Below, piece after piece: positions 1-64,000 of a DNA stretch of 64,000 nucleotides. Location of the stretch: assembly GCA_963668175.1 (NCBI GenBank), contig OY764159.1, forward strand, positions 4,416,001 through 4,480,000. Direction: 5' to 3'. Numbering within the stretch: the first letter of the stretch is position 1; the number at the start of each line of letters is the position of its first letter. The notes under the pieces were generated by a model. That model was given only the letters and a program-made list of their open reading frames with translations. It was not told the origin of the DNA and did no database searches. Both the position numbers and the translations under genes were made by a program. This DNA is from Syntrophales bacterium. Its GTDB lineage: Bacteria > Desulfobacterota > Syntrophia > Syntrophales > PHBD01.

Positions 1-872
1 AGGGTGCCTATCTCGCCCACGCGGTTGGCCACGGCGGAGTACATGGTGATCATGGCGCCGATGATCGAACCCAGGGAAAAGATGAGTGTCAGGGAAATCC
101 CCAAAATACGCAGGAATTTTGCCATCATCTCCGATTGATCCAGGTAGTATCGGGTTTCGCGCTTGGCTTCCAGGGTGAGGCGCGGGTTTCCCTCGATCTC
201 CTTTTTCACGCCATCGAACTGTGAAGGATCCCGGAGCTTAAAGATGACGGAAGAAAAAGCGAGACGGCGAAAGGCCGGCATGATCTGATTGACGTCCCCC
301 CATATTTCGGAACTGAAACCGGTATTGCCGGCGTCGAAAATCCCCACGACGGTCCACCGGTTCATCCCCCACTTCAGGACTCCCTGGAGGTCTACGCCCT
401 TAAAGCCCTTGGCGATACTGGTTCCGACGATGACTTCCGACGATCCCATCCTCGGCAGCCGGCCTTTAATCAATTTGATTTGAGGCCGCAACGCCAGCGA
501 TGCGTCCTGAATGCCCCGGACAGTGACGTTGGAAGGTTTATCGTTGTCGCGCTTGGGCAACGCAATCAACACCACAACCTCTTTGGACAAAAGCCGTTGC
601 CCATCCATGCCGACGGCGACCTGCGGCAGCATTTCAACAACGGCGGCCTGCTCCTTGTCCACGCCGCTCATGACTTCCGAGGTGGACCCTTTCCGAATGA
701 CTACGACGTTGTCATATGAACCGGTATCCACGAGCGTCTTCTGGAGCCCTTCAGCCATCATCAGGATAGCGGCGAAGACGAACACGACCAGGGACATGCC
801 GGCGACGGTAAGGGACGTGGTCAGCCTGCGCTTCCAGAGGTTTCGGATATTATACGTAAGCGGAATGGCCAT
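1..872 (-). CDS. ABC transporter permease (MacB/FtsX family), 3' part runs off the window
   Basis: Minus-strand reading from ATG at 872 gives MAIPLTYNIRNLWKRRLTTSL..., a typical MacB-type permease N-terminus. Its start overlaps the stop of the upstream permease (TAATG). Confidence 0.85.
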   Translation of the reverse strand, partial: MAIPLTYNIRNLWKRRLTTSLTVAGMSLVVFVFAAILMMAEGLQKTLVDTGSYDNVVVIRKGSTSEVMSGVDKEQAAVVEMLPQVAVGMDGQRLLSKEVVVLIALPKRDNDKPSNVTVRGIQDASLALRPQIKLIKGRLPRMGSSEVIVGTSIAKGFKGVDLQGVLKWGMNRWTVVGIFDAGNTGFSSEIWGDVNQIMPAFRRLAFSSVIFKLRDPSQFDGVKKEIEGNPRLTLEAKRETRYYLDQSEMMAKFLRILGISLTLIFSLGSIIGAMITMYSAVANRVGEIGT

Positions 873-2029
873 TATCCTATTCTCCGCAAGCCGTCCGCGA
901 TGCCGATCCTGATGGCCCTCTGTGTCGGCACGACGGCGGCGACGAGCGCAACGACGATGGCCGCCGCAAGATCGAACAGCAGCGTCTCGCCAGAAACGTT
1001 GAAGACGGGGAAATAGGTGACCAGGGTATGCCCGAAGGCTTTGGCCGCCGGGAATGTCAGGACCATTCCGCAGAAGCATCCAATCAGAGTGATGACCATG
1101 GATTCCCCGAAGATGAGAATGACGATATCCCTGGCGCCGAAGCCCAGGGTTTTCATGATGGCGTAATCGCCGATTCTTTCCCGGGTGGTCATCGCCATGG
1201 TATTGGCGACGACGGCCATAATGATAAAGATGACCACAAAGGACACGAATTGGATCGTGATAATAATCGCATCCGTCATGGCGATGAACCCCAGGTTGAA
1301 AGCTTTCTCCGTTTCCGTCAGGGTTTCGGCAAATGAATTCTTGAATAATTCGTCCACGGCCAAAGCGACCTCTGCCGACAGGTCCGGCCTGGTCACACCG
1401 ATCATATAGAATCCCACCTGATCCGCCTGTTGAGGGAACACCTTCTTGATCGTTTCATTCAAATAGTCCCACTGGAAAAGGAACTGGGTTTCGTCGATCG
1501 TTTCATCCCTCCCCTTGTAGATTCCCCGAACGACGAAATCCCAATTCCCCGGATAGATCGTCCCCTTGAGGGTTATCGTGCTTCCTATTTTCCAGCCGAA
1601 TTTGGCCGCGAGCTTGGCTCCTACAATGCAGCCTTTGCGGTCGGAGAGAAAGGCCTTCTTCTCTTCCGGGCTGACGATGAACTCGGGATAAAGGGCGAAG
1701 TACGTCTTCGGTTCGACGCAGAAGTTGGGAAAGAAGTTCTTCTCGTCGATATAGATGCCGCCGAACCAGTTCCCGTACGAAACGATTTTGACCCCCTCGA
1801 CGGTACGGATCTTGTCCTGATAGGACAAAGGCAGGGGGAAAATAATGGAGATGGCATTCCGCGTGACAAGCCTTGATGCCGATGCGGCCTCCGCGCCGGC
1901 ATACCAAGCACTGATCACCGTACGAAGAAGCCCGAAGGCCAGAATGGCCACCGCGATTCCGGAAATGGTCAGGGCTGTCCTCAGTTTATTGCGGAAGGCG
2001 TTCCTAAAGAGGATTTTCAGGATGATCAT
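872..2029 (-). CDS. ABC transporter permease (MacB/FtsX family)
   Basis: N-terminal RNKLRTALT plus TM helix, a periplasmic domain, and a C-terminal FtsX motif RERIGDYAIMKTLGF with 3 TMs. Confidence 0.9.
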   Translation of the reverse strand: MIILKILFRNAFRNKLRTALTISGIAVAILAFGLLRTVISAWYAGAEAASASRLVTRNAISIIFPLPLSYQDKIRTVEGVKIVSYGNWFGGIYIDEKNFFPNFCVEPKTYFALYPEFIVSPEEKKAFLSDRKGCIVGAKLAAKFGWKIGSTITLKGTIYPGNWDFVVRGIYKGRDETIDETQFLFQWDYLNETIKKVFPQQADQVGFYMIGVTRPDLSAEVALAVDELFKNSFAETLTETEKAFNLGFIAMTDAIIITIQFVSFVVIFIIMAVVANTMAMTTRERIGDYAIMKTLGFGARDIVILIFGESMVITLIGCFCGMVLTFPAAKAFGHTLVTYFPVFNVSGETLLFDLAAAIVVALVAAVVPTQRAIRIGIADGLRRIG

Positions 2030-2711
2030 GGTTCAGATATCCCTTGTCCAGATGTTTGAGCAGCTTGGCCCTCTTGGCGGCTCGGGGGTCATGGGTCACC
2101 ATGATGATGGTCTTGCCGATCTCCCGGTTCAGGCGCTCCATCATGTCCAGGATCTCTTCCGCGGAATGGAGGTCGAGGTCCCCGGTGGGCTCGTCCGCAA
2201 CAAGGATGGTGGGATCGGTGACAATGGCCCGGGCGATGGCGACGCGCTGCTGCTCACCGCCGGACAGCTCCCTGGGATAATGATCCATTCTGTGGGTGAG
2301 ATTGACCATTTGGATGGCCATCTCGGCATGCTCGCGCCGTTCGGCCCGGGAAAGGTTCGTCAGGTGGAGAGGAAATTCCACGTTCTCAATGGCGGTGAGG
2401 ACGGGAATCAGATTGTAGAACTGGAAGATGAATCCGACATGATTGGCGCGCCAGTGCGCAAGTTCCGTCTCCGACAGGGCCGTGATATCGATGCCGCCGA
2501 TCCGTATGGTCCCGCTGTCCGCTTTGTCGATGCCCGCGATGAGATTGAGGAGCGTGGTTTTCCCCGAGCCGGACGGCCCCATGAGGGCCATGAATTCCCC
2601 TTCCAAGATATCGAAGGTTATATCGTACAAGACGGGAACAACCAGTTTTTCCCGGTGATAGGACTTGTATAATTGCCTGATCTCGACGATGGCTTCTGAT
2701 TGTCCGCTCAT
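2004..2711 (-). CDS. ABC transporter ATP-binding protein (LolD/MacB type)
   Basis: Walker A GPSGSGKT, signature LSGGEQQRVAIARA, Walker B ILVADEPTG, H-loop VTHD. Start is 2711 or 2723. Confidence 0.95.
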   Translation of the reverse strand: MSGQSEAIVEIRQLYKSYHREKLVVPVLYDITFDILEGEFMALMGPSGSGKTTLLNLIAGIDKADSGTIRIGGIDITALSETELAHWRANHVGFIFQFYNLIPVLTAIENVEFPLHLTNLSRAERREHAEMAIQMVNLTHRMDHYPRELSGGEQQRVAIARAIVTDPTILVADEPTGDLDLHSAEEILDMMERLNREIGKTIIMVTHDPRAAKRAKLLKHLDKGYLNHDHPENPL

Positions 2712-2742
2712 AAGGCTATCCATCGGAGAAGAGTAGAGGCCT

Positions 2743-3963
2743 TCATTTTTCGGCTATTTTGATTCTTGCGCCGTCCTGCAAACCCTTGGGAGCTTTCATG
2801 ACGACACGGTCGCCGGGTTTCAGTCCGGAGAGAATTTCCGTCATATCGCCGAGCTTCATCCCCGTGGACACGGGAACTTCCCGGACTCGGGTGCCTTCAA
2901 CCAAAAAGGCGGTGACCCTGTTTCCTTTTACGGACAAACTGCCGTCACCGGCGGCCAGACGCGGTTTCTGTTCTTCGGCTTTCAGTTTCCGGGAGAGGAA
3001 TGATACCTTGGCGCTCATTTCCGGCAGCATGCGCGGGTCCCTGTCGATGAAACGGACCTTGACGAGGACGGTGGCCTTGGTGCGGTCAACCGTCGGGACC
3101 AGGGTATGGACTTCACCTCGAAACCGGACATCGGGGATGGCATCGAGTTGAATTTCACAGGGTTGGTTCATGGAAACCTGATTGATATTCGTCTCGGATA
3201 CATCCACTTCCACCTGGAGGGAATCCATATCGGCCATGGTGACGACGGCGGCCTTGGCATTGGCGGCCGCCCCGATCGGTGTCACAATGTCGCCCACATC
3301 GGCATTTTTCGTGAGGATAACGCCGTCGAACGGCGCCCGGATCAGGGTGTACTCGACTGCAATATCGGCACTCTTCAACGCCGCATTCGCCGCCTTCATG
3401 GAGGCCTCCGCGCCGCTGACCGCAGCCTCGGCCCTCAGGTAGCGCGCCTCCGCGGTTTCGAATTGGGAGCGGGCGACATAACCGCCTGCAGACAGTCTCT
3501 TGTAACGGTCGTACTCCCGCCGGGCATCATCCCTCTCCACCTTCGCCTGCTCCAGCGCGGCCAAGGACGTATTCAGACTGGCCGAGGCCTGTTGCCGGGA
3601 CGCCCTGACATCGTCGCCTTCCAGTTGGGCGACAATCTGCCCCTTTTTGACCAGCCGACCCTCTTCAACCAACATGGACACCAAACGTCCCGTGATTTTC
3701 GAAGAAACCGCCGCTTTCCTTTGGGCGACAATATAGCCGCTGGCATTCAACTTGGAAATACTCTGGGAAGGATACACCAGGGAAATGGTCGCGACGTCGA
3801 CCGTTGCGGCCGGGGCGATGATTCCCTCGACATAGAGAATCCCGAGGGTAAAAACAATGAAAACGCCTGCCAGGATAAAGATTATTTTTCTTTTTCGCTG
3901 ACCGGGACGGGCAACCTTGTCCGTTTTATCGATCTTCAACTTCGACAGGTCATCTGCAGGCAT
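2743..3963 (-). CDS. Efflux periplasmic adaptor / membrane fusion protein (MacA/HlyD family)
   Basis: N-terminal TM, lipoyl motifs (VEEGRLVKKGQ, IRAPFDG), coiled-coil hairpin, C-terminal SGLKPGDRVV. Confidence 0.9.
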   Translation of the reverse strand: MPADDLSKLKIDKTDKVARPGQRKRKIIFILAGVFIVFTLGILYVEGIIAPAATVDVATISLVYPSQSISKLNASGYIVAQRKAAVSSKITGRLVSMLVEEGRLVKKGQIVAQLEGDDVRASRQQASASLNTSLAALEQAKVERDDARREYDRYKRLSAGGYVARSQFETAEARYLRAEAAVSGAEASMKAANAALKSADIAVEYTLIRAPFDGVILTKNADVGDIVTPIGAAANAKAAVVTMADMDSLQVEVDVSETNINQVSMNQPCEIQLDAIPDVRFRGEVHTLVPTVDRTKATVLVKVRFIDRDPRMLPEMSAKVSFLSRKLKAEEQKPRLAAGDGSLSVKGNRVTAFLVEGTRVREVPVSTGMKLGDMTEILSGLKPGDRVVMKAPKGLQDGARIKIAEK

Positions 3964-4066
3964 TTCGGGTTCTCGTTTCGGGGAAATGTCGGAGCACTTG
4001 CGGAATATCGAGCGAAAACCGGCGGTCGGAACCCGCCACCGTCTTGCCTATATAACCCTTTTTGTA

Positions 4067-4741
4067 TCAGCTTTCAATAATTTTGCTCATTTGGCGGACA
4101 TATGTCCTTACCCTTTGGACGTATTGCCGATGGTTCTCCGTGAGTCCCCCTTTCACGGATTCCGGCCCGGCAAAGTAAGCGGAGAGGACATAATCCCAGA
4201 GAACGTCCTCGTCATACCCGGCCTTCCTGTAGCGCTCCCGCAGATCGCTCAAGATAGCCGCCGAAACAAGGATATTCAGGGATGGATCAAAGGCCTTCTC
4301 CCGCGATACCTTAAGGTTCAGTTTCTTAACATAAGCGTCCCAGGTGATGGGATGAATCTGCATGATACCCATGGCCTTCACCGGCGAGACGGCATCGATC
4401 GCGAAATTACTCTCTTTCTGCATCAATGCCAGAAAGAGGGTGATGGGAATGTTTGTTTTCTTAGACTGATTGATCACGGCCTGAGCAATCTCCATGGCGC
4501 TGTCCAGCTCCAGGTTCCTGTTGCGGAGTATTTTATAGATTTCCTCTTTAGCCTTGTATTCGGCATACCGTTCCTGTAACTCGGGATTGATCACTTCATT
4601 CAACTTACTCCTGACGTCGGCCAGGGTCTGATGAAACATGATGCCGACGATAAAAAGCGATGTGGCAAGAATACACAACGACGATACAATCCATTGTTTT
4701 CTTTTCGATATGTATTGTTCCCATAGTATTATTTGCGGCAT
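4067..4741 (-). CDS. Lytic transglycosylase (SLT domain) with N-terminal membrane anchor
   Basis: Catalytic ES motif (QKESNF), AMGIMQI, and AYFAG (variant of AYNAG). RBS GGAGG upstream. Confidence 0.85.
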   Translation of the reverse strand: MPQIILWEQYISKRKQWIVSSLCILATSLFIVGIMFHQTLADVRSKLNEVINPELQERYAEYKAKEEIYKILRNRNLELDSAMEIAQAVINQSKKTNIPITLFLALMQKESNFAIDAVSPVKAMGIMQIHPITWDAYVKKLNLKVSREKAFDPSLNILVSAAILSDLRERYRKAGYDEDVLWDYVLSAYFAGPESVKGGLTENHRQYVQRVRTYVRQMSKIIES

Positions 4742-5191
4742 TTGTGCACCTCCAACTTCTGTAGATTACTGACAATTGTCACGATAGCAACACTCATGTC
4801 GTCAATATCATTACAATTTTTACTATTTTTCCCCTTTTGAACGCCGGCCGGACTTTCAGGGCAAGACTCCACATTGAATAAAATGGGGGATGAATCAAGC
4901 AAGAAAAACGACGTACAAAGGGGAGAATGGCACTCTTGAAACAGAAAAGCCAATTAGTGCTTCACGACTATTTGATTTTTCATAGGGGTGGTAACTGTCC
5001 TCCAAACCATGTCATGGCAAATCCTCTAACACCTCTCCACGTAAAAAACTTAGGGGAGATGTTATCAGCCAGGGTGGCATTTATCATGGCAAAAATAAGC
5101 CTCGCCAAGAGCAATTTAGCCGAGATTCAATTCATTTGAGACTTTTTTTACCACTGTTGATGGGCAATCATCGGATAAAAATATATCCGAT

Positions 5192-5228
5192 AAAAAACCC
5201 GCCGTCAACCATAATGTGACCGGCGGGG
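5192..5228 (-). terminator. Rho-independent terminator downstream of cydAB
   Basis: Minus strand CCCGCCGGTCAC...TGACGGCGGG hairpin followed by TTTTTT. Confidence 0.7.
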
Positions 5229-5325
5229 GAGATTCATCGGCGGGGGAAATTCACATGCGGCCCGATTTCAGCAAGTTATGAAACCGTACTGCATGCATTT
5301 TTTTTGAAAACCCGAATGGACCGTA

Positions 5326-6354
5326 TTAATAGGCTTCCTTGTTGTCCGCAATGTCGGCTACAGTCACCTTGTGCCGGAAAATTCGGTATACCCACAACTG
5401 ATAGGCGATGACAATGGGGACAAAGAGAAGCGCAACAACCGTCATGATCTTCAGCGTATAGGGACTGGAAGACGAATTGAACGCTGTCAGGCTGTATGCC
5501 GGATCGATACTCGAAGGGATGAGATTCGGGTAGAGGCCGATCACCCCCGTGATGACGGTAAAGAATATAGCCAGACCGTTCGAGACGAAACTCCCGAGAT
5601 ATCGACCGCGTGACAGGAAAAATCTCGTTGTTATGACGGCAGCAACGACGATAAGGAGAATAACCAACCAAATTGGATTTTTGATGAAATTATCGTACAG
5701 ATGGGTTGCAAAAGCCGTATAGACGAGAAAAAGGATTAAAACGAGAAGCATGACGGACCAGGATTTGGAGGCGAAACGAACGGCCCGTTCGGCGATGCCG
5801 CCTTCGGTCTTAAAAGCGAGCCACAGAGAACCGTGCAGGAGGAAAAGCAGGACGAAAAGCATACCGGTCAGCAGGGCATACATATTGAGAAGTATGAAAA
5901 GATTGCCGTGGTAGCCGGCGCCGTCCATGGGCAACCCCCTGAAGATATTTCCAAAGGCAACGCCGAATAAAAGAGCGGGTATGAAGCTTCCGAAAAAAAT
6001 CGCCGCATCCCAACCCTTTTTCCAGCCCTGCCCTTCCTCCTTGCCCCGGAACTCAAAGGCAACGCCCCGGAAAATCAAGGCAAAAAGGATGATCAGCAGA
6101 GGGGTGTAGAGATAGCTGAACATCAGGGCGTAGGTCGTCGGAAAGGCGGCGAATGTGGCCCCTCCGGCGGTAACCAGCCATACTTCATTGCCGTCCCAGA
6201 CAGGGCCGATGGCGTTGATGATGATCCGCTTCTCATCGTCGTTTTCGGCCAAATAGTGATGGAGCATCCCCACCCCCAGATCGAATCCGTCGCTCATGAA
6301 ATAGACCGCCCAGAGGATACCCCAGAGAATAAACCACAGGATTTGGTATTCCAT
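5326..6354 (-). CDS. cydB: Cytochrome bd ubiquinol oxidase subunit II
   Basis: DGFDLGVG, GPVWDGNEVWL and RGVAFEFR motifs; downstream of cydA. Confidence 0.97.
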   Translation of the reverse strand: MEYQILWFILWGILWAVYFMSDGFDLGVGMLHHYLAENDDEKRIIINAIGPVWDGNEVWLVTAGGATFAAFPTTYALMFSYLYTPLLIILFALIFRGVAFEFRGKEEGQGWKKGWDAAIFFGSFIPALLFGVAFGNIFRGLPMDGAGYHGNLFILLNMYALLTGMLFVLLFLLHGSLWLAFKTEGGIAERAVRFASKSWSVMLLVLILFLVYTAFATHLYDNFIKNPIWLVILLIVVAAVITTRFFLSRGRYLGSFVSNGLAIFFTVITGVIGLYPNLIPSSIDPAYSLTAFNSSSSPYTLKIMTVVALLFVPIVIAYQLWVYRIFRHKVTVADIADNKEAY

Positions 6355-6369
6355 TCGTCTTCTCCTTCG

Positions 6370-7710
6370 CTAATAAGAGGCCGGACGGGAAGGTCCAGCT
6401 TCATCATCCGGACCCTTCCTTGCATATTTGGCCAGCAGGTAGATATCGATGATACCCAGCAATCCGTAAAAAAGGACAAAACCTATGAGAGACGTTGCAA
6501 CCTGGCCTACGCTGACGCTCTTGGAAACCGCATCGGAAGTCTTAAGAACCCCGTAGACGATCCAGGGTTGGCGGCCGACCTCGGCGACGACCCACCCGAG
6601 CTGAGCGGCAATATAAGGTAGCGGTATGGCAAGCATCATGGCCCTAAGAAAGAGGGGATACGATTCCAGCCGGTCTTTTCTCGACAGCCAAAACGCGGTC
6701 AATGACAGCAGGATGAAAAGGCTGCCAAGACCCACCATGGTTCTGAAACTGATAAATGTTTCCATGACCGGCGGTCTTTCCTCTTTCGGGAAATCCTTCA
6801 GCCCCTTAACCTCGGCCTTCCAGTCGCGATAGGCTAAAAAGCTTACCAAGCCGGGAATTCCTATCGCTTCGACGGCGTTGCGTTCGCCCTTGACGTCGGG
6901 GATAAGTAACAGGTTCAGGTCGACCCCTTTCTGGGTTTCCCAAAGGGATTCCATGGCGGCAAGTTTGGCCGGCTGCACCTTGGCCACCTCTCCTCCGTGA
7001 AAATCGCCGACGATAAAAACCAGCAGGGAACTCGCCAGGCCGAAAACGGCGGCCATGCGAAAAGAGGCCTTAAAGAGTGGGACATACTGCTTTTTCAGAA
7101 GATGGTAGGCTGAAATGCCCATGACAAAGAAGGACCCTACGACGGCACCGGCGAGAATCGTATGAAAGAACTTAAGCCAACTGTAGCTGCTCAAAAAGAA
7201 TGCCGCAAAATCGACCAGTTCCGCCCGTCCATTGCGGAGCACGTAACCGACGGGATGCTGCATCCAACCATTGGCCATCAGTATCCAGAGGGCCGACAGG
7301 TTGACGGCGATGGCGACGATCCAGATGGATGCGGCATGGACCTTCTTCGATACGCGGTTCCAGCCGAAAACCCACAGACCAATGAACGTCGATTCAAGGA
7401 AAAAAGCGAGCAAGGCCTCTATAGCAAGGGGCACGCCGAAGATGTCGCCGACATATTGCGAATAGGCAGCCCAGTTCATCCCGAACTGAAATTCCATAGT
7501 GATTCCCGTTACAACACCCAGCGCGAAGTTGATGAGAAAAAGCTTACCCCAGAATTTGGTCATCCTGAGGTACTTCTCGTCGCCCGTGGTGACATAGCGC
7601 GTCTCCATGGCGGCCACCAGGGGGGCGAGTCCCAGGGTCAATGGCACGAAAATAAAATGGAACATTGCCGTCATGGCAAACTGCAGACGACTCAAGGCCA
7701 AAACATCCAT
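6370..7710 (-). CDS. cydA: Cytochrome bd ubiquinol oxidase subunit I
   Basis: LSRLQFA..FHFIF, EFQFGMNW, ANGWMQHP, QPAKLAAME and GWVVAEVGRQPW. RBS GGAGG places the start at 7710. Confidence 0.97.
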   Translation of the reverse strand: MDVLALSRLQFAMTAMFHFIFVPLTLGLAPLVAAMETRYVTTGDEKYLRMTKFWGKLFLINFALGVVTGITMEFQFGMNWAAYSQYVGDIFGVPLAIEALLAFFLESTFIGLWVFGWNRVSKKVHAASIWIVAIAVNLSALWILMANGWMQHPVGYVLRNGRAELVDFAAFFLSSYSWLKFFHTILAGAVVGSFFVMGISAYHLLKKQYVPLFKASFRMAAVFGLASSLLVFIVGDFHGGEVAKVQPAKLAAMESLWETQKGVDLNLLLIPDVKGERNAVEAIGIPGLVSFLAYRDWKAEVKGLKDFPKEERPPVMETFISFRTMVGLGSLFILLSLTAFWLSRKDRLESYPLFLRAMMLAIPLPYIAAQLGWVVAEVGRQPWIVYGVLKTSDAVSKSVSVGQVATSLIGFVLFYGLLGIIDIYLLAKYARKGPDDEAGPSRPASY

Positions 7711-7862
7711 AGTCACCTCCTTGCATAGAATCACATCCCATGCGGTATTATTTTAAAACAGTTCTCCGAATATTACAAATCATTATACCTTTTTTTAACG
7801 CCATTATGATATAGACTTTCGTCATGAACCGAATTTTCATTTCGAGCTCAAGGATCGACATT

Positions 7863-8303
7863 ATGAGAAAAATGACCCCGCCGTTTAGAATCGTATTCCT
7901 GTTTGTTTTTATGACGGTTTTTCTTCTGCCGGCCTGTATGAAGGAAGGCGTGGTCATCACCAAGCCCGACGAGTACTCAAGGGCCTTTGAGGGCAACGAA
8001 AAGGTCGTCCTCAAGGCACTCGTTCAAGTATTTAAGGATAAAGGGTTTGGGGCTTCCTCAGTCAACCGCGAAAAGAAAGAGATCGAATCCACCTATCTCA
8101 TCCAGAACGGATGGAGATCCAAGACCATAGCCCGGGTGAAGCAGCTCAATTGGAAAGAAACGGACGTCACGCTGTCGGTTATCACCGAAAAGCAGGCGGG
8201 GGCCGGCTGGGAAATGAGGAGGCTCCTGCAAAAAGAGCAGTACGACAGCATTTTCGACGCCATAGAACTGCAAATCTACCAGGAAATGTACAAGACGGAA
8301 TAA
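7863..8303 (+). CDS. Hypothetical lipoprotein
   Basis: Hydrophobic signal peptide ending in the lipobox LPAC; divergent from cydA. Confidence 0.7.
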   Translation: MRKMTPPFRIVFLFVFMTVFLLPACMKEGVVITKPDEYSRAFEGNEKVVLKALVQVFKDKGFGASSVNREKKEIESTYLIQNGWRSKTIARVKQLNWKETDVTLSVITEKQAGAGWEMRRLLQKEQYDSIFDAIELQIYQEMYKTE

Positions 8304-8339
8304 CCGGGATGTTGATAAGCGATCTCATTATGGACACCT

Positions 8340-9620
8340 TCAGTTGAGCAAGACTTTGGGCAGAAAAGTGCTCAACGGCGGCACGAAGGTAACGATCAAC
8401 AGAACAGCGACGGCAATCAGAAAGGGTATCCAGATGCCGCGGCTCAGCCTTTCCAGGGACAATCCCGAAGTACCACAAATCGAGAAGAGAACCCCCCCGA
8501 CCGGCGGTGTTATCAACCCCAGCACCAGGTTGAAGCAGACGACGATGCCGAAATGAACCGGATCGATACCCATCTTTTCCGCCAGCGGCGCCAGGACCGG
8601 TGTAACGATGGTGAGGGCGGGTGCGGTCTCCATCGGGATTCCGATGATAAGCAGGATAACGTTCACAAGGATCAGAAAGACATAGGGAGACGTTGACCAC
8701 TCGATAAGAACGGTCATGATCTTGGCGGGGACCTGCTCCACGGCCACGACCCAGGTGAAAGGCTCGGACAGGCCCAAAAGAAGCATGACGACCGCCGATT
8801 CAAGACCGGATGTAAGAAAAATGGAGTAGAGCCGCGATAGTTTAAGGCGCCCGTAAACGAACCCCACGAGCAAAGCATACGCTACGGCAATCCCGGCAGC
8901 TTCCGTGGGAGTAAAGACCCCGCCCCAGATACCGCCGATGATAATAACGGGCATGAACAGAGACGGTGATGCCCTTAAAGTCCCTGCCAGCAATTCACGC
9001 CCCGTCGCCCTCGGCTCGCTGGGATATCCCCTTCGGCGGGCGATTACCAACATGTAGATCATCAGACCGGCGCCGAGCATAAGACCGGGTATGATTCCCG
9101 CCATGAAAAGGGCGCCGATCGAAACCTGGGCGATAACGCCATAGATGATGAACGGTATGCTCGGGGGAATGATCGGCCCCATACAGGCTGAAGTAGCCGT
9201 CAGGGCCGCCGATACTTCATCGTCGTAGCCGGCCTTTCTCATTGCCGGCAGCATGACCGTTCCGATGGCCGCCGCGGTAGCTACGGCCGATCCGGAAACC
9301 GCGGCAAAGACGGCACTGGCCAGGATTGTGGCCAGTCCCAGGCCGCCACTGATATGCCCCATGAGCAGGCGGGTAAAACGGACCAGATCATCCGTTATCC
9401 CGCCCTCGTTCATGAGATTGCCGGCGAGCATAAACAGCGGTATTGCCAGCAGGGGAAAGGAACCGATGCCGGCAAAAGTCGTCTGAACGAGTAATGTCGG
9501 CGAAAGGTCCCCATGAAAGAGGAGATAGACCAGGGCTGATCCGCCCATGGCTACGGCGATCGGGATACCGACGGCCATCAGGATAATGAAAGCAATCAGG
9601 AAGACAATCTGCAATATCAA
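8340..9620 (-). CDS. dctM: TRAP transporter large permease
   Basis: FPLLAIPLFMLAG, SGSAVA, IIPPSIP, FTPTEA and GLITPPVG motifs. TTG start overlaps the dctQ stop. Confidence 0.93.
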   Translation of the reverse strand: MILQIVFLIAFIILMAVGIPIAVAMGGSALVYLLFHGDLSPTLLVQTTFAGIGSFPLLAIPLFMLAGNLMNEGGITDDLVRFTRLLMGHISGGLGLATILASAVFAAVSGSAVATAAAIGTVMLPAMRKAGYDDEVSAALTATSACMGPIIPPSIPFIIYGVIAQVSIGALFMAGIIPGLMLGAGLMIYMLVIARRRGYPSEPRATGRELLAGTLRASPSLFMPVIIIGGIWGGVFTPTEAAGIAVAYALLVGFVYGRLKLSRLYSIFLTSGLESAVVMLLLGLSEPFTWVVAVEQVPAKIMTVLIEWSTSPYVFLILVNVILLIIGIPMETAPALTIVTPVLAPLAEKMGIDPVHFGIVVCFNLVLGLITPPVGGVLFSICGTSGLSLERLSRGIWIPFLIAVAVLLIVTFVPPLSTFLPKVLLN

Positions 9621-10108
9621 GCCTTTCTTCGCGCAGCCTGCAGGAAGTTCCCGCACCGTTCCAGGGTGATCGAAAGCATGATCAGGAACCCGACGGGAAT
9701 AGCCAGATAGGGAAAGGCCATGGGTATTCCCATGGCCGGGGAGAATTGATTCAGATTGGCTATGGTCTGCAGCAGACCAAAATAGATCATGACTCCGCAG
9801 AAAGTCATCATCATGAGATACATCAATCCGGTGACGAAGGAGGACAAGCCCGGCGGGAGCTTCTCCGTCATAACGGACAGACTGACTTGATAGCCTTTTT
9901 GCAGACCGACGGCGCTTCCGGCCATCGTCGCCCATACGAGGGCATAAATGGCCGCTTCGGAAGACCAGCTGGGCATCGCGCCGAGGACGTAACGGCCTAC
10001 GACCTCATAGGGAATAATAACCGCCATGACGGCCATGGCAGCCACGGTCAATCCGGAAGCGATTTTCAGCAGCACCTTATTCAGCGCAGCCAGAGACGAC
10101 ATGATCAT
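9617..10108 (-). CDS. dctQ: TRAP transporter small permease
   Basis: Four TMs, VGRYV...WSSEA motif, located between dctP and dctM. Confidence 0.9.
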   Translation of the reverse strand: MIMSSLAALNKVLLKIASGLTVAAMAVMAVIIPYEVVGRYVLGAMPSWSSEAAIYALVWATMAGSAVGLQKGYQVSLSVMTEKLPPGLSSFVTGLMYLMMMTFCGVMIYFGLLQTIANLNQFSPAMGIPMAFPYLAIPVGFLIMLSITLERCGNFLQAARRKA

Positions 10109-11106
10109 TTCACGTTCAGGATGGCATCGACTTTTTCTTTACCGAATTGCTGAAAAAATTCTCCCATGGCCGGAAGCATGGCCTTCCGCCAGGTCTCTTT
10201 ATCGATGCCCTTCGTTACGGTCATGCCCTTTGACGCCAACTCGGAAATCTGCTTTTCCTCTGCATCCCTGCCGAGTTTTCGTTGATATTGAGCGACTTCC
10301 TGAGCGGTTTTCAGGATCATGTCCTGATCTTCCTTGGGAATGGCCTGCCATTTCTTCTGGCTGGCGATCACGACCGCCGGCGAATAGACGTGCTGCGTCA
10401 AGGACAGGTGCTTTTGAACTTCATTCAACTTTACCGAGTAGATGACGGCGATCGGATTTTCCTGGCCGTCGATCGTCTTTTGCTGCAGGGCTCCGTAGAC
10501 CTCGCCCCAGGCCATCGGCACAGGATTGACGCTTATCGCTTTCCACGCCGCTATATGAATCTTGTTTTCCATAGTCCTGATTTTCAGCCCCTTGGCGTCG
10601 GCGGGCAGTTTCACGGCCTGCCTGGAGTTGGTCAGATTGCGAAAACCGTTTTCCCAGAAGGCCAACCCTTTGAATTGGGCCTTGTCAAGGTCGCTCAGGA
10701 GTTGAAGACCGATGGGACCGTCAAGAACGGTGTCCACATGATGATAATCCCGAAAGAGAAACGGGATATCGAGAATGCCGACCGCCGGGCTGAAGCCGCT
10801 GAGAGGGCCGGTGGAACCGACATATAAATCGATCGTCCCCTGTTGGACGGCTTCCAGGAGTTCCCGCTCGCCTTTTCCAAGCTGCCCTTCCGGATATATG
10901 GTGATTTGAATACGTCCGCCGCTCCGTTCCTTCACCAGATCGGCAAACTTGCTCGCCCCCTGATTGTACGTATGGCTCATCGGGGTCGAACTGGCCAGTT
11001 TCATCTGTGCCTTGAATTCCCCCTTAGGCGCCTTCTCGGTGCCGCACCCGGCGACGGCCATCGCCATGAAGAAAACGACGATACAGCAACTGATTCTCTT
11101 CATCAT
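10105..11106 (-). CDS. dctP: TRAP transporter substrate-binding protein (lipoprotein form)
   Basis: WENGFR, GLKIRTME, EVYGALQQKTIDGQENP; lipobox VAGC. Confidence 0.93.
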   Translation of the reverse strand: MMKRISCCIVVFFMAMAVAGCGTEKAPKGEFKAQMKLASSTPMSHTYNQGASKFADLVKERSGGRIQITIYPEGQLGKGERELLEAVQQGTIDLYVGSTGPLSGFSPAVGILDIPFLFRDYHHVDTVLDGPIGLQLLSDLDKAQFKGLAFWENGFRNLTNSRQAVKLPADAKGLKIRTMENKIHIAAWKAISVNPVPMAWGEVYGALQQKTIDGQENPIAVIYSVKLNEVQKHLSLTQHVYSPAVVIASQKKWQAIPKEDQDMILKTAQEVAQYQRKLGRDAEEKQISELASKGMTVTKGIDKETWRKAMLPAMGEFFQQFGKEKVDAILNVK

Positions 11107-11262
11107 AAATCCCCCCTCCTTCAAATTAAAGATGAAGCAGCATGGCAGGGCGCAAAGCCGCCCTGCCGCCGTTTTCCAACCCTTTAACCTTTATAGCGGA
11201 TAAATGCAAGCGAAGCCCGTCGGTCAGACAGGCATGTCGTTCTAACGCAACCTCAAGCTGCT

Positions 11263-13458
11263 CTACTTGGCCTTTGCCGCAGACAGGATCTTCTGCGGAG
11301 CAGCAACCCCCAGGCCCTTTCTGATCTTCTCCAGCATCGCCTTTTCTTTATCGCTGTATGCCCCGTCGACCAGTGCTATGCGTCTGGCTACTTCCAGGGC
11401 TTCCAGGCGATCTTCCGGATTCGGGATCATGGCGGCCAGGGCGGCCAGAGCCCTTTCCTCATCACACTGGAGGATTCTGGCCTGTGTTTTGACGATCCGC
11501 TTGAAAGTCGCGGGCCTGATCTTCTTCAACACCTTGTGCGTCTGGGCGATCCCTTCCGCAATCACATAATGCCTACGGCCGATGACGGGACTGGTCCTAG
11601 CCATGGCCATCATGACCCGGATCAGGCCTTCAGCCGTTCCCCCCTCCTCGAAGGCGAGGACACACGTCTTTTCCGCGGATGCTTCCGAAACGGCGGCCTG
11701 CTCCTTGTCCTCGGTCGGCATGAAGAAGTGATGGAGAAAGTCCTGACTGTAAATCCAGCGGAAGGCCTGTTCCTGAAAGCGATCCCGCGTGTCCCGATAG
11801 AGGTTCAGCATCTCTTCGATTGCAGAGGACATATTCTTTTCCAGCAAAACGAATGGATTGTCGGGCGAGACCGGGCGGCGGTTTTTCCTCGCTACAGAAG
11901 CTACGGAGGCCAGAGGGCGAAGCAGAGGATTCATATCGGAGATCATGTACCGCTGAGAACGCAACGGATGCATCCAGCGGATCATCTCCGCCGTCAATTC
12001 GGAAGACCACATCTGTACCCACGGGCGGAGAAATACACGATAGAGGTCGTCGTTGACGTTGGAGACGGCATTGACGACCTGAAAATCCTCTTCGTCTGCC
12101 GTGCCGTCGTCCATGGCGGCGATATGCTCCAGGGTCCGCTCCTCAAAAGCGGCCTTGAAATCCCCTGTCTTGACGTCGCCTTCGATAACCATCTCGTAGA
12201 GTCCCGGGGGGAGGTATTCGATCATGTCGAAGTTGCTGATGATCTCCTTGTGTTCCTTCTTGGCGACGCTGGCGGACACGAAGATCCCCAGATGTCCGAT
12301 CTCCTCATGCACGACGTAAATGATGACCTGTCCCCTCTCTTTGATCTCATCCACGGAACGATAAACCCGGGGAATCCAGTTAAGGGCCTGCTGAACCGGT
12401 GTAATATTGTCGCCCCGCGAGGCGAATACCAGAATCGGACTTTCGATATTCTTCAGACTGATCTTCTCTCCGCGCCGCAATTCCAGGTCGCCCTTTTCCA
12501 GCTTATTCCCGACGAAGAGATTGCTGACGATAAAGTGAATCTCCTCCGCCGTCATCATGAAGAATCCGCCCCACCACTTCTCAAAGGCGAGAAAGCGGTG
12601 TTCTTCGGTATCGAGCTGTGAATAGACGTGGTAGTTCTTGCTCCAGAGGGTATTGGCCGGATTAAGCGATTCAAAGTTGGATACCAGATGGGCCCCGTCG
12701 AATTTCCCGTTGCCCAGGTCGCTGAGGAGGCTGTTCATCCAAATTCCTCCCACCAGACCGCCCTTGTACCGCATGGGGTTGACGCCTTCCACGCCAGCCC
12801 AATAGGAAAGAGGGGCTCCGTTCAGAACCAGCGGACCGGTTATATCCGGCCGATCGGCACAGAGAAGGGCCGCCGCCCATCCCGCCTGACAATTGCCGAT
12901 GATGGCCGGGTTATCCGCATAAGGATGTCGATTGACGACTTCCTCGACGAAGCGCACTTCGGCGGCTTCCACATCGGCAAGCGTCTGACCGGGTATGGGA
13001 TCCGTATAAAACAGGATGAAATAGACGGGGTGGTTATGGTCGAGGGCCATGCCTATTTCCGAATCCCTTTTGGAGCCGCCTATTCCCGGCCCATGGCCGG
13101 CCCGGGGATCGATGATGATGATGGGCCTTTTGGGGAGTTCGGGCATATGCTTCAGGTCTCTCCTCCGCCGCTCCTCTTCTTCCTTCAGTTTACTTGCCTC
13201 TTTCCGGCGATCGGAGATACGGACCAGGGCATAATTAACGGGCCGCTTGAAGGTCCGTCCGTCCAGAATCATCTCGTAATTGAACGTCAGCACCGGCGGC
13301 TGCCCGCTTTTTATATGCTCGATGTAGGTGTTGCCCCGCTTACGCATAATATCCATAAAAATAATGGACCGCTGAAGCGCATCCACACTGTAATCGAAAT
13401 AAGCTTTCATGCTGTCTCCGAGTGCCTCGGCTTCCTTACCGACGTTCAATGGCTCCAT
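11263..13458 (-). CDS. DUF3141-family alpha/beta hydrolase (PHA-synthase-like) with C-terminal TerB-like helical domain
   Basis: DPRAGHGPGIGG, GNCQAG (Cys lipase box), FEKWWGG, SRGDNITP, GHLGIFVS; C-terminal ..IALVDGAYSDKEKAML.. Confidence 0.85.
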   Translation of the reverse strand: MEPLNVGKEAEALGDSMKAYFDYSVDALQRSIIFMDIMRKRGNTYIEHIKSGQPPVLTFNYEMILDGRTFKRPVNYALVRISDRRKEASKLKEEEERRRRDLKHMPELPKRPIIIIDPRAGHGPGIGGSKRDSEIGMALDHNHPVYFILFYTDPIPGQTLADVEAAEVRFVEEVVNRHPYADNPAIIGNCQAGWAAALLCADRPDITGPLVLNGAPLSYWAGVEGVNPMRYKGGLVGGIWMNSLLSDLGNGKFDGAHLVSNFESLNPANTLWSKNYHVYSQLDTEEHRFLAFEKWWGGFFMMTAEEIHFIVSNLFVGNKLEKGDLELRRGEKISLKNIESPILVFASRGDNITPVQQALNWIPRVYRSVDEIKERGQVIIYVVHEEIGHLGIFVSASVAKKEHKEIISNFDMIEYLPPGLYEMVIEGDVKTGDFKAAFEERTLEHIAAMDDGTADEEDFQVVNAVSNVNDDLYRVFLRPWVQMWSSELTAEMIRWMHPLRSQRYMISDMNPLLRPLASVASVARKNRRPVSPDNPFVLLEKNMSSAIEEMLNLYRDTRDRFQEQAFRWIYSQDFLHHFFMPTEDKEQAAVSEASAEKTCVLAFEEGGTAEGLIRVMMAMARTSPVIGRRHYVIAEGIAQTHKVLKKIRPATFKRIVKTQARILQCDEERALAALAAMIPNPEDRLEALEVARRIALVDGAYSDKEKAMLEKIRKGLGVAAPQKILSAAKAK

Positions 13459-13543
13459 AAATACTCCTTTGGTCTTCAGTGGTTATTGCTCATCATGACC
13501 GGGAATCCCTACATCCGATGGGTCGATGAGCTATGAATTAAGA

Positions 13544-13559
13544 TGCAAGATATATGCCC
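13544..13559 (-). promoter_or_regulatory. Sigma54 (-24/-12) promoter for the DUF3141 gene
   Basis: Minus strand GGGCATATATCTTGCA has exact GG-N10-GC spacing with TTGCA, about 85 bp upstream of the start. Confidence 0.65.
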
Positions 13560-13874
13560 TTCATATCCTTAATATCGCGACCATATCCGGCGCCGTTACA
13601 GCTGACGGCGACACCGCCTCAGGACGCGAAACCGGCAGGCTCTTCTTACGCATACCCTGTAGATCTATTTTTTGGCTATCATCTATATATCAGACTTGAG
13701 GCTTTATGACAAACGGGATGGGTGATTGTTTTACCTCCGAGGCAGAACAGACGGGCATGCAGAAATACATTCGATGACCGTCACGTGCAGCGGATGGTCC
13801 GGCGGCAAACCGCCGGGGCGATATCTCTTGACATTAGCTATAAATATTAATGCGTTGAGCAAGCCCTGATCCAA

Positions 13875-13905
13875 TGTCAACCATCAAGAGATTATATGGT
13901 TGACA
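13875..13905 (+). promoter_or_regulatory. BirA (biotin repressor) operator overlapping the -35 of the bio operon promoter
   Basis: TGTCAACCAT-N11-ATGGTTGACA perfect 10-bp inverted repeat (TGTCAACC-N15-GGTTGACA). The right arm contains TTGACA, and a candidate -10 TATAGC lies at 13924. Confidence 0.85.
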
Positions 13906-14005
13906 AAAGTCCTCTCCAGTTGGTATAGCGCCATCTCTCGGTGGTGTCTGCTTGACGATCAGGACACCGTCGAGGCTGAAATACCCTTTGTCCGGGAGCG
14001 ATGGA

Positions 14006-15376
14006 ATGGAATCTTTACGACAAGATAACAAGCAGTTGGCAATCAACGACCGGCAGTATATTTGGCATCCCTTCACGCAAATGCAGCAGTATACGGCGGA
14101 GCAACCGGTCATCATAAAAGAGGGGTACGGTTGCATCCTGAAGGACATTGACGGAAATGAATATATCGACGGTGTATCCTCCCTCTGGACCAATGTCCAT
14201 GGTCACCGGAAAGCCCATCTCGATCAGGCCGTCAAAAATCAGATCGATCTGATCGCCCACTCCACCCTCCTCGGGCTTTCCAACGTACCGGCCATCCGGT
14301 GCGCGGAAATGCTCGTCCGCATAGCACCACCGGGATTGACCCGCGTATTTTACTCCGACAGCGGCTCGACGGCCGTCGAGATCGCCTTGAAGATAGCATT
14401 CCAGTATCATCAGCAAGCCCAAGACGGCCTTCGCGAGAAGAAGAAGTTCATCTCTCTCGTGAATGCCTATCACGGCGATACGATAGGGTCCGTCAGTGTC
14501 GGCGGCATCGATCTGTTCCACCAGGTGTACCATCCTTTGCTTTTTGATTCGTTTAAGGCGGAGTCCCCTTACTGTTACCGCTGCCCTTTCGGGAAATCTT
14601 ACCCGGACTGCAAAATGGAATGTTTTTGTCAGCTCGAAGATGTGGTGAAAGAGCATGCCCACGAGGTCTGCGCCCTGGTGATGGAACCCCTGGTTCAGGG
14701 GGCCGCGGGGATGTTGATGCAGCCTCCGGGATATTTGAAGAAGGTCCGCGACCTATGCACGGCCAATCGCATCTTCCTGATTGCGGATGAGGTCGCCGTG
14801 GGTTTCGGCAAGACGGGCAAAATGTTCGCCTGCGAACACGAAGGCGTGACGCCGGACATCATGACCGTGGCCAAGGGCATTACCGGCGGCTATCTCCCCT
14901 TAGCGGCCACGCTTGCCACGGAAGAGATCTACAGGGGATTCCTCGGCGAGTACGACGAGCTCAAGACGTTTTTCCACGGCCATACGTATACGGGCAACCC
15001 CCTGGCCTGTGCCGCGGCCATCGCCAATATGGAAATATTCGCGCAGGAAAAGGTCCTGGAAAAATTACAGGAAACCATCAGGCATCTCGCCGAACGGCTC
15101 GAGGCTTTCCGGTCGCTTGCCTGCGTCGGTGATATTCGCCAGAAAGGGATCATGGTCGGCATCGAACTGGTAAGCGAAAGGGAATCGAAAGAGCCCTTTC
15201 CGCTCAAAGACAACATCGGCCATCAGGTCACCCTGGAAGCAAGAAAACAAGGACTCATCATCCGTCCTCTCGGAGGAATCATCGTCATGATGCCGCCCCT
15301 GGCTGTGTCCATATCCGAAATCGACCGGATCTGCGACATCACCTACGACGCCATCAAAAAGGTCACCGAACGGTAA
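14006..15376 (+). CDS. bioA: Adenosylmethionine-8-amino-7-oxononanoate aminotransferase
   Basis: [36 protein letters not shown] lysine in [16 protein letters not shown]. Confidence 0.97.
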
Positions 15377-15389
15377 ACGCGGGGACCCT

Positions 15390-15677
15390 ATGGAAATCAC
15401 CGGCACTTTCTTTTTCGATCCCGCCGACCGTATCTATCGGGACCATTTTCCTTCCCATCCGGTCGTACCGGGAACCCAAATCGTCCGCGCCTTCATGGAG
15501 GCCGTCCGAAGAGGGATACCGACGGCAAATCGTTTCGTCATCGACCATTTCAGGTTCCGGCATTTTATCGTCCCCGGGGAGTATTCTTACCGTATTCGGC
15601 CGGAAGAGAAGGGGCTTTCGTGTGCGCTGTTCGATCATGATCGTATCGTTGTAACCGGAAGGATGATCGTATCGTGA
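15390..15677 (+). CDS. Hotdog-fold 3-hydroxyacyl-ACP dehydratase subunit (His-bearing, FabZ/ApeI-like)
   Basis: DHFPSHPVVPG motif and FRHFIVPG strand; 95 aa. Confidence 0.75.
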   Translation: MEITGTFFFDPADRIYRDHFPSHPVVPGTQIVRAFMEAVRRGIPTANRFVIDHFRFRHFIVPGEYSYRIRPEEKGLSCALFDHDRIVVTGRMIVS

Positions 15678-16432
15678 ATATGACGTTTTCAGGAAAGCAT
15701 GCCCTCGTTTTGGGCGGAAGCTGCGAATTGGCGCTTGCTCTGGCTGATCGTTTCATAGAGACCGGTATCCGCCCCTTCTTAACCTTCAGAAACGAAGAAG
15801 GCAGGCAGCGAATCGAAGAACGCCTCGCTTCGTCTCAGGGGAAATTCGAGAACGTCTATTTCGATTTTGGGAAACCGGATACGATCAGTACATTATTCGC
15901 CGCCGTGGGTGAAGAGCTCGATTACCTCGTCGATTTCGCCCAGGGCAACTATGAGAGCTTTGTCGCGTCCGCAGACGGGGACGCGGTCGCCCGGTATATC
16001 CACGAAAATGTGGCCGTGCGCTCCCGACTTCTGAAAGAAGCGGGCCGTCTCATGTTGGCCAGAAAAAAAGGACGCATGGTGTTTGTTTCCTCGACAGCGG
16101 CTCTTTGGCCGAATCATGGACAGGGCTTCTATGCAGCTACAAAACTGGCAGCGGAAGCCCTCTACAAAAACATGGGCTTGGAACTGGGGAGACGAGGCGT
16201 CACGGCCGTTACCCTGAGGCCTGGCTATGTATATGCCGGACGCGGCCGGTCGTTTATCCAAAAAAACGAAATCGAAGTCATGCACAGAATACCGACGGAA
16301 AAAATACTGACCGCGGAAGAGATCGCGTCAGCCATCATGTTTCTCCTTTCGGACGGAGCCGCCGGCTTTAATGCTACGGAATTAACCATGGACGGCGGTC
16401 TCACGGCCGGCAAACAACTTCGGAGGATTTAA
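15674..16432 (+). CDS. SDR 3-oxoacyl-ACP reductase-like protein (divergent FabG)
   Basis: ALVLGGS Rossmann start, VSS, YAATK catalytic motif, LRPG, MDGG. Confidence 0.85.
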   Translation: MNMTFSGKHALVLGGSCELALALADRFIETGIRPFLTFRNEEGRQRIEERLASSQGKFENVYFDFGKPDTISTLFAAVGEELDYLVDFAQGNYESFVASADGDAVARYIHENVAVRSRLLKEAGRLMLARKKGRMVFVSSTAALWPNHGQGFYAATKLAAEALYKNMGLELGRRGVTAVTLRPGYVYAGRGRSFIQKNEIEVMHRIPTEKILTAEEIASAIMFLLSDGAAGFNATELTMDGGLTAGKQLRRI

Positions 16433-16433
16433 G

Positions 16434-16799
16434 TTGGATCCATTCGTACAGATCAAAGAAATACTCATCAACCTTCTGGATATCGAAGGCCATGAGATCA
16501 CGCCGGAAACATACTTAATCAGGGACCTGGGCGCCGAATCGATCGATCTTCTGGAACTTGCCGTGGCCATCAGCGCCGAGTGCGGGGTCCAGGTGAACGA
16601 CAACGATATATTTCTCAAACCGTTGCGTCTTTATCTCGAGCAGGCCAAGGAAAGCGGCATCGATCCCGGAACCTACCTGGCGGAAAAATTCCCGTTTCTG
16701 ACAGGCCCGAGAATCAGGGAAATCCTGGCCGATATCCACCTGGGACCGGTGCTTAAAGTGAAGGATCTCACCGGTTACGTAGCCTGGAAGACATGTTGA
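16434..16799 (+). CDS. Acyl carrier protein, enlarged (121 aa)
   Basis: LIRDLGAESIDLLEL phosphopantetheine-site motif and C-terminal KVKDL. Confidence 0.85.
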   Translation: MDPFVQIKEILINLLDIEGHEITPETYLIRDLGAESIDLLELAVAISAECGVQVNDNDIFLKPLRLYLEQAKESGIDPGTYLAEKFPFLTGPRIREILADIHLGPVLKVKDLTGYVAWKTC

Positions 16800-16901
16800 A
16801 GGGCGATAACGGATGCGCAGGAGTTTCAGCGGGGCCGATCAGCGAATCGAAGGCGTTTGTCTGAAGAATTGGATTCATAAAGTGCCCGGCATCGTAAGCT
16901 T

Positions 16902-17534
16902 ATGTCGATTTTAGATGAACTGACCACACAAAGAAGAAGCATCCGCACCTACAAGGCGGATATGCCCCCTGAAGAGTGGATCTCGGTGATGCTCCGGTGC
17001 GCTGCCAAAGCGCCGTCGCCCACAAACAGCCGCCCCGTCAGGTTCGTCCGGATAAAATCCCACGAGAAGCGTGCCTCCCTTCACCGGGCGATGCACCAGG
17101 GCTATCAAAACTTGCTGGAAGCGGCCAAGCAATGCGAGAAACCCCGGAGAAAAACGAATATCGTCAACGCCTACTGGCGGTACTCGGAATTTATCAACAA
17201 TGCCCCTCTGCTTTTCGCCGTCGGCGTTAAAACCGACGGTAACGGTTTTTCCAAAAGACTCTTCGAGGCCGAACTCATTTCCCGGGACGACAGAACGGAC
17301 ACCGATCTCGATATCACCGTCGGCCTGGCCTTGAAAGGGTTTCTCCTGAAAGGCACCGAACTCGGTCTCGGCATGTGCATCCTTACGGCGCCGCTCGTTT
17401 TTGCCGGCGATATCGACAAAATCCTCGGACTTTCCGGCATCCGCATCAAGTGCCTGGTAACGGCAGGCTATCCCCATGAAACGCCGCCCTACCTGGAAAG
17501 AATGCAGGCGTCCGATATGCTGTTGGAAATATAA
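16902..17534 (+). CDS. Nitroreductase-family flavoprotein
   Basis: RRSIRTY, APSPTNSRP, ELGLGMC and AGYP FMN-binding motifs. Confidence 0.88.
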   Translation: MSILDELTTQRRSIRTYKADMPPEEWISVMLRCAAKAPSPTNSRPVRFVRIKSHEKRASLHRAMHQGYQNLLEAAKQCEKPRRKTNIVNAYWRYSEFINNAPLLFAVGVKTDGNGFSKRLFEAELISRDDRTDTDLDITVGLALKGFLLKGTELGLGMCILTAPLVFAGDIDKILGLSGIRIKCLVTAGYPHETPPYLERMQASDMLLEI

Positions 17535-18746
17535 ATGGACAGACGCGTCGTCATCACATCCATGGGCGTTGTTTCCTCCCTGGGGGACACTCCGGAAAAG
17601 ATCATGGCGAGCATTCGGAATGAAAAGGTCTCTTTTGCAAGACCGGCATTCGACAACGAAATCGTCATCAGCCCCATACGGCATTTTGTCCTCAAGGATT
17701 ATATCGGACGCTTCAAGAACGCCCGATATCTGATACGAGGCGCCCAACTGGGTGTGGCCTCCGCCGTGGTGGCCTTCAAGAGGGCCAACCTTGACGAGGG
17801 CATGACGGCCGACTGCGGCCTCTTTGTGGGAACGGGCCCGAACATGGACATCAGCGGTGAATTCCCCGATTTCGCCAGGGGCAAGCTGGATACGGACAAC
17901 CTGAACGCCCTCTGGATGCTGCGTTTTCTCCCCAACACGATGGCCTCGACGATTGCACAACTGACCGGAACGCACGGAGAGAATAGCACGATCACCACGG
18001 CCTGCGCCGCCTCCCTGCATGCCTTGGGCGAGGCGTTCCGGAAAATCAGGGACGGGTATCTTGATCTGGCCCTGGCCGGCGGCGGAGAGTCACGTATCAA
18101 TCCCATCGGTATCCTCGGTTATAAAAAAGCGCGGGCCTTAAACAGCGGCCCCGGGGCCCCGGAAAAGGCATCGCGGCCCTTCAACGAAGACAGATCGGGA
18201 TTCGTTCCGGGAGAAGGAGGCGCTTTTTTCCTCCTGGAAGACCTGGAACACGCCCGGAAGCGCAAGGCGGATATCTATGGCGAAATTTGCGGCTTTGGAA
18301 ATTCCCTGGACGGCGTAACCATGACCGCGCCCGATGCCGAAGGCATATGGGCCGAAAAGGCGATATTTTCGGCGTTCCATGAAGCAGGGGTTGCCCCGGC
18401 AGACATCGACCTTGTCTGCACGCACGGCACGGGGACCTGTCTCAACGATGCCATGGAGCATACCTTGATCAAGCGAATATACGGAACCCACAAACCCTAC
18501 CTGCTGGCGCTCAAATCATGGATCGGCCACCTATCGGCGGCCTGCGGGGCCGTTGAATCCGCCCTGCTTCTGATCTGCATGCAAAACGGCTATCTTCCGG
18601 AGATCCGCAATCTCAGCGCCCCCTGTGCGGATGACCTTAACTTCGTCCGGGAAGCCAGGACCTTCACGCCTCGGACGGCCGTCATCCAGAATTTCGGCTT
18701 CGGCGGCCAGAACGGCGCCCTGGTGATCAAGTCATGGAAAGAATAG
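17535..18746 (+). CDS. Beta-ketoacyl-ACP synthase (FabF-like)
   Basis: Cys-His-His triad: TACAAS, HGTGT, KSWIGH; also GEGG and NFGFGG. Confidence 0.92.
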   Translation: MDRRVVITSMGVVSSLGDTPEKIMASIRNEKVSFARPAFDNEIVISPIRHFVLKDYIGRFKNARYLIRGAQLGVASAVVAFKRANLDEGMTADCGLFVGTGPNMDISGEFPDFARGKLDTDNLNALWMLRFLPNTMASTIAQLTGTHGENSTITTACAASLHALGEAFRKIRDGYLDLALAGGGESRINPIGILGYKKARALNSGPGAPEKASRPFNEDRSGFVPGEGGAFFLLEDLEHARKRKADIYGEICGFGNSLDGVTMTAPDAEGIWAEKAIFSAFHEAGVAPADIDLVCTHGTGTCLNDAMEHTLIKRIYGTHKPYLLALKSWIGHLSAACGAVESALLLICMQNGYLPEIRNLSAPCADDLNFVREARTFTPRTAVIQNFGFGGQNGALVIKSWKE

Positions 18747-19171
18747 TTATCCATACGGGCCTCGATCATTTCGTCATGGTGGATGCGATCGACGGCATGG
18801 ACGAAAACCAGATCGACGGCGAGGTCACTCTTGAAAACGCCGATCCGACCCTGCTTCTTGAATCCCTGGCGCAATTGGCGGGCCTGCATATCCGCCATTC
18901 CCTCGACTTCACCAAACACGCCTTCCTGGTAAGGATCTCGGGAGCACCGCTTCCTGAGGAGAAATCCCTAACCGGTACGTACAGCCTGCGGGGAAAGCTG
19001 GTCAGCCGCAGCGAGGAGGCCTTCACCTACCGTTTGGAGGCCGGCGGGAAAAATGTTCCCGTCGTCCGCGGGCAGTTTCTCTTCGGCACGGTCGATTATA
19101 ATGACGATTTCCAAAAGGATATTTTACAGAAGCATTATCGAAAGGTCCTGGCATGCGCGAAGAGGAAATAA
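18734..19171 (+). CDS. Hotdog-fold dehydratase subunit (Glu-bearing, ApeP-like)
   Basis: FVMVD and LLESLAQLAG helix motif; lacks HFP. Confidence 0.65.
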   Translation: MERIVIHTGLDHFVMVDAIDGMDENQIDGEVTLENADPTLLLESLAQLAGLHIRHSLDFTKHAFLVRISGAPLPEEKSLTGTYSLRGKLVSRSEEAFTYRLEAGGKNVPVVRGQFLFGTVDYNDDFQKDILQKHYRKVLACAKRK

Positions 19172-20298
19172 AGGAAAGACTCAAAGTGCAGAAGCAGGCC
19201 GGCCTCTATCGGGACCCCCCGGAGATAACCCGCCGGGCCGGTAAATTTGTTTATATCAAGGATCGGAAATATCTGAATTTCGCTTCCAACGACTACCTCG
19301 GCCTCGCTTCTTCCCGGGAAGTACGGAAAAGGGTCGCGGCAAATTTTGCGAAATTCGGTACATCGTCTTCATCCTCGCGGCTCGTGTCCGGCAATTACGG
19401 AATCATCTCCCGGGCGGAAGAAGCCTATGCCCGGCACTTCGGCTACGACCAGGCCCTCTTCTTCCCCAGCGGCTATCAGGCCAACATCGGCCTTATTTCC
19501 GGATTGTTCGACCAGGAAGACACCATTATCTTCGACAAGCATATCCATGCCAGCAGCGTCAAGGGAATAGGCATGAGCCGCGCCGCGTTTTTCGGCTACA
19601 ATCACAACAACATGCCGCACCTGGCCAGACGTCTTGAGGCCAACGCAAACAGACGCCCGGCCGTGCTTACGGAAGCCCTTTTCAGCATGGACGGCGATCT
19701 GCTCGACGTGGAAGGGCTCGACCGTCTCAAGAAGCAATACGACTTTTTAACCATCGTCGACGAGGCCCATTCCTTCGGTGCCCTGGGCCCGGGAGGCCGC
19801 GGCATAGGACGGACGGTGGCGGATGTTGCCGTCGGCACCTTCGGCAAGGCCTTCGCACTCTTCGGGGCCTTTGTCCTCATGCCGGAGGGCTTCAAGGAAT
19901 ATCTCTACAATTTTTCCTCGCCCCTCATCTATTCGACCACATTGCCGGAAGCCCATGCGGCCTCGGCGATAGATATTCTGGATATTGTGCAAAGCAGCGG
20001 CCACAGACGGAGAAAGCTCCGCCATATCAGCGGCCGCATGAAAGATCGGCTGCAACGGGAGGGATTTAAAACCTACGGGGATGCCCACATCCTTGCCGTC
20101 GAAATCGGCGCGGAGGAATTGGCGGTCGCCGTCGCCGGAAGGATGAGAGAAAGGGGCATCTTCGTATTCCCGGCCAGATTTCCAACCGTTCCGCTTCATA
20201 AGGCCATTTTAAGGATCAGCATGACCGCACGGCATACGGATCGAGATGCCGCTTGCTTTATCGACACACTCAAGGAGGCCATCCATTGCGAGAATTAA
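19153..20298 (+). CDS. bioF: 8-amino-7-oxononanoate synthase
   Basis: NFASNDYLGL, SRLVSG, SGYQAN, HAS, FSMDGD, DEAH, GTFGKA. Confidence 0.96.
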   Translation: MREEEIKERLKVQKQAGLYRDPPEITRRAGKFVYIKDRKYLNFASNDYLGLASSREVRKRVAANFAKFGTSSSSSRLVSGNYGIISRAEEAYARHFGYDQALFFPSGYQANIGLISGLFDQEDTIIFDKHIHASSVKGIGMSRAAFFGYNHNNMPHLARRLEANANRRPAVLTEALFSMDGDLLDVEGLDRLKKQYDFLTIVDEAHSFGALGPGGRGIGRTVADVAVGTFGKAFALFGAFVLMPEGFKEYLYNFSSPLIYSTTLPEAHAASAIDILDIVQSSGHRRRKLRHISGRMKDRLQREGFKTYGDAHILAVEIGAEELAVAVAGRMRERGIFVFPARFPTVPLHKAILRISMTARHTDRDAACFIDTLKEAIHCEN

Positions 20299-20975
20299 TC
20301 TTTGTTACAGGTACGGACACGGGCGTGGGCAAAACGGTCCTGTCGCTCATCCTCATGCAGTATTTCTTCAGGAAAGGGAAAAAGCCGTTCTATCTGAAGC
20401 CGGCACAGACCGGATGTATCGATCCTTACGATACCGACAGCGACGCCCGGTTTATTTACAGCCACATACCGCAGTTGGGCGGACAGAATCCCGCCGACTC
20501 GGTGATCCTGTGTTTCAAGAATCCCAAAGCGCCTTTTTTTGCCGCCAGGGATGAAGGAAAAGTCCTCGACATGGAGAAAATATTCAAGGTCATCTCAGAT
20601 CGTCACCGGACTTCCGATCCCTTGATCGTCGAGGCGGCCGGAGGGCTCATGGTCCCCATGACGGACCAGATGCTTGTCGTGGATTTCGTCAAGCTGCTCA
20701 ATGCCAGGCCCCTGCTTGCCGCACGCGCGGGACTGGGCACGATCAACCACACCCTCCTCTCCTTTGAAAGCCTGCGGGCGCGTGGGATACAACCGGCCGG
20801 CATCGTCTTCATGGACTCGGGTCCGTCACCCACCGACAAGGAAATGATTGCGGAAAACATCGAAGCCGTCAGACAATTTTCCGGGATAACCGTCGCCGGT
20901 ACCATCGGGGCCATCGGCGATTTCTCCAACCCGGGAGACGACTGCTTCCGGCCCCTGGAGAAGATCTACGGATAA
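20286..20975 (+). CDS. bioD: Dethiobiotin synthase
   Basis: FVTGTDTGVGKT, KPAQTG, EAAGG, LGTINH. TTG start with AGGAGG RBS. Confidence 0.96.
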   Translation: MRELIFVTGTDTGVGKTVLSLILMQYFFRKGKKPFYLKPAQTGCIDPYDTDSDARFIYSHIPQLGGQNPADSVILCFKNPKAPFFAARDEGKVLDMEKIFKVISDRHRTSDPLIVEAAGGLMVPMTDQMLVVDFVKLLNARPLLAARAGLGTINHTLLSFESLRARGIQPAGIVFMDSGPSPTDKEMIAENIEAVRQFSGITVAGTIGAIGDFSNPGDDCFRPLEKIYG

Positions 20976-21229
20976 TCTCGGGCAGCAAGCCCGTATTCAC
21001 TTTTAACTTCAGCCATTAGTCGTTGCGGGACGGACAGGAGCATTTGTCATATCAAGGCACCAAAGATGTGGCGGAAAACGGAAGCCCATGTTATAGGTTA
21101 TCAGACAATCGGCACGACAGACCTGTCTGGAGATGACATGTCCGGGGCAGTTTGCGGTACGGTTGGATTTGTTTTCCGTTGTAATAATGGACGGATATTG
21201 TCATCCCAAAGCCCGAGAACACATATTTT

Positions 21230-22093
21230 ATGACCTATCGTTATCGTCTTACCGAAGATGACATAGCCGGATTCAAAGACTGGTTTCTGAACTATACGGC
21301 ATCCTTTCATTCGGGCGCCGAACATGACGAGCAAAGCTACGTCCTCAAGAAGAGACATTCCTTCAAAGTCGCCCGGGCGATAAGGATTGTCGGCGAGTCA
21401 CTGGGCCTGAATCCTAACGATCTCCGGGTGGCCGAGGCGATGGCGTTACTGCACGATGTGGGTCGATTTGAACAGTATGCGCGATACAGAACATTCGCCG
21501 ATGCCAAGTCGGTGGACCATGCCGATCTGGGCGTCCAGGTCCTTCGTGAGTGCCGAATCCTGGATACCCTGGGACAACAGACCCGGGATATTATTCTGAA
21601 GGCCATTTCTTACCATAACCGACTCAGTATTCCCGCCGACGAGACGGAGGAATGCCTCTTTTTCAGCCGGCTCTTACGGGACGCGGACAAAATCGATATT
21701 TTTCGCGTCGCCACCTGTTATTACCTGGACAAGGACTCGGAGCGCAATGCCGCCATTGAGCTCGACCTGCCCGATTCCGACGAAATCTCCGGAGAGATCA
21801 TCCGATGCCTGGAAGAAGGCCGTCTCGTCCGGAGCGGGCTGTTAAAATCTCTGAATGACTTTAAGCTCCTCCAGATGGGTTGGGTTTACGATATGAATTT
21901 TCTGCCCGCCCTGCAACTGATCCGGGAAAAAGGCTACATCGAAGCCATTCGCCTGGCTCTCCCGGCTTCAGACGATGTTGACAGGGCATATGCCCGGGTC
22001 GCGGCATATCTTCATGAACGGCTGAACGGCGGGCAGAAGCTTGTCAATCGGGAACCGTGCGGGTCGGCGAAGGAGGCCGGTTTCTTACGGTGA
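21230..22093 (+). CDS. HD-domain metal-dependent phosphohydrolase
   Basis: H..., LLHDVGRFEQY, DHA, YHN and RDADKID. Confidence 0.85.
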   Translation: MTYRYRLTEDDIAGFKDWFLNYTASFHSGAEHDEQSYVLKKRHSFKVARAIRIVGESLGLNPNDLRVAEAMALLHDVGRFEQYARYRTFADAKSVDHADLGVQVLRECRILDTLGQQTRDIILKAISYHNRLSIPADETEECLFFSRLLRDADKIDIFRVATCYYLDKDSERNAAIELDLPDSDEISGEIIRCLEEGRLVRSGLLKSLNDFKLLQMGWVYDMNFLPALQLIREKGYIEAIRLALPASDDVDRAYARVAAYLHERLNGGQKLVNREPCGSAKEAGFLR

Positions 22094-22228
22094 TTATATC
22101 TTTCCGAACCCGGTAGACGAACCGTAGCGGAGATCGAAGCCGACAAAGTCCGCAGGTATTGTTTCCATTGATTTTCTTACTATTTTGTGGTTTTATTCCG
22201 GGTAATCGAACAGAGGAAGGAAATCTTT

Positions 22229-22945
22229 ATGGACAGACAGATCGTGGATGACGCCCGCAAGGCCAATGTCGATTTCCTGATCAGGCATATCCCCTTCCTG
22301 GCTTGCCTGACCCCGGACGAAATTACCAGCATAAGAAATATCGTCATTGAAAGGCAGTTCGCCAAAAACCAGGTTATTCTTCACGAAGAAGAAACGTCCA
22401 ACTTTTTCTATTTTATCTATACGGGCGAAGTCAAAATCATTCAAATCAGCGTGGAGGGAAAAGAAAGAATTCTTGCCATCCATAAACGCGGCGAATACTT
22501 CGGCGAAATGTCCATTCTGGACGGCAAGACCTTGCCGGCGACCGTCGTGGCCATGGAAGATACCCGGATCGGATTGATATCCCGGGAAAATTTCATGAGA
22601 TACCTGCTGAGCAACGAGAAGGTTTTAAAGGAACTTATCGCCATCCTCTGCTCAAGATTGAGGGAATCCTGGCTCATGATCAAGGTCTTAAGCTTTGCCG
22701 ATGCGGAGCAGAGAGTGCGGGTCGTTCTGAAAAATATGGGGGATCACTTCGGCGTCAAGGATCAGCGCGGCATATTGATCAGTCTGCGCTTGACCCACAA
22801 CGACATCGCCAACCTGGCATCCATCTCCCGGGAAACGGTGACCCGAACGCTAAACCGTCTCGAAGACAACGGTGAAATTGAAGTTCTCGAGGGTAAAAAA
22901 GTCCTCATGAAACCCCTCTTCACGGAAAGAATGGACATCCTCTGA
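22229..22945 (+). CDS. Crp/Fnr family transcriptional regulator
   Basis: Cyclic-nucleotide-binding fold (GEYFGEMS) and HTH LTHNDIANLASISRETVTR. Confidence 0.92.
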   Translation: MDRQIVDDARKANVDFLIRHIPFLACLTPDEITSIRNIVIERQFAKNQVILHEEETSNFFYFIYTGEVKIIQISVEGKERILAIHKRGEYFGEMSILDGKTLPATVVAMEDTRIGLISRENFMRYLLSNEKVLKELIAILCSRLRESWLMIKVLSFADAEQRVRVVLKNMGDHFGVKDQRGILISLRLTHNDIANLASISRETVTRTLNRLEDNGEIEVLEGKKVLMKPLFTERMDIL

Positions 22946-23070
22946 GGAGGGCTATCGGGTCCGGTCTTGAACAACCCGTTTCCGAACGACTTTCCCCATC
23001 GGCGGCCTGCCAAATCCCTTTTTAACCATCCCGCTTCACACCTCGTTCCATCCAGTTACTGCACCTCTTT

Positions 23071-23086
23071 TGTGACCTGGATCACA
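23071..23086. promoter_or_regulatory. CRP-type binding site (TGTGA-N6-TCACA)
   Basis: TGTGACCTGGATCACA matches the consensus exactly. TGG-TATAAA follows at 23103-23111. Confidence 0.75.
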
Positions 23087-23188
23087 GATCATTGTCCCAT
23101 TCTGGTATAAATCTGACATCAAAGCCGGCAGGTCGGCATTGGGACCTGGGATCAACTGTTTAACACTAGGAACGAAAGGAGGCCAACC

Positions 23189-23461
23189 ATGGATACGATC
23201 ATGTCAACCGTCGTCGAAATTCCCATGAATCATATTGCCATGGTCCTGTCGATCAGTACCCTCGCTCTGATTTTCGGGCATATCAGACTGGCGGTTCTGA
23301 TCAATTATTGTTTCATCATTTACAGCGGTCGCCTATGGGATATGAATATTTTCGGCGACCCGGCCGCATCCAGCCTTAATGCTCCTGCCATTGCCTTCAC
23401 CGGAATCTGGATCGTCATCATTCTTCTGGCGGCAGTCAGTCTGGCGTTCCACCGAAATTGA
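23189..23461 (+). CDS. Small hypothetical membrane protein
   Basis: AAGGAGG RBS; 90 aa with 2-3 hydrophobic segments. Confidence 0.7.
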   Translation: MDTIMSTVVEIPMNHIAMVLSISTLALIFGHIRLAVLINYCFIIYSGRLWDMNIFGDPAASSLNAPAIAFTGIWIVIILLAAVSLAFHRN

Positions 23462-23530
23462 AAGATTCCGATGAGTACGCCGCGGGAGGGCAGGCATGAT
23501 TCGTTACAAGAAAGGCGGCGGGAGGTCGCC

Positions 23531-23755
23531 ATGGAGTATCAAGAGATTTCAATCATAGAGGCCATAGCCTTAATTGTCGATCACAGGGCGGACAAAGCCA
23601 TTGACAGCGACGGGGCGATCCTGAAACTGTTCAAGGAAGGATTCGTTTTGCTGGACAGCGGCGCCAAGATCTTTACGGAAGTGGGATTCAATGCGAGATC
23701 ACGAGGCCGTATCGACATCTATGACAAATACGTCCGCAAGTACGTCATTCACTGA
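23531..23755 (+). CDS. Small hypothetical protein
   Basis: GGAGG RBS before ATG 23531; 74 aa. Confidence 0.6.
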   Translation: MEYQEISIIEAIALIVDHRADKAIDSDGAILKLFKEGFVLLDSGAKIFTEVGFNARSRGRIDIYDKYVRKYVIH

Positions 23756-23793
23756 ATATGGAATATCTGAAGGGCGGGGGTCCTCTTTCTCCT

Positions 23794-24753
23794 TCATCCG
23801 GAAGCCCGGCCGCCGAAGAATATGGACCATCCTGCCAGGAGAGAAGCCGGCACTAAGGAAACCGCCCCCGAGGCCTCGGAAACCGGCGTGAAACCGCAGT
23901 GCGTACAGTCGATATGCCCCCGCCGCCTGGCATAACATCCTACCGAGATTTGCCCGTCGGGATCGACATTGATCAATACGTCGTCGTGACATATCCAATC
24001 GTTCCGGATCATGGCCCGGAGGCTTCGTTCCGAATTCAGGATCGGAAACCCCTTTTTTTTAAGCTGCACGGCCGATTCTATGGCGTTTTCGCGCTCCGGC
24101 GGCAACAACGCCAGATGCTCCTCGCCACGGCCGTAAGGGTAAAAAAGCTGGATTGTCACGCCTCTTACCGACGCTATCTGCCGAATCTCTCGCAGCATCA
24201 TTTCCATATCCCGCCAATTCTCCCGGTTCAAAGTAAAATGAACGAGGATGTTGGCATGGGAGGCATGCTGCAGATGATGCCAGACTTGAGCGTAGGAACC
24301 GCTGCGCAGCCGGTCATGCGTCTCTGCCGTACCGTCCACGCTCACCCAGAGGATATCGGCGGGAACGGACAGGGGAAATGTGCCGTTGGTCGTTACGGCC
24401 ACGCGGGGAAACAGCCCCTTGGTATACAGCACGAGATCGGACAGGTTTCGGCCGCCGTCCCGCCATAGGAACGGCTCCCCCCCTTCAAAAACAACGATCT
24501 GCGTTCCCTTTCTTCTTAGCTTCTCCAGGGAAAGAACGGCCGTATCCCAATCCATGTGGGCCCGTTCTTCATCCGCCCTCATGTGGAAAGGACACGCTCG
24601 GCAGGCGAGGTTGCACCGGTATGTCAATTTGAAGCTTGCCAAAAGAGGAATATTTTGTCCGAGCAGCTTGCGGCGGATAAAATATTTCAAGAGGCTGGCG
24701 GCAAAAAGCATTTGATTACATGTACGTTGCAAAAACCATCCGGTTTTTGTCAT
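23794..24753 (-). CDS. Radical SAM protein with Cys-rich C-terminal (SPASM/twitch-like) region
   Basis: CNLACRAC, GGEP, TTNG, SVDG; C-terminal C...C...CTHC. Confidence 0.88.
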   Translation of the reverse strand: MTKTGWFLQRTCNQMLFAASLLKYFIRRKLLGQNIPLLASFKLTYRCNLACRACPFHMRADEERAHMDWDTAVLSLEKLRRKGTQIVVFEGGEPFLWRDGGRNLSDLVLYTKGLFPRVAVTTNGTFPLSVPADILWVSVDGTAETHDRLRSGSYAQVWHHLQHASHANILVHFTLNRENWRDMEMMLREIRQIASVRGVTIQLFYPYGRGEEHLALLPPERENAIESAVQLKKKGFPILNSERSLRAMIRNDWICHDDVLINVDPDGQISVGCYARRRGHIDCTHCGFTPVSEASGAVSLVPASLLAGWSIFFGGRASG

Positions 24754-24825
24754 TTATTCCGGAACCGGACGTAAGGTGAATCATTCAAGGCCGCAACGAC
24801 CCATTCACCTTCGGCGACCGGGGAA

Positions 24826-25140
24826 TCAGCAGCAACTGCATCCCCCTCCGCACGCCGCCCCGGCGGGCAGATTGGAAGTCAATTTAAAGCCGGATCCCTG
24901 CTCCGTTTCGATGAAGTCGATATGAATCGGCTTTGCATCTTCGAACAGTTCCTTCTCAATCAGAAAAGCGATGCCCTTTTCCGTAAATTGAAGGTCGCTG
25001 TCCTGCAGGTCGTCAAGCGCCATCCCCAGAGCAGGGCCGCCGCAACCGGCATGAACATGAATTCTTATGGTATGGGGTTCCTCCTGGGTCTTGAGGAATT
25101 CTTTGATCATCTCGCTCGCCTTGTCACTTACCTCTAACAT
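24826..25140 (-). CDS. IscA/HesB-like protein (Cys form)
   Basis: MLEVSDKA, AGCGGPALGMALD, C-terminal CGGGCSCC; GGAGG RBS. Confidence 0.85.
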   Translation of the reverse strand: MLEVSDKASEMIKEFLKTQEEPHTIRIHVHAGCGGPALGMALDDLQDSDLQFTEKGIAFLIEKELFEDAKPIHIDFIETEQGSGFKLTSNLPAGAACGGGCSCC

Positions 25141-25521
25141 ACTGCCTCCAATCATGGCAAAAGTGTCATTGTACTGCCGTTTTATCATCAAAAGACGAAG
25201 AACGATCGGGACATACAAGCCCTATCGTCCTTTCGCCGCAGGAGTAATATAGTCACCCTTGCCCAGGATGGCAAATAAAGCAAGCAGATTTTTTTCGTCC
25301 GGCAGCCGGAACCGGCGCAGCGAAGGGAAAGCCGCGATGCTTCAAGATGTCTCTTTTCATCTCGTTGTGATATATTCGTCGTTACGAGGAAGGACTGTCC
25401 GGACGTGCAGTCGAATCCCCATACGAGGAAAGCCCGATGTTCCCCGTGCAGCCCCGGGAAACGGCAGCAGAAGGCCGCGCAGTCCATGGTCTGATTCTGA
25501 TATTCATTAAAGGGATGGAGA

Positions 25522-26325
25522 ATGCCGAAAATCAGGATACGGGACATCGATATCCATTACGAATCGGCCGGCGAAGGTCCGTCCCTCGTCTTTATCCACG
25601 GCCTCGGTTCGAGCACGAGGGACTGGGAAAAGCAGGTCGCCTTCTTTTCTTCCCGATACCGTGTTGTCACCTTTGATTGCCGCGGCCACGGCCAATCGGA
25701 CAAGCCCCGGGGGCCGTACAGCGTCCCGATGTTTGCCGAAGACGCCGCAGGGTTGATAAAATCCCTGGGCATCGCCCCCGCTCACATCGTGGGGCTCTCC
25801 ATGGGGGGTATGATCGCCTTTCAGCTGGCCGTCTCGGAGCCCGATCTCGTCAAGACCATGGTGATTGTCAACAGCGGTCCGGCAATGGTTCTTCGATCAT
25901 ATAAAGAAAAATGGATGTTCTTCAAAAGGAGACTCATCGCGCGTTTCCTTGGAATGCGCATGATGGGGAAGTTTTTGGCACAGATTCTCCTTCCCGAGCC
26001 TGAACAGGAACCGCTAAGGAAGATTCTTGTCTCGCGATGGTCCGAAAACGACCGTCGGGCCTATTTAGATTCGATGAAGGCCCTTTTCGGATGGAGCGTC
26101 ATGGATAAAGTGAAGGCGATCCGTTGCCCCGCCCTGATCGTTGCGGCCGATCAGGACTATACGCCGGTTGCCGCCAAGGAGGCCTACGCGGCCCTGATGC
26201 CTCACGCGGAAGTCGTTGTCATCCATAAGTCCCGTCATTTAACGCCTATCGACCAACCCATACCGTTCAATGAGGCCGTTATGGCTTTCCTCCTTCGTTA
26301 CAGCAATTCGGGAACAGAGGCATGA
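25522..26325 (+). CDS. Alpha/beta hydrolase (enol-lactonase-like)
   Basis: HGLG, DCRGHG, nucleophile elbow GLSMGG, then Asp and His. Confidence 0.88.
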   Translation: MPKIRIRDIDIHYESAGEGPSLVFIHGLGSSTRDWEKQVAFFSSRYRVVTFDCRGHGQSDKPRGPYSVPMFAEDAAGLIKSLGIAPAHIVGLSMGGMIAFQLAVSEPDLVKTMVIVNSGPAMVLRSYKEKWMFFKRRLIARFLGMRMMGKFLAQILLPEPEQEPLRKILVSRWSENDRRAYLDSMKALFGWSVMDKVKAIRCPALIVAADQDYTPVAAKEAYAALMPHAEVVVIHKSRHLTPIDQPIPFNEAVMAFLLRYSNSGTEA

Positions 26326-26957
26326 CCGCACTTGTAACCATCTTCTTCTCTTCTTTCGTCATTGCCCTGTCCGGCGCCTTGATGCCGGGACCTCTCCTGA
26401 CCGCCACGATCAGCGAAAGCTCCCGACGGGGCGTCACCGCCGGTCCCCTATTGATCCTGGGACACGGCATTCTCGAACTGGCTCTGGTCGTCGCCATCAT
26501 GACGGGATTGGCACCTTTTTTTCAGAGCCGCGGGCTTTTTACGGCCATCGCCTTTGTCGGCAGCGTTATCCTCTTGTGGATGGCGGTAGGCATGTTTCGT
26601 TCCCTCCCGGACCTGTCGCTCGCCACAAGCGGCGACGGCCAGGCCGAAAACCGCCTCGTGGTGGACGGCATCTTGCTCAGTGTATCCAACCCGTACTGGA
26701 CATTATGGTGGGCAACCATCGGTCTGGGGTACATCGTCCAGTCGCAACGTTACGGCCTTTGGGGCGTCGCGGCCTTCTTTTCCGGTCATATTCTGGCAGA
26801 CCTGGCCTGGTATACGGCCGTATCGGCGGGAATTGGAAAGGGACGGCACTTCCTCAACGACCGCGTGTATCGCGGGATCATAGGGACATGCGCAGCCTTG
26901 CTGATCGCCTTTGCCGGCTACTTTCTCTACACGGGAATCGTGAACATGATGGCCTGA
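26322..26957 (+). CDS. LysE-family transporter
   Basis: LMPGP, GHGILE and SNPYW motifs; about 6 TMs. Confidence 0.85.
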   Translation: MTALVTIFFSSFVIALSGALMPGPLLTATISESSRRGVTAGPLLILGHGILELALVVAIMTGLAPFFQSRGLFTAIAFVGSVILLWMAVGMFRSLPDLSLATSGDGQAENRLVVDGILLSVSNPYWTLWWATIGLGYIVQSQRYGLWGVAAFFSGHILADLAWYTAVSAGIGKGRHFLNDRVYRGIIGTCAALLIAFAGYFLYTGIVNMMA

Positions 26958-27089
26958 CCGGTAAGTTCACCCGGACGAGATCACAGCGGAACACTTTGGA
27001 CAGGAGAAGACCGTTTTTCGTCAGTAATGATTCTCCAAGGGCGGCTTTCGATTCCTGAAAACCCGCTTGCATGATCGTCCGGCCTCCAT

Positions 27090-28358
27090 TCAGCGGGTAT
27101 CAAAGAGACAATATTGGTTGCGACCCGATGCCTTGGCCTTGTTCATGGCCATGTCGCTGTTCCTGATCAGTGATTCCGCATCCCTGCCGTGATTGGGAAA
27201 GATGGACACCCCAACGCTCATGTGAATGAATATTTGCTGCCCCTGGACGATGAAGGGAAGCTGAAAGGCGTCCATCACTCTCCTGGCGACCCGGAAAATG
27301 TGATTGACCTGATCGAGCCTGGGGATCAGCGCGATAAATTCGTCGCCACCGAGACGGGCAAGGGTATCCTCCTTCCGTAAGAGAACCTCCAAGCGGCGCG
27401 CAACGGCGTTCAGCAGTTCATCCCCCGCCTGGACCCCCAGGGCGTCGTTGAGATTCTTGAACCTGTCGAGATTCATCATCATGACGGCCAGTTTATGCTG
27501 ATACCTCCCGGCAAAGGAAATGGCCGCCTGCAGCCGGTCACCAAACAGGTGCTTGCCCGGCAGGCCGGTCAGGCTGTCATAATAACCGGTTTTTACCGTT
27601 TTCTCTGCTTTCTCCCTTTGTCCTTCGTCCGTTTCTGAAATATTACCCAGAACAGCCCGTTTCCCCCAATATGAAATGGAAACGACCGTTTCAGTAAACC
27701 AGCGGACATGGCCCTGTTTATCGACAATCCGGTATGCATAGGGGTCCGACCTCTGGCCGGAAAGCATCTTTATTGCGGCCTCTCTGACCGCCGTTTTGTC
27801 TTCGGCATGGATATAATCCGTACTCGCCGATCCGATCAATTCTTCGGCAGTATAGCCCGTATACTCGGTCACGTGCCGGTTGACCATTTTAATGACACGA
27901 TCCTGGAGTATATAGATGCCGGTTTGAAGGACACGACCGATATTACCGTAAAATTCATCGTTCTCTCCCGATCGGGCGGCATCGGTCATGAAGAAGACTG
28001 CAACCGGTTCATCGCGATACGTGATCAGGCTGCCCGTCAGAAGCACGGCGACGCGACTCTTTGACGCTGTTTTCAGAATGACTTGGAAATCAGCAACCCG
28101 TTTCTTTTCCTGCAACAACCCCATCAGGCCATCATAATCTTCGGGATCGCAGAAGAAGCTCAAGGCCGGGCGTCCCGTCATCGCCTGTTGTTCCGTCTCA
28201 AAAAAAGCCGAAGCTTTATCATTGACAAAGATGAGGAGGCCATCGGTCAATCGGCTGACAAGGACAGGATGGGGGGCATGATTGAGCAGGTCGAAGCAGA
28301 TGCCTTCGGGCACAGGCGAGGCCTTGCCTGTGGAGTTCATCGCTACATCGGATTTCAT
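27090..28358 (-). CDS. PAS-PAS-GGDEF diguanylate cyclase
   Basis: YDSLTGLP, DRFKNLND, RLGGDEF, SVGVS, AKASGRN; two N-terminal PAS domains, no TM. Confidence 0.92.
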   Translation of the reverse strand: MKSDVAMNSTGKASPVPEGICFDLLNHAPHPVLVSRLTDGLLIFVNDKASAFFETEQQAMTGRPALSFFCDPEDYDGLMGLLQEKKRVADFQVILKTASKSRVAVLLTGSLITYRDEPVAVFFMTDAARSGENDEFYGNIGRVLQTGIYILQDRVIKMVNRHVTEYTGYTAEELIGSASTDYIHAEDKTAVREAAIKMLSGQRSDPYAYRIVDKQGHVRWFTETVVSISYWGKRAVLGNISETDEGQREKAEKTVKTGYYDSLTGLPGKHLFGDRLQAAISFAGRYQHKLAVMMMNLDRFKNLNDALGVQAGDELLNAVARRLEVLLRKEDTLARLGGDEFIALIPRLDQVNHIFRVARRVMDAFQLPFIVQGQQIFIHMSVGVSIFPNHGRDAESLIRNSDMAMNKAKASGRNQYCLFDTR

Positions 28359-28564
28359 GAAGATCGTCCCTCCGTATGATATAGCTTGTCCTGCGGCGGA
28401 TACGACGACCACGCCGCATGTAACTCCCCTTCCGGCCCCTCACCCGTAACCGTTGAATTTGTCATATAATTGAATGGATAGGAAGTCAAGTTCTGAGATG
28501 GATGTCACGCGGGGAGGCGATGAAAATGACGCGGAAAATCGCGAGCGTCGCAAGGATGCCTATT

Positions 28565-29398
28565 TCAGCGTTTTAGCCGCGGATCAAGGGCGTCCCGGAT
28601 GCCTTCCCCCAGGAGGTTGTAACCGAGGACCGTAACGAGAATGGCCAGTCCCGGGTAGAGCGAAAGCCACCAGGCGATATCGATATTGTCCTTGCCGGCC
28701 GTCAGGATATTCCCCCAACTCGGCGTCGGCGGCTGAACTCCGATTCCCAGAAAACTGAGGGCCGATTCCGTCAGAATCGCGCCGGCGATGCCCAAGGTGG
28801 CAGCCACAAGAACCGAAGCCATGGCATTGGGAAGCATGTGGATAAAAATGATCCTGGCATCCCCCGCCCCGATGGCGCGGGCGGCCTTGACGAAATCCCG
28901 TTCCCGCAGGGAAATGAAATCGGCGCGGACCAAGCGCGTGATTCCCATCCAGCCGGTCAGTCCGATGATGATCATGATATTCCAGATGGAGGGTTCCAGG
29001 AGGGCAATAACGGCTAGGATAAGAAAAAAGGTCGGAAAACAGAGCATGATATCGACGAAACGCATGATGACGCTGTCAACCCACCGGCCATAGTAACCGG
29101 CAACGGACCCCAGAACCGTGCCGATGAGGATGGCAATGCCCGTCGCCACAAATCCGACCTTGAGTGAAATCCCCGCTCCCCAGACCATGCGAGAAAGGAC
29201 ATCCCTCCCCAACTGATCCGTACCGAACCAGTGTTTGGCCGAAGGGGGGTCCAGGATATTCTTCAGGTCGATGGCATTCGGATGATATGGGGCGAGCCAC
29301 GGCGCCGTGAGAGAGACGACGAACATCGCCAAGACGATGACGAATCCCGCCACGGCCATCTTGTTCTTCAGAAATTGTTCCCAGAAATTTTTCGTCAT
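28565..29398 (-). CDS. Peptide/nickel ABC transporter permease (OppC/DppC family)
   Basis: HWFGTDQLGRD, EAA-like FVKAARAIGA, ESALSFLGIG, PSWG. Confidence 0.92.
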   Translation of the reverse strand: MTKNFWEQFLKNKMAVAGFVIVLAMFVVSLTAPWLAPYHPNAIDLKNILDPPSAKHWFGTDQLGRDVLSRMVWGAGISLKVGFVATGIAILIGTVLGSVAGYYGRWVDSVIMRFVDIMLCFPTFFLILAVIALLEPSIWNIMIIIGLTGWMGITRLVRADFISLRERDFVKAARAIGAGDARIIFIHMLPNAMASVLVAATLGIAGAILTESALSFLGIGVQPPTPSWGNILTAGKDNIDIAWWLSLYPGLAILVTVLGYNLLGEGIRDALDPRLKR

Positions 29399-29408
29399 GG
29401 TCGGCAAC

Positions 29409-30383
29409 TCACGAAACGCGGATTCGGGGATCGGCCAGGGCGTAGCACACGTCGGCAATCAGATTGCCGGCCAGGGTGAGGATCGCCCCGATCAGCAGAA
29501 TGCCCATGACGACGGGGTAGTCCCGGGCCATGACGGATATATAGAACAACTGGCCCATACCGGGAATGGCGAAAACAGTCTCGAAGATGACGCTCCCCCC
29601 GATCAATCCCGGGATGGAAAGGCCCAAAATCGTGATTACGGGCAGCAGGGCGTTGCGCAAGGCATGCTTGTAGATGACGGCCCGCTCGCTCAATCCCTTG
29701 GCCCGGGCGGTCATGATATAGTCCTGGCGGATCACTTCCAGCATATTGGAACGCATGTACCTGGACATTCCGGCCAGGCCGCCGAAAGCCGAAAGAGCAA
29801 CGGGCAGGACAAGGTGCTTCAGGAGGTCGGCCCAGCGATCCCAGGTCGTCATATACTCGTAATTCAGGGAACGGATTCCCGATATGGGAAACCAGCCCAG
29901 ATCGACACCGAAGAGAATCATCAGCAGGAGGGCCAGCCAGAACGTGGGAACGGCAAAGCCGACGAAGACCAGAACACTGGCAGCCCGGTCGAAGGTCGAA
30001 TTCTGATGGACCGCCGCGTAGACGCCGAGCGGTATCGCCACCATCAAAATCAAAACAAGCGACAGAATATTGAGGAAAACTGTAATGGGTAATCTTTCCA
30101 GTATCTTGTCGGCAACCGGTCTATGGTCCGGGGAGAAGGATTTGCCGAGATCGAGATGCAGCACTTTCTTTATCCATATGGCATACTGCTGGTACAGCGG
30201 TTTGTCGAGATCGTACATGGCCATGAGGCGTGCCTTGGCCTCGGCCGACGCCCTGGGATTCATCTGAGTTTCCATATCGGTCGGAGAACCCGGGGCGAGA
30301 TGCATAACGGAAAAACAGATGATGCTGATCCCCACGAGAAGGGGAATCATGAGGAAAAGTCGTTTCAGGATATATCCGCCCAT
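29409..30383 (-). CDS. Peptide/nickel ABC transporter permease (OppB/DppB family)
   Basis: [42 protein letters not shown]. Confidence 0.92.
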
Positions 30384-30513
30384 ACAAGTCCTTCGACAAA
30401 CGGTTGCCTTCGTAGTTGAAAATGGAATCCGCACTATAACCTTGACAGGCCGTTGTCATATCATATAGCTTTGGCGACATTAACAGAAAACGGCAGCAAC
30501 GCCAAGACCGCTT

Positions 30514-31080
30514 ATGGGAAAATCCTTCAAAAAAGCCAGATTTGCCATCCGCATGATGTTTTATCCGCTGCGCCGGCTCCTGAGAAAAGTCGGCGTCGGA
30601 TATGACGTGGTGACGCTGATCAACGACTATTACCGCGAAGATTTCGACCGGGTTCCAACCAGGGACATGGCCGTGTTGCTTCCCCACTGTCTGATCGACG
30701 AAAAATGTCCCGGCAAATTTTCCAAAGACGACGGCATCATTTGCAGCAAATGCATGAAGTGCAACTGCGGAGACATCAAGAAAATGTGTGAAGAGCGCGG
30801 CATTCAGTTCTATATTTCGCCCAGTTCCGGTTTTTCCCAGCGCCTCGCTCAAAGGAAGAATCTGAAAGCGGCGGTCGGCGCCATCTGCCTGTATGAAGTG
30901 GAGAAGAGTCTGCGGAACATCCGACTTACGGGCCACGGCGTCAGACTGAAATCACGGAAGGTGATACCCCAGATCGTTTTGGCGGCGGAATACGACTGCC
31001 TTAACAACGGCATGGACTGGGACGGCTTAAAAAGAATCATCGATCGTATGTTTTCAAATTCCGCGTCCCCGGTGAAATAA
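30514..31080 (+). CDS. DUF116-family Cys-rich protein
   Basis: LLPHCL, C..C.KC.C and GAIC motifs. Confidence 0.75.
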   Translation: MGKSFKKARFAIRMMFYPLRRLLRKVGVGYDVVTLINDYYREDFDRVPTRDMAVLLPHCLIDEKCPGKFSKDDGIICSKCMKCNCGDIKKMCEERGIQFYISPSSGFSQRLAQRKNLKAAVGAICLYEVEKSLRNIRLTGHGVRLKSRKVIPQIVLAAEYDCLNNGMDWDGLKRIIDRMFSNSASPVK

Positions 31081-31346
31081 AAAATATGAACCGCGCCATA
31101 GCGCTGGCCCCTTCCCTGCCTGGATACATTACTTTTCGATATTATTACTGAATAATCCGCTTTTACGCCGAATTGTTTTTGGTAGAAGTTGCCAAAAAAA
31201 TGTGATACCTAGGCCTGTAAATCAGCAGATGGATTCGTTTTGTAAAGACATCCATGGCCCCGCCCATCCGCTCTCCGAAAAGAAAAGCACAGGGGGAGGG
31301 AGTCGATTCATCGGTCCGATCGCCGTCAACGAAGGAATGGTGTATC

Positions 31347-33599
31347 TTGTTTAAGAAAATCTATTGGTCGGTAAAGAAATGGTGGACCGATGTTCTGGGA
31401 ACCCGTCAGTATTTCCGCTACCTGGAGAAGGAAGACCGCAGGAGGCGCCTGGCCGGCCAATTCCTGACATTCATCAGTATCACGCTGGGCGTTATTTACC
31501 TTGTCTGGCATTGGCAGCATATCAACTGGGATGTCTGGTATTATTCATTTGCATTCTTCATTGCTGAGCTTAACGGCTTAATCCTCTTTTCCTTCTTTTC
31601 CTTCAACGCCTGGTTTCTGAGATATCACGAACCGGCCGGCCTTGCCGAAGAGAGATCCTATTCCGTCGACGTATTCATTCCCGTCGCCGGAGAACCCATC
31701 CAACTCGTCAGAAAGACGGTCGAAGCCGCCCTGAATATCGATTTTCCCAACAAAAAGATTTACATCCTGGACGATAAAGAGAGCGAAGCCTACCGGCAGC
31801 TTGCCGAAGAGACCGGATGCGGCTATTTTGCCCGAAAGGAACACAGCAATGCCAAGGCAGGCAATCTGAACTATGCGTTCAAACGAACCGACGGCGACCT
31901 GATCCTGGCCCTCGACGCCGACCAGGTCCCGTATCCTGATATTGTGAACAAGCTTGTCGGATACTTCAAGATTCCGAAAATCGCTTTTGTCCAGACCAAA
32001 CAGAATTTCGAAGTTCCGGTCGGCGATCCGTTCGGCAATACGGACCGTATATTTTATAACGTCATGCAAAGCGGCAAGGACAACGATAATTCGGCGTTTT
32101 CCTGCGGTTCGGGCGTCATCTACCAAAGGGAGGCGCTCCAGGAAATCGGCGGTTTCAGCACGTGGAACCTCGTCGAAGACGTCCACACATCCATGCTTCT
32201 GCATGAACGGGGCTGGCGTTCTGTTTATTACAACCACCCCCTGACCAAAGGAACGGCCCCTGCGGATATCTACGGCGTCTATACCCAGCGCCGGCAATGG
32301 GCAGCCGATTCCCTGAGGATTATGTTCTGGGACAATCCTTTCTTTCACAAGGGGCTCAGCTTCAAACAGAAGCTGCAGTATTTCCATCTGGGTTTTGTCT
32401 ATCTGGTCGCCGCTTTCGTCATGCCCTTTTTCTTCATCACGCCCATTTTGGCCCTGCTCGTACAGGAATTCGTCCTCACGTCGCCCGTCGCCACTTACGT
32501 CATCCACCGGTTCCCCTATTTCATTGCTATGTCGATGGCCTACGGTCTGATCAACTATCCGACACCCTACATGAAGGCGTTTCAGATGTGGACAGGCCTC
32601 TTCCCCCCTTTCATCCGGGCGACATGGATGGCGCTCCTTTCGAGAAAAAAGAAGCCGACGTACCGCGTCAACGTCAAACCGGGGGCAAAGAAGAAAAGAA
32701 GGAAGAGTCCCTGGATTGCCGTCATTCCCCAACAGGGAATCATCATTCTCGCGATCTTCGCCATGATTTACGGTTTCATCGAATGGGAGAACAAATCTTG
32801 GGATTTTTACATCCTGAACTGCATCTGGGCATTCTGGTCCATCTGGACCATGAGCGGGATATGCATTGCCGCCGTCAAGAAGCATAAGTGGCCGGAAGAG
32901 GATGCGGCAGGAACCAAGAAGCCCGTGCCTTTCTTTTCCCGGATCGGGGAGCTGGTTTTGACGGTCGTCCTGTCGGCCGGTGTCCTCGTTTTCTTTACGC
33001 TTGGAGATATGACGGAAGTCAATAAATTCATGACGAGTTTCCGTCTGGAAGTCCTGACGACGGTCGGAATCGAAAAACCTGTTGCGAAAATCGGCCAGGC
33101 GATTTCTCCGCAAACACCTGCAACGGAAGCGGGTATGAGTGCCACGGTCCTTTCGCCGTCCAAGGTCCAACCCGTTCCGCTCCAGGAAAAGAAGGAAGAA
33201 ACCCCTTCATCTCCAGCGCCGGCCGTACCGGTTCAGACGACCGTAGCCCAGGAGAAAACGGCCAGCCCACCGCCCCCCCCGGAGAAAAAGAAGGAAGAAG
33301 TCTTAAAGACGGACGGCGACTGGGCGGTGCAGGTGATTGCCGTACACACCAAGAAAGCAGCGGACGAGCAAAAGGCGAAACTTAAGGCAGCCGGCTTCAA
33401 CGCATACACGTATCAGCCGCCGTCGAACGTCAGAAAGAAAAAGAAGCCCTGGGTCCGGGTTTTTGTAGGTTTTTACGCAAGCAAGGAAGATGCCCAAAAG
33501 GCCGGAGAGAAAATCCGGGAAACGGTATTCCCGTCCAAGAAGCCGTACTGGAGCGTCAGATTTTCGCCCAAGGATAAGGAGATGCTCGCTGGAAATTGA
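31347..33599 (+). CDS. Processive GT2 polysaccharide synthase (cellulose-synthase-like) fused to a C-terminal SPOR domain
   Basis: LDD, AKAGNLN, LDADQ, SCGSG, VED and QRRQW motifs; multiple TMs; Pro/Thr/Glu linker; SPOR-like WAVQV...WVRVFVGFY.S.EDA. Start uncertain (31254 or TTG 31347). Confidence 0.85.
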   Translation: MFKKIYWSVKKWWTDVLGTRQYFRYLEKEDRRRRLAGQFLTFISITLGVIYLVWHWQHINWDVWYYSFAFFIAELNGLILFSFFSFNAWFLRYHEPAGLAEERSYSVDVFIPVAGEPIQLVRKTVEAALNIDFPNKKIYILDDKESEAYRQLAEETGCGYFARKEHSNAKAGNLNYAFKRTDGDLILALDADQVPYPDIVNKLVGYFKIPKIAFVQTKQNFEVPVGDPFGNTDRIFYNVMQSGKDNDNSAFSCGSGVIYQREALQEIGGFSTWNLVEDVHTSMLLHERGWRSVYYNHPLTKGTAPADIYGVYTQRRQWAADSLRIMFWDNPFFHKGLSFKQKLQYFHLGFVYLVAAFVMPFFFITPILALLVQEFVLTSPVATYVIHRFPYFIAMSMAYGLINYPTPYMKAFQMWTGLFPPFIRATWMALLSRKKKPTYRVNVKPGAKKKRRKSPWIAVIPQQGIIILAIFAMIYGFIEWENKSWDFYILNCIWAFWSIWTMSGICIAAVKKHKWPEEDAAGTKKPVPFFSRIGELVLTVVLSAGVLVFFTLGDMTEVNKFMTSFRLEVLTTVGIEKPVAKIGQAISPQTPATEAGMSATVLSPSKVQPVPLQEKKEETPSSPAPAVPVQTTVAQEKTASPPPPPEKKKEEVLKTDGDWAVQVIAVHTKKAADEQKAKLKAAGFNAYTYQPPSNVRKKKKPWVRVFVGFYASKEDAQKAGEKIRETVFPSKKPYWSVRFSPKDKEMLAGN

Positions 33600-33600
33600 A

Positions 33601-34497
33601 ATGCCGGATAGATGCATCGGCCTTTATCTGCCGGAAGATTTCACGGTATCTGTACAAAAGGCCGCTCAGTATCAAACGTCGTGGGCAAAGCGAATTGCGA
33701 TACTCTCCTTTTTTACGGCATGGGGAAACGGATTCGAAAATCCCGACCTGACGGGGATCGAACTGGCCGCGCGAAACGGTTATCTGCCGATGATAACCTG
33801 GGAGCCCTGGCGGTATCACGATCCGTCGAACGCCGGAAAACCGGAAGACCAGCCCGATTTTTCGCTCTCTGAAATCCTGAAAGGCAGGTATGATGCCTAC
33901 CTTCGGCGGTGGGCCGCGGATCTTGCGGCTTTAAGAAGCCCCATCCTGTTCCGTCCGATGCACGAGATGAACGGTAATTGGTATCCATGGTGCGGAACGG
34001 TCAACGGAAATCGTCCGGAAGCGTATGCAGAAACGTGGCGCTACATCCGCTCCATTTTCCGCGAAGAGGGAACCGGCCCATTGATATGGGTTTGGTCTCC
34101 TTACGCGCATTCCGTCCCGGACGAGTCGGGCAACGAAATGGATCTTTACTACCCCGGCAACGGGGAGGTGGACTGGCTTGGTCTGGACGGTTATAACTGG
34201 GGAGACAGCCGTCCCTGGTCGCGGTGGCAGAGCTTCGATGAAATCTTTCAAAAAGGGTACGATTGCCTGGTAAACCTCGCGCCTGAAAAACCGCTTATGA
34301 TTGCCGAGACGGGATGCGCGGAGGAAGGGGGCGACAAGGGCAGGTGGATCGCCGAAGCAGCGGAAATACTGACAGGACGGTTCCCTCAGATCAAGGCGTT
34401 GATATGGTTCAACACGAATAAGGAATGCGACTGGCGCATCGATTCGTCTCCTGAAAGTTCGCAAGCCTTCAGGGATCATTGGAACTGGAGTCATTAA
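33601..34497 (+). CDS. Glycoside hydrolase family 26 (mannanase/lichenase-like)
   Basis: ITWEPW, RPMHEMNG (acid/base Glu), YYPG..VDWLGLDGYN, MIAETG (nucleophile Glu). Confidence 0.88.
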   Translation: MPDRCIGLYLPEDFTVSVQKAAQYQTSWAKRIAILSFFTAWGNGFENPDLTGIELAARNGYLPMITWEPWRYHDPSNAGKPEDQPDFSLSEILKGRYDAYLRRWAADLAALRSPILFRPMHEMNGNWYPWCGTVNGNRPEAYAETWRYIRSIFREEGTGPLIWVWSPYAHSVPDESGNEMDLYYPGNGEVDWLGLDGYNWGDSRPWSRWQSFDEIFQKGYDCLVNLAPEKPLMIAETGCAEEGGDKGRWIAEAAEILTGRFPQIKALIWFNTNKECDWRIDSSPESSQAFRDHWNWSH

Positions 34498-34528
34498 CGA
34501 TCAATAACGGATTGCAAAAGGACGGGCT

Positions 34529-35287
34529 ATGAGAGATCAAGCATGGGTGCATAGGCAGGACATAAAAATCGGGCGATGGTTTTTTCTATGGTTATTCTTA
34601 TTTCTAACACTTGCTTCCGCCCGTTCATCTTACGCCCTGGATTTTTCGACATTCGCCGGAGGAGAAATCGACGGTCGCAATCAGGGATTCTCTTATCTCG
34701 GCTTCGAGTTGGCCCAGAAGATCACGAATCACGTCGCCGTTGCCGGGAGGGTCACTCCGAGCTACCTCGTTTACAAATACTATTCGGGTGACACGATCAT
34801 TCGAGCCACGTCGCCGGGGATCACCCCTGTGGCTGGTCTCAAATTTTCCTGGGAGAAAACATCTTTCGGCATCTTCGGCGGAGGGGAATTCAGAAACACG
34901 ACGTTGAGTCCCGATGATCAAAATGCGTCCGTAAGGGGGGCCTCATCGGCAGGAGTCGTTCAGGGCGAATTCGACCACTGGTTCCCGACCAAGACAAACT
35001 TCAGCGTCTGGGGGAGCTACAGCGGAACGAGCGATTTTTCTTATGAAAAGGCCAGGATCAAGCAGCAAATTACCAACTTGGACTACAAAGGGCCAGTGAA
35101 TCTTATGGTCGGAATTGACCAGACCTACGGGAGAAACGCGGATTTCCATGGAATAACGGTAGGCCCGATGGTCGAGATGTACTACATCCCCTGGAAAGTC
35201 TCGGTTGCGCTGCGGGGCGGGTATAAGCACGATTCGACCTTCGGAGGCGGAGGCTACGGCGGTATTGAATTGTATAAAGGATTCTAA
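34529..35287 (+). CDS. Outer-membrane beta-barrel protein, BcsS-like
   Basis: Signal peptide (..SYA|LD), alternating amphipathic strands rich in G/Y, C-terminal Phe (IELYKGF). Confidence 0.6.
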   Translation: MRDQAWVHRQDIKIGRWFFLWLFLFLTLASARSSYALDFSTFAGGEIDGRNQGFSYLGFELAQKITNHVAVAGRVTPSYLVYKYYSGDTIIRATSPGITPVAGLKFSWEKTSFGIFGGGEFRNTTLSPDDQNASVRGASSAGVVQGEFDHWFPTKTNFSVWGSYSGTSDFSYEKARIKQQITNLDYKGPVNLMVGIDQTYGRNADFHGITVGPMVEMYYIPWKVSVALRGGYKHDSTFGGGGYGGIELYKGF

Positions 35288-35345
35288 TTTTCGGGAACGA
35301 TGAACGCCTGCCGGAAGAGGCTGGAGACGCGTTTTGACGTAAGAT

Positions 35346-35362
35346 TGTAAGATTTTTTTACA
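35346..35362. promoter_or_regulatory. Enhancer-like palindrome (TGTAA-N7-TTACA) upstream of the PEP-CTERM gene
   Basis: TGTAAGATTTTTTTACA, about 210 bp upstream of a sigma54 motif. Confidence 0.55.
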
Positions 35363-35571
35363 AAATCGAAAAAGAGCAAATTTATCTTCAATTACAGATC
35401 CTTTAATCTCCCAAAAGCCGCTGGGCGAACCGACGGCGTCAGCTATCTTTACGGTGCATGACTATGATTTACGCATAGTTGTGCACATTATTACTTCTCC
35501 AAACAATCAAATATCATACATATGGGGCAGTTAGCCACCGGAGACCACTGATACTGGAGGAACCCTAGGGG

Positions 35572-35587
35572 CGGCATATTTATTGCA
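35572..35587 (+). promoter_or_regulatory. Sigma54 promoter of the PEP-CTERM gene
   Basis: CGGCATATTTATTGCA with GG-N10-GC spacing. Confidence 0.65.
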
Positions 35588-35637
35588 ATTATTTACATAA
35601 TTCGAATCAAAGAAATCCTTCACAGGGGGAATATATC

Positions 35638-36366
35638 GTGAATATATTCAAAAGATTATTTCTTATTTTAACTTTCCTGGCTATCACAACAGGCCTCGGA
35701 ACAGGAACGGCCTTCGCTTATCAGATTTATATCGACGGCAGGGACGATGCCGGGACATACGGGGGCGAACAAGCCTTTGTCACTTTAATGTATGACGGCG
35801 GATCTATGCCTGTCACAACGGGTGACGCCGCAACACGCTGGACCAGCCAAGCCGAAGTATGGGCCTATGCAGGATCAAAAAATGTCGCCAACCTTAACGC
35901 ATGGATTAAATCCGCCGGAAACATCTGGTCATCAGATACGACGGTCGGAGAGTCATTGACCGGGCTCTCGGCCGGCACTTACCACATCACTCCGGTACAG
36001 GCCACTTATCTGGCTTTTCAGCGGGACACCTTCAATTGGAGTAATTACTACGGAAAATACTGGTGGGAATTGAAGATCACTGCTACGAATGTTTACGTAG
36101 GCGGAACACATTATGACTCCTATGACTTCACCCTTGGAACCAACCTCGGATACGATACAGCGTCATTAGCTTTCGATTCGGTTCTGAACAGCTATCTGGA
36201 CGTCATCCTGGGAGACGGAGGAACGCTCACCTTCTGGATATACGATGACGGCACCGTCGACAACGCCGGAGGACTTTCCGTGGAAATAACGATGGTCCCC
36301 GAACCCTCGACGCTGCTTTTATTGCTGCTCGGCGTTCCCTTTGTCTTAAGAAAATTCCGGAAATAA
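35638..36366 (+). CDS. PEP-CTERM sorting-domain surface protein
   Basis: Signal peptide (TAFA|), low-complexity G/T/Y/D-rich body, C-terminal VPEPSTLLLLLLG...RKFRK. Confidence 0.92.
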   Translation: MNIFKRLFLILTFLAITTGLGTGTAFAYQIYIDGRDDAGTYGGEQAFVTLMYDGGSMPVTTGDAATRWTSQAEVWAYAGSKNVANLNAWIKSAGNIWSSDTTVGESLTGLSAGTYHITPVQATYLAFQRDTFNWSNYYGKYWWELKITATNVYVGGTHYDSYDFTLGTNLGYDTASLAFDSVLNSYLDVILGDGGTLTFWIYDDGTVDNAGGLSVEITMVPEPSTLLLLLLGVPFVLRKFRK

Positions 36367-36392
36367 ATCATCGTTTCAGGAGAACAAAAAAT

Positions 36393-36434
36393 AAAAGGGG
36401 TTGGCTCTCGTTAAACGGTAACCAACCCCTTTTT
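36393..36434. terminator. Bidirectional intrinsic terminator
   Basis: AAAAGGGGTTGG...CCAACCCCTTTT between convergent genes. Confidence 0.75.
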
Positions 36435-36576
36435 GTATCGTCCTTAAACGTCCTCAACACGTATCCAAAATCGCCGGCTTCATACCGGAACCCCCGGGCG
36501 ATTCACCACACGAAAGCTTTGCTCTTAATCAATCCAAGCCGTACCAATATATCGGCGCTGCTTGCGGCATTCTCCA

Positions 36577-37635
36577 TCAAAGTGGTCCCCGCTTTTCCCC
36601 GTGGATTTTCCGTGACGTTTCAATGAGTTTCGATATGATCATCGAGGGCAGCATGCCGGCGCTTGCCGCCTGCTCGAAGAAGAACGAAGACGGGGCCATG
36701 CCGGACGACGAGTTCGGATCGGTGACAAGGACGCGGCCTGAAGACGGGAGATAAAACCCGTCGATCCTGCCGTAGGAGCGGAAACCGAGCGTATGGTAAG
36801 CACGGATAACCTCCTTTTTGATCTTTTCAACCACGTCGGGAGCAAAATTTTTCGGCGGCGTAAACTTCCGGCACCTGCCGGGCATATACTTGTCGTCATA
36901 GGTGTAATAATCGCTCTGGGGATGGATTTCCGTCAATTCCAGGGGGACGGCGTCGCCGTCCATTTCGAGAACGATGCACGAAAACTCCGTCCCGTCGAGA
37001 AATTCCTCGACGAGGACCGCATTGTCCCACTTGAGCGCCTCACTGATCCCTTTACCCATATCGGCAACATCGACGATCTTCGTAACGCCGATACTGGACC
37101 CCTCCCGCGTCGGCTTCGTGACGAAAGGAACATGGAACTGTCCCGTGATCCGGGCGATCACCGACGCTTTGTCGCTTTCCCACTCAGACCGACGGACGAC
37201 ACAGCTTTCAGGTACATCGATCCCCGCATTCCTGAGCAGCATCTGCTGCATATGCTTGTCCATACCCAGGGCCGAAGCAAGTACTCCCGGCCCCGTATAG
37301 GGAATGCCCAGGAGTTCGAGAAGCCCTTGGATGCATCCGTCATCCCCATACTTGCCGTGGAGTGATATGAAAGCGAAATCGATCACTTGTTTAAGGTCTT
37401 CGTAAGCGATCCGGCGGGCCTCCCGGTCAAGGTGCTCCGAGATATCGACGGTCGTGTTCTGGGAAATGAGCTGCCAGGGAACGAGCCATAAGCGGCCTTC
37501 ATGATCCATGAAAAGGGGGACCGGCTCGTAGTATTCCCTGTCCATATTATCGTAGACATTTCTGCCGCTGTTTAAGGACACCTCCTTTTCCGACGACATA
37601 CCGCCAAAGATGATACCGACTCTCAATTTGTCCAT
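36577..37635 (-). CDS. ddl: D-alanine--D-alanine ligase family ATP-grasp enzyme
   Basis: FGGMSSEKEVS, LHGKYGDDGCIQG, MDK, KPTREGSSIG, YDDKY, RID. Confidence 0.85.
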   Translation of the reverse strand: MDKLRVGIIFGGMSSEKEVSLNSGRNVYDNMDREYYEPVPLFMDHEGRLWLVPWQLISQNTTVDISEHLDREARRIAYEDLKQVIDFAFISLHGKYGDDGCIQGLLELLGIPYTGPGVLASALGMDKHMQQMLLRNAGIDVPESCVVRRSEWESDKASVIARITGQFHVPFVTKPTREGSSIGVTKIVDVADMGKGISEALKWDNAVLVEEFLDGTEFSCIVLEMDGDAVPLELTEIHPQSDYYTYDDKYMPGRCRKFTPPKNFAPDVVEKIKKEVIRAYHTLGFRSYGRIDGFYLPSSGRVLVTDPNSSSGMAPSSFFFEQAASAGMLPSMIISKLIETSRKIHGEKRGPL

Positions 37636-37769
37636 GGGATGCCATTCCCCTCCTTCATTTCTTTTTAAGCAAATCTTCTCAGGACCATCTTCCTGCAGCC
37701 GGCAAGACGGTACGGCATACCGGCAATACGAAGCCCGAGCGGCACAAAGGGTTCCGGCCCGGTTCGATG

Positions 37770-38642
37770 TCAATAACGCCGGGCAACGACGATGACGTAT
37801 TGATCCTGGAAATTTTTATTGATGTGCGCAAGCACGCTACCGGGGCAATCCCTCATGAAGAGGCAGATCCCGCCGGCCGTAGATGAATCGAAGTAGCCAT
37901 AATCGTTAACATAATCATGAATATGCTCATGCCCTACGGCCTTTTCCCAGATATTTCTTTCGTCTTCCCGGACGGCCAGACCAAAGGCCAGATGCGTCGG
38001 TGACGGCCGCGACTCGGATGCAAGCCATGCCATGGCGGCTTCACGCGACGGGAACGACCTGACGGCGATCAATTCGCCGATGGCTCCGTCTTTCGAGGAG
38101 CGGAAGTAAAGCCAACAGCTTCCTTCCACGTGTTTAACGCTTTCGTAAGGCAGGTCGTATTTTCGCTCGAAATGCACTTCCGACAAATTGACTTCGTCCA
38201 CTCCGCCGATAAGCGCGCTGTGCACCAGGCCTATTCCCATATCGGCCTTCAGAAGCTCCAGCCCCCTTTCGAAGGAAAGATTCTGGCTGGAGATGGAAAT
38301 GTTCCGCCCTTCCACGTTCAGCCCCTGGGATACGTAAAAAGAGGCCGTATTCGACATCGTATTGATAAAATTATAGGGCATGGGCAGAGATTGCTTCCTG
38401 TATATCTGGTGGAGAACATTCTCCGTGTCCCCCAGATTGCCTCTTTCCGTCGTGAGATAGACAGATGTCCTGCGGTCCAGATCTTTTCCGAAAACGGACT
38501 TATGGGCGCCGATCAGGGACAGGATGACGAACTTGTTGACGCGGCGGAAATGGACCTCGGTATAGCGTTTCAGTTCGTCCTTTAAAACGTGACCGTCCTT
38601 GACCGGTGCCGTGAGAAATATCGAGAATGAATGGATGAACAT
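37770..38642 (-). CDS. Ketosynthase-like partner / chain-length-factor (non-catalytic)
   Basis: RRVNKF, PYNFINTMSNTAS and GGVDE; no Cys-His-His triad; directly follows a KS. Confidence 0.7.
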   Translation of the reverse strand: MFIHSFSIFLTAPVKDGHVLKDELKRYTEVHFRRVNKFVILSLIGAHKSVFGKDLDRRTSVYLTTERGNLGDTENVLHQIYRKQSLPMPYNFINTMSNTASFYVSQGLNVEGRNISISSQNLSFERGLELLKADMGIGLVHSALIGGVDEVNLSEVHFERKYDLPYESVKHVEGSCWLYFRSSKDGAIGELIAVRSFPSREAAMAWLASESRPSPTHLAFGLAVREDERNIWEKAVGHEHIHDYVNDYGYFDSSTAGGICLFMRDCPGSVLAHINKNFQDQYVIVVARRY

Positions 38643-38643
38643 C

Positions 38644-39798
38644 TCAATCCTTGTTCGAAACGACGAGGGAAGTGCAATTCCCGCCAAAACCGAAATAGTT
38701 GAACATCAGGGTGGCGTTTCCCATGGTCAGGTTGTCCGTTACCGGCGTTATGCCCAATTCTTCGTCGCTCGTCTGAAAACCGGGAGTCGCGGGCAGGAAG
38801 CCGTTTTTGACCGCCTCGGTGACAATGATCATCTCGATGACCCCCGAAGCCCCGACCGTATGGCCGACATAAGGTTTGATGCAGGTAACCGGGGGCATTC
38901 GGTTTCCGAAAACAGACTTCATACCGTTGCACTCCGTTCGGTCGTTGCTGTCGCTCCCGGTGGCATGGGCCTTGACGGCGTCGATGTCCACGATTTCTAC
39001 GCCCGCATTGGCCATCGCCTGACCAATGACTTCGGCGATCCAACTTCCCTCGATCGTGTGGCTGGTGACGTTAAACGTGTCGCACAGATTCGCCCCCCCT
39101 CGAATGCGGAAACCGTTTTCGTCCCCGCTTCCCGTATCAAGAATCAGCGCACCGCACCCTTCCCCCATGATAATGCCGTCCCGGTATTTATCGAACGGTT
39201 TGTAGAACGTCTGCGACATGAGTTTAAGGGCTTCGAACCCGTAAAAGCCGGTATTGTTGAACAGGTCATACCCGATGACAAGAGCCCTCTCGATCATGCC
39301 CATTTTGATCATTTGAGAGGCATAGAGGATCGCATTGGCGCTGGACGTACAGGCCGTCGTAAATGTGTAGCACGGCCCGGTGATTCCGAAGCGTCTCGTC
39401 ACTTCCGCCACGAGGGACCCATACCCCAGCGATGCATTGGAAAAATAGTGCGTGCCGTTGACGTCCGATTTTTCATAGTAACTTTCATAGATGGGAATAT
39501 CGATGGACGTGGAACCGAAAAAGACGGCCAGGTTCTTCGTTTCGGATTCTGAAAGGCCCGCGTCCTCTATAGCCCTGGCGATCGTATCGAAGAGGACATC
39601 GTAAAAGAAGGTCTCGGCGCTCCCTCCCCGATTCCGGCGAATACGGTAATAGGGCCTCGAATAGGGAAGCTGTACATGGCTTAAAGGGATGTTCTCCGTG
39701 CAAACATATTTGTCCTTCACGCGGGCAACGACCTCTCCGATATCTTCGCCGAGAGAACAGACAATCGCCCTGCCGCGTATGAAAACATTCCTGTCCAA
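38644..39798 (-). CDS. Beta-ketoacyl-ACP synthase
   Basis: TACTSS, HATGS, KPYVGH, FGFGG; TTG start. Confidence 0.92.
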   Translation of the reverse strand: MDRNVFIRGRAIVCSLGEDIGEVVARVKDKYVCTENIPLSHVQLPYSRPYYRIRRNRGGSAETFFYDVLFDTIARAIEDAGLSESETKNLAVFFGSTSIDIPIYESYYEKSDVNGTHYFSNASLGYGSLVAEVTRRFGITGPCYTFTTACTSSANAILYASQMIKMGMIERALVIGYDLFNNTGFYGFEALKLMSQTFYKPFDKYRDGIIMGEGCGALILDTGSGDENGFRIRGGANLCDTFNVTSHTIEGSWIAEVIGQAMANAGVEIVDIDAVKAHATGSDSNDRTECNGMKSVFGNRMPPVTCIKPYVGHTVGASGVIEMIIVTEAVKNGFLPATPGFQTSDEELGITPVTDNLTMGNATLMFNYFGFGGNCTSLVVSNKD

Positions 39799-39802
39799 GC
39801 GA

Positions 39803-40075
39803 TTACTCCGGTTGAATATAATCGGCGAAGGCGTTGATGGATGTCATGACCCGCCTCATTTCCTTGCTGTCCGTAATCGTGATGCCAAACCGGTTCTGGA
39901 TGGCAATCGATATCTGCAGGGCATCGATGGAATCAAGTCCCAGTTTCGACTGGCTGCCGAAAAGCGGTCCCTCGTCGTCAATATCCGCGGCGCTTATCCT
40001 GTCGGCCAAATCGCACTCCTCGACAATCAGCGTCTTCAATTCGATCTTCAGCTGTTCATCCAATGAACCTCTCAT
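39803..40075 (-). CDS. Acyl carrier protein
   Basis: PLFG...LGLDSIDALQI. Confidence 0.92.
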   Translation of the reverse strand: MRGSLDEQLKIELKTLIVEECDLADRISAADIDDEGPLFGSQSKLGLDSIDALQISIAIQNRFGITITDSKEMRRVMTSINAFADYIQPE

Positions 40076-41313
40076 ACACTATGGCCTCTTTCAAATTGAT
40101 TCTTGAGAATGATCATTGTTATCACGAGCATGATCAAACCGAAAAGTATAAGCGATAGGGATTTTATCAAAACATCACCGACGCCTCCGTGTCTCAGGAA
40201 CACGTCGAGGAAGCCTTCCAGACCCCAGGACATCGGGGATATGATCGACAATTTCTGCATAAACTCGGGCATGACAAACGTCGGCACCATGATGCCTCCG
40301 ATGGCGGCAAAAATAACGTGCATGACGCCGCTTACGGTGGTGGCCTGCTCCGTTGTTTTCGCCAGCGACGAAATCAGGAGCGCCAGGGAAATCGCGCTGA
40401 AACTGACGCTGGCCGCGATCAGTAACAACCCTCCGAAGGAATCGCCCAGGGTCAGCGCCTGGCCGCCCAGGAGAGGAACGGCATACATGCCGACCATGAT
40501 CATGAGGAAGACCTGGGTCATGTTGATCAGGAAATAGGGCAGAAATTTTCCGAAGAGGAGATAACCCTTCGATACGTTCATGCTGATCATGCGGATCAGG
40601 GTTCCCTGATTTTTTTCCGTGATGAACGTATTGGCGATCGGCATGGAGATGAAGAACATGGCAAAGACAAGCCAGGCCGGCACGGACTGCTGAACCGCGG
40701 AAGGGACGGCGGCAGCCTGCTTATCTTTGTAAACATAACGGATTTCCAGGGCAGGATCGTCGGATACCAGGAGATTCCTTTTCAGGGCTTTCCGGTCGAC
40801 CTTGGCGTAATCGAGCAAAGTGCCTATATTGTCCACGAAAGCGCCGAATCTTAATTTCCCCATGCTGGCGCTTATCGCCTCCTTGAAGACGGCCTGCGTC
40901 TGGGTGCTGACGATGGGATTTACCAACATCAAGAGAGGTTTCCTGCTTTCGTTGACGTTCTTACTTTCCACCACGGCGGTAAAATCTTCCCCGATGATGA
41001 TGGCGAATTTGAAGTTCTCCGCCAGCATCCGGCTGCGTAAGCCTTCCGCATCGACCTTCCCGTTTACGGGATGGACCACGAATGCGCCGATTTTTCCAAG
41101 ATTCTCCAGAAAGAGCTTCGACTCTCCGCCCTTGTCGTTATCGGCCACCAGGACGTGTATCTGCACCTTCGTATGCCCGGCAAACAACTCCCCCATTGCC
41201 ATGGACATAACCATGATGAAGGCCGCCGGCAACAGAAACAAGAGGATCAGCGACGGGATATCCCTGCCGATGATCAGGAATTCCTTTTTCAGGACGTACC
41301 GTATTTTATTCAT
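40072..41313 (-). CDS. ABC-2 type exporter permease
   Basis: N-terminal TM, periplasmic domain, QQSVPAWLVFAMFF, EKNQGT, GGIMVP, SPMSW. Confidence 0.88.
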   Translation of the reverse strand: MNKIRYVLKKEFLIIGRDIPSLILLFLLPAAFIMVMSMAMGELFAGHTKVQIHVLVADNDKGGESKLFLENLGKIGAFVVHPVNGKVDAEGLRSRMLAENFKFAIIIGEDFTAVVESKNVNESRKPLLMLVNPIVSTQTQAVFKEAISASMGKLRFGAFVDNIGTLLDYAKVDRKALKRNLLVSDDPALEIRYVYKDKQAAAVPSAVQQSVPAWLVFAMFFISMPIANTFITEKNQGTLIRMISMNVSKGYLLFGKFLPYFLINMTQVFLMIMVGMYAVPLLGGQALTLGDSFGGLLLIAASVSFSAISLALLISSLAKTTEQATTVSGVMHVIFAAIGGIMVPTFVMPEFMQKLSIISPMSWGLEGFLDVFLRHGGVGDVLIKSLSLILFGLIMLVITMIILKNQFERGHSV

Positions 41314-42226
41314 CTCTCAGATGGGCATGGGTCAGCTTTAAAAAAAGTTCTTCAAGGTTCTCGGAACCAAAAGAAATTTTTCTTATCACAAGACGGTTCT
41401 CTTCTAAAAGAGAAAAGACTTGGGTTAAATTCCCTTGAAATTTTTCATTTTTATCAATTCTAATATGTCCCGCACCGGCGTCTACGCCCGGAATGCGTTT
41501 CAACAACTCTGCGATTTTGTCATCGAGGCCTTCCACGCTGATCTTCATGACGGCAGCACGGTTCAACACGTCGTTTTTCCGGCCGTGCAGAACGATCTTT
41601 CCGGCATCGAGAATGGCAATATCGTCGGAAACCTGCTCGATCTCATCCATGTAATGAGACGTATAAACAATGGTCGTCCCCCGTTCTTCCCGGATGTTCT
41701 TTATCATTTCCAGCATATAGCTTCGCGATTGGGCATCGACGCCTACGGTGGGCTCATCGAGATAAAGGATCTGGGGATCGTTGAGCAGGCCGATGGCGAG
41801 GTTCAACCTCCTTTTCATGCCGCCGGAAAACTTGGCGACAGCCTTATTCACAAAAGACTGGAGGCTCGCGATATCGATCGATCGTTCAATCCGGTCCTTC
41901 ATCGTCTTCCCCTTCAATCCATACAGAGCACCGAAATATTCAAGATTTTCATAGGCTGTCAGCGTGGGATAAAGGGCCAGGGTTTGGGGAACGATGCTGC
42001 TGATTGAGCGAATCCCGTCCGGCTCCCGGTCGAGGGAGAGTCCGTTGATCATCACTTGCCCGCTGTCTTTGGCGATCAACGCCATAAGAATGGAGATCAG
42101 GGTGGTCTTGCCGGCGCCGTTCGGACCCAATAAGCCGGTTATCACCCCCCTGCGAACGGAGAGCGTGACGCGATCGACGACCTTAACGTTGTCATAGGAC
42201 TTACAGAGGTTTTCTATCTCTATCAT
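41306..42226 (-). CDS. ABC-2 exporter ATP-binding protein
   Basis: GPNGAGKT, FSGGMKRR, YLDEPT, TSH, LEELFL. Confidence 0.93.
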   Translation of the reverse strand: MIEIENLCKSYDNVKVVDRVTLSVRRGVITGLLGPNGAGKTTLISILMALIAKDSGQVMINGLSLDREPDGIRSISSIVPQTLALYPTLTAYENLEYFGALYGLKGKTMKDRIERSIDIASLQSFVNKAVAKFSGGMKRRLNLAIGLLNDPQILYLDEPTVGVDAQSRSYMLEMIKNIREERGTTIVYTSHYMDEIEQVSDDIAILDAGKIVLHGRKNDVLNRAAVMKISVEGLDDKIAELLKRIPGVDAGAGHIRIDKNEKFQGNLTQVFSLLEENRLVIRKISFGSENLEELFLKLTHAHLRDE

Positions 42227-42495
42227 ACGGTTTAAGCGTTCAGCGAAGCAGGAAGACTTCCAATCCTTTTTACGGTTCCCGAAGGACGCTTCGGTCATAT
42301 TTTGTAAAATGTCGGTAAGCATAGGGAAAGAAAGTCCGGATGTCAATATTATTCGGCCGGGCACTGAAACAAACAACATTAAGAGGCAATTCCTTAAGCG
42401 GGATAGAATCTTAATAAGTTGTTGAGAAAATGGAAACGATGCGGTATGACATTTCCCGTTGCTTGATTAACCCGTCCTCAAAAGGATCATCAGCC

Positions 42496-44064
42496 ATGAA
42501 AAAGGATCTATCTAACAATGCCGATCAGGTCGGGACAGTCACCGTCGGCAAGGGAATCGTTTCCCTGGAGAAGATTATATCCGTCGCCAAAAACGAGGCG
42601 GCAGTACAGGTGAGCTCCGAACGGCGCTTCATCAACCGCATGACCCAGTCTCAAGATCAGCTCAAACGGTCCCTCGCAAACGACGTACCCGTTTACGGCG
42701 TGAACACCGGTTATGGAAAATCCTGCGGCAAACGTCTCTCGATGAAGAAAGCCAGCTTCTTAAATGTCAACCTCCTGCGCTTTCACGGATGCGGAACAGG
42801 TGAACCGATCGGCATCGAAGCGACCCGCGCCGCCATCCTTTGCCGCATGATTTGCCTGGCGAAGGGCTACTCTGGCGTTTCCATTGCCCTTCTGGAGAAA
42901 ATGGCCGAGTTTCTTAATCATGATATCATCCCTGTCGTGCCATGCGAAGGTTCCGTCGGCGCGTCCGGCGACCTCACCCCCATGTATTACATCCTGGCCT
43001 GCCTGGCCGGAGACGGGGAGGTCTTTTACCAGGGAAAGCGAGTGGCCACCAAAGTCGCCTTGAAAAAGGCCGCAATTAAACCGCACTCATTCCAACACAA
43101 GGAACCGCTTTCCATGCTCAACGGCACGACGGTCATGACCGGCATCGCCGCCATGGCTGTCGACAGGGCGCAAAGAATCCTCCATGCGGCCATATGCGCC
43201 TCCGCCCTGACCGTCCATGCCTTGAAGGGCCACGTCCATCATTTTCATCCCGTCATCGGCGAAGCCAAGCCTTTTCCCGGCCAGATATTTGTCGCCGACA
43301 GTCTGACCGGACTGCTCCACACCAAGGGGGACCTTGCCAGCATGGAGGCAGACACCGTAGAAACGCTACAGGACCCCTATTCGGTACGATGCAGCCCCCA
43401 GATTCTCGGCGTTCTCCACGATGCCCTGACCTGGGTCAGGGCCTGGGTCGAACAGGAAGCGAACAGCTCCAACGACAATCCCATCTTCGATCCCGCGACG
43501 GGGAAACCGCTTATGGGAGGCAACTTCTACGGCGGGTATATCTCCTTCGCCATGGACGGCTTAAAGACGGCCATCGCGTCCGTCGGCGACATGTCCGACC
43601 GCCAGGTCGCATTGCTCGTCGATCCCCACCAGAACCGCGGGCTCCCTGCGGACCTGGTCCGCGAAAACGGCGATCCGCATCTCCTTCGGCATGGTTTCAA
43701 GGCCATGTCCATATCGACGTCGGCACTGGCTGCTGAAGCCCTCAAAGGCACCATGCCGGCAGGCTCATTTTCCCGGCCGACCGAATCCAACAATCAGGAC
43801 AAGGTGAGCATGGGCACCATCGCCGCAAGGGACGCCGAGAGGAATTGCACGCTCGTGGAACGCATCGTCGCCATTCACCTTCTTGCCGCCGCCCAGGCCT
43901 GCGAGATTCGCGGCGCCTATGGCATACGTCCGAAACTTGCCGCACTCGTCAAGAAGATCCGCACCATCGCCAAAGAGACGATCGAGGACCGTCATATGGA
44001 CAAGGATATCGATCGCGTGGCGAAAGCCATCACCGAAACCGATTTGTTTGTCTTAAGGAAATGA
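42496..44064 (+). CDS. Aromatic amino-acid ammonia-lyase (HAL/PAL/TAL family, MIO-dependent)
   Basis: YGVNTGYG, GSVGASGDL (ASG MIO), NGT, QDPYSVRC, NDNP, NQDKVSMG. Confidence 0.93.
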   Translation: MKKDLSNNADQVGTVTVGKGIVSLEKIISVAKNEAAVQVSSERRFINRMTQSQDQLKRSLANDVPVYGVNTGYGKSCGKRLSMKKASFLNVNLLRFHGCGTGEPIGIEATRAAILCRMICLAKGYSGVSIALLEKMAEFLNHDIIPVVPCEGSVGASGDLTPMYYILACLAGDGEVFYQGKRVATKVALKKAAIKPHSFQHKEPLSMLNGTTVMTGIAAMAVDRAQRILHAAICASALTVHALKGHVHHFHPVIGEAKPFPGQIFVADSLTGLLHTKGDLASMEADTVETLQDPYSVRCSPQILGVLHDALTWVRAWVEQEANSSNDNPIFDPATGKPLMGGNFYGGYISFAMDGLKTAIASVGDMSDRQVALLVDPHQNRGLPADLVRENGDPHLLRHGFKAMSISTSALAAEALKGTMPAGSFSRPTESNNQDKVSMGTIAARDAERNCTLVERIVAIHLLAAAQACEIRGAYGIRPKLAALVKKIRTIAKETIEDRHMDKDIDRVAKAITETDLFVLRK

Positions 44065-44113
44065 GGCATCATACAGCCACAGCAAGATATTATAACGCGA
44101 ACAGGAGGGAAGA

Positions 44114-44719
44114 ATGAATCGACACGAGGAGACGATCGGGGACAAAAACGGTTCGACATCCGCAGCCGGCAGGCTCTTGCTGGTTATGGCCGGCCTGTTG
44201 ATTTCGGCTCTCCTTGTCTCGGGATGTGCCGAGGTCAAAATCCCCGTTCACAGGCACCTATACAGGCCCGACCTGCCGAAATCCGTCACCGGTTTCTACA
44301 AGGGAAAACAGATCGACATGAACGGTTTCGAGAACCGCGATGAGATGACGAAGCGGTGGACCTATTTCAGCCCGGACAAGAAAGTCGCCTACGAAGCATC
44401 GGTTCCATTGGAGTACTTCGTCCTGGACTGCTTCCGCGATGCCTTTTGGCTCGCCGGCGCCAGCGTTCTCAAGGATTCGCCCATTACGACCATTCCCGAT
44501 TTGTCCATCATCATCGATCACTGGACGGACCAGGAATTCATCTTTACCGCAACCGTCATGAAGGATAATGCCCTGAAGTTCAGAAACCAGTATAAGATAA
44601 CGGCGCCCGCCGCCAATATGAACGATACGACGAAGCTGGAGAAAAACGTCTATGAAATGATGAACAAGGCCGTCCTGGCGGTCATGACCGATCCCGCCTT
44701 CCAGGCCATTTATAGGTAG
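44114..44719 (+). CDS. Hypothetical lipoprotein
   Basis: Hydrophobic stretch ending in the lipobox VSGC; AGGAGG RBS. Confidence 0.7.
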   Translation: MNRHEETIGDKNGSTSAAGRLLLVMAGLLISALLVSGCAEVKIPVHRHLYRPDLPKSVTGFYKGKQIDMNGFENRDEMTKRWTYFSPDKKVAYEASVPLEYFVLDCFRDAFWLAGASVLKDSPITTIPDLSIIIDHWTDQEFIFTATVMKDNALKFRNQYKITAPAANMNDTTKLEKNVYEMMNKAVLAVMTDPAFQAIYR

Positions 44720-44737
44720 ATCGCCTAGAACATAAAG

Positions 44738-44771
44738 ACGGGAAGGGCTGCCGCCGCGCCCTTCCCGTTTT
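44738..44771. terminator. Intrinsic terminator between convergent genes
   Basis: ACGGGAAGGGC...GCCCTTCCCGT followed by TTT. Confidence 0.75.
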
Positions 44772-44790
44772 CTGTATCAACATTCCCCAG

Positions 44791-45276
44791 CTATACTTCG
44801 CTGACCGTCACCTTGACCATGCGGTCGCCCTGCCTCACGGCGTCCACAATGTCCATCCCTTTGACAACCTTGCCGAATACGGTATGCCGTCCGTCGAGGT
44901 GCGGTTGCGGCGAGTGGGTGATGAAGAACTGGCTGCCGTTCGTGTCCGGTCCGGCGTTCGCCATGGAAATGACCCCCGTTTCATGGATCAAAGGGTTGTC
45001 GTCCAGTTCGTCTTCAAATTGATACCCGGGACCGCCCCGGCCGGTCCCGGTCGGATCGCCGCCCTGAATGACAAAATCGCTGATCACCCGGTGGAATATA
45101 ACACCGTCGTAGAATCCCTCCCGGATCAGAAAGACGAAGTTATTGACGGTTTTGGGCGCATGTTGCGCATAGAGTTCAAGTTCGATCACGCCTTTGTTGG
45201 TTTCCATGGTACAGAGATAAACCTTGCCCGGATCTATCTGCATCTCCGGCGGACTGGTCCATTTTTTCGCACTCAT
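44791..45276 (-). CDS. Cyclophilin-type peptidyl-prolyl isomerase
   Basis: [36 protein letters not shown]. Confidence 0.95.
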
Positions 45277-45354
45277 TCACTTCCTCCTTACCTATTAGGT
45301 TTGTAAAATGATCAATAAAAGGCCTCGACCTGCCACGATCGTTATGAATGGCAT

Positions 45355-46137
45355 TTAGCGCCCTTTGAAGACCGGCTCCCTTTTTCCTTTGAAAGCGGCT
45401 ATCCCTTCCTGATGATCTTCCGTTTCGATACACAGCAGCTGCATGCCGATTTCAACTTCCAGGCTTGACTGAAGATCGATTCCAATATTCTGGTTCATGG
45501 CCTTCTTGATCATGCTTATGGCCACAGGGGCCCCGGCCGAAAGTCTCCCGGCCATTTTATATGTTTCCATCCTGAGCTGATCGTCGTCGAAGACCCTGTT
45601 GGCGAGTCCCATCTCATAGGCCGTTGCCGCATCGATCACGTCCGCCGTGAAAGCGAGTTCCTTGGCCCGGTGGAGACCGACGGCCCTCGTCATGAAATAG
45701 GTGCTGCCGCCGTCGGGTACCAGGCCGACCCTCGCAAAGCTCAAAGCCAGGCGTGCCGAACGGGCGCAATAAACGATATCGCATGCGAGAACCCAACTGC
45801 ACCCTGCCCCGGCGGCGACGCCGTTGACCATGGCAATGACCGGTTTAGGCAGCCGGACGATGGCGTTCGTGACGGCGTTGATGCCTTCCATATAGCGGCG
45901 GGTGACGCCGACATTGGCGAAGGTCTCCACGTAAGGGAGATCGGCTCCGGAGCAAAAGGCCTTGCCCGCCCCGGTAAAGACGACGGCACGAACTTCCGGG
46001 TCCGCCTCTGCTTTGAGGAACATCTCGACGGTGTCGTCCAGTAACGACTGCGACATGGAGTTGAATGTCTGGGGATTGTTCAGGGTAATGGTTGCAATAC
46101 GATCCTTTTTTTCGTACAAGGCCTGCTTTTCACTCAT
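45355..46137 (-). CDS. Crotonase-family enoyl-CoA hydratase/isomerase (PaaG-like)
   Basis: AFCSGADL, KPVIAMVNGVAAGAG, GLVPDGG. Confidence 0.9.
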   Translation of the reverse strand: MSEKQALYEKKDRIATITLNNPQTFNSMSQSLLDDTVEMFLKAEADPEVRAVVFTGAGKAFCSGADLPYVETFANVGVTRRYMEGINAVTNAIVRLPKPVIAMVNGVAAGAGCSWVLACDIVYCARSARLALSFARVGLVPDGGSTYFMTRAVGLHRAKELAFTADVIDAATAYEMGLANRVFDDDQLRMETYKMAGRLSAGAPVAISMIKKAMNQNIGIDLQSSLEVEIGMQLLCIETEDHQEGIAAFKGKREPVFKGR

Positions 46138-46195
46138 CGTGACACCTCCACAATGTTCGGGGATTGCCTCTCCATGGATGAACCGCACCGGACGG

Positions 46196-47713
46196 TCATT
46201 CCAACCGTTTTTTCAACTCCCGCTTTAGGATCTTGCCCGCCGTGTTTCTCGGAAATTGATCGACAAAAATAATCTTCCTGGGCATCTTGTACTGGGCGAT
46301 TCGCCCCTGCAGACCGTGGATGACGTCGCTTTCTGACAACGTTTGGCCTTCGTGAAGAAGGACGAACGCCGCAACGACCTCGCCCCTCCTGTTGTCGGGC
46401 ATTCCCACGGCCGCCGCTTCCCTGACTGCCGGAAGCGCTTCGATGGCCCTCTCGACCTCGGCGGGATAGATATTTTCACCGGAACTGATGATCATTTCCA
46501 CTTTCCGGCCGACGATATACAGGAATCCGTCGTCATCCCGCCGTCCCATGTCCCCCGTATGGAACCACCCGTTTCTCACGGTCTTCTTCGTCTCTTCCGG
46601 CCTCATCCAATAGCCCGTGGAGACATTCGGTCCCCGGACAATAATCTCTCCAGCTTCTCCTGCCGGAACATCGCGGTCCTCGTCATCCACGATGCGCATC
46701 CGGACGTGAAAGACCTCTTTCCCCACGGAACCCGCCTTCGTGATGGCATCTTCGAGGTCCAGGGAGGTCAGCCGCCCGGTTTCCGTCAGGGCATAGCCCT
46801 GCGCGAATCCGACGCCTTTCTCTTCCTGATACTTCCGGATGACGGCCACGGGGATAGGGGCGCCTCCGGATATGAAGAAATGGACATGTGAAAAATCCGC
46901 CGCCGGCCACTCGGTTGTCTTTGTCATCAGTTGATACATGGCGGGAACGGCGAACATGTAATTGATCTTCTCCCGCACCACCAGATCGACCACATCCGAG
47001 GCGTTATAGAAACCCTTGATGACCAGGGAGCCGCCGGCATAAACGACGGGGATCACGGATGCCCCCAGGGCGCCCATATGAAAAAGAGGGCTCGTCACCA
47101 GCGATTTATAGGTCTTGTTGACGCCGTATCCGACCAGCGAATGGATGGCCGCAAATAAGAGATTCTCATGGGTAATCACCGCACCCTTCGGATCGCCTGT
47201 CGTGCCCGACGTATACATGATCAGGAGCGGATCGGCAAGGCCGACGCCTCCCGCCGCATCCGGCTCTCCCCCGGGGAAGGCCGAAACATGGGAAGAGAAG
47301 TCCCGATCGCCGGAAGGCTCCTTTCCGCCGTGCCGGTGCCAGTGGAGAATCTTCAGATCAGATGCCTTGAGGGCATCGACTGTTTTGTCGAATTCGGACG
47401 AATAGACCAGCATCCGCGGCTTGGCATCCCGCAGGATGTGCATCAGTTCGGGCGGCGCCAGACGTATGTTGAGAGGAACCATGATGGCTCCCGTCTTGGC
47501 GCAGGCGAAGAGGATATCGAGGAACTCGCAGGTATTGACCATGAGAACGGCGATACGCTCGCCCTTGACGATTCCCAGAGATGTCAGGGCATGGGCGGTC
47601 CGGTTGACCCGTTCGTTGAACTGGCGGTTGTCGAATTCGCGATCGTCCTCTTTCAGGAACGGCCTTTCGGGTTTGTTTAGGGCACGCTTGGAAATCCACT
47701 CGCCGATATTCAT
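46196..47713 (-). CDS. Acyl-CoA synthetase (AMP-forming)
   Basis: YTSGTTGDPKG, GYALTE, TGD, GRK..IISSGENIYP, GK. Confidence 0.92.
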   Translation of the reverse strand: MNIGEWISKRALNKPERPFLKEDDREFDNRQFNERVNRTAHALTSLGIVKGERIAVLMVNTCEFLDILFACAKTGAIMVPLNIRLAPPELMHILRDAKPRMLVYSSEFDKTVDALKASDLKILHWHRHGGKEPSGDRDFSSHVSAFPGGEPDAAGGVGLADPLLIMYTSGTTGDPKGAVITHENLLFAAIHSLVGYGVNKTYKSLVTSPLFHMGALGASVIPVVYAGGSLVIKGFYNASDVVDLVVREKINYMFAVPAMYQLMTKTTEWPAADFSHVHFFISGGAPIPVAVIRKYQEEKGVGFAQGYALTETGRLTSLDLEDAITKAGSVGKEVFHVRMRIVDDEDRDVPAGEAGEIIVRGPNVSTGYWMRPEETKKTVRNGWFHTGDMGRRDDDGFLYIVGRKVEMIISSGENIYPAEVERAIEALPAVREAAAVGMPDNRRGEVVAAFVLLHEGQTLSESDVIHGLQGRIAQYKMPRKIIFVDQFPRNTAGKILKRELKKRLE

Positions 47714-48960
47714 AAACCCCCTCCTGTTTCCGCATAGCGCTTGAAGACGACGGATGCATAGGTCCCGCCGAAGGAAACGCCGTTAAGCAGGGCACAGCGG
47801 ATCTCGGCGTCCGAACCTTTCTTTCCCGAAAAGGAGAGCGGCCAGGCGGGATGTTCGAGCCCCACGGTAGGGGGCAATTTTCCCTCCTTCATAGCCAGGG
47901 CCAGGACGGCGGCATTGATACCTCCCGCGGAGAAGGATTCCCCCACGCTTCCCTTGATGGAGAAAATGTGCGGTTTTGCCGTGCCGCCGTCAAAAATCGC
48001 CCCGTAGGCTTCCCCCTCCAGACCGTCGGGATTCCGGCCCCCGTTGGCGGAGGCGGCGATGGCGTCGATATCCGCCACACCGACGCCGGCATGAGCGAGC
48101 GCCCGGAAGACGGTCAGTTTCAATCCTTTCGGGTCGGACGGCCAATCCGAAGGCGGAGCCGGCGACGAACCCAGCCCCCATCCCGCCACAAGGCAGTATA
48201 TAGACGCCCCCCGCTCCAGGGCCGCATCCAGGGACTCAAGGCAGACAATCGCGCAGTTTTCGCCGGCGACAGGTCCGTTCCGCTTCGCGTCAAACGGCCG
48301 GGCTGATTCCATCCCGCCATCCCGGGGAGAAAGCGCCCCAAAACGCACAAGGGACTCGAAGAAGAATTCGGAGATAATGTCGCCTCCGCCCGCAAGCATA
48401 ACGTCCGCCGTACCCTTTTGAATTTCCGCCGCGGCGTAGGCAACGGCCGTCTCTCCCGAAACCCCGAAGTGGGTCACCGTCGAATTGACGCCCCGGAACC
48501 CCAGCTCGATGGAGGCATGGCTCGCCGGGGCATTGAGGACCGTATTGGGAACGAGAATCGGGTTGACCAACTCGGGACCGGATTTGATCAATGTCCGGGC
48601 AAACTGGACGGTGACGTCCGTCGGACCGAACGCCGTTCCGAGAATAATGCCCACCCGGTCGCGGTTGGAGGCTTCTATCTTGAGGCCTGCATCTTCCAGG
48701 GCCAGACGGGAGGCGGACGTGGCCGCGGAGGACAGCCTGTCCATCTTGCGCAGATTCTTGACCGAAACAAAATCGCGCGGCGAAAAGTCTCTGATTTCCG
48801 CCCCAAGATGGGAGCGGAAGCGGGACGTGTCAAAAGATGCAATCGGTGCGATGCCCGATTCTCCATCGTAGAGACGGCGCGAGAAGGTCTCTCTTCCGAC
48901 CCCCAAGGGAGATACGATGCCCACGCCGGTAACAACCGCTTGTCTGTTCATCTCAGGCAT
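47710..48960 (-). CDS. Ketosynthase-like chain-length factor (catalytic Cys absent)
   Basis: Full KS fold, but VTHFGVSG replaces TAC.S and ANGG/KGSVGE replace the His motifs. Confidence 0.8.
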   Translation of the reverse strand: MPEMNRQAVVTGVGIVSPLGVGRETFSRRLYDGESGIAPIASFDTSRFRSHLGAEIRDFSPRDFVSVKNLRKMDRLSSAATSASRLALEDAGLKIEASNRDRVGIILGTAFGPTDVTVQFARTLIKSGPELVNPILVPNTVLNAPASHASIELGFRGVNSTVTHFGVSGETAVAYAAAEIQKGTADVMLAGGGDIISEFFFESLVRFGALSPRDGGMESARPFDAKRNGPVAGENCAIVCLESLDAALERGASIYCLVAGWGLGSSPAPPSDWPSDPKGLKLTVFRALAHAGVGVADIDAIAASANGGRNPDGLEGEAYGAIFDGGTAKPHIFSIKGSVGESFSAGGINAAVLALAMKEGKLPPTVGLEHPAWPLSFSGKKGSDAEIRCALLNGVSFGGTYASVVFKRYAETGGGL

Positions 48961-50203
48961 TCGCAATCCCTTTTTCCGTGTACGCGCCGAAAATGAGCGT
49001 CGTGTTGTTTCCCCCGAAGGCAAAGGAATTGGACAGAATGATTGCCGGCGGAGCCATTCGGGCGCCCTCCGTCACATAATCGAGATCGCAGGCGGGATCG
49101 GCATCGCACAGATGGATCGTCGGAGGGATAAAACCGTGATGGATGGCCAGGACAGAAACAACACCCTCCAGGGCGCCGGATGCCCCCAGCGTATGGCCGG
49201 TCATGGATTTGGTGGAGCTGACGGGTATCCTGTATGCCCGCTGGCCGAAGACTTCCTTGATGGCCTTGGTTTCCATGACGTCATTGGCGGGAGTGGCCGT
49301 ACCATGGGCATTGATATAATCGATCATGCCCGGAGCGACGCCTGCATCGGCCATAGCCGCCGTCATGGAACGCACAGCCCCGGAGGCCGCCGTGTCCGGC
49401 GCAGTCATATGATGGGAATCGCATGTAACGCCGTATCCAAGGACTTCTCCATAGATCCGGACTCCCCGGTCAAGGGCATGCTGCATAGATTCCAACACCA
49501 GGATTCCCGCCGCTTCGCCTAATGTCAACCCGCGGCGATTCCGGTCGAAGGGGCGGCAGTATTCGGGATCGACGGCCTGCAGGGCGTTGAAGGCGGCGTA
49601 AGTGATGCCGCATAGCGGTTCCGTTCCGCCGGCGATCACCACCGGCGAAGCGCCCGCCCGGATAAGATCCCGGGCGTAACCGATAGCAGTCGCCCCGGAC
49701 GAGCAGGCGGTCATGAAGGTCGTTTTAGGGCCGAAGATGTCCAGATGCGAGGCGATCCTGTCAGCGGTCGAGGCGCAGTATACGGCTGCCAGGGTCGAGA
49801 ACCGCCCATACCGTCCTTCCGTTTCCAGATATTTTCGATAGAAGGCCTCACCTTCCAGGAGACCGCCGGCTCCGCCGCCGATGACCACCCCCATATTCTC
49901 TTTCATCTTGTCGGAAAGGGGATAAAGATCGGCATCGCGCAGGGCTTCAAGCGTTGCAACAAACGCCAGGCAATCGGCCCGACTCATGCGTTTCAGGGAG
50001 TACTCCGCCGGGATCATATCCCGGGGCAGGAAATGACGTACCTCACCTCCCGTATGGGTCCGGTGGGCCGATGTATCGAAGACCGTTACAGGTCGTATTC
50101 CGCATGCTCCCTGACGCAGCCCGGCGGCAAAATCCGGCGCGTTGGCGGCAACGGCGTTGATCGTTCCCAGCCCTGTTACGACGACCCGTTCCGTATCCTT
50201 CAT
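48953..50203 (-). CDS. Beta-ketoacyl-ACP synthase (FabF-like)
   Basis: TACSSG, HGTAT, KSMTGH, NSFAFGG. Confidence 0.93.
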   Translation of the reverse strand: MKDTERVVVTGLGTINAVAANAPDFAAGLRQGACGIRPVTVFDTSAHRTHTGGEVRHFLPRDMIPAEYSLKRMSRADCLAFVATLEALRDADLYPLSDKMKENMGVVIGGGAGGLLEGEAFYRKYLETEGRYGRFSTLAAVYCASTADRIASHLDIFGPKTTFMTACSSGATAIGYARDLIRAGASPVVIAGGTEPLCGITYAAFNALQAVDPEYCRPFDRNRRGLTLGEAAGILVLESMQHALDRGVRIYGEVLGYGVTCDSHHMTAPDTAASGAVRSMTAAMADAGVAPGMIDYINAHGTATPANDVMETKAIKEVFGQRAYRIPVSSTKSMTGHTLGASGALEGVVSVLAIHHGFIPPTIHLCDADPACDLDYVTEGARMAPPAIILSNSFAFGGNNTTLIFGAYTEKGIANA

Positions 50204-50204
50204 A

Positions 50205-51566
50205 TCACCTGAATATCCTCTCCACGGCTTCGCGGTCGATTTTGCCGGCCGCGGTAACGGGTATCCCATCCGCGATCTTGATACGCTTCGGAATGGCGTG
50301 CGGTTCCAGCATCGCCGCCAGGGCCCGTCGGATCTGGACTTCCGTAAGCGGGGAGACGACGACTGCGGCAATATCGTTCTGACGGCCGTGCGGGGAGGGA
50401 AATGAAATGACGAAGGCGTCGGAAACACCTGAAATCTGTTTCAGTTTGCTTTCAATTTCCTTGAGGTCCACCCTCTTCCCGCCGATCTTCACAATGCCGT
50501 CAACCCGGCCGACAAGAATAAATTGCTCGTGGCCGTTATACGACGCCCTGTCGCCGGTAATGAAGTAACCGTTTCCGTCCTTGTCCAGTTCCGACGAAAT
50601 GAAATCAGAGCGCACCAGAAGCCTTTCCTCTTCGATCTTCCACAGTACATTCTCAAAAGGCTTCCAGGATGTCTGCCCTTCGGCGCGGCAGCGGGTTGCT
50701 ATGCCGCCTGTTTCCGTGGAGCCGTAGATCTCGTGAATGCCGAGACCCGTTCTTTGATAAAAGGAAGAGGCATCCGGTTCTTCAAGCATACCGGCCGACG
50801 AAAAGGCGAGTCTCAAAGAATGCCCCCCCATATCGTCCATTTTCAGGACGCGGTAATGAACCGGAACGCTGATCAGCACCGTAGCCGCGTGGCGTGTGAC
50901 GGCAGACCAGATTTCGCGTGGGAACACATAGGTCCCCGGCAGAACCTTGGCGCCCGATATCAGAGGCAGCAGGATTGAAAACAAAAAACCGTAAATATGT
51001 TGAGGAGGTACGGTAGAAAGGAAGATATCTTCTTTTTGAACAGCGAAGGCACGGGCAAGATACGCGGCTTCTGCCAGTATATTGCGCGGCGTTTTGGACC
51101 ACATCCTCGACCGGCCCGTGGATCCGCCGGTGAAGAGCATGAGAAAAGGTTCGTCCAAATCGCACGCCTGAAACGGGCCGCATGGATATCCGGTAAGGCC
51201 GTATTTCGGATTGATGATCTCCATGCCTTGCGGGGCATCCATTTCCCGATCCGTCAGAATCCGCCGGAAAGGACATATATGATTTATTTCAGTCAAGGTT
51301 TGCTCGGAAAGGGCATGGGGAAGAATGAGGCGGGGCCCACCGCCTAAAGCGGCTATCACCGCGGCGGCAATCAGGGTTTTATTATCGGTATAAAGGCAGA
51401 CGGCATCCCTTATCCCGCCGGACATGGAGAGACGGGATATGATTGTTGCGGCCAAATCGTAAACCTCGCCGTGAGTCGATTCGGCAGGAACGAATGTATC
51501 TGTCCGATGGAACGGGCCTGCCATGATATCGCCGTAAAGTGCAGACAGATTAGTGTTTGTTTTCAT
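50205..51566 (-). CDS. AMP-dependent acyl/aryl-ACP (or CoA) ligase, aryl-polyene-cluster type
   Basis: FTGGSTG, TVPPQHIYGF, EIYGSTETGG, TGD, GR.D..KIGGKR, GK. Confidence 0.85.
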   Translation of the reverse strand: MKTNTNLSALYGDIMAGPFHRTDTFVPAESTHGEVYDLAATIISRLSMSGGIRDAVCLYTDNKTLIAAAVIAALGGGPRLILPHALSEQTLTEINHICPFRRILTDREMDAPQGMEIINPKYGLTGYPCGPFQACDLDEPFLMLFTGGSTGRSRMWSKTPRNILAEAAYLARAFAVQKEDIFLSTVPPQHIYGFLFSILLPLISGAKVLPGTYVFPREIWSAVTRHAATVLISVPVHYRVLKMDDMGGHSLRLAFSSAGMLEEPDASSFYQRTGLGIHEIYGSTETGGIATRCRAEGQTSWKPFENVLWKIEEERLLVRSDFISSELDKDGNGYFITGDRASYNGHEQFILVGRVDGIVKIGGKRVDLKEIESKLKQISGVSDAFVISFPSPHGRQNDIAAVVVSPLTEVQIRRALAAMLEPHAIPKRIKIADGIPVTAAGKIDREAVERIFR

Positions 51567-51608
51567 TTTATAATGAATGATCCGGTCTTGTTCGTAATAT
51601 TGAGGCGC

Positions 51609-51636
51609 ATTCTATACAAACGCAATAATTAGTCAA
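51609..51636 (-). promoter_or_regulatory. Putative sigma70 promoter for the ligase-KS-CLF operon
   Basis: Minus strand TTGACT-N16-TAGAAT, about 40 bp upstream of the start. Confidence 0.5.
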
Positions 51637-51928
51637 TCGAATAAACAATCTCGTCATACATTTATAGGCCCTTGCCAACCCGCGGCGGATTTGCAACCGC
51701 CAATCCATCCAAACCGTAACAAGCCGTTTTCACAATATATTATATATCATAGCAGGCCGCACCCTCTTTCAGTTTTTGTCCGATATTCCGGACCGATTCC
51801 AGTCCCTACGGACGCCGCGGGTGCCGTTCATCTGTTATGCAATCTTGATAATGTCAACATATCAATACGATACAAAAATGAATATTTTGGCACACATCGT
51901 GATAAGATTAATCACCGGAGGCCTTACG

Positions 51929-52129
51929 ATGTCGATCATACTGTTCTATACCCCAATATTGAATGGCGACGAATTGCAGCTTCTGGGCATGGTGAGACGC
52001 AATACCGATACTTCCGCGCGTTCAAGAAAACCTCTGACTTACAAGTCGAACGCTCAAGCGCTCGACCACGACATCGATGTCGTGGTCGTGAGAGAAAATC
52101 ACCATAAGGTAGAAGATGCTGTCAATTAA
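51929..52129 (+). CDS. Small hypothetical protein (66 aa)
   Basis: GGAGG 7 nt before ATG; located in an otherwise empty intergenic region. Confidence 0.45.
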   Translation: MSIILFYTPILNGDELQLLGMVRRNTDTSARSRKPLTYKSNAQALDHDIDVVVVRENHHKVEDAVN

Positions 52130-52682
52130 TCACAATGAGATGCTGCCGCCAAGACGTTCATTGTCCTGCAGACCAACGGGACGGCCTTGTCCGCGGCAAC
52201 CCAACAGGGGATCGCGGTCTCTTTCTATGGCTCCGGTCGTATTCCATTCTATACCGGACAACGCCATCCCCCCAAAACCATCAGACAAACACTGATAGAA
52301 TACAAAGATATGCGCTGAGGGCAAAGCCATCCCATGTCTCAAATATTTTTCAGACAGATGCGGATTGCAGGAGAAAGGATTTAGGCTTAAGTTAGCACCG
52401 AAAGAGAGAAGAAATACAACAAGAGAAAAAACCATGATGACCGGAATAAGCAGTGTCATGACGAGCCGAGAGAAAGAGGAATTTAACCCGCAAAAATACT
52501 TGCTGGGGCGAATGATCAAGCGGCCGTCGCAACGTCCGGGTCAACAGGAAACAAAGAAGTCTTATCTGTAAGAGGGAATTCATTTTTAACGATACTGGCA
52601 GATATTCAGGAAGAGGTCATAAGGAACAAGCCCACATGAATTTCTGCTTATAGTAACACAAGTCACCACACCACCACTGGAC

Positions 52683-52732
52683 GAAGCCCCCTGCTTTTCT
52701 GTTGTCCTCCAGGCAGGGGGCTTCCTCTTTTT
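52683..52732 (+). terminator. Intrinsic terminator (+ strand)
   Basis: 12-bp stem GAAGCCCCCTGC/GCAGGGGGCTTC followed by CTCTTTTT. Confidence 0.75.
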
Positions 52733-52898
52733 AAAAACACGCTTCTCGGAACATCATCACATCACATTCATTTATCCGGCGGGAACATCAAGATACGCAA
52801 GGACAGGCACGGTCACTGAGTTGCTGAAATTACTCCGCAATCAGCCTCCGAGAAAGATGCGTTTCGCGACGAGGCCGGCACCGCGGGCATGTATGTGT

Positions 52899-53543
52899 CT
52901 ATCCCAGGATTTTATTCTGGACTGCGTATAAAGTAATTTCCGCGTTGTTTTTCATTTTCATTTTGTCCAGAATATGGGCTCGGTAGGTACTGATGGTCTT
53001 TACACTCAGATTGAGTTCTTCGGCAATCTCCGACACGGTCCGGCCTGACGCGATCAACATCATGACCTGATACTCGCGATCGGAAAGCGTTTCATGGGGA
53101 GGTCGGCTGATATCGATGTCCAGATAATTGGCCAGTTTTTCAGCAAGGGAAGCACTGATGTAACGCCCGCCCTCCGACAATTTCCTGATAGCGGAAATCA
53201 GCTCGTTGGGTGCGCTGGCCTTGGTCATATATCCGGATGCGCCGGCCCGCAAAGCCCTGATGGCATATTGTTCTTCCGGATAGATGCTCAGAATGAGAAC
53301 AGGGAGTTTGGGACAGTCGGCTTTCAGTTCCTTCAATATCTCCAGCCCGCTGCGGCCAGGCATCGAGATGTCCAGAAGAACCACGTCATATTCCTTTTTC
53401 CTGATGAACGCCAATACTTCCTGCCCGTTTCCCGCCTCGTCGGCGACAACCATGTCCGGTGTTTCCGAAAGCACCTGTTTGAAACCGGCCCGGACAATCG
53501 GATGATCGTCAGCGATAAGAATTCTGATCTTTTTGGCTGTCAT
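52899..53543 (-). CDS. NarL/UvrY-family response regulator (REC + LuxR HTH)
   Basis: ADDH, LDISMP (phospho-Asp), GYMTK, LSDRE...LSVKTISTYR. Confidence 0.95.
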   Translation of the reverse strand: MTAKKIRILIADDHPIVRAGFKQVLSETPDMVVADEAGNGQEVLAFIRKKEYDVVLLDISMPGRSGLEILKELKADCPKLPVLILSIYPEEQYAIRALRAGASGYMTKASAPNELISAIRKLSEGGRYISASLAEKLANYLDIDISRPPHETLSDREYQVMMLIASGRTVSEIAEELNLSVKTISTYRAHILDKMKMKNNAEITLYAVQNKILG

Positions 53544-55804
53544 TGCATCCTCTCCGCATTCCTCAGCGGCAGATGAACCGTCACGGTGGTTCCCTTCCCG
53601 CTTTTCCCGGTGATTTTTACATCCCCTCCCCAGTGGTGGACCCGTTCCTTGATCCCGAGAAGACCGAAAGAATCGGGCTTTGCCAGCTGCTCCTCCGTAA
53701 TCCCCTTGCCATTGTCCTTAACCACAAGCTCCAGGTTATCGCCCGTTGCCTTTAACTTGACGGATATTTTCGTCGCCTCGGCATGGCGAAGGATATTGGT
53801 CAATGCTTCCTGAAAGATCCTGAAAACAGTCGTCGAAAGATCGGGATCGAGAGCGATATCCTCAGGATCGAGTATCACTTTACAGGGAATCCCCGTCCTT
53901 TTCTGAAATTCTTCCGCCTGCCATCCGATAGCGACCGTCAGTCCCAAATGGTCGAGCATGCCCGGACGCAGAGCCATGTATATTCTCTTTAAGGTCTGCA
54001 TGGTCATGTCGACGAGGGACGACATGCTCTCCGTTCTTTCCTTAAGGGCGACCATCTCACCCGGTATCTTCCGGTTTAAAAGGACGATTTCCGTATTCAA
54101 CGCCGTCAGCAATTGTCCCAGTTCATCATGGAGCTCCCGGGCAATGCGGGTCCTCTCCTTTTCCCGGACGGATTGAAGATGGGCGGAAAGTTTTCTCAGT
54201 TGTTCCCGTGACTGTTCGAGTTCATTCTTGGCCCGTTTGCCTTCGGTGATATCCTCGTACGTGATGACAACCCGTCTCTCCTGAAGACGCTCACCGATCC
54301 TGGAGACGCTGATGAGACATTCGATATCAATCCCGTCCTTCCGGCGGCAGGGAAATTCCGTGCTGACAATAGGTTGACGCTCAAGAATGGCATAGATCAA
54401 ATCGGCGATCCGTTCGTAGTCCTCGTCCGTTTTATAGAGTATGCGGGTACTTTTGCCGATCAACTCTTTTGCCCTCCACCCGAAGACGGCTTTGACGCCG
54501 TCGTTGGCGAAGATAATGCGTCGATCCTGCAGGCCGATAACGGCATGGGGAATAGCCTCCAGAATGGACGCTTCCAGGGCCTCCAGCTCCGCCAATTTGT
54601 TGCGTGCCTGAATCTGCTCGGTGATGTCCATCGAGTTGCCCAGAACGGCCCGCTCTCCCCTGTAAGGAATGAGCGTCACCGTTTCCATAATCCATCTCAC
54701 TTCCCCTTTTTTTGTAATGATCCTGAATTCATGGGGCGAGGTGCGTTCGCCCCGCAGCATCTTCTTGGAATTGGTCTTCACCATTTGCCGGTCGCCGGGA
54801 TGAACGAGACTCATGGAATTCATGCCTACCAACTCTTTCGGGCTGAAATCGGCATACTTGGCGGCATGGTGATTGACGAACTGGAACATACCGTTCTGGA
54901 CGACATAAACGCCTGCCTGGGAGCTGTTGGCCATGGTCTCATAGGCCTCTTCAACCCGTTTGCGTTCCGTGATGTCCTCGTAAGTAATAACCGTACTTTT
55001 ATTCTTGAGGGTCTCGCCAATGCGGGACGCCGTCACCTTGCAAACGATATCGCGACCATCCTTGCGGCGGCAGGGGAATTCCGTCGCAAATGTCTTGTGC
55101 CGTTCGAGCGTGGAGTATAAATTCCGCGCGATCTCCTCGTAGCCTTCATCCGTTTGGTACAGGATCCTGGATTTCCTGCCTATCAGCTCATCCGCCCGCC
55201 ATCCGAAAACATTATGGACACCGTCATTGGCAAAGATAATCTGCCGGTCCCGGAAACCGATCACCGCATGGGGAATGGCCTCCAGGATAGAGGCTTCCAA
55301 GGCTTCCAGTTCAGCCAGTTTGTCCCGCGTCTTGATCTGCTCCGTGATATCCATGGAGTTCCCAAGAACGGCCCTGGCTCCCTTATAGTGGATGGACGTG
55401 ATGGTCTCCGTTATCCATCTCACCTCGCCATTTTTGGCAATCGTCCTGAATTCGTAAGAAGAGGTTCTCTCGCCCTTAAGCATCTTGATGGCGGCATCCC
55501 GCATCCGCTCCCGGTCATCGGGATGAACGATGCTCATGGACTCCATGCCGATCAGCTCGTCTTTGCTGTAGCCCCAGTAGTTGGTGGTGTGTTGATTGAC
55601 AAAACGGAATTTCCCGTCCTGCACGACATAGATGCCGGCCTGGGAACTGTTTTCAAGGGTCCGGTAAAGGCCTTCCTCGATGATCAGGTCGGTGGCCCGC
55701 GCATTACTCGAAACGTCGAGCTGACCGCGCAATTCGGCCAATTCCCGAAGCAAATCTTTCTTGGTTTTCTTTGTATTTTTAACTGTCGGGGTCATGGGTT
55801 TCAC
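53540..55804 (-). CDS. Cytoplasmic 4xPAS sensor histidine kinase (HisKA_3)
   Basis: RIARELHDELGQ, FQEALTNILRHA, DNGKG, GLLGIKER; four PAS/PAC domains and no TM. Confidence 0.93.
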   Translation of the reverse strand: MKPMTPTVKNTKKTKKDLLRELAELRGQLDVSSNARATDLIIEEGLYRTLENSSQAGIYVVQDGKFRFVNQHTTNYWGYSKDELIGMESMSIVHPDDRERMRDAAIKMLKGERTSSYEFRTIAKNGEVRWITETITSIHYKGARAVLGNSMDITEQIKTRDKLAELEALEASILEAIPHAVIGFRDRQIIFANDGVHNVFGWRADELIGRKSRILYQTDEGYEEIARNLYSTLERHKTFATEFPCRRKDGRDIVCKVTASRIGETLKNKSTVITYEDITERKRVEEAYETMANSSQAGVYVVQNGMFQFVNHHAAKYADFSPKELVGMNSMSLVHPGDRQMVKTNSKKMLRGERTSPHEFRIITKKGEVRWIMETVTLIPYRGERAVLGNSMDITEQIQARNKLAELEALEASILEAIPHAVIGLQDRRIIFANDGVKAVFGWRAKELIGKSTRILYKTDEDYERIADLIYAILERQPIVSTEFPCRRKDGIDIECLISVSRIGERLQERRVVITYEDITEGKRAKNELEQSREQLRKLSAHLQSVREKERTRIARELHDELGQLLTALNTEIVLLNRKIPGEMVALKERTESMSSLVDMTMQTLKRIYMALRPGMLDHLGLTVAIGWQAEEFQKRTGIPCKVILDPEDIALDPDLSTTVFRIFQEALTNILRHAEATKISVKLKATGDNLELVVKDNGKGITEEQLAKPDSFGLLGIKERVHHWGGDVKITGKSGKGTTVTVHLPLRNAERMQ
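54235..55666 (-). repeat. Internal tandem duplication of a two-PAS unit (period 723 bp)
   Basis: NSSQAG[IV]YVVQ, RAVLGNSMDITEQI, LAELEALEASILEAIPHAVIG, EFPCRRKDG and ITYEDITE each occur twice, 241 aa apart. Confidence 0.85.
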
Positions 55805-56182
55805 AGGATCAGAATAACGTATTCATCGGGTGAAATATAGGGAAAAGGAATCATAAAGTCAATGAGAAAGCAGCAGCATAAAGCATCTCACATGGTGCCG
55901 TTCCAAAATATTGCAGAAACGTATGTCATATGGATGGCATGCGTTATTGTCATATTTTTGACGTCATCGCAGCCTGAAAAGCATTTTCCAATAGATTCGA
56001 GGCCCTCAAAGGATTCCTTTCTTAATGTGGGAGGATACGGCATGAAGAAGTTCAAACCCGCGCTGTGAGACGCTTTCGGGCATACAGACCCTGAAGCTCT
56101 ACGGTCATATTAGATCCTGTGGCATATTGATTGCTTAGACGGAATGATAAACGAATCCTACTGTTATTTATCGGGGGGGAAC

Positions 56183-57505
56183 ATGGCAATCAGCGATCTT
56201 ACAATCAATCAGGCGATACCCGGCAGTCTCACGTCCCATCAGCCTTCACCGGATGTGGCGGACCACAACCATCAGCGCTCGACGACAAGGAATGCAAAAG
56301 CGCTGAAGGGTCTCTCCAACAGGATAGGTGTCGCAGACCTTATAGACGATACGCAGGATCCGCCCTCATTCATCCCTGTCAGGAGTATCGGTAAATCGCA
56401 GGCTCTCGCCGACTTCATTCGTGTATTCGGAGAATTCGAAGATATGCACATTCGTCTGCACACCAGACTGAACGCATTGCCGGTGAACATGGAAGGTCTG
56501 CGGAGGATATTGGATTCGGAAATGGCTGTCTATGACCCGTGGGTGGTTGACGTCTCCGACAGATTGGGAGAGATAACGGCCGACGCTGCGAACGAACAAA
56601 GGCAGGCATACATGCAGTATATCCGGCAGAGCCGTTACTTCAAGATCGTTCAGGAAGCGCCCTTCTACTGGCGGATCATGAACAAACCGAACGGTTACCC
56701 GGGCGATGCGCACATGATGCACTACATTTATCGGAATCAGTACGAAGGTCCGACAACTTTCGGTATGTTTCTCCATAAACATGCCTGCTCAACCAAGGCC
56801 TGCGTGGCAGTGCGGAACCGACGGCAGTTCCTGTCCCAGCACATTCAAAAAACCGGCGGTGGAAAGATCATGAGCCTGGCGGCAGGACCGGCCGAGGAGA
56901 TCAAGGATGTCCTCAGTCACAACGAAGGACGAAACAACTATGAGTTCCTCGCCCTGGATCATGACATGGATACCCTTCAGCAATTCAAGAACGGCAGTCA
57001 CCAGTTGCAATTCAAGTATGCCCTGGCCAATGCCTTCCAGATCATCGCGGGGAATTATGTGACGGCAAAGCCGCGAGACATATTCCACAAATACTGCTCC
57101 CCCGCCCATGATTTCAGAGGCTACTGGCGTCTGCTTATGAGCTATGTGAAATATGAATTGAAGCGCCTGGAAAAGGAAAGCTTCGACCTGGTTTATACGG
57201 CGGGACTTTACGATTATATCAAGAATTTCCCTCTGGACGACGAAAAAGGGACCGTCGCCCTGACCAGGAACCTCTTCAGCCTCGTGAAGCCGGGAGGCTC
57301 ACTGATCATCGGTAATTTCAACCACAACAATCCCCGTCACCTCAGGTTCGCCATGGACTACATCTTCGACTGGCCGCTCATATATCGGGACAAAGAGGAG
57401 ATGCTGGCCTTTGCCAAATCGATCCCGAAAGACGAGATCGCGAATATCGAGGTCCTGGAAGAGGCTGCCAGCATCAACTACTTCCTGAAAATCGACAAGG
57501 CCTGA
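56183..57505 (+). CDS. Class I SAM-dependent methyltransferase, PhcB-like
   Basis: KPNGYPGD, SLAAGPAEE, LALDHD, FDLVYTAGLYDY, LVKPGGSLIIGNF, DWPLIYR. Confidence 0.7.
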   Translation: MAISDLTINQAIPGSLTSHQPSPDVADHNHQRSTTRNAKALKGLSNRIGVADLIDDTQDPPSFIPVRSIGKSQALADFIRVFGEFEDMHIRLHTRLNALPVNMEGLRRILDSEMAVYDPWVVDVSDRLGEITADAANEQRQAYMQYIRQSRYFKIVQEAPFYWRIMNKPNGYPGDAHMMHYIYRNQYEGPTTFGMFLHKHACSTKACVAVRNRRQFLSQHIQKTGGGKIMSLAAGPAEEIKDVLSHNEGRNNYEFLALDHDMDTLQQFKNGSHQLQFKYALANAFQIIAGNYVTAKPRDIFHKYCSPAHDFRGYWRLLMSYVKYELKRLEKESFDLVYTAGLYDYIKNFPLDDEKGTVALTRNLFSLVKPGGSLIIGNFNHNNPRHLRFAMDYIFDWPLIYRDKEEMLAFAKSIPKDEIANIEVLEEAASINYFLKIDKA

Positions 57506-57823
57506 TCCGGAAAACCTATAGAAGAGTGTTTCATTGAGGAGGGTGCCACATTGACGCCGGACCGTTACGAACGGCCCGGCGTCCTCATCTCTGCGCTTCC
57601 GAACAGGATTTGCCATGGTTTATCGGCCTGCATCACACAGTCGGCCGAGGCCCCCTCTTCTCGTTTCGTCTGTCTCCTCCTCAGATCATTTTTCGAACGT
57701 CATGAACCCGGGAACTCGCCTGGCTCTTTCGCTGCGCAAGAAGCCGTTTTATTTTTCTTGACTTACATTCGTTTTTTCCCTTAATTGCGGTATGAATTTA
57801 CCTGAAAGCGGAACAGCGCAACG

Positions 57824-58273
57824 ATGGAAACAATGATGCAGATCGAGGATATCATCCCCCATCGCGGACGCATGAAACTGGTGGATGAAATCATCGAAGT
57901 CTCGGAAGATACGGCCATTACCGCCTCCTATCCCAACGATCTTTGGCCCCTGGTCAGCGGCCGGTCCCTCAGCGCTCTCATCGCCGTCGAACTGGTCGCC
58001 CAGACGGCAGCCGTCAATATCGGCATGAAGAGGAAGAAGGAGACGGGTGAAGGCCAGGGCAGAGGATGGATCGTCGGCATCAAGAACGCCGAGTTCTACA
58101 TCAGCGATATCGGACTGAACAGCCGTTTGATTACGAAAGCCAGTGTCTTATACAGTCAGGAGGCATACAGCGTCATCGAAGGATCCGTCACTGCCGAAGG
58201 GAAACTGATCGGCACAGTCTCCCTCCAGGTGTTCCGGGAAGAATTCGGCGCTGAAAATCAGGCGAAGCCTTGA
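57824..58273 (+). CDS. Hotdog-fold dehydratase (ApeP-like)
   Basis: IPHRGRMKLVD, ELVAQTAA, GWIVG. Confidence 0.8.
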   Translation: METMMQIEDIIPHRGRMKLVDEIIEVSEDTAITASYPNDLWPLVSGRSLSALIAVELVAQTAAVNIGMKRKKETGEGQGRGWIVGIKNAEFYISDIGLNSRLITKASVLYSQEAYSVIEGSVTAEGKLIGTVSLQVFREEFGAENQAKP

Positions 58274-58396
58274 TCATCGGCCGGGAATGCGCTAGGTTTA
58301 TTCTTTACTAAAAGTCCGATCTTTATGGGATGTCAAAATAATGACATCTTCACGGATTGCTGATACGATAGAAGGCAAAATGAAGGAGACACTGTC

Positions 58397-59125
58397 ATGG
58401 ACAATGGAAAAGTCGCAGTCGTCACAGGCGGCAGCAGGGGTATCGGACGGGCGATTGGCGTGGAATTGGCCCGGGCGGGATATCATGTCGTCTTCACATA
58501 CAAGGCCAACGATCAAGCCGCCGAGGAGACGCTGGCCTTGATCAGAGAGACCGGGGGCGAAGGAGAGGCCATGAAGTTCGATGTGGCCGTATCGGCGGAA
58601 GCGGAACAGCACATGTCGGCTCTTGCGTCGCGGGTCAAGAATATCGATGTACTGGTCAACAATGCGGGCGTGACGGCGGACGGCCTCTTCATGATGATGC
58701 CGGAGCATGACTGGGACGCCGTCATCAGCACGGCGCTCAAGGGATTCTACAATATGACGAAACCGGTCATCCGTAAGATGGCGCGCAACAAGAGAGGCTC
58801 TATCGTCTCAATATCTTCTGTTGCCGCTCTTCTTCCGAACCGGGGTCAGGTCAACTATTCCGCGGCCAAAGCCGGCCTCATTGCGGCAAGCCGGTCGCTG
58901 GCCGCTGAAGTGGGCCGCATGGGCATCCGGGTCAATGTCGTCGCCCCGGGGGCGATAGAAACGGAAATGATTCAACATGCCCCCCTGGAGCGTATCAAGG
59001 ACATCATTCCCATGGCCCGGATCGGCCGTCCGGAAGAAGTGGCCAAGGTTGTTGCCTTCCTGTGTTCTGAAGATGCATCCTACATCACCGGTCAGGTCAT
59101 TTCCGTGAACGGAGGCATGATCTGA
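58397..59125 (+). CDS. fabG: 3-oxoacyl-ACP reductase
   Basis: [25 protein letters not shown]. Confidence 0.92.
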
Positions 59126-59158
59126 CATGACCTGCCCTGTCGGAAGGAACCCTGCCTC

Positions 59159-59806
59159 ATGAGGATCAGCAAAAAGACATCCACGCCTATTCGAAAGCTG
59201 ACATGGCGGCTGTGGCCGCTGCTCGTTCTGTGCCCGCTCCTGCTGGGATGGGCAGAGAGCTGGGAGCAGATCAGGCAGCAGTCGGAAAAGATAACGTCCA
59301 TCAGCGCCCGTTTCACGCAGAAAAAAGAAATGAACATCCTGGCCAGACCACTCGTGTCGGAGGGGCGCTTCTACTTCAAATCCCCGGATTCGATACGATG
59401 GGAGTATCTCACGCCGGTACGGAGCATCATGCTCATGCACGGGGGTGATGTCCATCGTTATGTCAAGGGGGATAAGGGTTTCGTCGAAGACGCCGGCGTC
59501 AGGATGCCCGGGATGAAGGTCGTCTTCCAGGAAATCACCACCTGGAGCAAGGGCAGATTCGATCAAAACAAGAGCTTTGCGGCCACATTGAAGCCGGGCA
59601 AGGCACCCATGATTATCCTGACGCCGAAAGAAAAGGGGCTTGCCGATATGATCCAAAGGATCGAAATCACCCTCTCGGGAGAAAAGGCCGGCGCGATCAA
59701 GACCATCCATATCGTCGAGGGCGAAAAGGCCTCAACGTGGCTGGAGTTCAAAGACATCGAACTGAATAAGGGAATCGATGATTCGCTTTTTAAAGAAATC
59801 CGCTAG
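59159..59806 (+). CDS. LolA-like periplasmic lipid/lipoprotein carrier
   Basis: Signal peptide, ARFTQKK, SEGRFYF..P..IRWEY. Confidence 0.82.
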   Translation: MRISKKTSTPIRKLTWRLWPLLVLCPLLLGWAESWEQIRQQSEKITSISARFTQKKEMNILARPLVSEGRFYFKSPDSIRWEYLTPVRSIMLMHGGDVHRYVKGDKGFVEDAGVRMPGMKVVFQEITTWSKGRFDQNKSFAATLKPGKAPMIILTPKEKGLADMIQRIEITLSGEKAGAIKTIHIVEGEKASTWLEFKDIELNKGIDDSLFKEIR

Positions 59807-60560
59807 AAGACGTACAAGACCGAACATACCGTTCATCAGAGGGTTTTTTGCCGGCCTGTCGATCATAAAAAGGACAAAAAACCGGCAGCGGGGACGAGGT
59901 TTTGCCGCCTTGCTCCTCATCGTCTTCCTGATTTCGTGCAGCGGAATGCCCAAGCTAAGACCGGCTGATCCCAACATACTCCAGGATGTGAAAAAGCAGT
60001 GCCTGCGCCCCTTTCCCGAGAGTCCCTATCGGCTGATCCATTCCGTGGAGGCCTCGTTTTCAGGAGGAACGCAGATCCATCTTCTCGGCGTTCTGCTTGT
60101 CGACCCCGAGGCAAGGTCGCTTCGCAGCGTTATTATGACCATTGAGGGATTCGTTCTTTTCGACGCAGAACTCGGAAAGCTTGTGCAAATCAATCGGGGG
60201 GTCCCGCCTTTCGATTCGGTCGCCTATGCGGAGCATATGATGGAGGACCTCTGGCTCATGGTCTTCCCGCCTCCGGGGATATTGTCTGATGCCGGCTTCA
60301 CAGAGGACGGCTCTATGGTATGCCGGTTCCGGGATGCGGACGGAGCGACGACCGACATCAGCGTCGGCCGGGAGTCCGTCTGGTTCATCAGGCGGTATGA
60401 CAGACAAGATGTGTTGATTCGTACGGCGAGGGCTTCCCTTCTTAATGAAAACAACATCCCGGGACGCCTCGACTTGGAAAGCCACGGGTCCGGCGGATAT
60501 ACCCTGCATATGGCCTTGATCGGCGCGGAACCCGTCCCATCCGAACCCAATAAGCAATAA
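59778..60560 (+). CDS. Hypothetical lipoprotein (aryl-polyene-cluster-associated type)
   Basis: Lipobox LISC; follows the LolA-like gene; start uncertain. Confidence 0.6.
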   Translation: MIRFLKKSARRRTRPNIPFIRGFFAGLSIIKRTKNRQRGRGFAALLLIVFLISCSGMPKLRPADPNILQDVKKQCLRPFPESPYRLIHSVEASFSGGTQIHLLGVLLVDPEARSLRSVIMTIEGFVLFDAELGKLVQINRGVPPFDSVAYAEHMMEDLWLMVFPPPGILSDAGFTEDGSMVCRFRDADGATTDISVGRESVWFIRRYDRQDVLIRTARASLLNENNIPGRLDLESHGSGGYTLHMALIGAEPVPSEPNKQ

Positions 60561-60573
60561 AAGGATTTTTCTC

Positions 60574-61842
60574 ATGAAATTCAGATTGATTTATCCCCGT
60601 TGGAAGAAACTGGCGAGACAGACCGAGTTTCACCTCCCGCCCCATGGTCCCGTTGTTTTTGCCGCAACGGTCCCGCCCGATATAGATGTTGAATTCATCG
60701 ATGAAAATGTCGAGCCTATCGATTTCGACACTCCCGTCGACTTCATCGGTATTTCCATGATGCTGACAAGCCAGGTGAAGCGGGGGTGGGAGATAGCGGA
60801 TATCTACCGCCAAAAGGGAATCAAGGTCATCGTGGGCGGGATCGCCGTCATGCTCCACGCGGAAGAAATGAAGGATCACGCCGATGCCGTATTCCTGGGA
60901 GAAGCGGAAGGACGCATGGAAGGCGTCTTCGACGATTTCAGGAACAACCGCTTACGAAAGGTTTACAATTACATGGGGGAGTTTCCGCCGATCGAGGCGG
61001 TCGGCCCGGCCCGACGGAGCATCCTGAACCGGGAATTGTACAACTATAAGGGCGTCCAGATGGTGGACTTGGTCCATACGTCAAGGGGATGCCGCTTCGA
61101 CTGTTACCCCTGTTGCGTAAGTTACCTCGGCGGCCGGAAATTCCGGCCCAGGCCGTTCGATAGAGTGGCGGAAGAGCTCGCCGGCATCGACAACAACCGC
61201 CTCTTCATTGTCGATAATTCCCTCGCCCAGGACAAAGAATGGGAAATGGGCCTCTTTCGGGAAATGATCCCTCTGAAGAAGAAATGGTGCTGTCATCCCA
61301 TCGAAAACGACGACCAGGTGCTGGACCTGGCCGCCCAGGCCGGGGCCTGGTACGTTTATCAGGCCATCTTCGATACATCCGATTACATAAAGGAACGGAT
61401 CAAACGTTATCACGACTACGGCATCGGAGTCGAAGGCACGATTCTTCTCGGCCTGGACGAGCATACGGAGGACAGCATCAAGAGGCTGATCGACTTTCTC
61501 ATGGAAGTCGAACTCGATCTGGCGGAATTCACCGTTTTGACCCCCTTCCCCCACACCCGCACTTTCGACGATCTGCACAGGGAAAAACGCATTCTCTCTT
61601 ACGACTGGAACGACTACACGGCAGACAAGGTGGTCTTCCAACCCAAGAATATGTCGCCCGATAAACTCCAGGAGCTTTACGGTTACGCCTGGGATACCTT
61701 CTACGGGGAAGAACCGCAGAATTACAAGATGTTCAGACTGTTCAAGCGGGTCATCGAGAAGGAGCGGGCCGACAATACCTTGAGACCCCGCCGGCGCGAC
61801 CTGACAGCCCGGAAATTCGGCCGCCGGGGGGAGCCGTCTTAA
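60574..61842 (+). CDS. Cobalamin-binding radical SAM protein
   Basis: N-terminal B12-binding-like domain (DENVE, VIVGG, GEAE), SRGCRFDCYPC, LTPFP. Confidence 0.88.
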   Translation: MKFRLIYPRWKKLARQTEFHLPPHGPVVFAATVPPDIDVEFIDENVEPIDFDTPVDFIGISMMLTSQVKRGWEIADIYRQKGIKVIVGGIAVMLHAEEMKDHADAVFLGEAEGRMEGVFDDFRNNRLRKVYNYMGEFPPIEAVGPARRSILNRELYNYKGVQMVDLVHTSRGCRFDCYPCCVSYLGGRKFRPRPFDRVAEELAGIDNNRLFIVDNSLAQDKEWEMGLFREMIPLKKKWCCHPIENDDQVLDLAAQAGAWYVYQAIFDTSDYIKERIKRYHDYGIGVEGTILLGLDEHTEDSIKRLIDFLMEVELDLAEFTVLTPFPHTRTFDDLHREKRILSYDWNDYTADKVVFQPKNMSPDKLQELYGYAWDTFYGEEPQNYKMFRLFKRVIEKERADNTLRPRRRDLTARKFGRRGEPS

Positions 61843-61904
61843 AAAATAGGATACGCTTTGGCTGTAAGCATGCTATAATACTTCAAAACAGGAGGGATTA
61901 TCGC

Positions 61905-63089
61905 ATGAAGAAGCCGTTATTGATCCTGGCGCACATTGCCTTCATGACCGTATGCCTGCTCGCTTGCGACTTTGCCGAAGCCGCCTCTCCGATGCAGGTG
62001 GAACCGCTCCACTCGACCCTCCGGAAGGGAGCGGAAAAGATATTCGATCTGGACACCCAGGGCGCCATAGCCCAATTTCAAAAGGCTGTGGATCTGGACC
62101 GGGAGAATCCCGTCGGCTATGCCTTCCTGACCCTGACATATCTTTTTGCCTATGAGACGAGTTTCGAGCAGAAAGAACGGGAAACGTATCAGGGGTTTAT
62201 GTTGCGTTACGCCGATCAGGCCGTAGCCCTGGGAAGCAAGAGGCTCGAAAAGCGGGCGGATGACGTCCAGGCCCATTATGCCATCGTATTGGCCAGGATC
62301 GCCAAAGTTCGCTGGGCGATCGGTCTGAAACGTTACACGGTTATCGTCCAGGAGACGTCCAACATCTGGGATTACTGCGAAAAGATCAAGAAAGAGGCTC
62401 CGCAGGATTTCGATGTTTACTTCCCGATGGGCCTGCTCCACTATCATCTCGACTTGCTGCCCGGTTTCAGCCGTTTCATCTCTTCCATCCTGATTACGAC
62501 CGGCGACCGCAAGAAAGGGATACAGGAATTGGAGACTGCCGCCCAGAAGGGCGACCTGCTGCGGGAACTCGCCCAGGCGGAATTGACATCGATCTATTCC
62601 AATTACGAGAATATGCCGCAACGGGCCCTGCCCTTGGCCAAAAAATTGAAAGACGCCTACCCGCGCAACTATAATTTCTCTTTTGCCCTTGCCAATACGC
62701 TGTCGGATATACACAGGTTCGACGAAGCCTTCGCCATCGCCCGGGAAATCGAAAAAGGCATTGTCACGAAGACCCCTCCTTATGTCGCAAAGCTCCAGTC
62801 CCGTTATGAACTGCTGATGGGAAGAATCCTCTTCAACCAGCAAAAATATGCTCTGGCGGTGGAGTATCTGCAGCGGGCCAAGCAGGATACCGCCCCGTAC
62901 AATGCCCGTATCAGGGCCTGGGCGCTGGTTCGCCTCGGTATGATAAGTGATGCCCGCAAGGAGAGAAGCAAGGCGCAGGAATACTATTCGCAGGCTCTGG
63001 ACGTGGAAGGGGGAGAAGGAGCCGCCCAGGCGGAAGCCAGGAAATACCAGAACACGCCTTACGTACCGCCGGCGCCCGAGAGCCGATAG
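61905..63089 (+). CDS. Secreted tetratricopeptide-repeat protein
   Basis: Signal peptide, helical A/Y/L TPR-like repeats, GGAGG RBS. Confidence 0.75.
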   Translation: MKKPLLILAHIAFMTVCLLACDFAEAASPMQVEPLHSTLRKGAEKIFDLDTQGAIAQFQKAVDLDRENPVGYAFLTLTYLFAYETSFEQKERETYQGFMLRYADQAVALGSKRLEKRADDVQAHYAIVLARIAKVRWAIGLKRYTVIVQETSNIWDYCEKIKKEAPQDFDVYFPMGLLHYHLDLLPGFSRFISSILITTGDRKKGIQELETAAQKGDLLRELAQAELTSIYSNYENMPQRALPLAKKLKDAYPRNYNFSFALANTLSDIHRFDEAFAIAREIEKGIVTKTPPYVAKLQSRYELLMGRILFNQQKYALAVEYLQRAKQDTAPYNARIRAWALVRLGMISDARKERSKAQEYYSQALDVEGGEGAAQAEARKYQNTPYVPPAPESR

Positions 63090-63308
63090 CCATGCCGCAA
63101 TCCGGTGCGGCATAGCGGTCATCGTCGACGGAAAGATCGCATCCCTTCGCCATCCCGATCCGGGAAACGCTATAGAAGCGGTATTGCCGATGGATACAAC
63201 CGGTCTCAGTTCGATACGACCTGCGGGGAAAGGATGGGCCCAGACCGGGTCATCTGAATATTTCGGGGAAAGATATTCCTCAAGGGGTCCGTTTTCAGAT
63301 CGCGACGG

Positions 63309-64000
63309 TCAGCGTTCACGGAATTCGAACATGACCTTTTCGTAAGGGGCAAACATCATCTGGTACAGGTCCATGGCGTAGCGGTCCGTCATGCCCGAAA
63401 TGTAGTCCGTCAATACCCGTCTTTTATCGGATATGCTTCCCGCCTGCTCGTACCGCGTTTTCCAATGGCCGGGCAGCATCTCCGGCGCTTTTTCGAGGTG
63501 TTCGAATATCCGCCGAATGACCAGTTTGCCCTTTTCGTTCATGATGCAGACCTGCGCCTTCTTATAGACATTGTCGTATAGATAATCCTTCAGGCGGTTG
63601 AAATCCGCCCAGTCCTTGGCGGGTGCGGCGACAATGTCCATGGCCGTCCGTCTTACGTCCCCCACGGAGCGGATGTTGTAGCGTTTGAGGTTTCGCCGCG
63701 TTTCCCGGATGACCATCACATTGGCCTCTTCGATGAGCGTTCGGACGAGGAGCCGCGACTGCAGAACCGTATCGGATACGAGAAAGTTGCTGAACTGCCC
63801 GGTGCATTTCCTGAGCACCTTGTTCATCAGGGGATTATTCATGGCCCGGGCGTCGTCGATGCTGAGATACCCCGCATTGAGGGCATCTTCCAGATCGTGG
63901 GCGCAATAGGCCAGGGGATCGGCGATATTGACGGCCTGGGCCTCCAGGGAGGAATTGACATACCGGCCGAATTCGGCCGGCGGAACGGGATGGTCGTGAG
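63309..64000 (-). CDS. dgt: Deoxyguanosinetriphosphate triphosphohydrolase (dGTPase), 5' part outside the window
   Basis: SLEAQAVNIADPLAYCAHDLEDA and DYISGMTDRYA motifs. Confidence 0.88.
   Translation of the reverse strand, partial: HDHPVPPAEFGRYVNSSLEAQAVNIADPLAYCAHDLEDALNAGYLSIDDARAMNNPLMNKVLRKCTGQFSNFLVSDTVLQSRLLVRTLIEEANVMVIRETRRNLKRYNIRSVGDVRRTAMDIVAAPAKDWADFNRLKDYLYDNVYKKAQVCIMNEKGKLVIRRIFEHLEKAPEMLPGHWKTRYEQAGSISDKRRVLTDYISGMTDRYAMDLYQMMFAPYEKVMFEFRER

Follow-up and report, generated by a model that had tools for sequence, protein, structure and literature searches.

A cassette of fatty acid synthase (FAS)-like genes for pimeloyl-ACP synthesis, located in biotin operons, was predicted in the available text of Rodionov 2004 (PMC545781). 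Genetic support comes only from Desulfovibrio vulgaris Hildenborough: according to the available text of Trotter 2023 (PMC10102598), RB-TnSeq identified DVU2558–2565 and the nitroreductase gene DVU1220 as needed in the absence of biotin. The same text notes clusters that carry a nitroreductase gene, including that of Desulfobacter vibrioformis DSM 8776; these in-cluster enzymes are only remote relatives of the genetically supported DVU1220. Our literature search found no biochemical resolution for any member of the cassette. The original prediction for the locus described below called its pathway uncharacterised. This holds for the biochemistry—as does its remark that FAS-like genes in deltaproteobacterial bio operons are known from genomics (PMC545781, available text; literature search)—but not for the pathway as an idea, which Rodionov 2004 had predicted and Trotter 2023 had backed with mutants.

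The locus of interest lies in a 64,000 nt stretch of the genome of a Syntrophales bacterium (assembly GCA_963668175.1, contig OY764159.1, positions 4,416,001–4,480,000; hereafter, the window). It consists of nine co-directional genes on the + strand at positions 14006–20975 (Table 1). The string initially read from the sequence, bioA-hotdog-SDR-ACP-nitroreductase-KS-hotdog-bioF-bioD, was recovered in full, and the measured junctions match its description as mostly overlapping or abutting: bioA and hd1 are separated by 13 nt, hd1 and the SDR gene overlap by 4 nt, the SDR and ACP genes are 1 nt apart, the nitroreductase stop abuts the KS start (TAA-ATG), and overlaps of 13, 19 and 13 nt are seen at KS/hd2, hd2/bioF and bioF/bioD, respectively. 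A gap of 102 nt separates the ACP and nitroreductase genes. The bioA ATG is preceded by GGGAG; for bioD, the TTG at 20286 sits 8 nt past AAGGAGG, while the longest ORF begins at the alternative position. The divergent bioF is present in a single copy in the genome, and TIGR00858 is its top-scoring model despite the sub-threshold score.

Table 1. Positions of the biotin operon genes and of the operator, counted from the first nucleotide of the window.
Feature	Position	Strand	Basis
BirA-type operator, TGTCAACC-N15-GGTTGACA	13875–13905		palindrome match
bioA, adenosylmethionine-8-amino-7-oxononanoate transaminase	14006–15376	+	TIGR00508 549 bits, cut-off 405
hd1, short hotdog subunit, 95 aa	15390–15677	+	weak FabA/FabZ match, FabZ-type motif
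SDR, presumed 3-oxoacyl-ACP reductase	15674–16432	+	adh_short families; adh_short_C2 99 bits
dedicated ACP, 121 aa	16434–16799	+	PP-binding over residues 6–60
nitroreductase-fold flavoprotein, candidate enoyl-ACP reductase	16902–17534	+	PF00881 100 bits, gathering cut-off 23.5
FabF-like elongating KS	17535–18746	+	fabF model 286 bits, under 493.75 cut-off
hd2, hotdog subunit, 145 aa	18734–19171	+	AlphaFold2 model fold
bioF, 8-amino-7-oxononanoate synthase, divergent	19153–20298	+	TIGR00858 327 bits, under 426 cut-off
bioD, dethiobiotin synthase	20286 (or 20253)–20975	+	TIGR00347 134 bits, cut-off 83

The operator palindrome fits the consensus TTGTAAACC-N14/15-GGTTTACAA quoted in the available text of PMC545781. 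It is matched once in the window versus never in 100 shuffles, and just twice in the 4.57 Mb genome: at the bio operon, and between bioB and birA, which are located elsewhere. The same palindrome is present in 32/97 related loci, and lies upstream of the first cluster gene in all six loci compared with gene coordinates. Repression of the biotin operon by BirA is part of what we regard as the very probable explanation of the locus.

The surveyed genome is a single contig and 100% complete, and contains no BioC, BioH, BioG, BioW or P450 (BioI) above cut-off. At these cut-offs, the lack of bioC, bioH, bioW and bioI first seen at the locus extends to the whole genome, and the bioC/bioW search that had been proposed as a check returned neither over cut-off. 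Three FabH-like genes are present, none linked to bio genes. Among 41 relatives, BioC was found in none and BioW in one.

Several features place the cassette with the Desulfovibrio type: (i) two FabZ-like genes and SDR, ACP and FabF-like KS genes are embedded among bioA, bioF and bioD in one transcription unit, (ii) a BirA operator lies ahead of the operon, (iii) none of bioC, bioH, bioG, bioW and bioI is over cut-off in the genome, and (iv) a cluster that the available text of the defining paper (PMC10102598) names is homologous and syntenic. That cluster, from Desulfobacter vibrioformis DSM 8776, is the link through which the kinship is drawn; it shares the order hd1-SDR-ACP-nitroreductase-KS-hd2-bioF with the window, and the two hd2 proteins share 38% identity, but it belongs to a different bacterial order and its bioA and bioD are not adjacent. 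As described in the available text, the D. vulgaris cluster DVU2558–DVU2565 (including an unannotated FabZ-like ORF) likewise has two FabZ-like genes, an SDR, an ACP and a FabF-like KS amid bio genes, and has in common with the window a BirA site, the lack of bioC/bioH/bioW, an implicated nitroreductase and a proposed free-carboxylate elongation to pimeloyl-ACP. It differs in that DVU1220 lies outside the cluster, whereas the window's nitroreductase gene is inside the operon, and in that bioB and birA of the present genome are located away from the operon.

The whole nine-gene string occurs in 34/80 loci retrieved with an hd2 profile, and in 7/11 loci of relatives (counting matches spanning ~85% of the query); among the remaining four, one has hd2 in two pieces, two have no SDR gene and two are ended by a contig edge. 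Gene order is kept in Syntrophales, Syntrophobacterales, Desulfobacterales, Desulfarculales and one SAR324 MAG. hd2 is present in 12/41 relatives—12 of the 18 with bioD versus none of the 23 without. In a phylum sample in which up to nine candidates were scored for each genome, only 8/401 genomes have it. Nine of 60 loci have no nitroreductase gene between the ACP and KS genes, and two of 11 have no SDR gene, so the cassette is not always self-sufficient.

The condensing enzyme retains the Cys-His-His triad (in TACAAS, HGTGT and GHL) and the GFGG gate when aligned with FabF 4ls5. It was rejected as a FabF equivalog (TIGR03150) on score, the genome's true FabF reaching 623 bits, and as a BioZ, since it matches FabF/FabB models and the genome's FabH-like genes are far from bio genes. 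In a quick tree all 71 bio-KS fall on one side of a branch (SH-aLRT 99), forming their own clade. At the back gate, P102 and Y196 replace FabF Ile108 and Phe202, with R187 nearby; P102, W127, R187 and Y196 are among the family-invariant residues. A distinct housekeeping acpP-fabF pair is located elsewhere in the genome. The genome encodes nine FabF-like KS genes in all, together with other PKS/FAS-like clusters, one of which lies within the window.

The ACP is longer than usual, with 121 aa compared with ~80 aa. It contains a conserved insert of three helices, placed between helices III and IV; the AlphaFold2 model (pLDDT 93.8) has seven helices, and its Foldseek matches cover the canonical ACP core only. 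Residues E35, S36, R93 and D111 are kept in 65/65 sequences, and R65 in 63/65. The SDR falls below the cut-offs of all FabG models (83–95 bits versus 222–332) and keeps S139, Y153 and K157 in 60/60 sequences.

Neither hotdog protein is a conventional FabZ. hd1 gives only a weak, below-cut-off FabA/FabZ match (E 1.5e-4), but carries a clear 'DHFPxxPVVPG' motif, and its profile matches FabZ structures (E 1.7e-5) and 6qsr_A (E 6.5e-4, sequence similarity marginal). The FabZ-type catalytic His, H19, is invariant in 60/60 sequences; the FabZ Glu site, position 33, is His, Arg or another residue, with Glu in only 1/60. For hd2, Pfam and NCBIfam gave nothing at E ≤ 0.001, the sequence match to FabZ is not significant (E 0.76) and the HFPxxPxxPG motif is missing. 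Its hotdog fold is visible only in the AlphaFold2 model (pLDDT 86.9), which Foldseek superposes on FabZ 3d6x (TM 0.68–0.72) and, no better, on 6qsr_B (TM 0.62–0.65). hd2 residues E43, H52 and R54 are invariant (84/84). A FabZ with His and Glu in one chain was thus rejected, hd1 having the His and hd2 the Glu; the conserved residues point instead to a predicted FabZ dyad split across two proteins, H19 from hd1 and E43 from hd2.

Complex prediction agrees with such a split. The hd1:hd2 pair scores ipSAE 0.92 in three runs, a mark reached by 116/157 solved complexes and 2/215 mismatched pairs, versus 0.02 for the best of three controls; contact agreement between runs is 100%, partner pLDDT is 91, and hd2 E43 contacts hd1 residues 29–30. 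We predict from these models that hd1 and hd2 form a heterodimer with one composite His/Glu site, although the score may stem from resemblance to solved hotdog dimers and 6qsr. The latter is the ApeI:ApeP dehydratase of aryl-polyene synthesis, a heterodimer with a single active site (PMC8041823). As in ApeI:ApeP, a short hotdog subunit is paired in the same type II cluster with a different, longer one, and the modelled pair would have one complete His/Glu site; the two systems would differ in product, a polyene for ApeI:ApeP and a saturated dicarboxylate for the window's cassette.

The flavoprotein keeps the FMN-binding R-x-S-x-R residues R11, S13 and R15 in 56/57 sequences. Among named models, the FbiB C-terminal domain, which reduces a C=C bond adjacent to a carboxylate, scores best (E 3e-12), but far below its cut-off. 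From position and conservation, we consider this protein somewhat more likely than not to be the enoyl reductase of the cassette: in 51/60 loci with both an ACP and a KS gene, its gene is found between the two, abutting the KS start in the window, and enoyl reduction is otherwise the sole activity missing from a full cycle. Against this stands the less probable but substantial alternative that enoyl-ACP reduction falls to a housekeeping enzyme of the FabI/FabK type, and that the flavoprotein is a redox helper or serves another flavin-dependent step. The nine loci without the gene, together with two divergent clusters (L135 and L136) that also have none, speak for this alternative, and we know of no nitroreductase-fold enoyl-ACP reductase. 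The weak FbiB match and its carboxylate-adjacent chemistry speak for the enoyl reductase. The available text of Trotter 2023 (PMC10102598) leaves both options open, while the biotin requirement of the D. vulgaris nitroreductase mutant reported there argues against the housekeeping alternative.

Taken together, the locus is very likely a BirA-repressed operon with an embedded type II FAS-like cassette of six genes that supplies BioF with pimeloyl-ACP built on a private ACP, replacing BioC/BioH, BioW, BioI and BioZ. The elongation cycle originally envisaged, dedicated to biotin and run on its own ACP in the absence of methyl masking, is supported by the intact catalytic residues, the separate housekeeping acpP-fabF pair, the operator, the co-occurrence of hd2 with bioD and the lack of BioC. 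In the proposed cycle, the ACP would be phosphopantetheinylated at S36 and loaded with malonate by a housekeeping transacylase; the cluster encodes no acyltransferase and no priming (FabH-type) KS, so the cassette does not account for loading and first condensation. The KS would condense a dicarboxylic primer bearing a free omega-carboxylate with malonyl-ACP, the SDR would reduce the 3-oxo group, the hd1:hd2 heterodimer would dehydrate at its composite FabZ-type site, and the flavoprotein would reduce the enoyl thioester. From a malonyl start, two rounds would give pimeloyl-ACP, which BioF, BioA and BioD would convert to dethiobiotin and BioB would finish. We infer which substrates are used, how many rounds are run, what the reductase does and any binding of the carboxylate by the conserved arginines. 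This scheme resembles the E. coli BioC/BioH route in its two FAS-type rounds from a malonyl thioester to pimeloyl-ACP for BioF; it differs in that no O-methyltransferase or esterase was found, and in that it relies on enzymes and an ACP of its own instead of housekeeping ones.

BioZ, a FabH-like KAS III of alpha-proteobacteria that takes a glutaryl-CoA primer (glutaryl priming was reportedly shown by Hu and Cronan 2020), is likewise a biotin-dedicated condensing enzyme, encoded in a bio operon and acting on a free omega-carboxylate, as proposed here; the window's KS is instead FabF-type, and comes with its own KR, DH, ACP and candidate ER. The BioZ logic could nevertheless be run with a FabF-type KS, in a single round that adds one malonyl unit to a glutaryl thioester. 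In these syntrophs, the breakdown of benzoate or fatty acids would supply the glutaryl-CoA, and the rest of the cycle would be unchanged; since a single round calls on the same four activities, gene content fits both models equally. A malonyl-acylated KS, which would be unusual chemistry and counts against the malonyl-primed model, is not required, and acyl-CoA dehydrogenases of the genome weakly match glutaryl-CoA and pimeloyl-CoA dehydrogenase models. We nonetheless judge the single round unlikely: FabF-type enzymes take acyl-ACP primers rather than the CoA primers of the FabH type, the cluster has no glutaryl-CoA:ACP transferase, and the same cassette occurs in lineages of differing catabolism. 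As to the primer itself, malonyl is inferred as the modestly favoured candidate, glutaryl being considerably less probable and any other primer slightly less so again. That the FAS-like genes sit among bio genes by accident and make an unrelated lipid or polyketide is very improbable. The other KS genes and PKS/FAS-like clusters of the genome would suit such a reading, but here they are set between bioA and bioF with stop and start codons that overlap, one operator fronts them all, their order is kept in dozens of genomes, hd2 is found only alongside bioD, and mutation of the homologous genes makes D. vulgaris dependent on biotin (PMC10102598, available text).

More tentatively, and with considerable doubt, protein masking of the omega-carboxylate might replace the BioC methyl ester in the proposed cycle: the ACP insert (R65/R93), the KS pocket (P102, Y196, R187) and hd2 H52/R54 would hold it, and the flavoprotein would be an enoyl-ACP reductase of a structural class not seen before.

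The general picture of the cassette, already published, is unchanged by this locus. What is new here is the hd1/hd2 dyad split, the predicted heterodimer, the ACP insert arginines, the KS gate changes and the position of the nitroreductase gene. The locus contains the candidate pathway in full, a single operon encoding all six accessory genes; because the probable enoyl reductase is encoded in the operon, rather than elsewhere as in D. vulgaris, it is a better template for reconstitution. It singles out particular residues and interactions: hd1 H19, hd2 E43, KS R187 and Y196, ACP R65 and R93, and the hd1:hd2 pairing. If the free-carboxylate route does work, it would be a short way to C7 dicarboxylates. 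Pimelate supply in anaerobes that have no BioC, BioH, BioW, BioI or BioZ is among the last open steps of biotin synthesis.

Identification of the genes by family scans, together with mapping of their junctions, bears out the gene description in the original prediction: the biotin operon consists of nine co-directional genes, with the cassette placed between bioA and the bioF–bioD pair (see table). The hd1 gene starts 13 nt after bioA, the SDR gene overlaps hd1 by 4 nt, and 1 nt separates the SDR and ACP genes, as do 102 nt the ACP and nitroreductase genes; the KS gene abuts the nitroreductase gene (TAA-ATG), and the last three junctions are overlaps of 13, 19 and 13 nt. The ACP–nitroreductase spacer measures ~2–30 nt in most relatives (2 nt in locus L030) and ~530 nt in locus L033. 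Beyond what had been predicted, (i) the ACP is 121 aa long, (ii) the fold of hd2 needed demonstration, and (iii) bioB and birA are located outside the operon, as a divergent pair at 1.5576–1.5596 Mb of the genome.

Features of the biotin operon and of other parts of the window (family assignments from the scans)
Feature	Position (nt)	Strand	Assignment or remark
DUF3141 protein	11263–13458	-	784 bits; divergent from bio operon; TerB-like domain at C-terminus; weak PHA-synthase similarity
Palindrome	13875–13905		operator
Biotin operon	14006–20975	+	nine genes
bioA		+	TIGR00508, 549 bits, above cut-off
hd1		+	95 aa; weak FabA/FabZ match, E 1.5e-4
SDR		+	SDR family
ACP		+	PP-binding
ACP–nitroreductase spacer	16800–16901		102 nt
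Nitroreductase		+	PF00881
KS		+	two-domain beta-ketoacyl synthase
hd2		+	145 aa; no family match at E <= 0.001
bioF		+	best model TIGR00858, 327 bits, below cut-off of 426
bioD		+	134 bits, above cut-off
Alpha/beta hydrolase	25522–26325	+	4.5 kb downstream of bioD; adjoins LysE exporter
Second acyl-chain cluster	38644–51566	mostly -	
KS gene	38644–39798		second cluster
ABC-2 exporter	40072–42379		second cluster
Aromatic amino-acid lyase	42430–44064	+	second cluster
Enoyl-CoA hydratase	45355–46188		second cluster
AMP-ligase	46196–47713		second cluster
KS gene	47710–49023		second cluster; overlaps next KS gene, possibly KS/CLF
KS gene	48953–50428		second cluster; possibly KS/CLF
AMP-ligase	50205–51566		second cluster

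A perfect palindrome, TGTCAACC-N15-GGTTGACA, precedes the bioA ATG by 100 nt. The window contains a single copy, as opposed to none in 100 shuffles, and the whole genome holds only two copies of the pattern, the second of which lies between bioB and birA. The palindrome matches the BirA consensus quoted in Rodionov 2004 (PMC545781). It recurs in 32 of 97 related loci (upstream sequence is missing for many of the rest), and in all six related loci for which palindromes were compared with gene coordinates it lies upstream of the first cluster gene. The rarity of the palindrome, its bioB/birA copy, its fit to the BirA consensus and its recurrence together indicate that the entire nine-gene unit is part of the biotin regulon. 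Scans of positions 13400–21400 for sigma-70 promoters (3 promoter-like sites vs 5.8 expected) and terminators (10 terminator-like sites vs 9.3 expected) were uninformative; a TTGACA within the operator is followed 18 nt later by TATAGC, a hexamer outside the acceptance rules of the scan.

Could pimelate be supplied by another route? The genome is a single contig of 4.57 Mb with completeness scored at 100%, and a search of it gave no BioC, BioH, BioG, BioW or P450 above cut-off: the top matches to BioC (60 bits vs a cut-off of 185) and BioH (84 bits vs 207) fall below cut-off, and BioG, BioW and P450 have zero matches. The alpha/beta hydrolase gene downstream of bioD was considered as a BioH candidate, and was rejected as generic on a score of 67 bits against the BioH cut-off of 207; the hydrolase is probably unrelated to biotin. 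A BioZ-like alternative was also sought among the three FabH-like genes of the genome, whose matches include no BioZ-specific model; a BioZ-like activity could therefore formally exist. Two of the three are divergent, with generic KAS III matches only; both lie away from bio genes, next to genes for an acyl-CoA dehydrogenase and a ThDP enzyme. A housekeeping acpP-fabF pair is found separately at 0.669–0.670 Mb (its FabF scores 623 bits), which marks the cassette as an additional, private set.

The two hotdog proteins suggest a division of labour. FabZ enzymes build their active site with a His from one subunit and a Glu from the other. The first hotdog protein, hd1, aligns with FabZ structures via a 'DHFPxxPVVPG' motif (profile E 1.7e-5), with H19 kept in 60 of 60 sequences; where FabZ has its catalytic Glu, 36 of the 60 sequences have His, five (including that of the window) have Arg, and only one has Glu. 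The second, hd2, is without a 'DHFPxxPVVPG'-type motif and carries instead an invariant 'E-x-x-A-Q' helix; E43, H52 and R54 are each conserved in 84 of 84 sequences. Its AlphaFold2 model is a hotdog (pLDDT 86.9) with FabZ 3d6x as the top Foldseek match (TM 0.68–0.72). Since the only match of the hd2 profile among PDB sequences, a single FabZ at E 0.76, is not significant, the fold assignment is based on this model and the Foldseek search. A recent duplication as the origin of the hd1/hd2 pair is ruled out, the two profiles having no detectable homology (hhalign, probability 2%).

Given the cross-subunit arrangement in FabZ, an hd1:hd2 pair would own exactly one complete site: the dehydratase would be split, with hd1 contributing the His and hd2 the Glu of each predicted heterodimer. 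In three runs, complex prediction gave the pair an ipSAE of 0.92, whereas the highest value among three controls was 0.02; among solved complexes the ipSAE mark is attained by 116 of 157, and among mismatched pairs by 2 of 215. Between-run contact agreement was 100% and partner pLDDT 91. In the predicted interface, which includes hd1 residues 12–23, E43 of hd2 contacts residues 29–30 of hd1. The pass may, alternatively, reflect likeness to solved hotdog dimers. The split-dehydratase architecture has a precedent in ApeI/ApeP, which is heterodimeric with a single active site (PMC8041823); in the ApeI:ApeP heterocomplex 6qsr, chain A is matched by the hd1 profile (E 6.5e-4) and chain B by the hd2 model (Foldseek rank 7). 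No mention of such an architecture for the biotin cassette was found in the literature.

Residues 4–59 of the ACP align with canonical ACPs, the serine lying within 'GAESID', and the final helix resembles canonical helix IV; ~45 extra residues precede it. The model (pLDDT 93.8) contains helices at 3–15, 36–50 and 56–59, three inserted helices (64–74, 78–85, 91–103) and the final helix at 109–120. Foldseek retrieved no solved ACP with such an insert: only the canonical core was matched, with nothing at E <= 0.001 and a best query-normalised TM-score of 0.55. E35, S36, R93 and D111 are invariant (65/65), and R65 is kept in 63 of 65. In one relative (L045; G040:C123, 4289–7939) the cluster is reduced to bioA, a long ACP, bioF and bioD, with no KS, hotdog, SDR or nitroreductase gene within the 10.3-kb contig. 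This lone ACP between bioA and bioF fits a role for the cassette ACP as the carrier of BioF's substrate.

Aligned with B. subtilis FabF, the KS shows the Cys (TACAAS), His (HGTGT), Lys-x-x-x-His (KSWIGHL) and GFGG elements. A branch with SH-aLRT 99 separates the 71 bio-KS sequences from the FabF and six paralogues of the genome under study, in a tree that was built quickly and has long branches to the outgroup. This genome encodes nine FabF-like KS, one only above the FabF cut-off; three others are clustered at 0.731–0.737 Mb and one lies beside a FabH-like gene at 4.019–4.023 Mb. Bio-KS invariants that differ from FabF include K61, Y65, R68, P102, W127, S186, R187, Y196, W329 and R358. In the 4ls5/4ls6 alignment, P102 and Y196 correspond to FabF Ile108 and Phe202, and R187 to position 193, nine residues ahead of the gate residue Phe202. 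We take FabF position 193 to face the acyl pocket, on which basis we hypothesise that R187 lines the KS pocket. Ile108 and Phe202 form the acyl-pocket 'back gate', where changes shift chain-length specificity (preprint 10.1101/2021.02.13.431092). Judged from these alignments, the KS pocket is clearly remodelled; that the pocket binds a carboxylate is our working hypothesis.

The SDR retains S139, Y153 and K157 in 60 of 60 sequences, plus several invariant arginines. In the nitroreductase, the FMN motif R11-S13-R15 is retained along with C159 and C184; among named models the protein comes closest to the C-terminal domain of FbiB (E 3e-12, 47 bits vs a cut-off of 250) and to BluB, and among structures to the putative nitroreductase 3gfa, to iodotyrosine deiodinase and to FbiB 4xom. 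On balance we slightly favour the nitroreductase as the candidate enoyl reductase: enoyl reduction is the best guess because of its position, its conservation, and because this is the sole activity missing from a full cycle. Of 60 loci with both an ACP and a KS gene, 51 have the nitroreductase gene between the two and nine do not, so another enzyme can serve.

In a set of 41 genomes from the same family and order (the genome under study included), hd2 occurs in 12 and bioD in 18; bioD is present in all 12 hd2 genomes, and hd2 in none of the 23 without bioD. BioC turned up in none of the 41, and BioW in one. The loci of 11 relatives share the gene order of the window, with all nine genes whole in seven (matches over ~85% of the query counted); the incomplete cases involve hd2 in two pieces (one locus), an absent SDR (two) and a cut by the contig end (two). 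The SDR gene is absent between the hd1 and ACP genes of L032 (G031) and L037 (G028), the cassettes being otherwise complete. Loci L041 (G019) and L042 (G039) carry a lone cassette-type bioD, 58–60% identical to that of the window, with no further bio or cassette gene in the surrounding 15–20 kb.

A wider hd2-profile scan, with one genome per species, confirmed 88 relatives; 80 loci were retained from these. Their record titles name Syntrophales/Syntrophaceae, Syntrophobacter(aceae), Desulfarculales, one SAR324 MAG, and Desulfobacterales, including Desulfobacter vibrioformis DSM 8776 and Desulfocicer vacuolatum DSM 3385; 34 of the 80 carry the full nine-gene string. In an even sample of the phylum, hd2 (E <= 1e-5) is present in at least 8 of 401 genomes, a lower bound with up to nine candidates scored per genome. 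Two of these genomes (L135, G378; L136, G213) hold a divergent hd1-SDR-ACP-KS-hd2-bioF cluster without nitroreductase, with a KS 39–40% and an hd2 25–30% identical to those of the window and a seemingly shorter ACP insert; this cluster may be the Desulfovibrio-like form.

Elsewhere in the window, the second acyl-chain cluster resembles a type II PKS or an aryl-polyene-like system that would start from an aromatic unit.

The pathway itself has a history. BirA-regulated bio operons of Desulfovibrio hold five fatty-acid-type genes, for which a novel pimeloyl-CoA pathway was proposed (Rodionov 2004, PMC545781). RB-TnSeq later revealed that DVU2558–DVU2565, plus the unlinked nitroreductase gene DVU1220, are specifically needed without biotin; the same study noted similar clusters with a nitroreductase-like gene in other Desulfobacterota, naming S. 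fumaroxidans MPOB as well as D. vibrioformis DSM 8776 (Trotter 2023, PMC10102598). The latter genome is represented among our loci (L109), in the gene order of the window. While the original prediction was right to call the biochemistry open—Trotter 2023 (PMC10102598) describes it as still to be defined, and no later biochemical work was found in the full-text literature, a coverage that excludes most subscription journals—the pathway was not new, having been predicted in 2004 and supported genetically in 2023. The finding was real and rightly read. What the locus adds is a further copy, this time from a Syntrophales-type genome, of a pathway that already had a prediction and genetic support behind it, its nitroreductase variant included; the features of residues and architecture that we infer here make this pathway more directly testable.

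Follow-up and report, generated by a model that had tools for sequence, protein, structure and literature searches.

A cassette of four conserved genes was found in the window (the 64,000-nucleotide stretch of Syntrophales DNA analyzed here), encoding a GT2-SPOR synthase, a GH26 enzyme, a BcsS-family barrel and a PEP-CTERM protein. It is a real and apparently undescribed variant of the machinery with which bacteria export sugar polymers, and with somewhat better than even confidence we read it as a synthase-dependent export module for a beta-glucan, possibly mixed-linkage, whose synthase would be tied to peptidoglycan. The same gene set recurred in other genomes and is therefore far beyond chance, and the neighbors on either side varied between loci, indicating that the cassette is autonomous. 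A literature search found no description of the GT2-SPOR, GH26 and barrel architecture, in agreement with a first-pass annotation of this DNA that knew of none. That annotation had described three tightly linked genes; the coordinates bear out the linkage of this core (31347-35287), in which gene 2 begins 1 nt past the TGA of gene 1 and gene 3 follows gene 2 after 31 nt, but a fourth conserved gene had been missed. The features, in window coordinates, are as follows.

31347..33599, + strand: gene 1, BcsA-like GT2 synthase with C-terminal SPOR, 750 aa, TTG start (Pfam, NCBIfam)
31449..31604, + strand: membrane helices 1-2, residues 35-86, equivalent to BcsA TM3-4 (hydropathy; model helices 27-57 and 61-88)
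31632..32336, + strand: cytoplasmic GT-A catalytic domain, approximately residues 96-330 (motif positions; alignment to BcsA and BgsA)
32286..32300, + strand: QRRQW, residues 314-318, QRxQW variant of the QxxRW signature (family alignment)
32361..32879, + strand: membrane helices 3-6 and interface helix, equivalent to BcsA TM5-8 (alignment, hydropathy, model)
32931..33002, + strand: extra seventh membrane helix, residues 529-552 (hydropathy 2.19; model helix 529-552)
33009..33311, + strand: periplasmic helix 555-573 and disordered Pro/Lys/Glu-rich linker 578-655 (model, composition)
33312..33587, + strand: SPOR domain, residues 656-747 (PF05036; model fold)
33601..34497, + strand: gene 2, leaderless CtLic26A-like GH26, 298 aa, Glu122 and Glu236 (PF02156, PDB matches)
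34529..35287, + strand: gene 3, BcsS-family outer-membrane beta-barrel, 252 aa, signal peptide, C-terminal Phe (PF17036, model)
35454..35486, + strand: hairpin, 13-bp stem then T-rich run, between genes 3 and 4 (consensus scan only)
35638..36366, + strand: gene 4, conserved PEP-CTERM protein, 242 aa, GTG start (TIGR02595, PF07589, homologue alignment)

In the Pfam search, gene 1 matched a GT2 domain (PF13641, E 1.1e-22, residues 108-319) and Cellulose_synt (PF03552, E 6.2e-10), and PilZ was absent even at E 0.1. The TTG start at 31347 was favored over an ATG at 31254 because homologues share it in the alignment. The closest solved relative was E. coli BcsA (7lby, E 1.1e-56), with 25-28% identity to BcsA. 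The AlphaFold model was of moderate quality (mean pLDDT 74.3, 28-row alignment), and its top fold match was 9b8v_E (TMq 0.60, rmsd 2.8, 510 columns). The GT-A motifs DDK (142-144), AKAGNLN (169-175), DADQ (190-193), FSCGSG (251-256) and VED (276-278) were invariant across 28 family members, and the gating-loop motif YRVNVK (439-444) was conserved. A further feature, overlooked in the first pass, is the family-invariant QRxQW in place of QxxRW: Q314, R315, Q317 and W318 were identical in 28/28 sequences, whereas BcsA and BgsA carry QRxRW and the actinobacterial fused relatives QRLRW. In BcsA the residue replaced here makes contact with the nucleotide, and the substitution could therefore change activity or donor.

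Hydropathy and the AlphaFold model gave seven membrane helices, six aligning with BcsA TM3-8 and one extra, and the K/R-rich loops fell on the predicted cytoplasmic side. The final channel helix of BcsA leads into the cytoplasm, to PilZ. The SPOR domain of gene 1 follows an odd, extra helix and is therefore predicted to be periplasmic by homology to BcsA topology, the location that the first-pass annotation had expected. This helix was kept in 545-aa SPOR-less relatives and was conserved in most of the family. The linker had pLDDT <50 over most of its length and contained 15 Pro in 78 residues. The SPOR match (E 4.4e-14; bit score 53, cut-off 21) covered residues 656-724, and the model formed an RNP-like beta-alpha-beta-beta-alpha-beta fold at 658-747, with pLDDT mostly 81-89 and a dip at 696-698. 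Pfam, hydropathy and the model thus upheld the earlier description of a GT2 without PilZ but with an extra helix, a Pro-rich linker and SPOR. The GT2-SPOR fusion is natural, not an assembly artefact: among the 120 best homologue clusters listed, 41 carried SPOR, as did 12 of 41 genome loci. All 13 SPOR proteins fell in one clade (support 100/99 in a 28-sequence tree), and three relatives carried two copies.

As the first-pass annotation proposed, the SPOR domain might aim the synthase specifically at the division septum, so that glycan is deposited at the septum or new poles, a reading that we consider possible but doubtful. SPOR domains characterised to date attach to denuded glycans, which are enriched at septa, and direct their proteins to the divisome (PMC6895207; bioRxiv 10.1101/2022.07.01.498525). 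The conserved Gln reported as critical for glycan binding (PMC6895207) is retained in strand 1 of gene 1 (Gln662, in WAVQV), and weak, partial NCBIfam matches to FtsN and DedD lay over the linker and SPOR. Like FtsN, DedD, DamX and RlpA, which are bitopic or anchored, gene 1 ends in a SPOR domain that is predicted to be periplasmic and is reached through a flexible linker, but none of those proteins is a polysaccharide synthase, whereas this SPOR sits on a polytopic enzyme. Against septal aiming, His replaced Gln in 3/13 SPOR-bearing members (alignment, by eye), and a system with a PEP-CTERM partner and an outer-membrane barrel looks more like one for a surface matrix than for a structure at the septum. 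Moreover, 5 of 18 sampled SPOR-clade proteins lacked SPOR, one of them carrying an NTF2-like domain; SPOR is therefore dispensable for core function, and its loss or swap within the clade also fits a general wall tether.

Gene 2 matched the GH26 family (PF02156, E 4e-17). Its homology to CtLic26A, the GH26 module of Clostridium thermocellum endoglucanase H (PDB 2V3G, 2BV9), was nearly full length (E ~5e-51, residues 23-292), whereas mannanases matched at E 3.6e-11 or weaker over only ~100 central residues. The catalytic chain residues E109 and E222 of CtLic26A aligned with the predicted catalytic Glu122 and Glu236, which were invariant in 27 sequences. Judged by these alignments, gene 2 is kin to CtLic26A, named a beta-1,3/1,4-glucanase (PMC10470212), and not to the mannanases. 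Whereas CtLic26A is secreted and serves degradation as a cellulosomal module, gene 2 encodes a leaderless enzyme that stands alone and is coupled to a synthase. No signal peptide or other export signal was found in gene 2; none of 36 cassette GH26 ORFs reached the hydrophobicity attained by 16/16 PEP-CTERM and 11/14 BcsS-like proteins, and GH26 was leaderless at all 32 non-actinobacterial loci inspected. For this cassette, trimming in the periplasm thus has no support. The first-pass annotation was right to place the hydrolase in GH26, but an enzyme that lacks an export signal cannot simply stand in for periplasmic BcsZ. The non-cellulose beta-glycan proposed there is plausible; a glucan is now favored because the enzyme groups with the lichenase CtLic26A.

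Gene 3 matched CBP_BcsS (PF17036, E 3.8e-11, 43.5 bits against 24), and in its model (pLDDT 90.8) a signal helix leads into a barrel of 12 strands, bearing out the small outer-membrane barrel initially noticed; fold matches were generic only (TMq <=0.50). Known polysaccharide porins have 16-18 strands, which counts against a polysaccharide-exit role. Gene 4 comprises a signal peptide, a beta-rich domain of ~190 aa and a VPEPS-TM-basic tail (TIGR02595, bit score 19.4, cut-off 16; PF07589, 20.0, short of its cut-off of 20.7). Homologues lay inside the cassette at 12 loci, with weaker ones at 7 more. Its layout resembles the flocculation protein PepA (floc_PepA E 0.0026, below cut-off), but the mature domain matched no named family and, in contrast to PEP-CTERM/exosortase systems, no exosortase was found in the window. 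The hairpin between genes 3 and 4 is a possible attenuator or terminator; such sites in the region were no more numerous than in shuffles.

At 36 of 41 loci, in Thermodesulfobacteriota, Nitrospirota, Binatia, Methylomirabilota, Gemmatimonadota, Eiseniibacteriota and Actinomycetota, GH26 came immediately 3' of the GT2 gene or was fused with it. In Actinomycetota the two form a single protein, and at loci L036 and L038 GH26 is fused after the same extra helix. Among 120 long GH26 relatives, 20 were GT2-GH26 fusions and 25 had a PilZ-TM-coiled coil-GH26 architecture; one relative was fused to UDP-glucose pyrophosphorylase (UDPGP) without a membrane helix. GT2 plus GH26 is a conserved, widespread core module, which the word "minimal" in the first-pass annotation understates. 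A barrel gene of some type adjoined the GT2 gene in most sampled diderm clades (BcsS-like at 16 loci, a TPR+barrel protein at 4, a 356-aa barrel at 7), and from clade to clade one type of outer-membrane barrel replaces another. One locus (L010) had SPOR and GH26 with no barrel or PEP-CTERM gene nearby.

An ordinary cellulose synthase making beta-1,4-glucan, with GH26 for BcsZ and with BcsB and BcsC encoded elsewhere, is unlikely. Like the Bcs system (BcsA-BcsB, BcsZ, BcsC), the cassette combines a processive GT2 that has its own channel, gating loop and DDx/DxD/xED motifs with an operon glucanase and an outer-membrane barrel; BcsA is the top sequence and fold match, AKAGNLN and FSCGSG are also in place, Pfam places gene 3 in a "cellulose biosynthesis" family, and databases call relatives "cellulose synthase (UDP-forming)". 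However, gene 1 scored far under the NCBIfam cellulose-synthase equivalog cut-offs (274.6 against 699.1; 222.8 against 992), has low identity to BcsA, only two N-terminal helices and no PilZ, and carries the QRxQW variant, the extra helix and the SPOR tail. The hydrolase is a leaderless, lichenase-branch GH26 of clan GH-A rather than a periplasmic GH8, and the barrel has 12 strands, compared with 16 in BcsC. BcsB, BcsC and TPR families were not found in the 57 other scanned ORFs of the window, the first-pass annotation having noted the absence of bcsB and bcsC, and BcsB was also absent from six related loci. The extra helix could replace the BcsB membrane helix (described in PMC10237404).

PilZ-less BcsA-like synthases are known from other systems. 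BgsBA of Sinorhizobium meliloti, working with TolC, makes mixed-linkage beta-glucan without BcsB (PMC5567048, PMC13438883). BgsA shares just 25-27% identity with gene 1 and keeps QRERW and a cytoplasmic c-di-GMP-binding C-terminus, whereas in gene 1 the cytoplasmic loop ahead of helix 7 is just 22 residues long. No recognisable c-di-GMP receptor or riboswitch was found, and the c-di-GMP independence proposed in the first-pass annotation is a possibility. The HlyD-type adaptor BgsB is absent from the cassette, and a hydrolase is missing from the bgs operon. RiGT2 of Romboutsia ilealis makes (1,3;1,4)-beta-glucan as a single GT2 without BcsB, but it needs its C-terminal PilZ for activity and its host is monoderm; the excerpted source mentions no SPOR, GH26 or barrel partner (PMC10374906).

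Slightly less probable than cellulose is a system without a secreted polymer, in which the synthase and a cytoplasmic retaining GH26 transglycosylase would make short, cyclic or remodelled beta-glucans and the barrel would export oligosaccharides. A 12-stranded barrel suits small solutes, and both the leaderless GH26 at 32/32 loci and the fusion to cytoplasmic UDPGP fit this proposal. The NdvB and pseudomonad "Orphan" BcsA-like proteins likewise tie a PilZ-less GT2 to a clan GH-A retaining glycosidase, and the fusion of such a GT2 with a GH17 transglycosidase is proposed to be a cyclic-glucan synthase (PMC10237404). The GH17+GT2 arrangement of NdvB parallels the GT2-GH26 fusions, but its GH domain is GH17 and N-terminal, the domain order differs, and SPOR is lacking. 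Gene 1 retains the full BcsA-type channel and gating loop, GH26 lies outside the membrane in Actinomycetota and in the 25 PilZ-TM relatives, and the PEP-CTERM partner suggests a matrix polymer, all of which argue against this proposal. A beta-mannan or glucomannan synthase is very improbable: most characterised GH26 enzymes are mannanases, gene 2 matches that family and several databases tag relatives "beta-mannanase", but the mannanase matches are far weaker and shorter than that to CtLic26A, and one relative is the UDPGP fusion.

For the beta-glucan export module, we infer the sugar, linkage, wall binding, export route and accessory roles as follows. Gene 1 would use its cytoplasmic GT-A domain to polymerise a UDP-sugar, UDP-glucose being the most likely, and the chain would pass through its own six-helix channel, as homology to BcsA suggests. 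The seventh helix would place the last 200 residues in the periplasm, where the unstructured linker of ~80 residues may let SPOR bind peptidoglycan glycan strands and fix the synthase to the wall, either at septa and new poles or simply beneath the outer-membrane exit, which the barrel would provide. Gene 2, predicted to be an active retaining enzyme, would trim, release or remodel the chain, and its lichenase type points away from mannan and pure cellulose and towards a beta-glucan with 1,3/1,4 junctions. Gene 4 may partner the polymer at the surface or in the matrix, probably for aggregation. The cassette is common among uncultured anaerobes.

The BcsA-like GT2 synthase gene, the GH26 gene and the BcsS-family gene form one co-directional cassette with a fourth gene, which encodes a PEP-CTERM protein. 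For the first three genes, the coordinates in the first-pass annotation were matched exactly by ORF listing and translation. The features of the cassette are the following.

31347-33599, + strand, gene 1, BcsA-like GT2 synthase-SPOR (ORF listing and translation)
33601-34497, + strand, gene 2, GH26 (ORF listing and translation)
34529-35287, + strand, gene 3, BcsS-family barrel (ORF listing and translation)
35288-35637, spacer of 350 nt between genes 3 and 4
35454-35486, hairpin with a 13-bp stem, in this spacer
35619-35648, promoter-like site, in this spacer
35638-36366, + strand, the same as genes 1-3, gene 4, PEP-CTERM protein

The N-termini of gene 1 homologues (alignment A1 of the gene 1 family) favor the TTG at 31347 over an ATG lying further upstream, at 31254. 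The junction sequence AAGGAG...TGA-A-ATG places the start of gene 2 one base past the gene 1 stop. Gene 4 may be transcribed separately from genes 1-3; the promoter and terminator scan returned no more sites than were found in shuffled sequences, and the hairpin at 35454-35486 was the only one noted.

Gene 1 matched GT2 families, Cellulose_synt and SPOR in Pfam. Its NCBIfam matches lay below the equivalog cut-offs (TIGR03030, 274.6 bits against 699.1; NF008558, 222.8 bits against 992), and the cellulose-synthase match was confined to residues 35-520 (profile positions 55-574 of 714). The closest solved structures were those of E. coli BcsA (E 1.1e-56) and Rhodobacter (Cereibacter) BcsA (E 1.8e-40), and the AlphaFold model (mean pLDDT 74.3, from a 28-row alignment) superposed best on E. 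coli BcsA (9b8v_E; TMq 0.60, rmsd 2.8, 510 columns). The GT2 motifs DDK, AKAGNLN, DADQ, FSCGSG and VED were present, and the fourth GT2 motif reads QRRQW, with Gln replacing the Arg of Q(Q/R)xRW. Since Q314, R315, Q317 and W318 are invariant in 28/28 aligned members, the signature of the family is QRxQW, not QxxRW; the E. coli plasmid BcsA and the Sinorhizobium meliloti mixed-linkage glucan synthase BgsA, aligned alongside, both carry QRxRW. In overall identity, gene 1 is no nearer to BgsA (25-27%) than to BcsA (25-28%).

Hydropathy and the model agreed on seven membrane helices in gene 1: two ahead of the GT domain, four behind it with an interface helix and the gating-loop motif YRVNVK, and one more that opens the C-terminal part of the protein.

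Residues 529-552, helix 7 (hydropathy and model)
Residues 555-573, predicted periplasmic helix (model)
Residues 578-655, linker, pLDDT below 50 across most of its length, 15 Pro in 78 residues
Residues 658-747, SPOR fold, beta-alpha-beta-beta-alpha-beta, RNP-like

In BcsA, the last channel helix terminates in the cytoplasm and is followed by PilZ. Because gene 1 has one helix more, residues 553-750, including SPOR, are predicted to be periplasmic, a placement that draws on BcsA homology and on the K/R-rich loops of the predicted inner side and agrees with the topology anticipated in the first-pass annotation. The extra helix and the lack of PilZ reported there were likewise recovered (helix 7; no PF07238 match in gene 1 at E 0.1 or better). 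Most of the 545-aa relatives that lack SPOR also have helix 7 (alignment A1), indicating that the role of this helix is more than carrying SPOR. A passage of PMC10237404 states that BcsA needs BcsB for activity and that BcsB contributes an extra membrane helix, and plant CesAs are described in a passage of PMC10374906 as BcsB-free with an extra C-terminal helix. By analogy, and speculatively, helix 7 could be an in-cis counterpart of the BcsB helix or of the extra C-terminal helix of plant CesAs.

The assignment of the C-terminal domain to SPOR, proposed on first inspection, was borne out by PF05036 (E 4.4e-14, 53 bits against a gathering score of 21). In the model, strands occupy residues 658-666, 686-689, 703-710 and 735-739 and helices residues 669-681 and 713-726, with pLDDT of 81-89 in most 10-residue blocks and a dip at 696-698. 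The FtsN and DedD NCBIfam models matched the linker plus SPOR weakly, and the SPOR segment by itself had no better PDB matches than marginal ones to CwlC and DamX (E 0.11-0.25). Strand 1 reads WAVQV, that is, the strand-1 Gln is present. According to a passage of PMC6895207, the binding of denuded glycan by SPOR depends on a few critical residues, namely a conserved Gln and a basic patch.

When 5.8 billion clusters were searched with gene 1, 1484 homologues were returned, and PF05036 was found in 41 of the 120 best listed; the SPOR homologues include NCBI records titled 'SPOR domain-containing protein [Syntrophales bacterium]'. A SPOR segment was also found in 12 of 41 homologous loci in a scan of species-representative genomes, all of them MAGs other than the window's own locus. 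The GT2-SPOR fusion is therefore natural, and assembly-artefact and chance-ORF readings of the cassette are ruled out by its conservation in homologues and loci. In a maximum likelihood tree of 28 sequences (core residues 35-520), all 13 SPOR proteins fell within one clade of 18 (support 100/99). The five SPOR-less members of this clade are a 509-aa protein that stops ahead of helix 7, a protein with a Cds6_C NTF2-like domain where SPOR would sit, and three others; two tandem SPORs occur in three gene 1 relatives. This distribution points to a probable single gain of SPOR at the root of a Syntrophales-type clade, followed by loss or exchange. At 9088-9140 of one locus (L032), the SPOR end and the GH26 start lie in one frame, stop-free between them, but a stop precedes the GH26 ATG by 16 codons; SPOR is truncated here, or the long-read MAG has a sequencing error.

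To assess the conservation of the cassette, the window proteins were compared with the 41 loci by tblastn. GH26 was directly downstream of, or fused to, GT2 in 36 loci, two of which are cut by contig ends. The five loci without GH26 are L034 and four Chloroflexi loci, the latter at only 37-40% GT2 identity. A BcsS-like gene was present in 16/41 loci, behind GH26 or ahead of GT2, and a gene 4 homologue in 12/41 at E 5e-12 or better, with weak homologues (E 1e-4 to 5e-8) in seven more, mostly Nitrospirota. One locus with SPOR and GH26 (L010) had no barrel or PEP-CTERM gene nearby. In four loci (L015, L016, L018, L019), a 781-aa TPR+barrel protein with an OMP-like C-terminus (...YRF) lies just upstream of GT2; in seven others (L025, L027, L028, L031, L033, L034, L039), this place is taken by a 356-aa barrel homologous to the C-terminus of the 781-aa protein. 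In these sister clades, the 781-aa or 356-aa protein stands in for the BcsS-like barrel, and in profile comparison the BcsS-like family was unrelated to both (probability 0.1-0.3%). The genes flanking the cassette vary from locus to locus. Considering the GH26 pairing, the clade-swapped barrels and the variable flanks, these sequence comparisons indicate that the core is GT2+GH26 with an exchangeable outer-membrane partner. The three-gene unit described earlier holds as far as genes 1-3 are concerned; the conserved unit also has gene 4, and its core is narrower.

The GH26 call for gene 2 was upheld in Pfam (63 bits against 20.2), with a match that spans only the middle of the protein. Residues 23-292 aligned with the lichenase-type GH26 module of Clostridium thermocellum endoglucanase H, CtLic26A (2v3g, 2bv9 and others), at E ~5e-51, compared with E 3.6e-11 over ~100 residues for the best mannanase structure. 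The original paper on CtLic26A is reportedly that of Taylor et al. in 2005. The enzyme (PDB 2BV9) is termed a beta-1,3/1,4-glucanase in a passage of PMC10470212. Glu122 and Glu236 of gene 2 aligned with CtLic26A chain residues E109 and E222 and were invariant across 27 aligned cassette GH26s, suggesting that gene 2 is probably active and directed at glucan rather than mannan.

Outside the actinobacterial loci, the cassette GH26 proteins show no export signal. By-eye inspection of loci with a match of at least 150 aa showed that, in 32 non-actinobacterial loci, GH26 starts 3-12 residues ahead of the first conserved strand (M..GLYLP or MKFGIY) and that the in-frame sequence upstream of it holds no hydrophobic segment. 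A Kyte-Doolittle mean of 2.0 (11-residue window, first 45 residues) was reached by 0/36 GH26 ORFs, a set that includes four actinobacterial ORFs whose called starts fall inside their leaders, and by 11/14 BcsS-like and 16/16 PEP-CTERM proteins. The GH26 start usually overlaps or abuts the GT2 stop (-11 to +5 nt). A cytoplasmic role for GH26 is opposed by two Thermoleophilaceae loci (L036 and L038, about 6680-9295), in which GT2, the extra helix, the linker and GH26 form a single ORF (872 aa in L038), so that GH26 occupies the position of the gene 1 SPOR, predicted to be outside the membrane. The GT2 of these fusions has the canonical QRLRW, and a second GH26 copy with a signal peptide lies downstream. 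The 120 best long relatives of gene 2, out of 348 matches, included 20 GT2-GH26 fusions and 25 proteins that carry PilZ with GH26; 15 more have PF06452, and others SLH or PG-binding domains. We take PF06452 to be CBM9-like. The PilZ-GH26 proteins (P0254, P0303, P0315 and 22 others) are ~540 aa long with a Lic26A-like GH26. In three of them, PilZ is followed by one membrane helix, a coiled coil and GH26, again predicting GH26 outside; this layout is Alg44-like, with the c-di-GMP sensor on the hydrolase partner. A cytoplasmic role is favored by P0211 (766 aa), a single metagenome sequence without a membrane helix in which a leaderless GH26 is fused to UDP-glucose pyrophosphorylase; as a lone sequence, it may be an artefact of assembly or of a frameshift.

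Gene 3 had been described as BcsS-like, and the family was confirmed by PF17036 (43.5 bits against 24, profile positions 3-204 of 207), which is carried by 80/80 of the gene 3 homologues found. The model (pLDDT 90.8, pTM 0.77, 48-row alignment) consists of a signal helix and 12 strands. Foldseek returned only generic barrels (autotransporter and intimin beta-domains, OmpG) at TMq <=0.50, and the PDB sequence search gave no match. BcsS was named from its setting in cellulose operons of the bcsABZC type, the name reportedly originating with Roemling and Galperin in 2015. A passage of PMC8892547 lists BcsS as a type I accessory of cellulose operons; in the passages concerned of that paper and of PMC9693552, it is merely named alongside bcsA, and the literature searched yielded no functional study. 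Consistent with the first-pass annotation, no bcsB, bcsC, bcsD or bcsZ was found around gene 3 within the 64-kb window, and six related loci likewise had no BcsB. The exchange of outer-membrane partners among clades supports, without proving, an export role for gene 3.

Gene 4 encodes a signal peptide, a ~190-residue domain with the conserved motifs DDAG, SAGNIWS and FWI.D...IDN.G, the motif VPEPS, a membrane helix and a basic tail (C-terminal sequence, VPEPSTLLLLLLGVPFVLRKFRK). It passed the cut-off of TIGR02595 (19.4 against 16) and fell just under that of PF07589 (20.0 against 20.7); all 14 aligned sequences keep P221 and P223. The protein is weakly similar to the flocculation protein PepA (E 0.0026), the ESM Atlas search returned only other PEP-CTERM clusters, and no exosortase gene was found in the 64-kb window.

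With regard to regulation, no c-di-GMP receptor of the PilZ, Alg44, PelD or PgaCD type was recognized in genes 1-4 by Pfam or NCBIfam, and gene 1 has just 22 cytoplasmic residues between helices 6 and 7. With Rfam, neither a c-di-GMP riboswitch nor one of another class was seen at 30400-36800 (E 1 or better), and across the whole window no match reached the gathering score. These negative results do not prove the c-di-GMP independence proposed on first inspection. The conserved N-terminal EKEDRxRRL segment of gene 1 is, purely speculatively, a candidate c-di-GMP site. A PAS-PAS-GGDEF diguanylate cyclase gene lies at 27093-28412 (-), 3 kb upstream of the cassette on the opposite strand. This gene was considered as a cassette regulator and set aside, as it is not kept beside the cassette in six other loci.

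Other gene groups were observed in the window. A run at 13952-20975 (+) encodes a class-III aminotransferase, an SDR, an acyl-carrier protein, a nitroreductase, a ketosynthase, a class I/II aminotransferase and an AAA_26 (dethiobiotin-synthetase-like) protein; the run resembles a small pathway of the fatty-acid or biotin kind. Directly downstream of the cassette, 36577-50428 is possibly a secondary-metabolite cluster, with an ATP-grasp (D-Ala-D-Ala-ligase-like) protein, three ketosynthases, an ABC-2 exporter pair, an enoyl-CoA hydratase, an AMP-ligase and an aromatic amino-acid ammonia-lyase (42430-44064). A DUF3141 protein (E 1.5e-235; 11266-13458, -) adjoins a TRAP transporter DctM/DctP pair (8343-11124, -).

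Like the synthase-dependent exopolysaccharide systems (cellulose, alginate, PNAG, Pel), the cassette has an inner-membrane processive synthase, as judged by BcsA homology and fold. Those systems combine a periplasmic TPR scaffold with an outer-membrane barrel, whereas the cassette has a barrel and no TPR. Compared with the cellulose system, it falls short on score cut-offs, PilZ and BcsB, and its QxxRW is altered. By analogy, we infer that the cassette works like a synthase-dependent exopolysaccharide machine. Its architecture, GT2+GH26 core, leaderless lichenase-type partner and QRxQW signature are solid observations. A full-text search, with most subscription journals outside its scope, found no paper on SPOR joined to a cellulose-like synthase and no description of the GT2+GH26 synthase module, in line with the earlier statement that no described system with such an architecture was known to its author. 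The lone paper matching 'SPOR domain' and 'cellulose synthase' concerns aphid and Buchnera peptidoglycan genes, and a GH26-containing Actinoplanes cluster (PMC13390465) is an unrelated one of the Wzx/Wzy type.

What we say on the product, wall binding, septal targeting and regulation of the cassette is inferred. A further reading is one that we regard as a long shot. GT2+GH26 would be a widespread, undescribed class of beta-glucan synthase, in which the QRxQW synthase would need neither BcsB nor c-di-GMP because helix 7 replaces the BcsB membrane helix. The leaderless Lic26A-type enzyme would be no periplasmic 'BcsZ'; it would act as an obligatory cytoplasmic transglycosylase or chain-terminating subunit that sets the 1,3/1,4 pattern or the chain length. 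In Syntrophales, SPOR would clamp the machine to denuded peptidoglycan at division sites, and mixed-linkage glucan together with the lectin-like PEP-CTERM protein would glue the daughter cells.

In the literature searched, bacterial mixed-linkage-glucan synthases are of two kinds only, BgsA and the Romboutsia ilealis synthase RiGT2. The GT2+GH26 module, found in at least seven phyla, would add a third, perhaps the most widespread of all. Two concrete anomalies, the QRxQW substitution and the missing leader of GH26, could shed light on the control of linkage or chain length, and the cassette, with four genes in ~5 kb, is self-contained and therefore testable through heterologous expression. A SPOR-tied polysaccharide synthase would be a new way across the diderm envelope without a TPR scaffold and, if septal, would put the division-site glycan mark to a new use. 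The cassette is hosted by syntrophic anaerobes, uncultured or slow to grow, whose aggregation is important for methanogenic granules, and glued daughter cells, if the long-shot reading is true, could underlie this aggregation.
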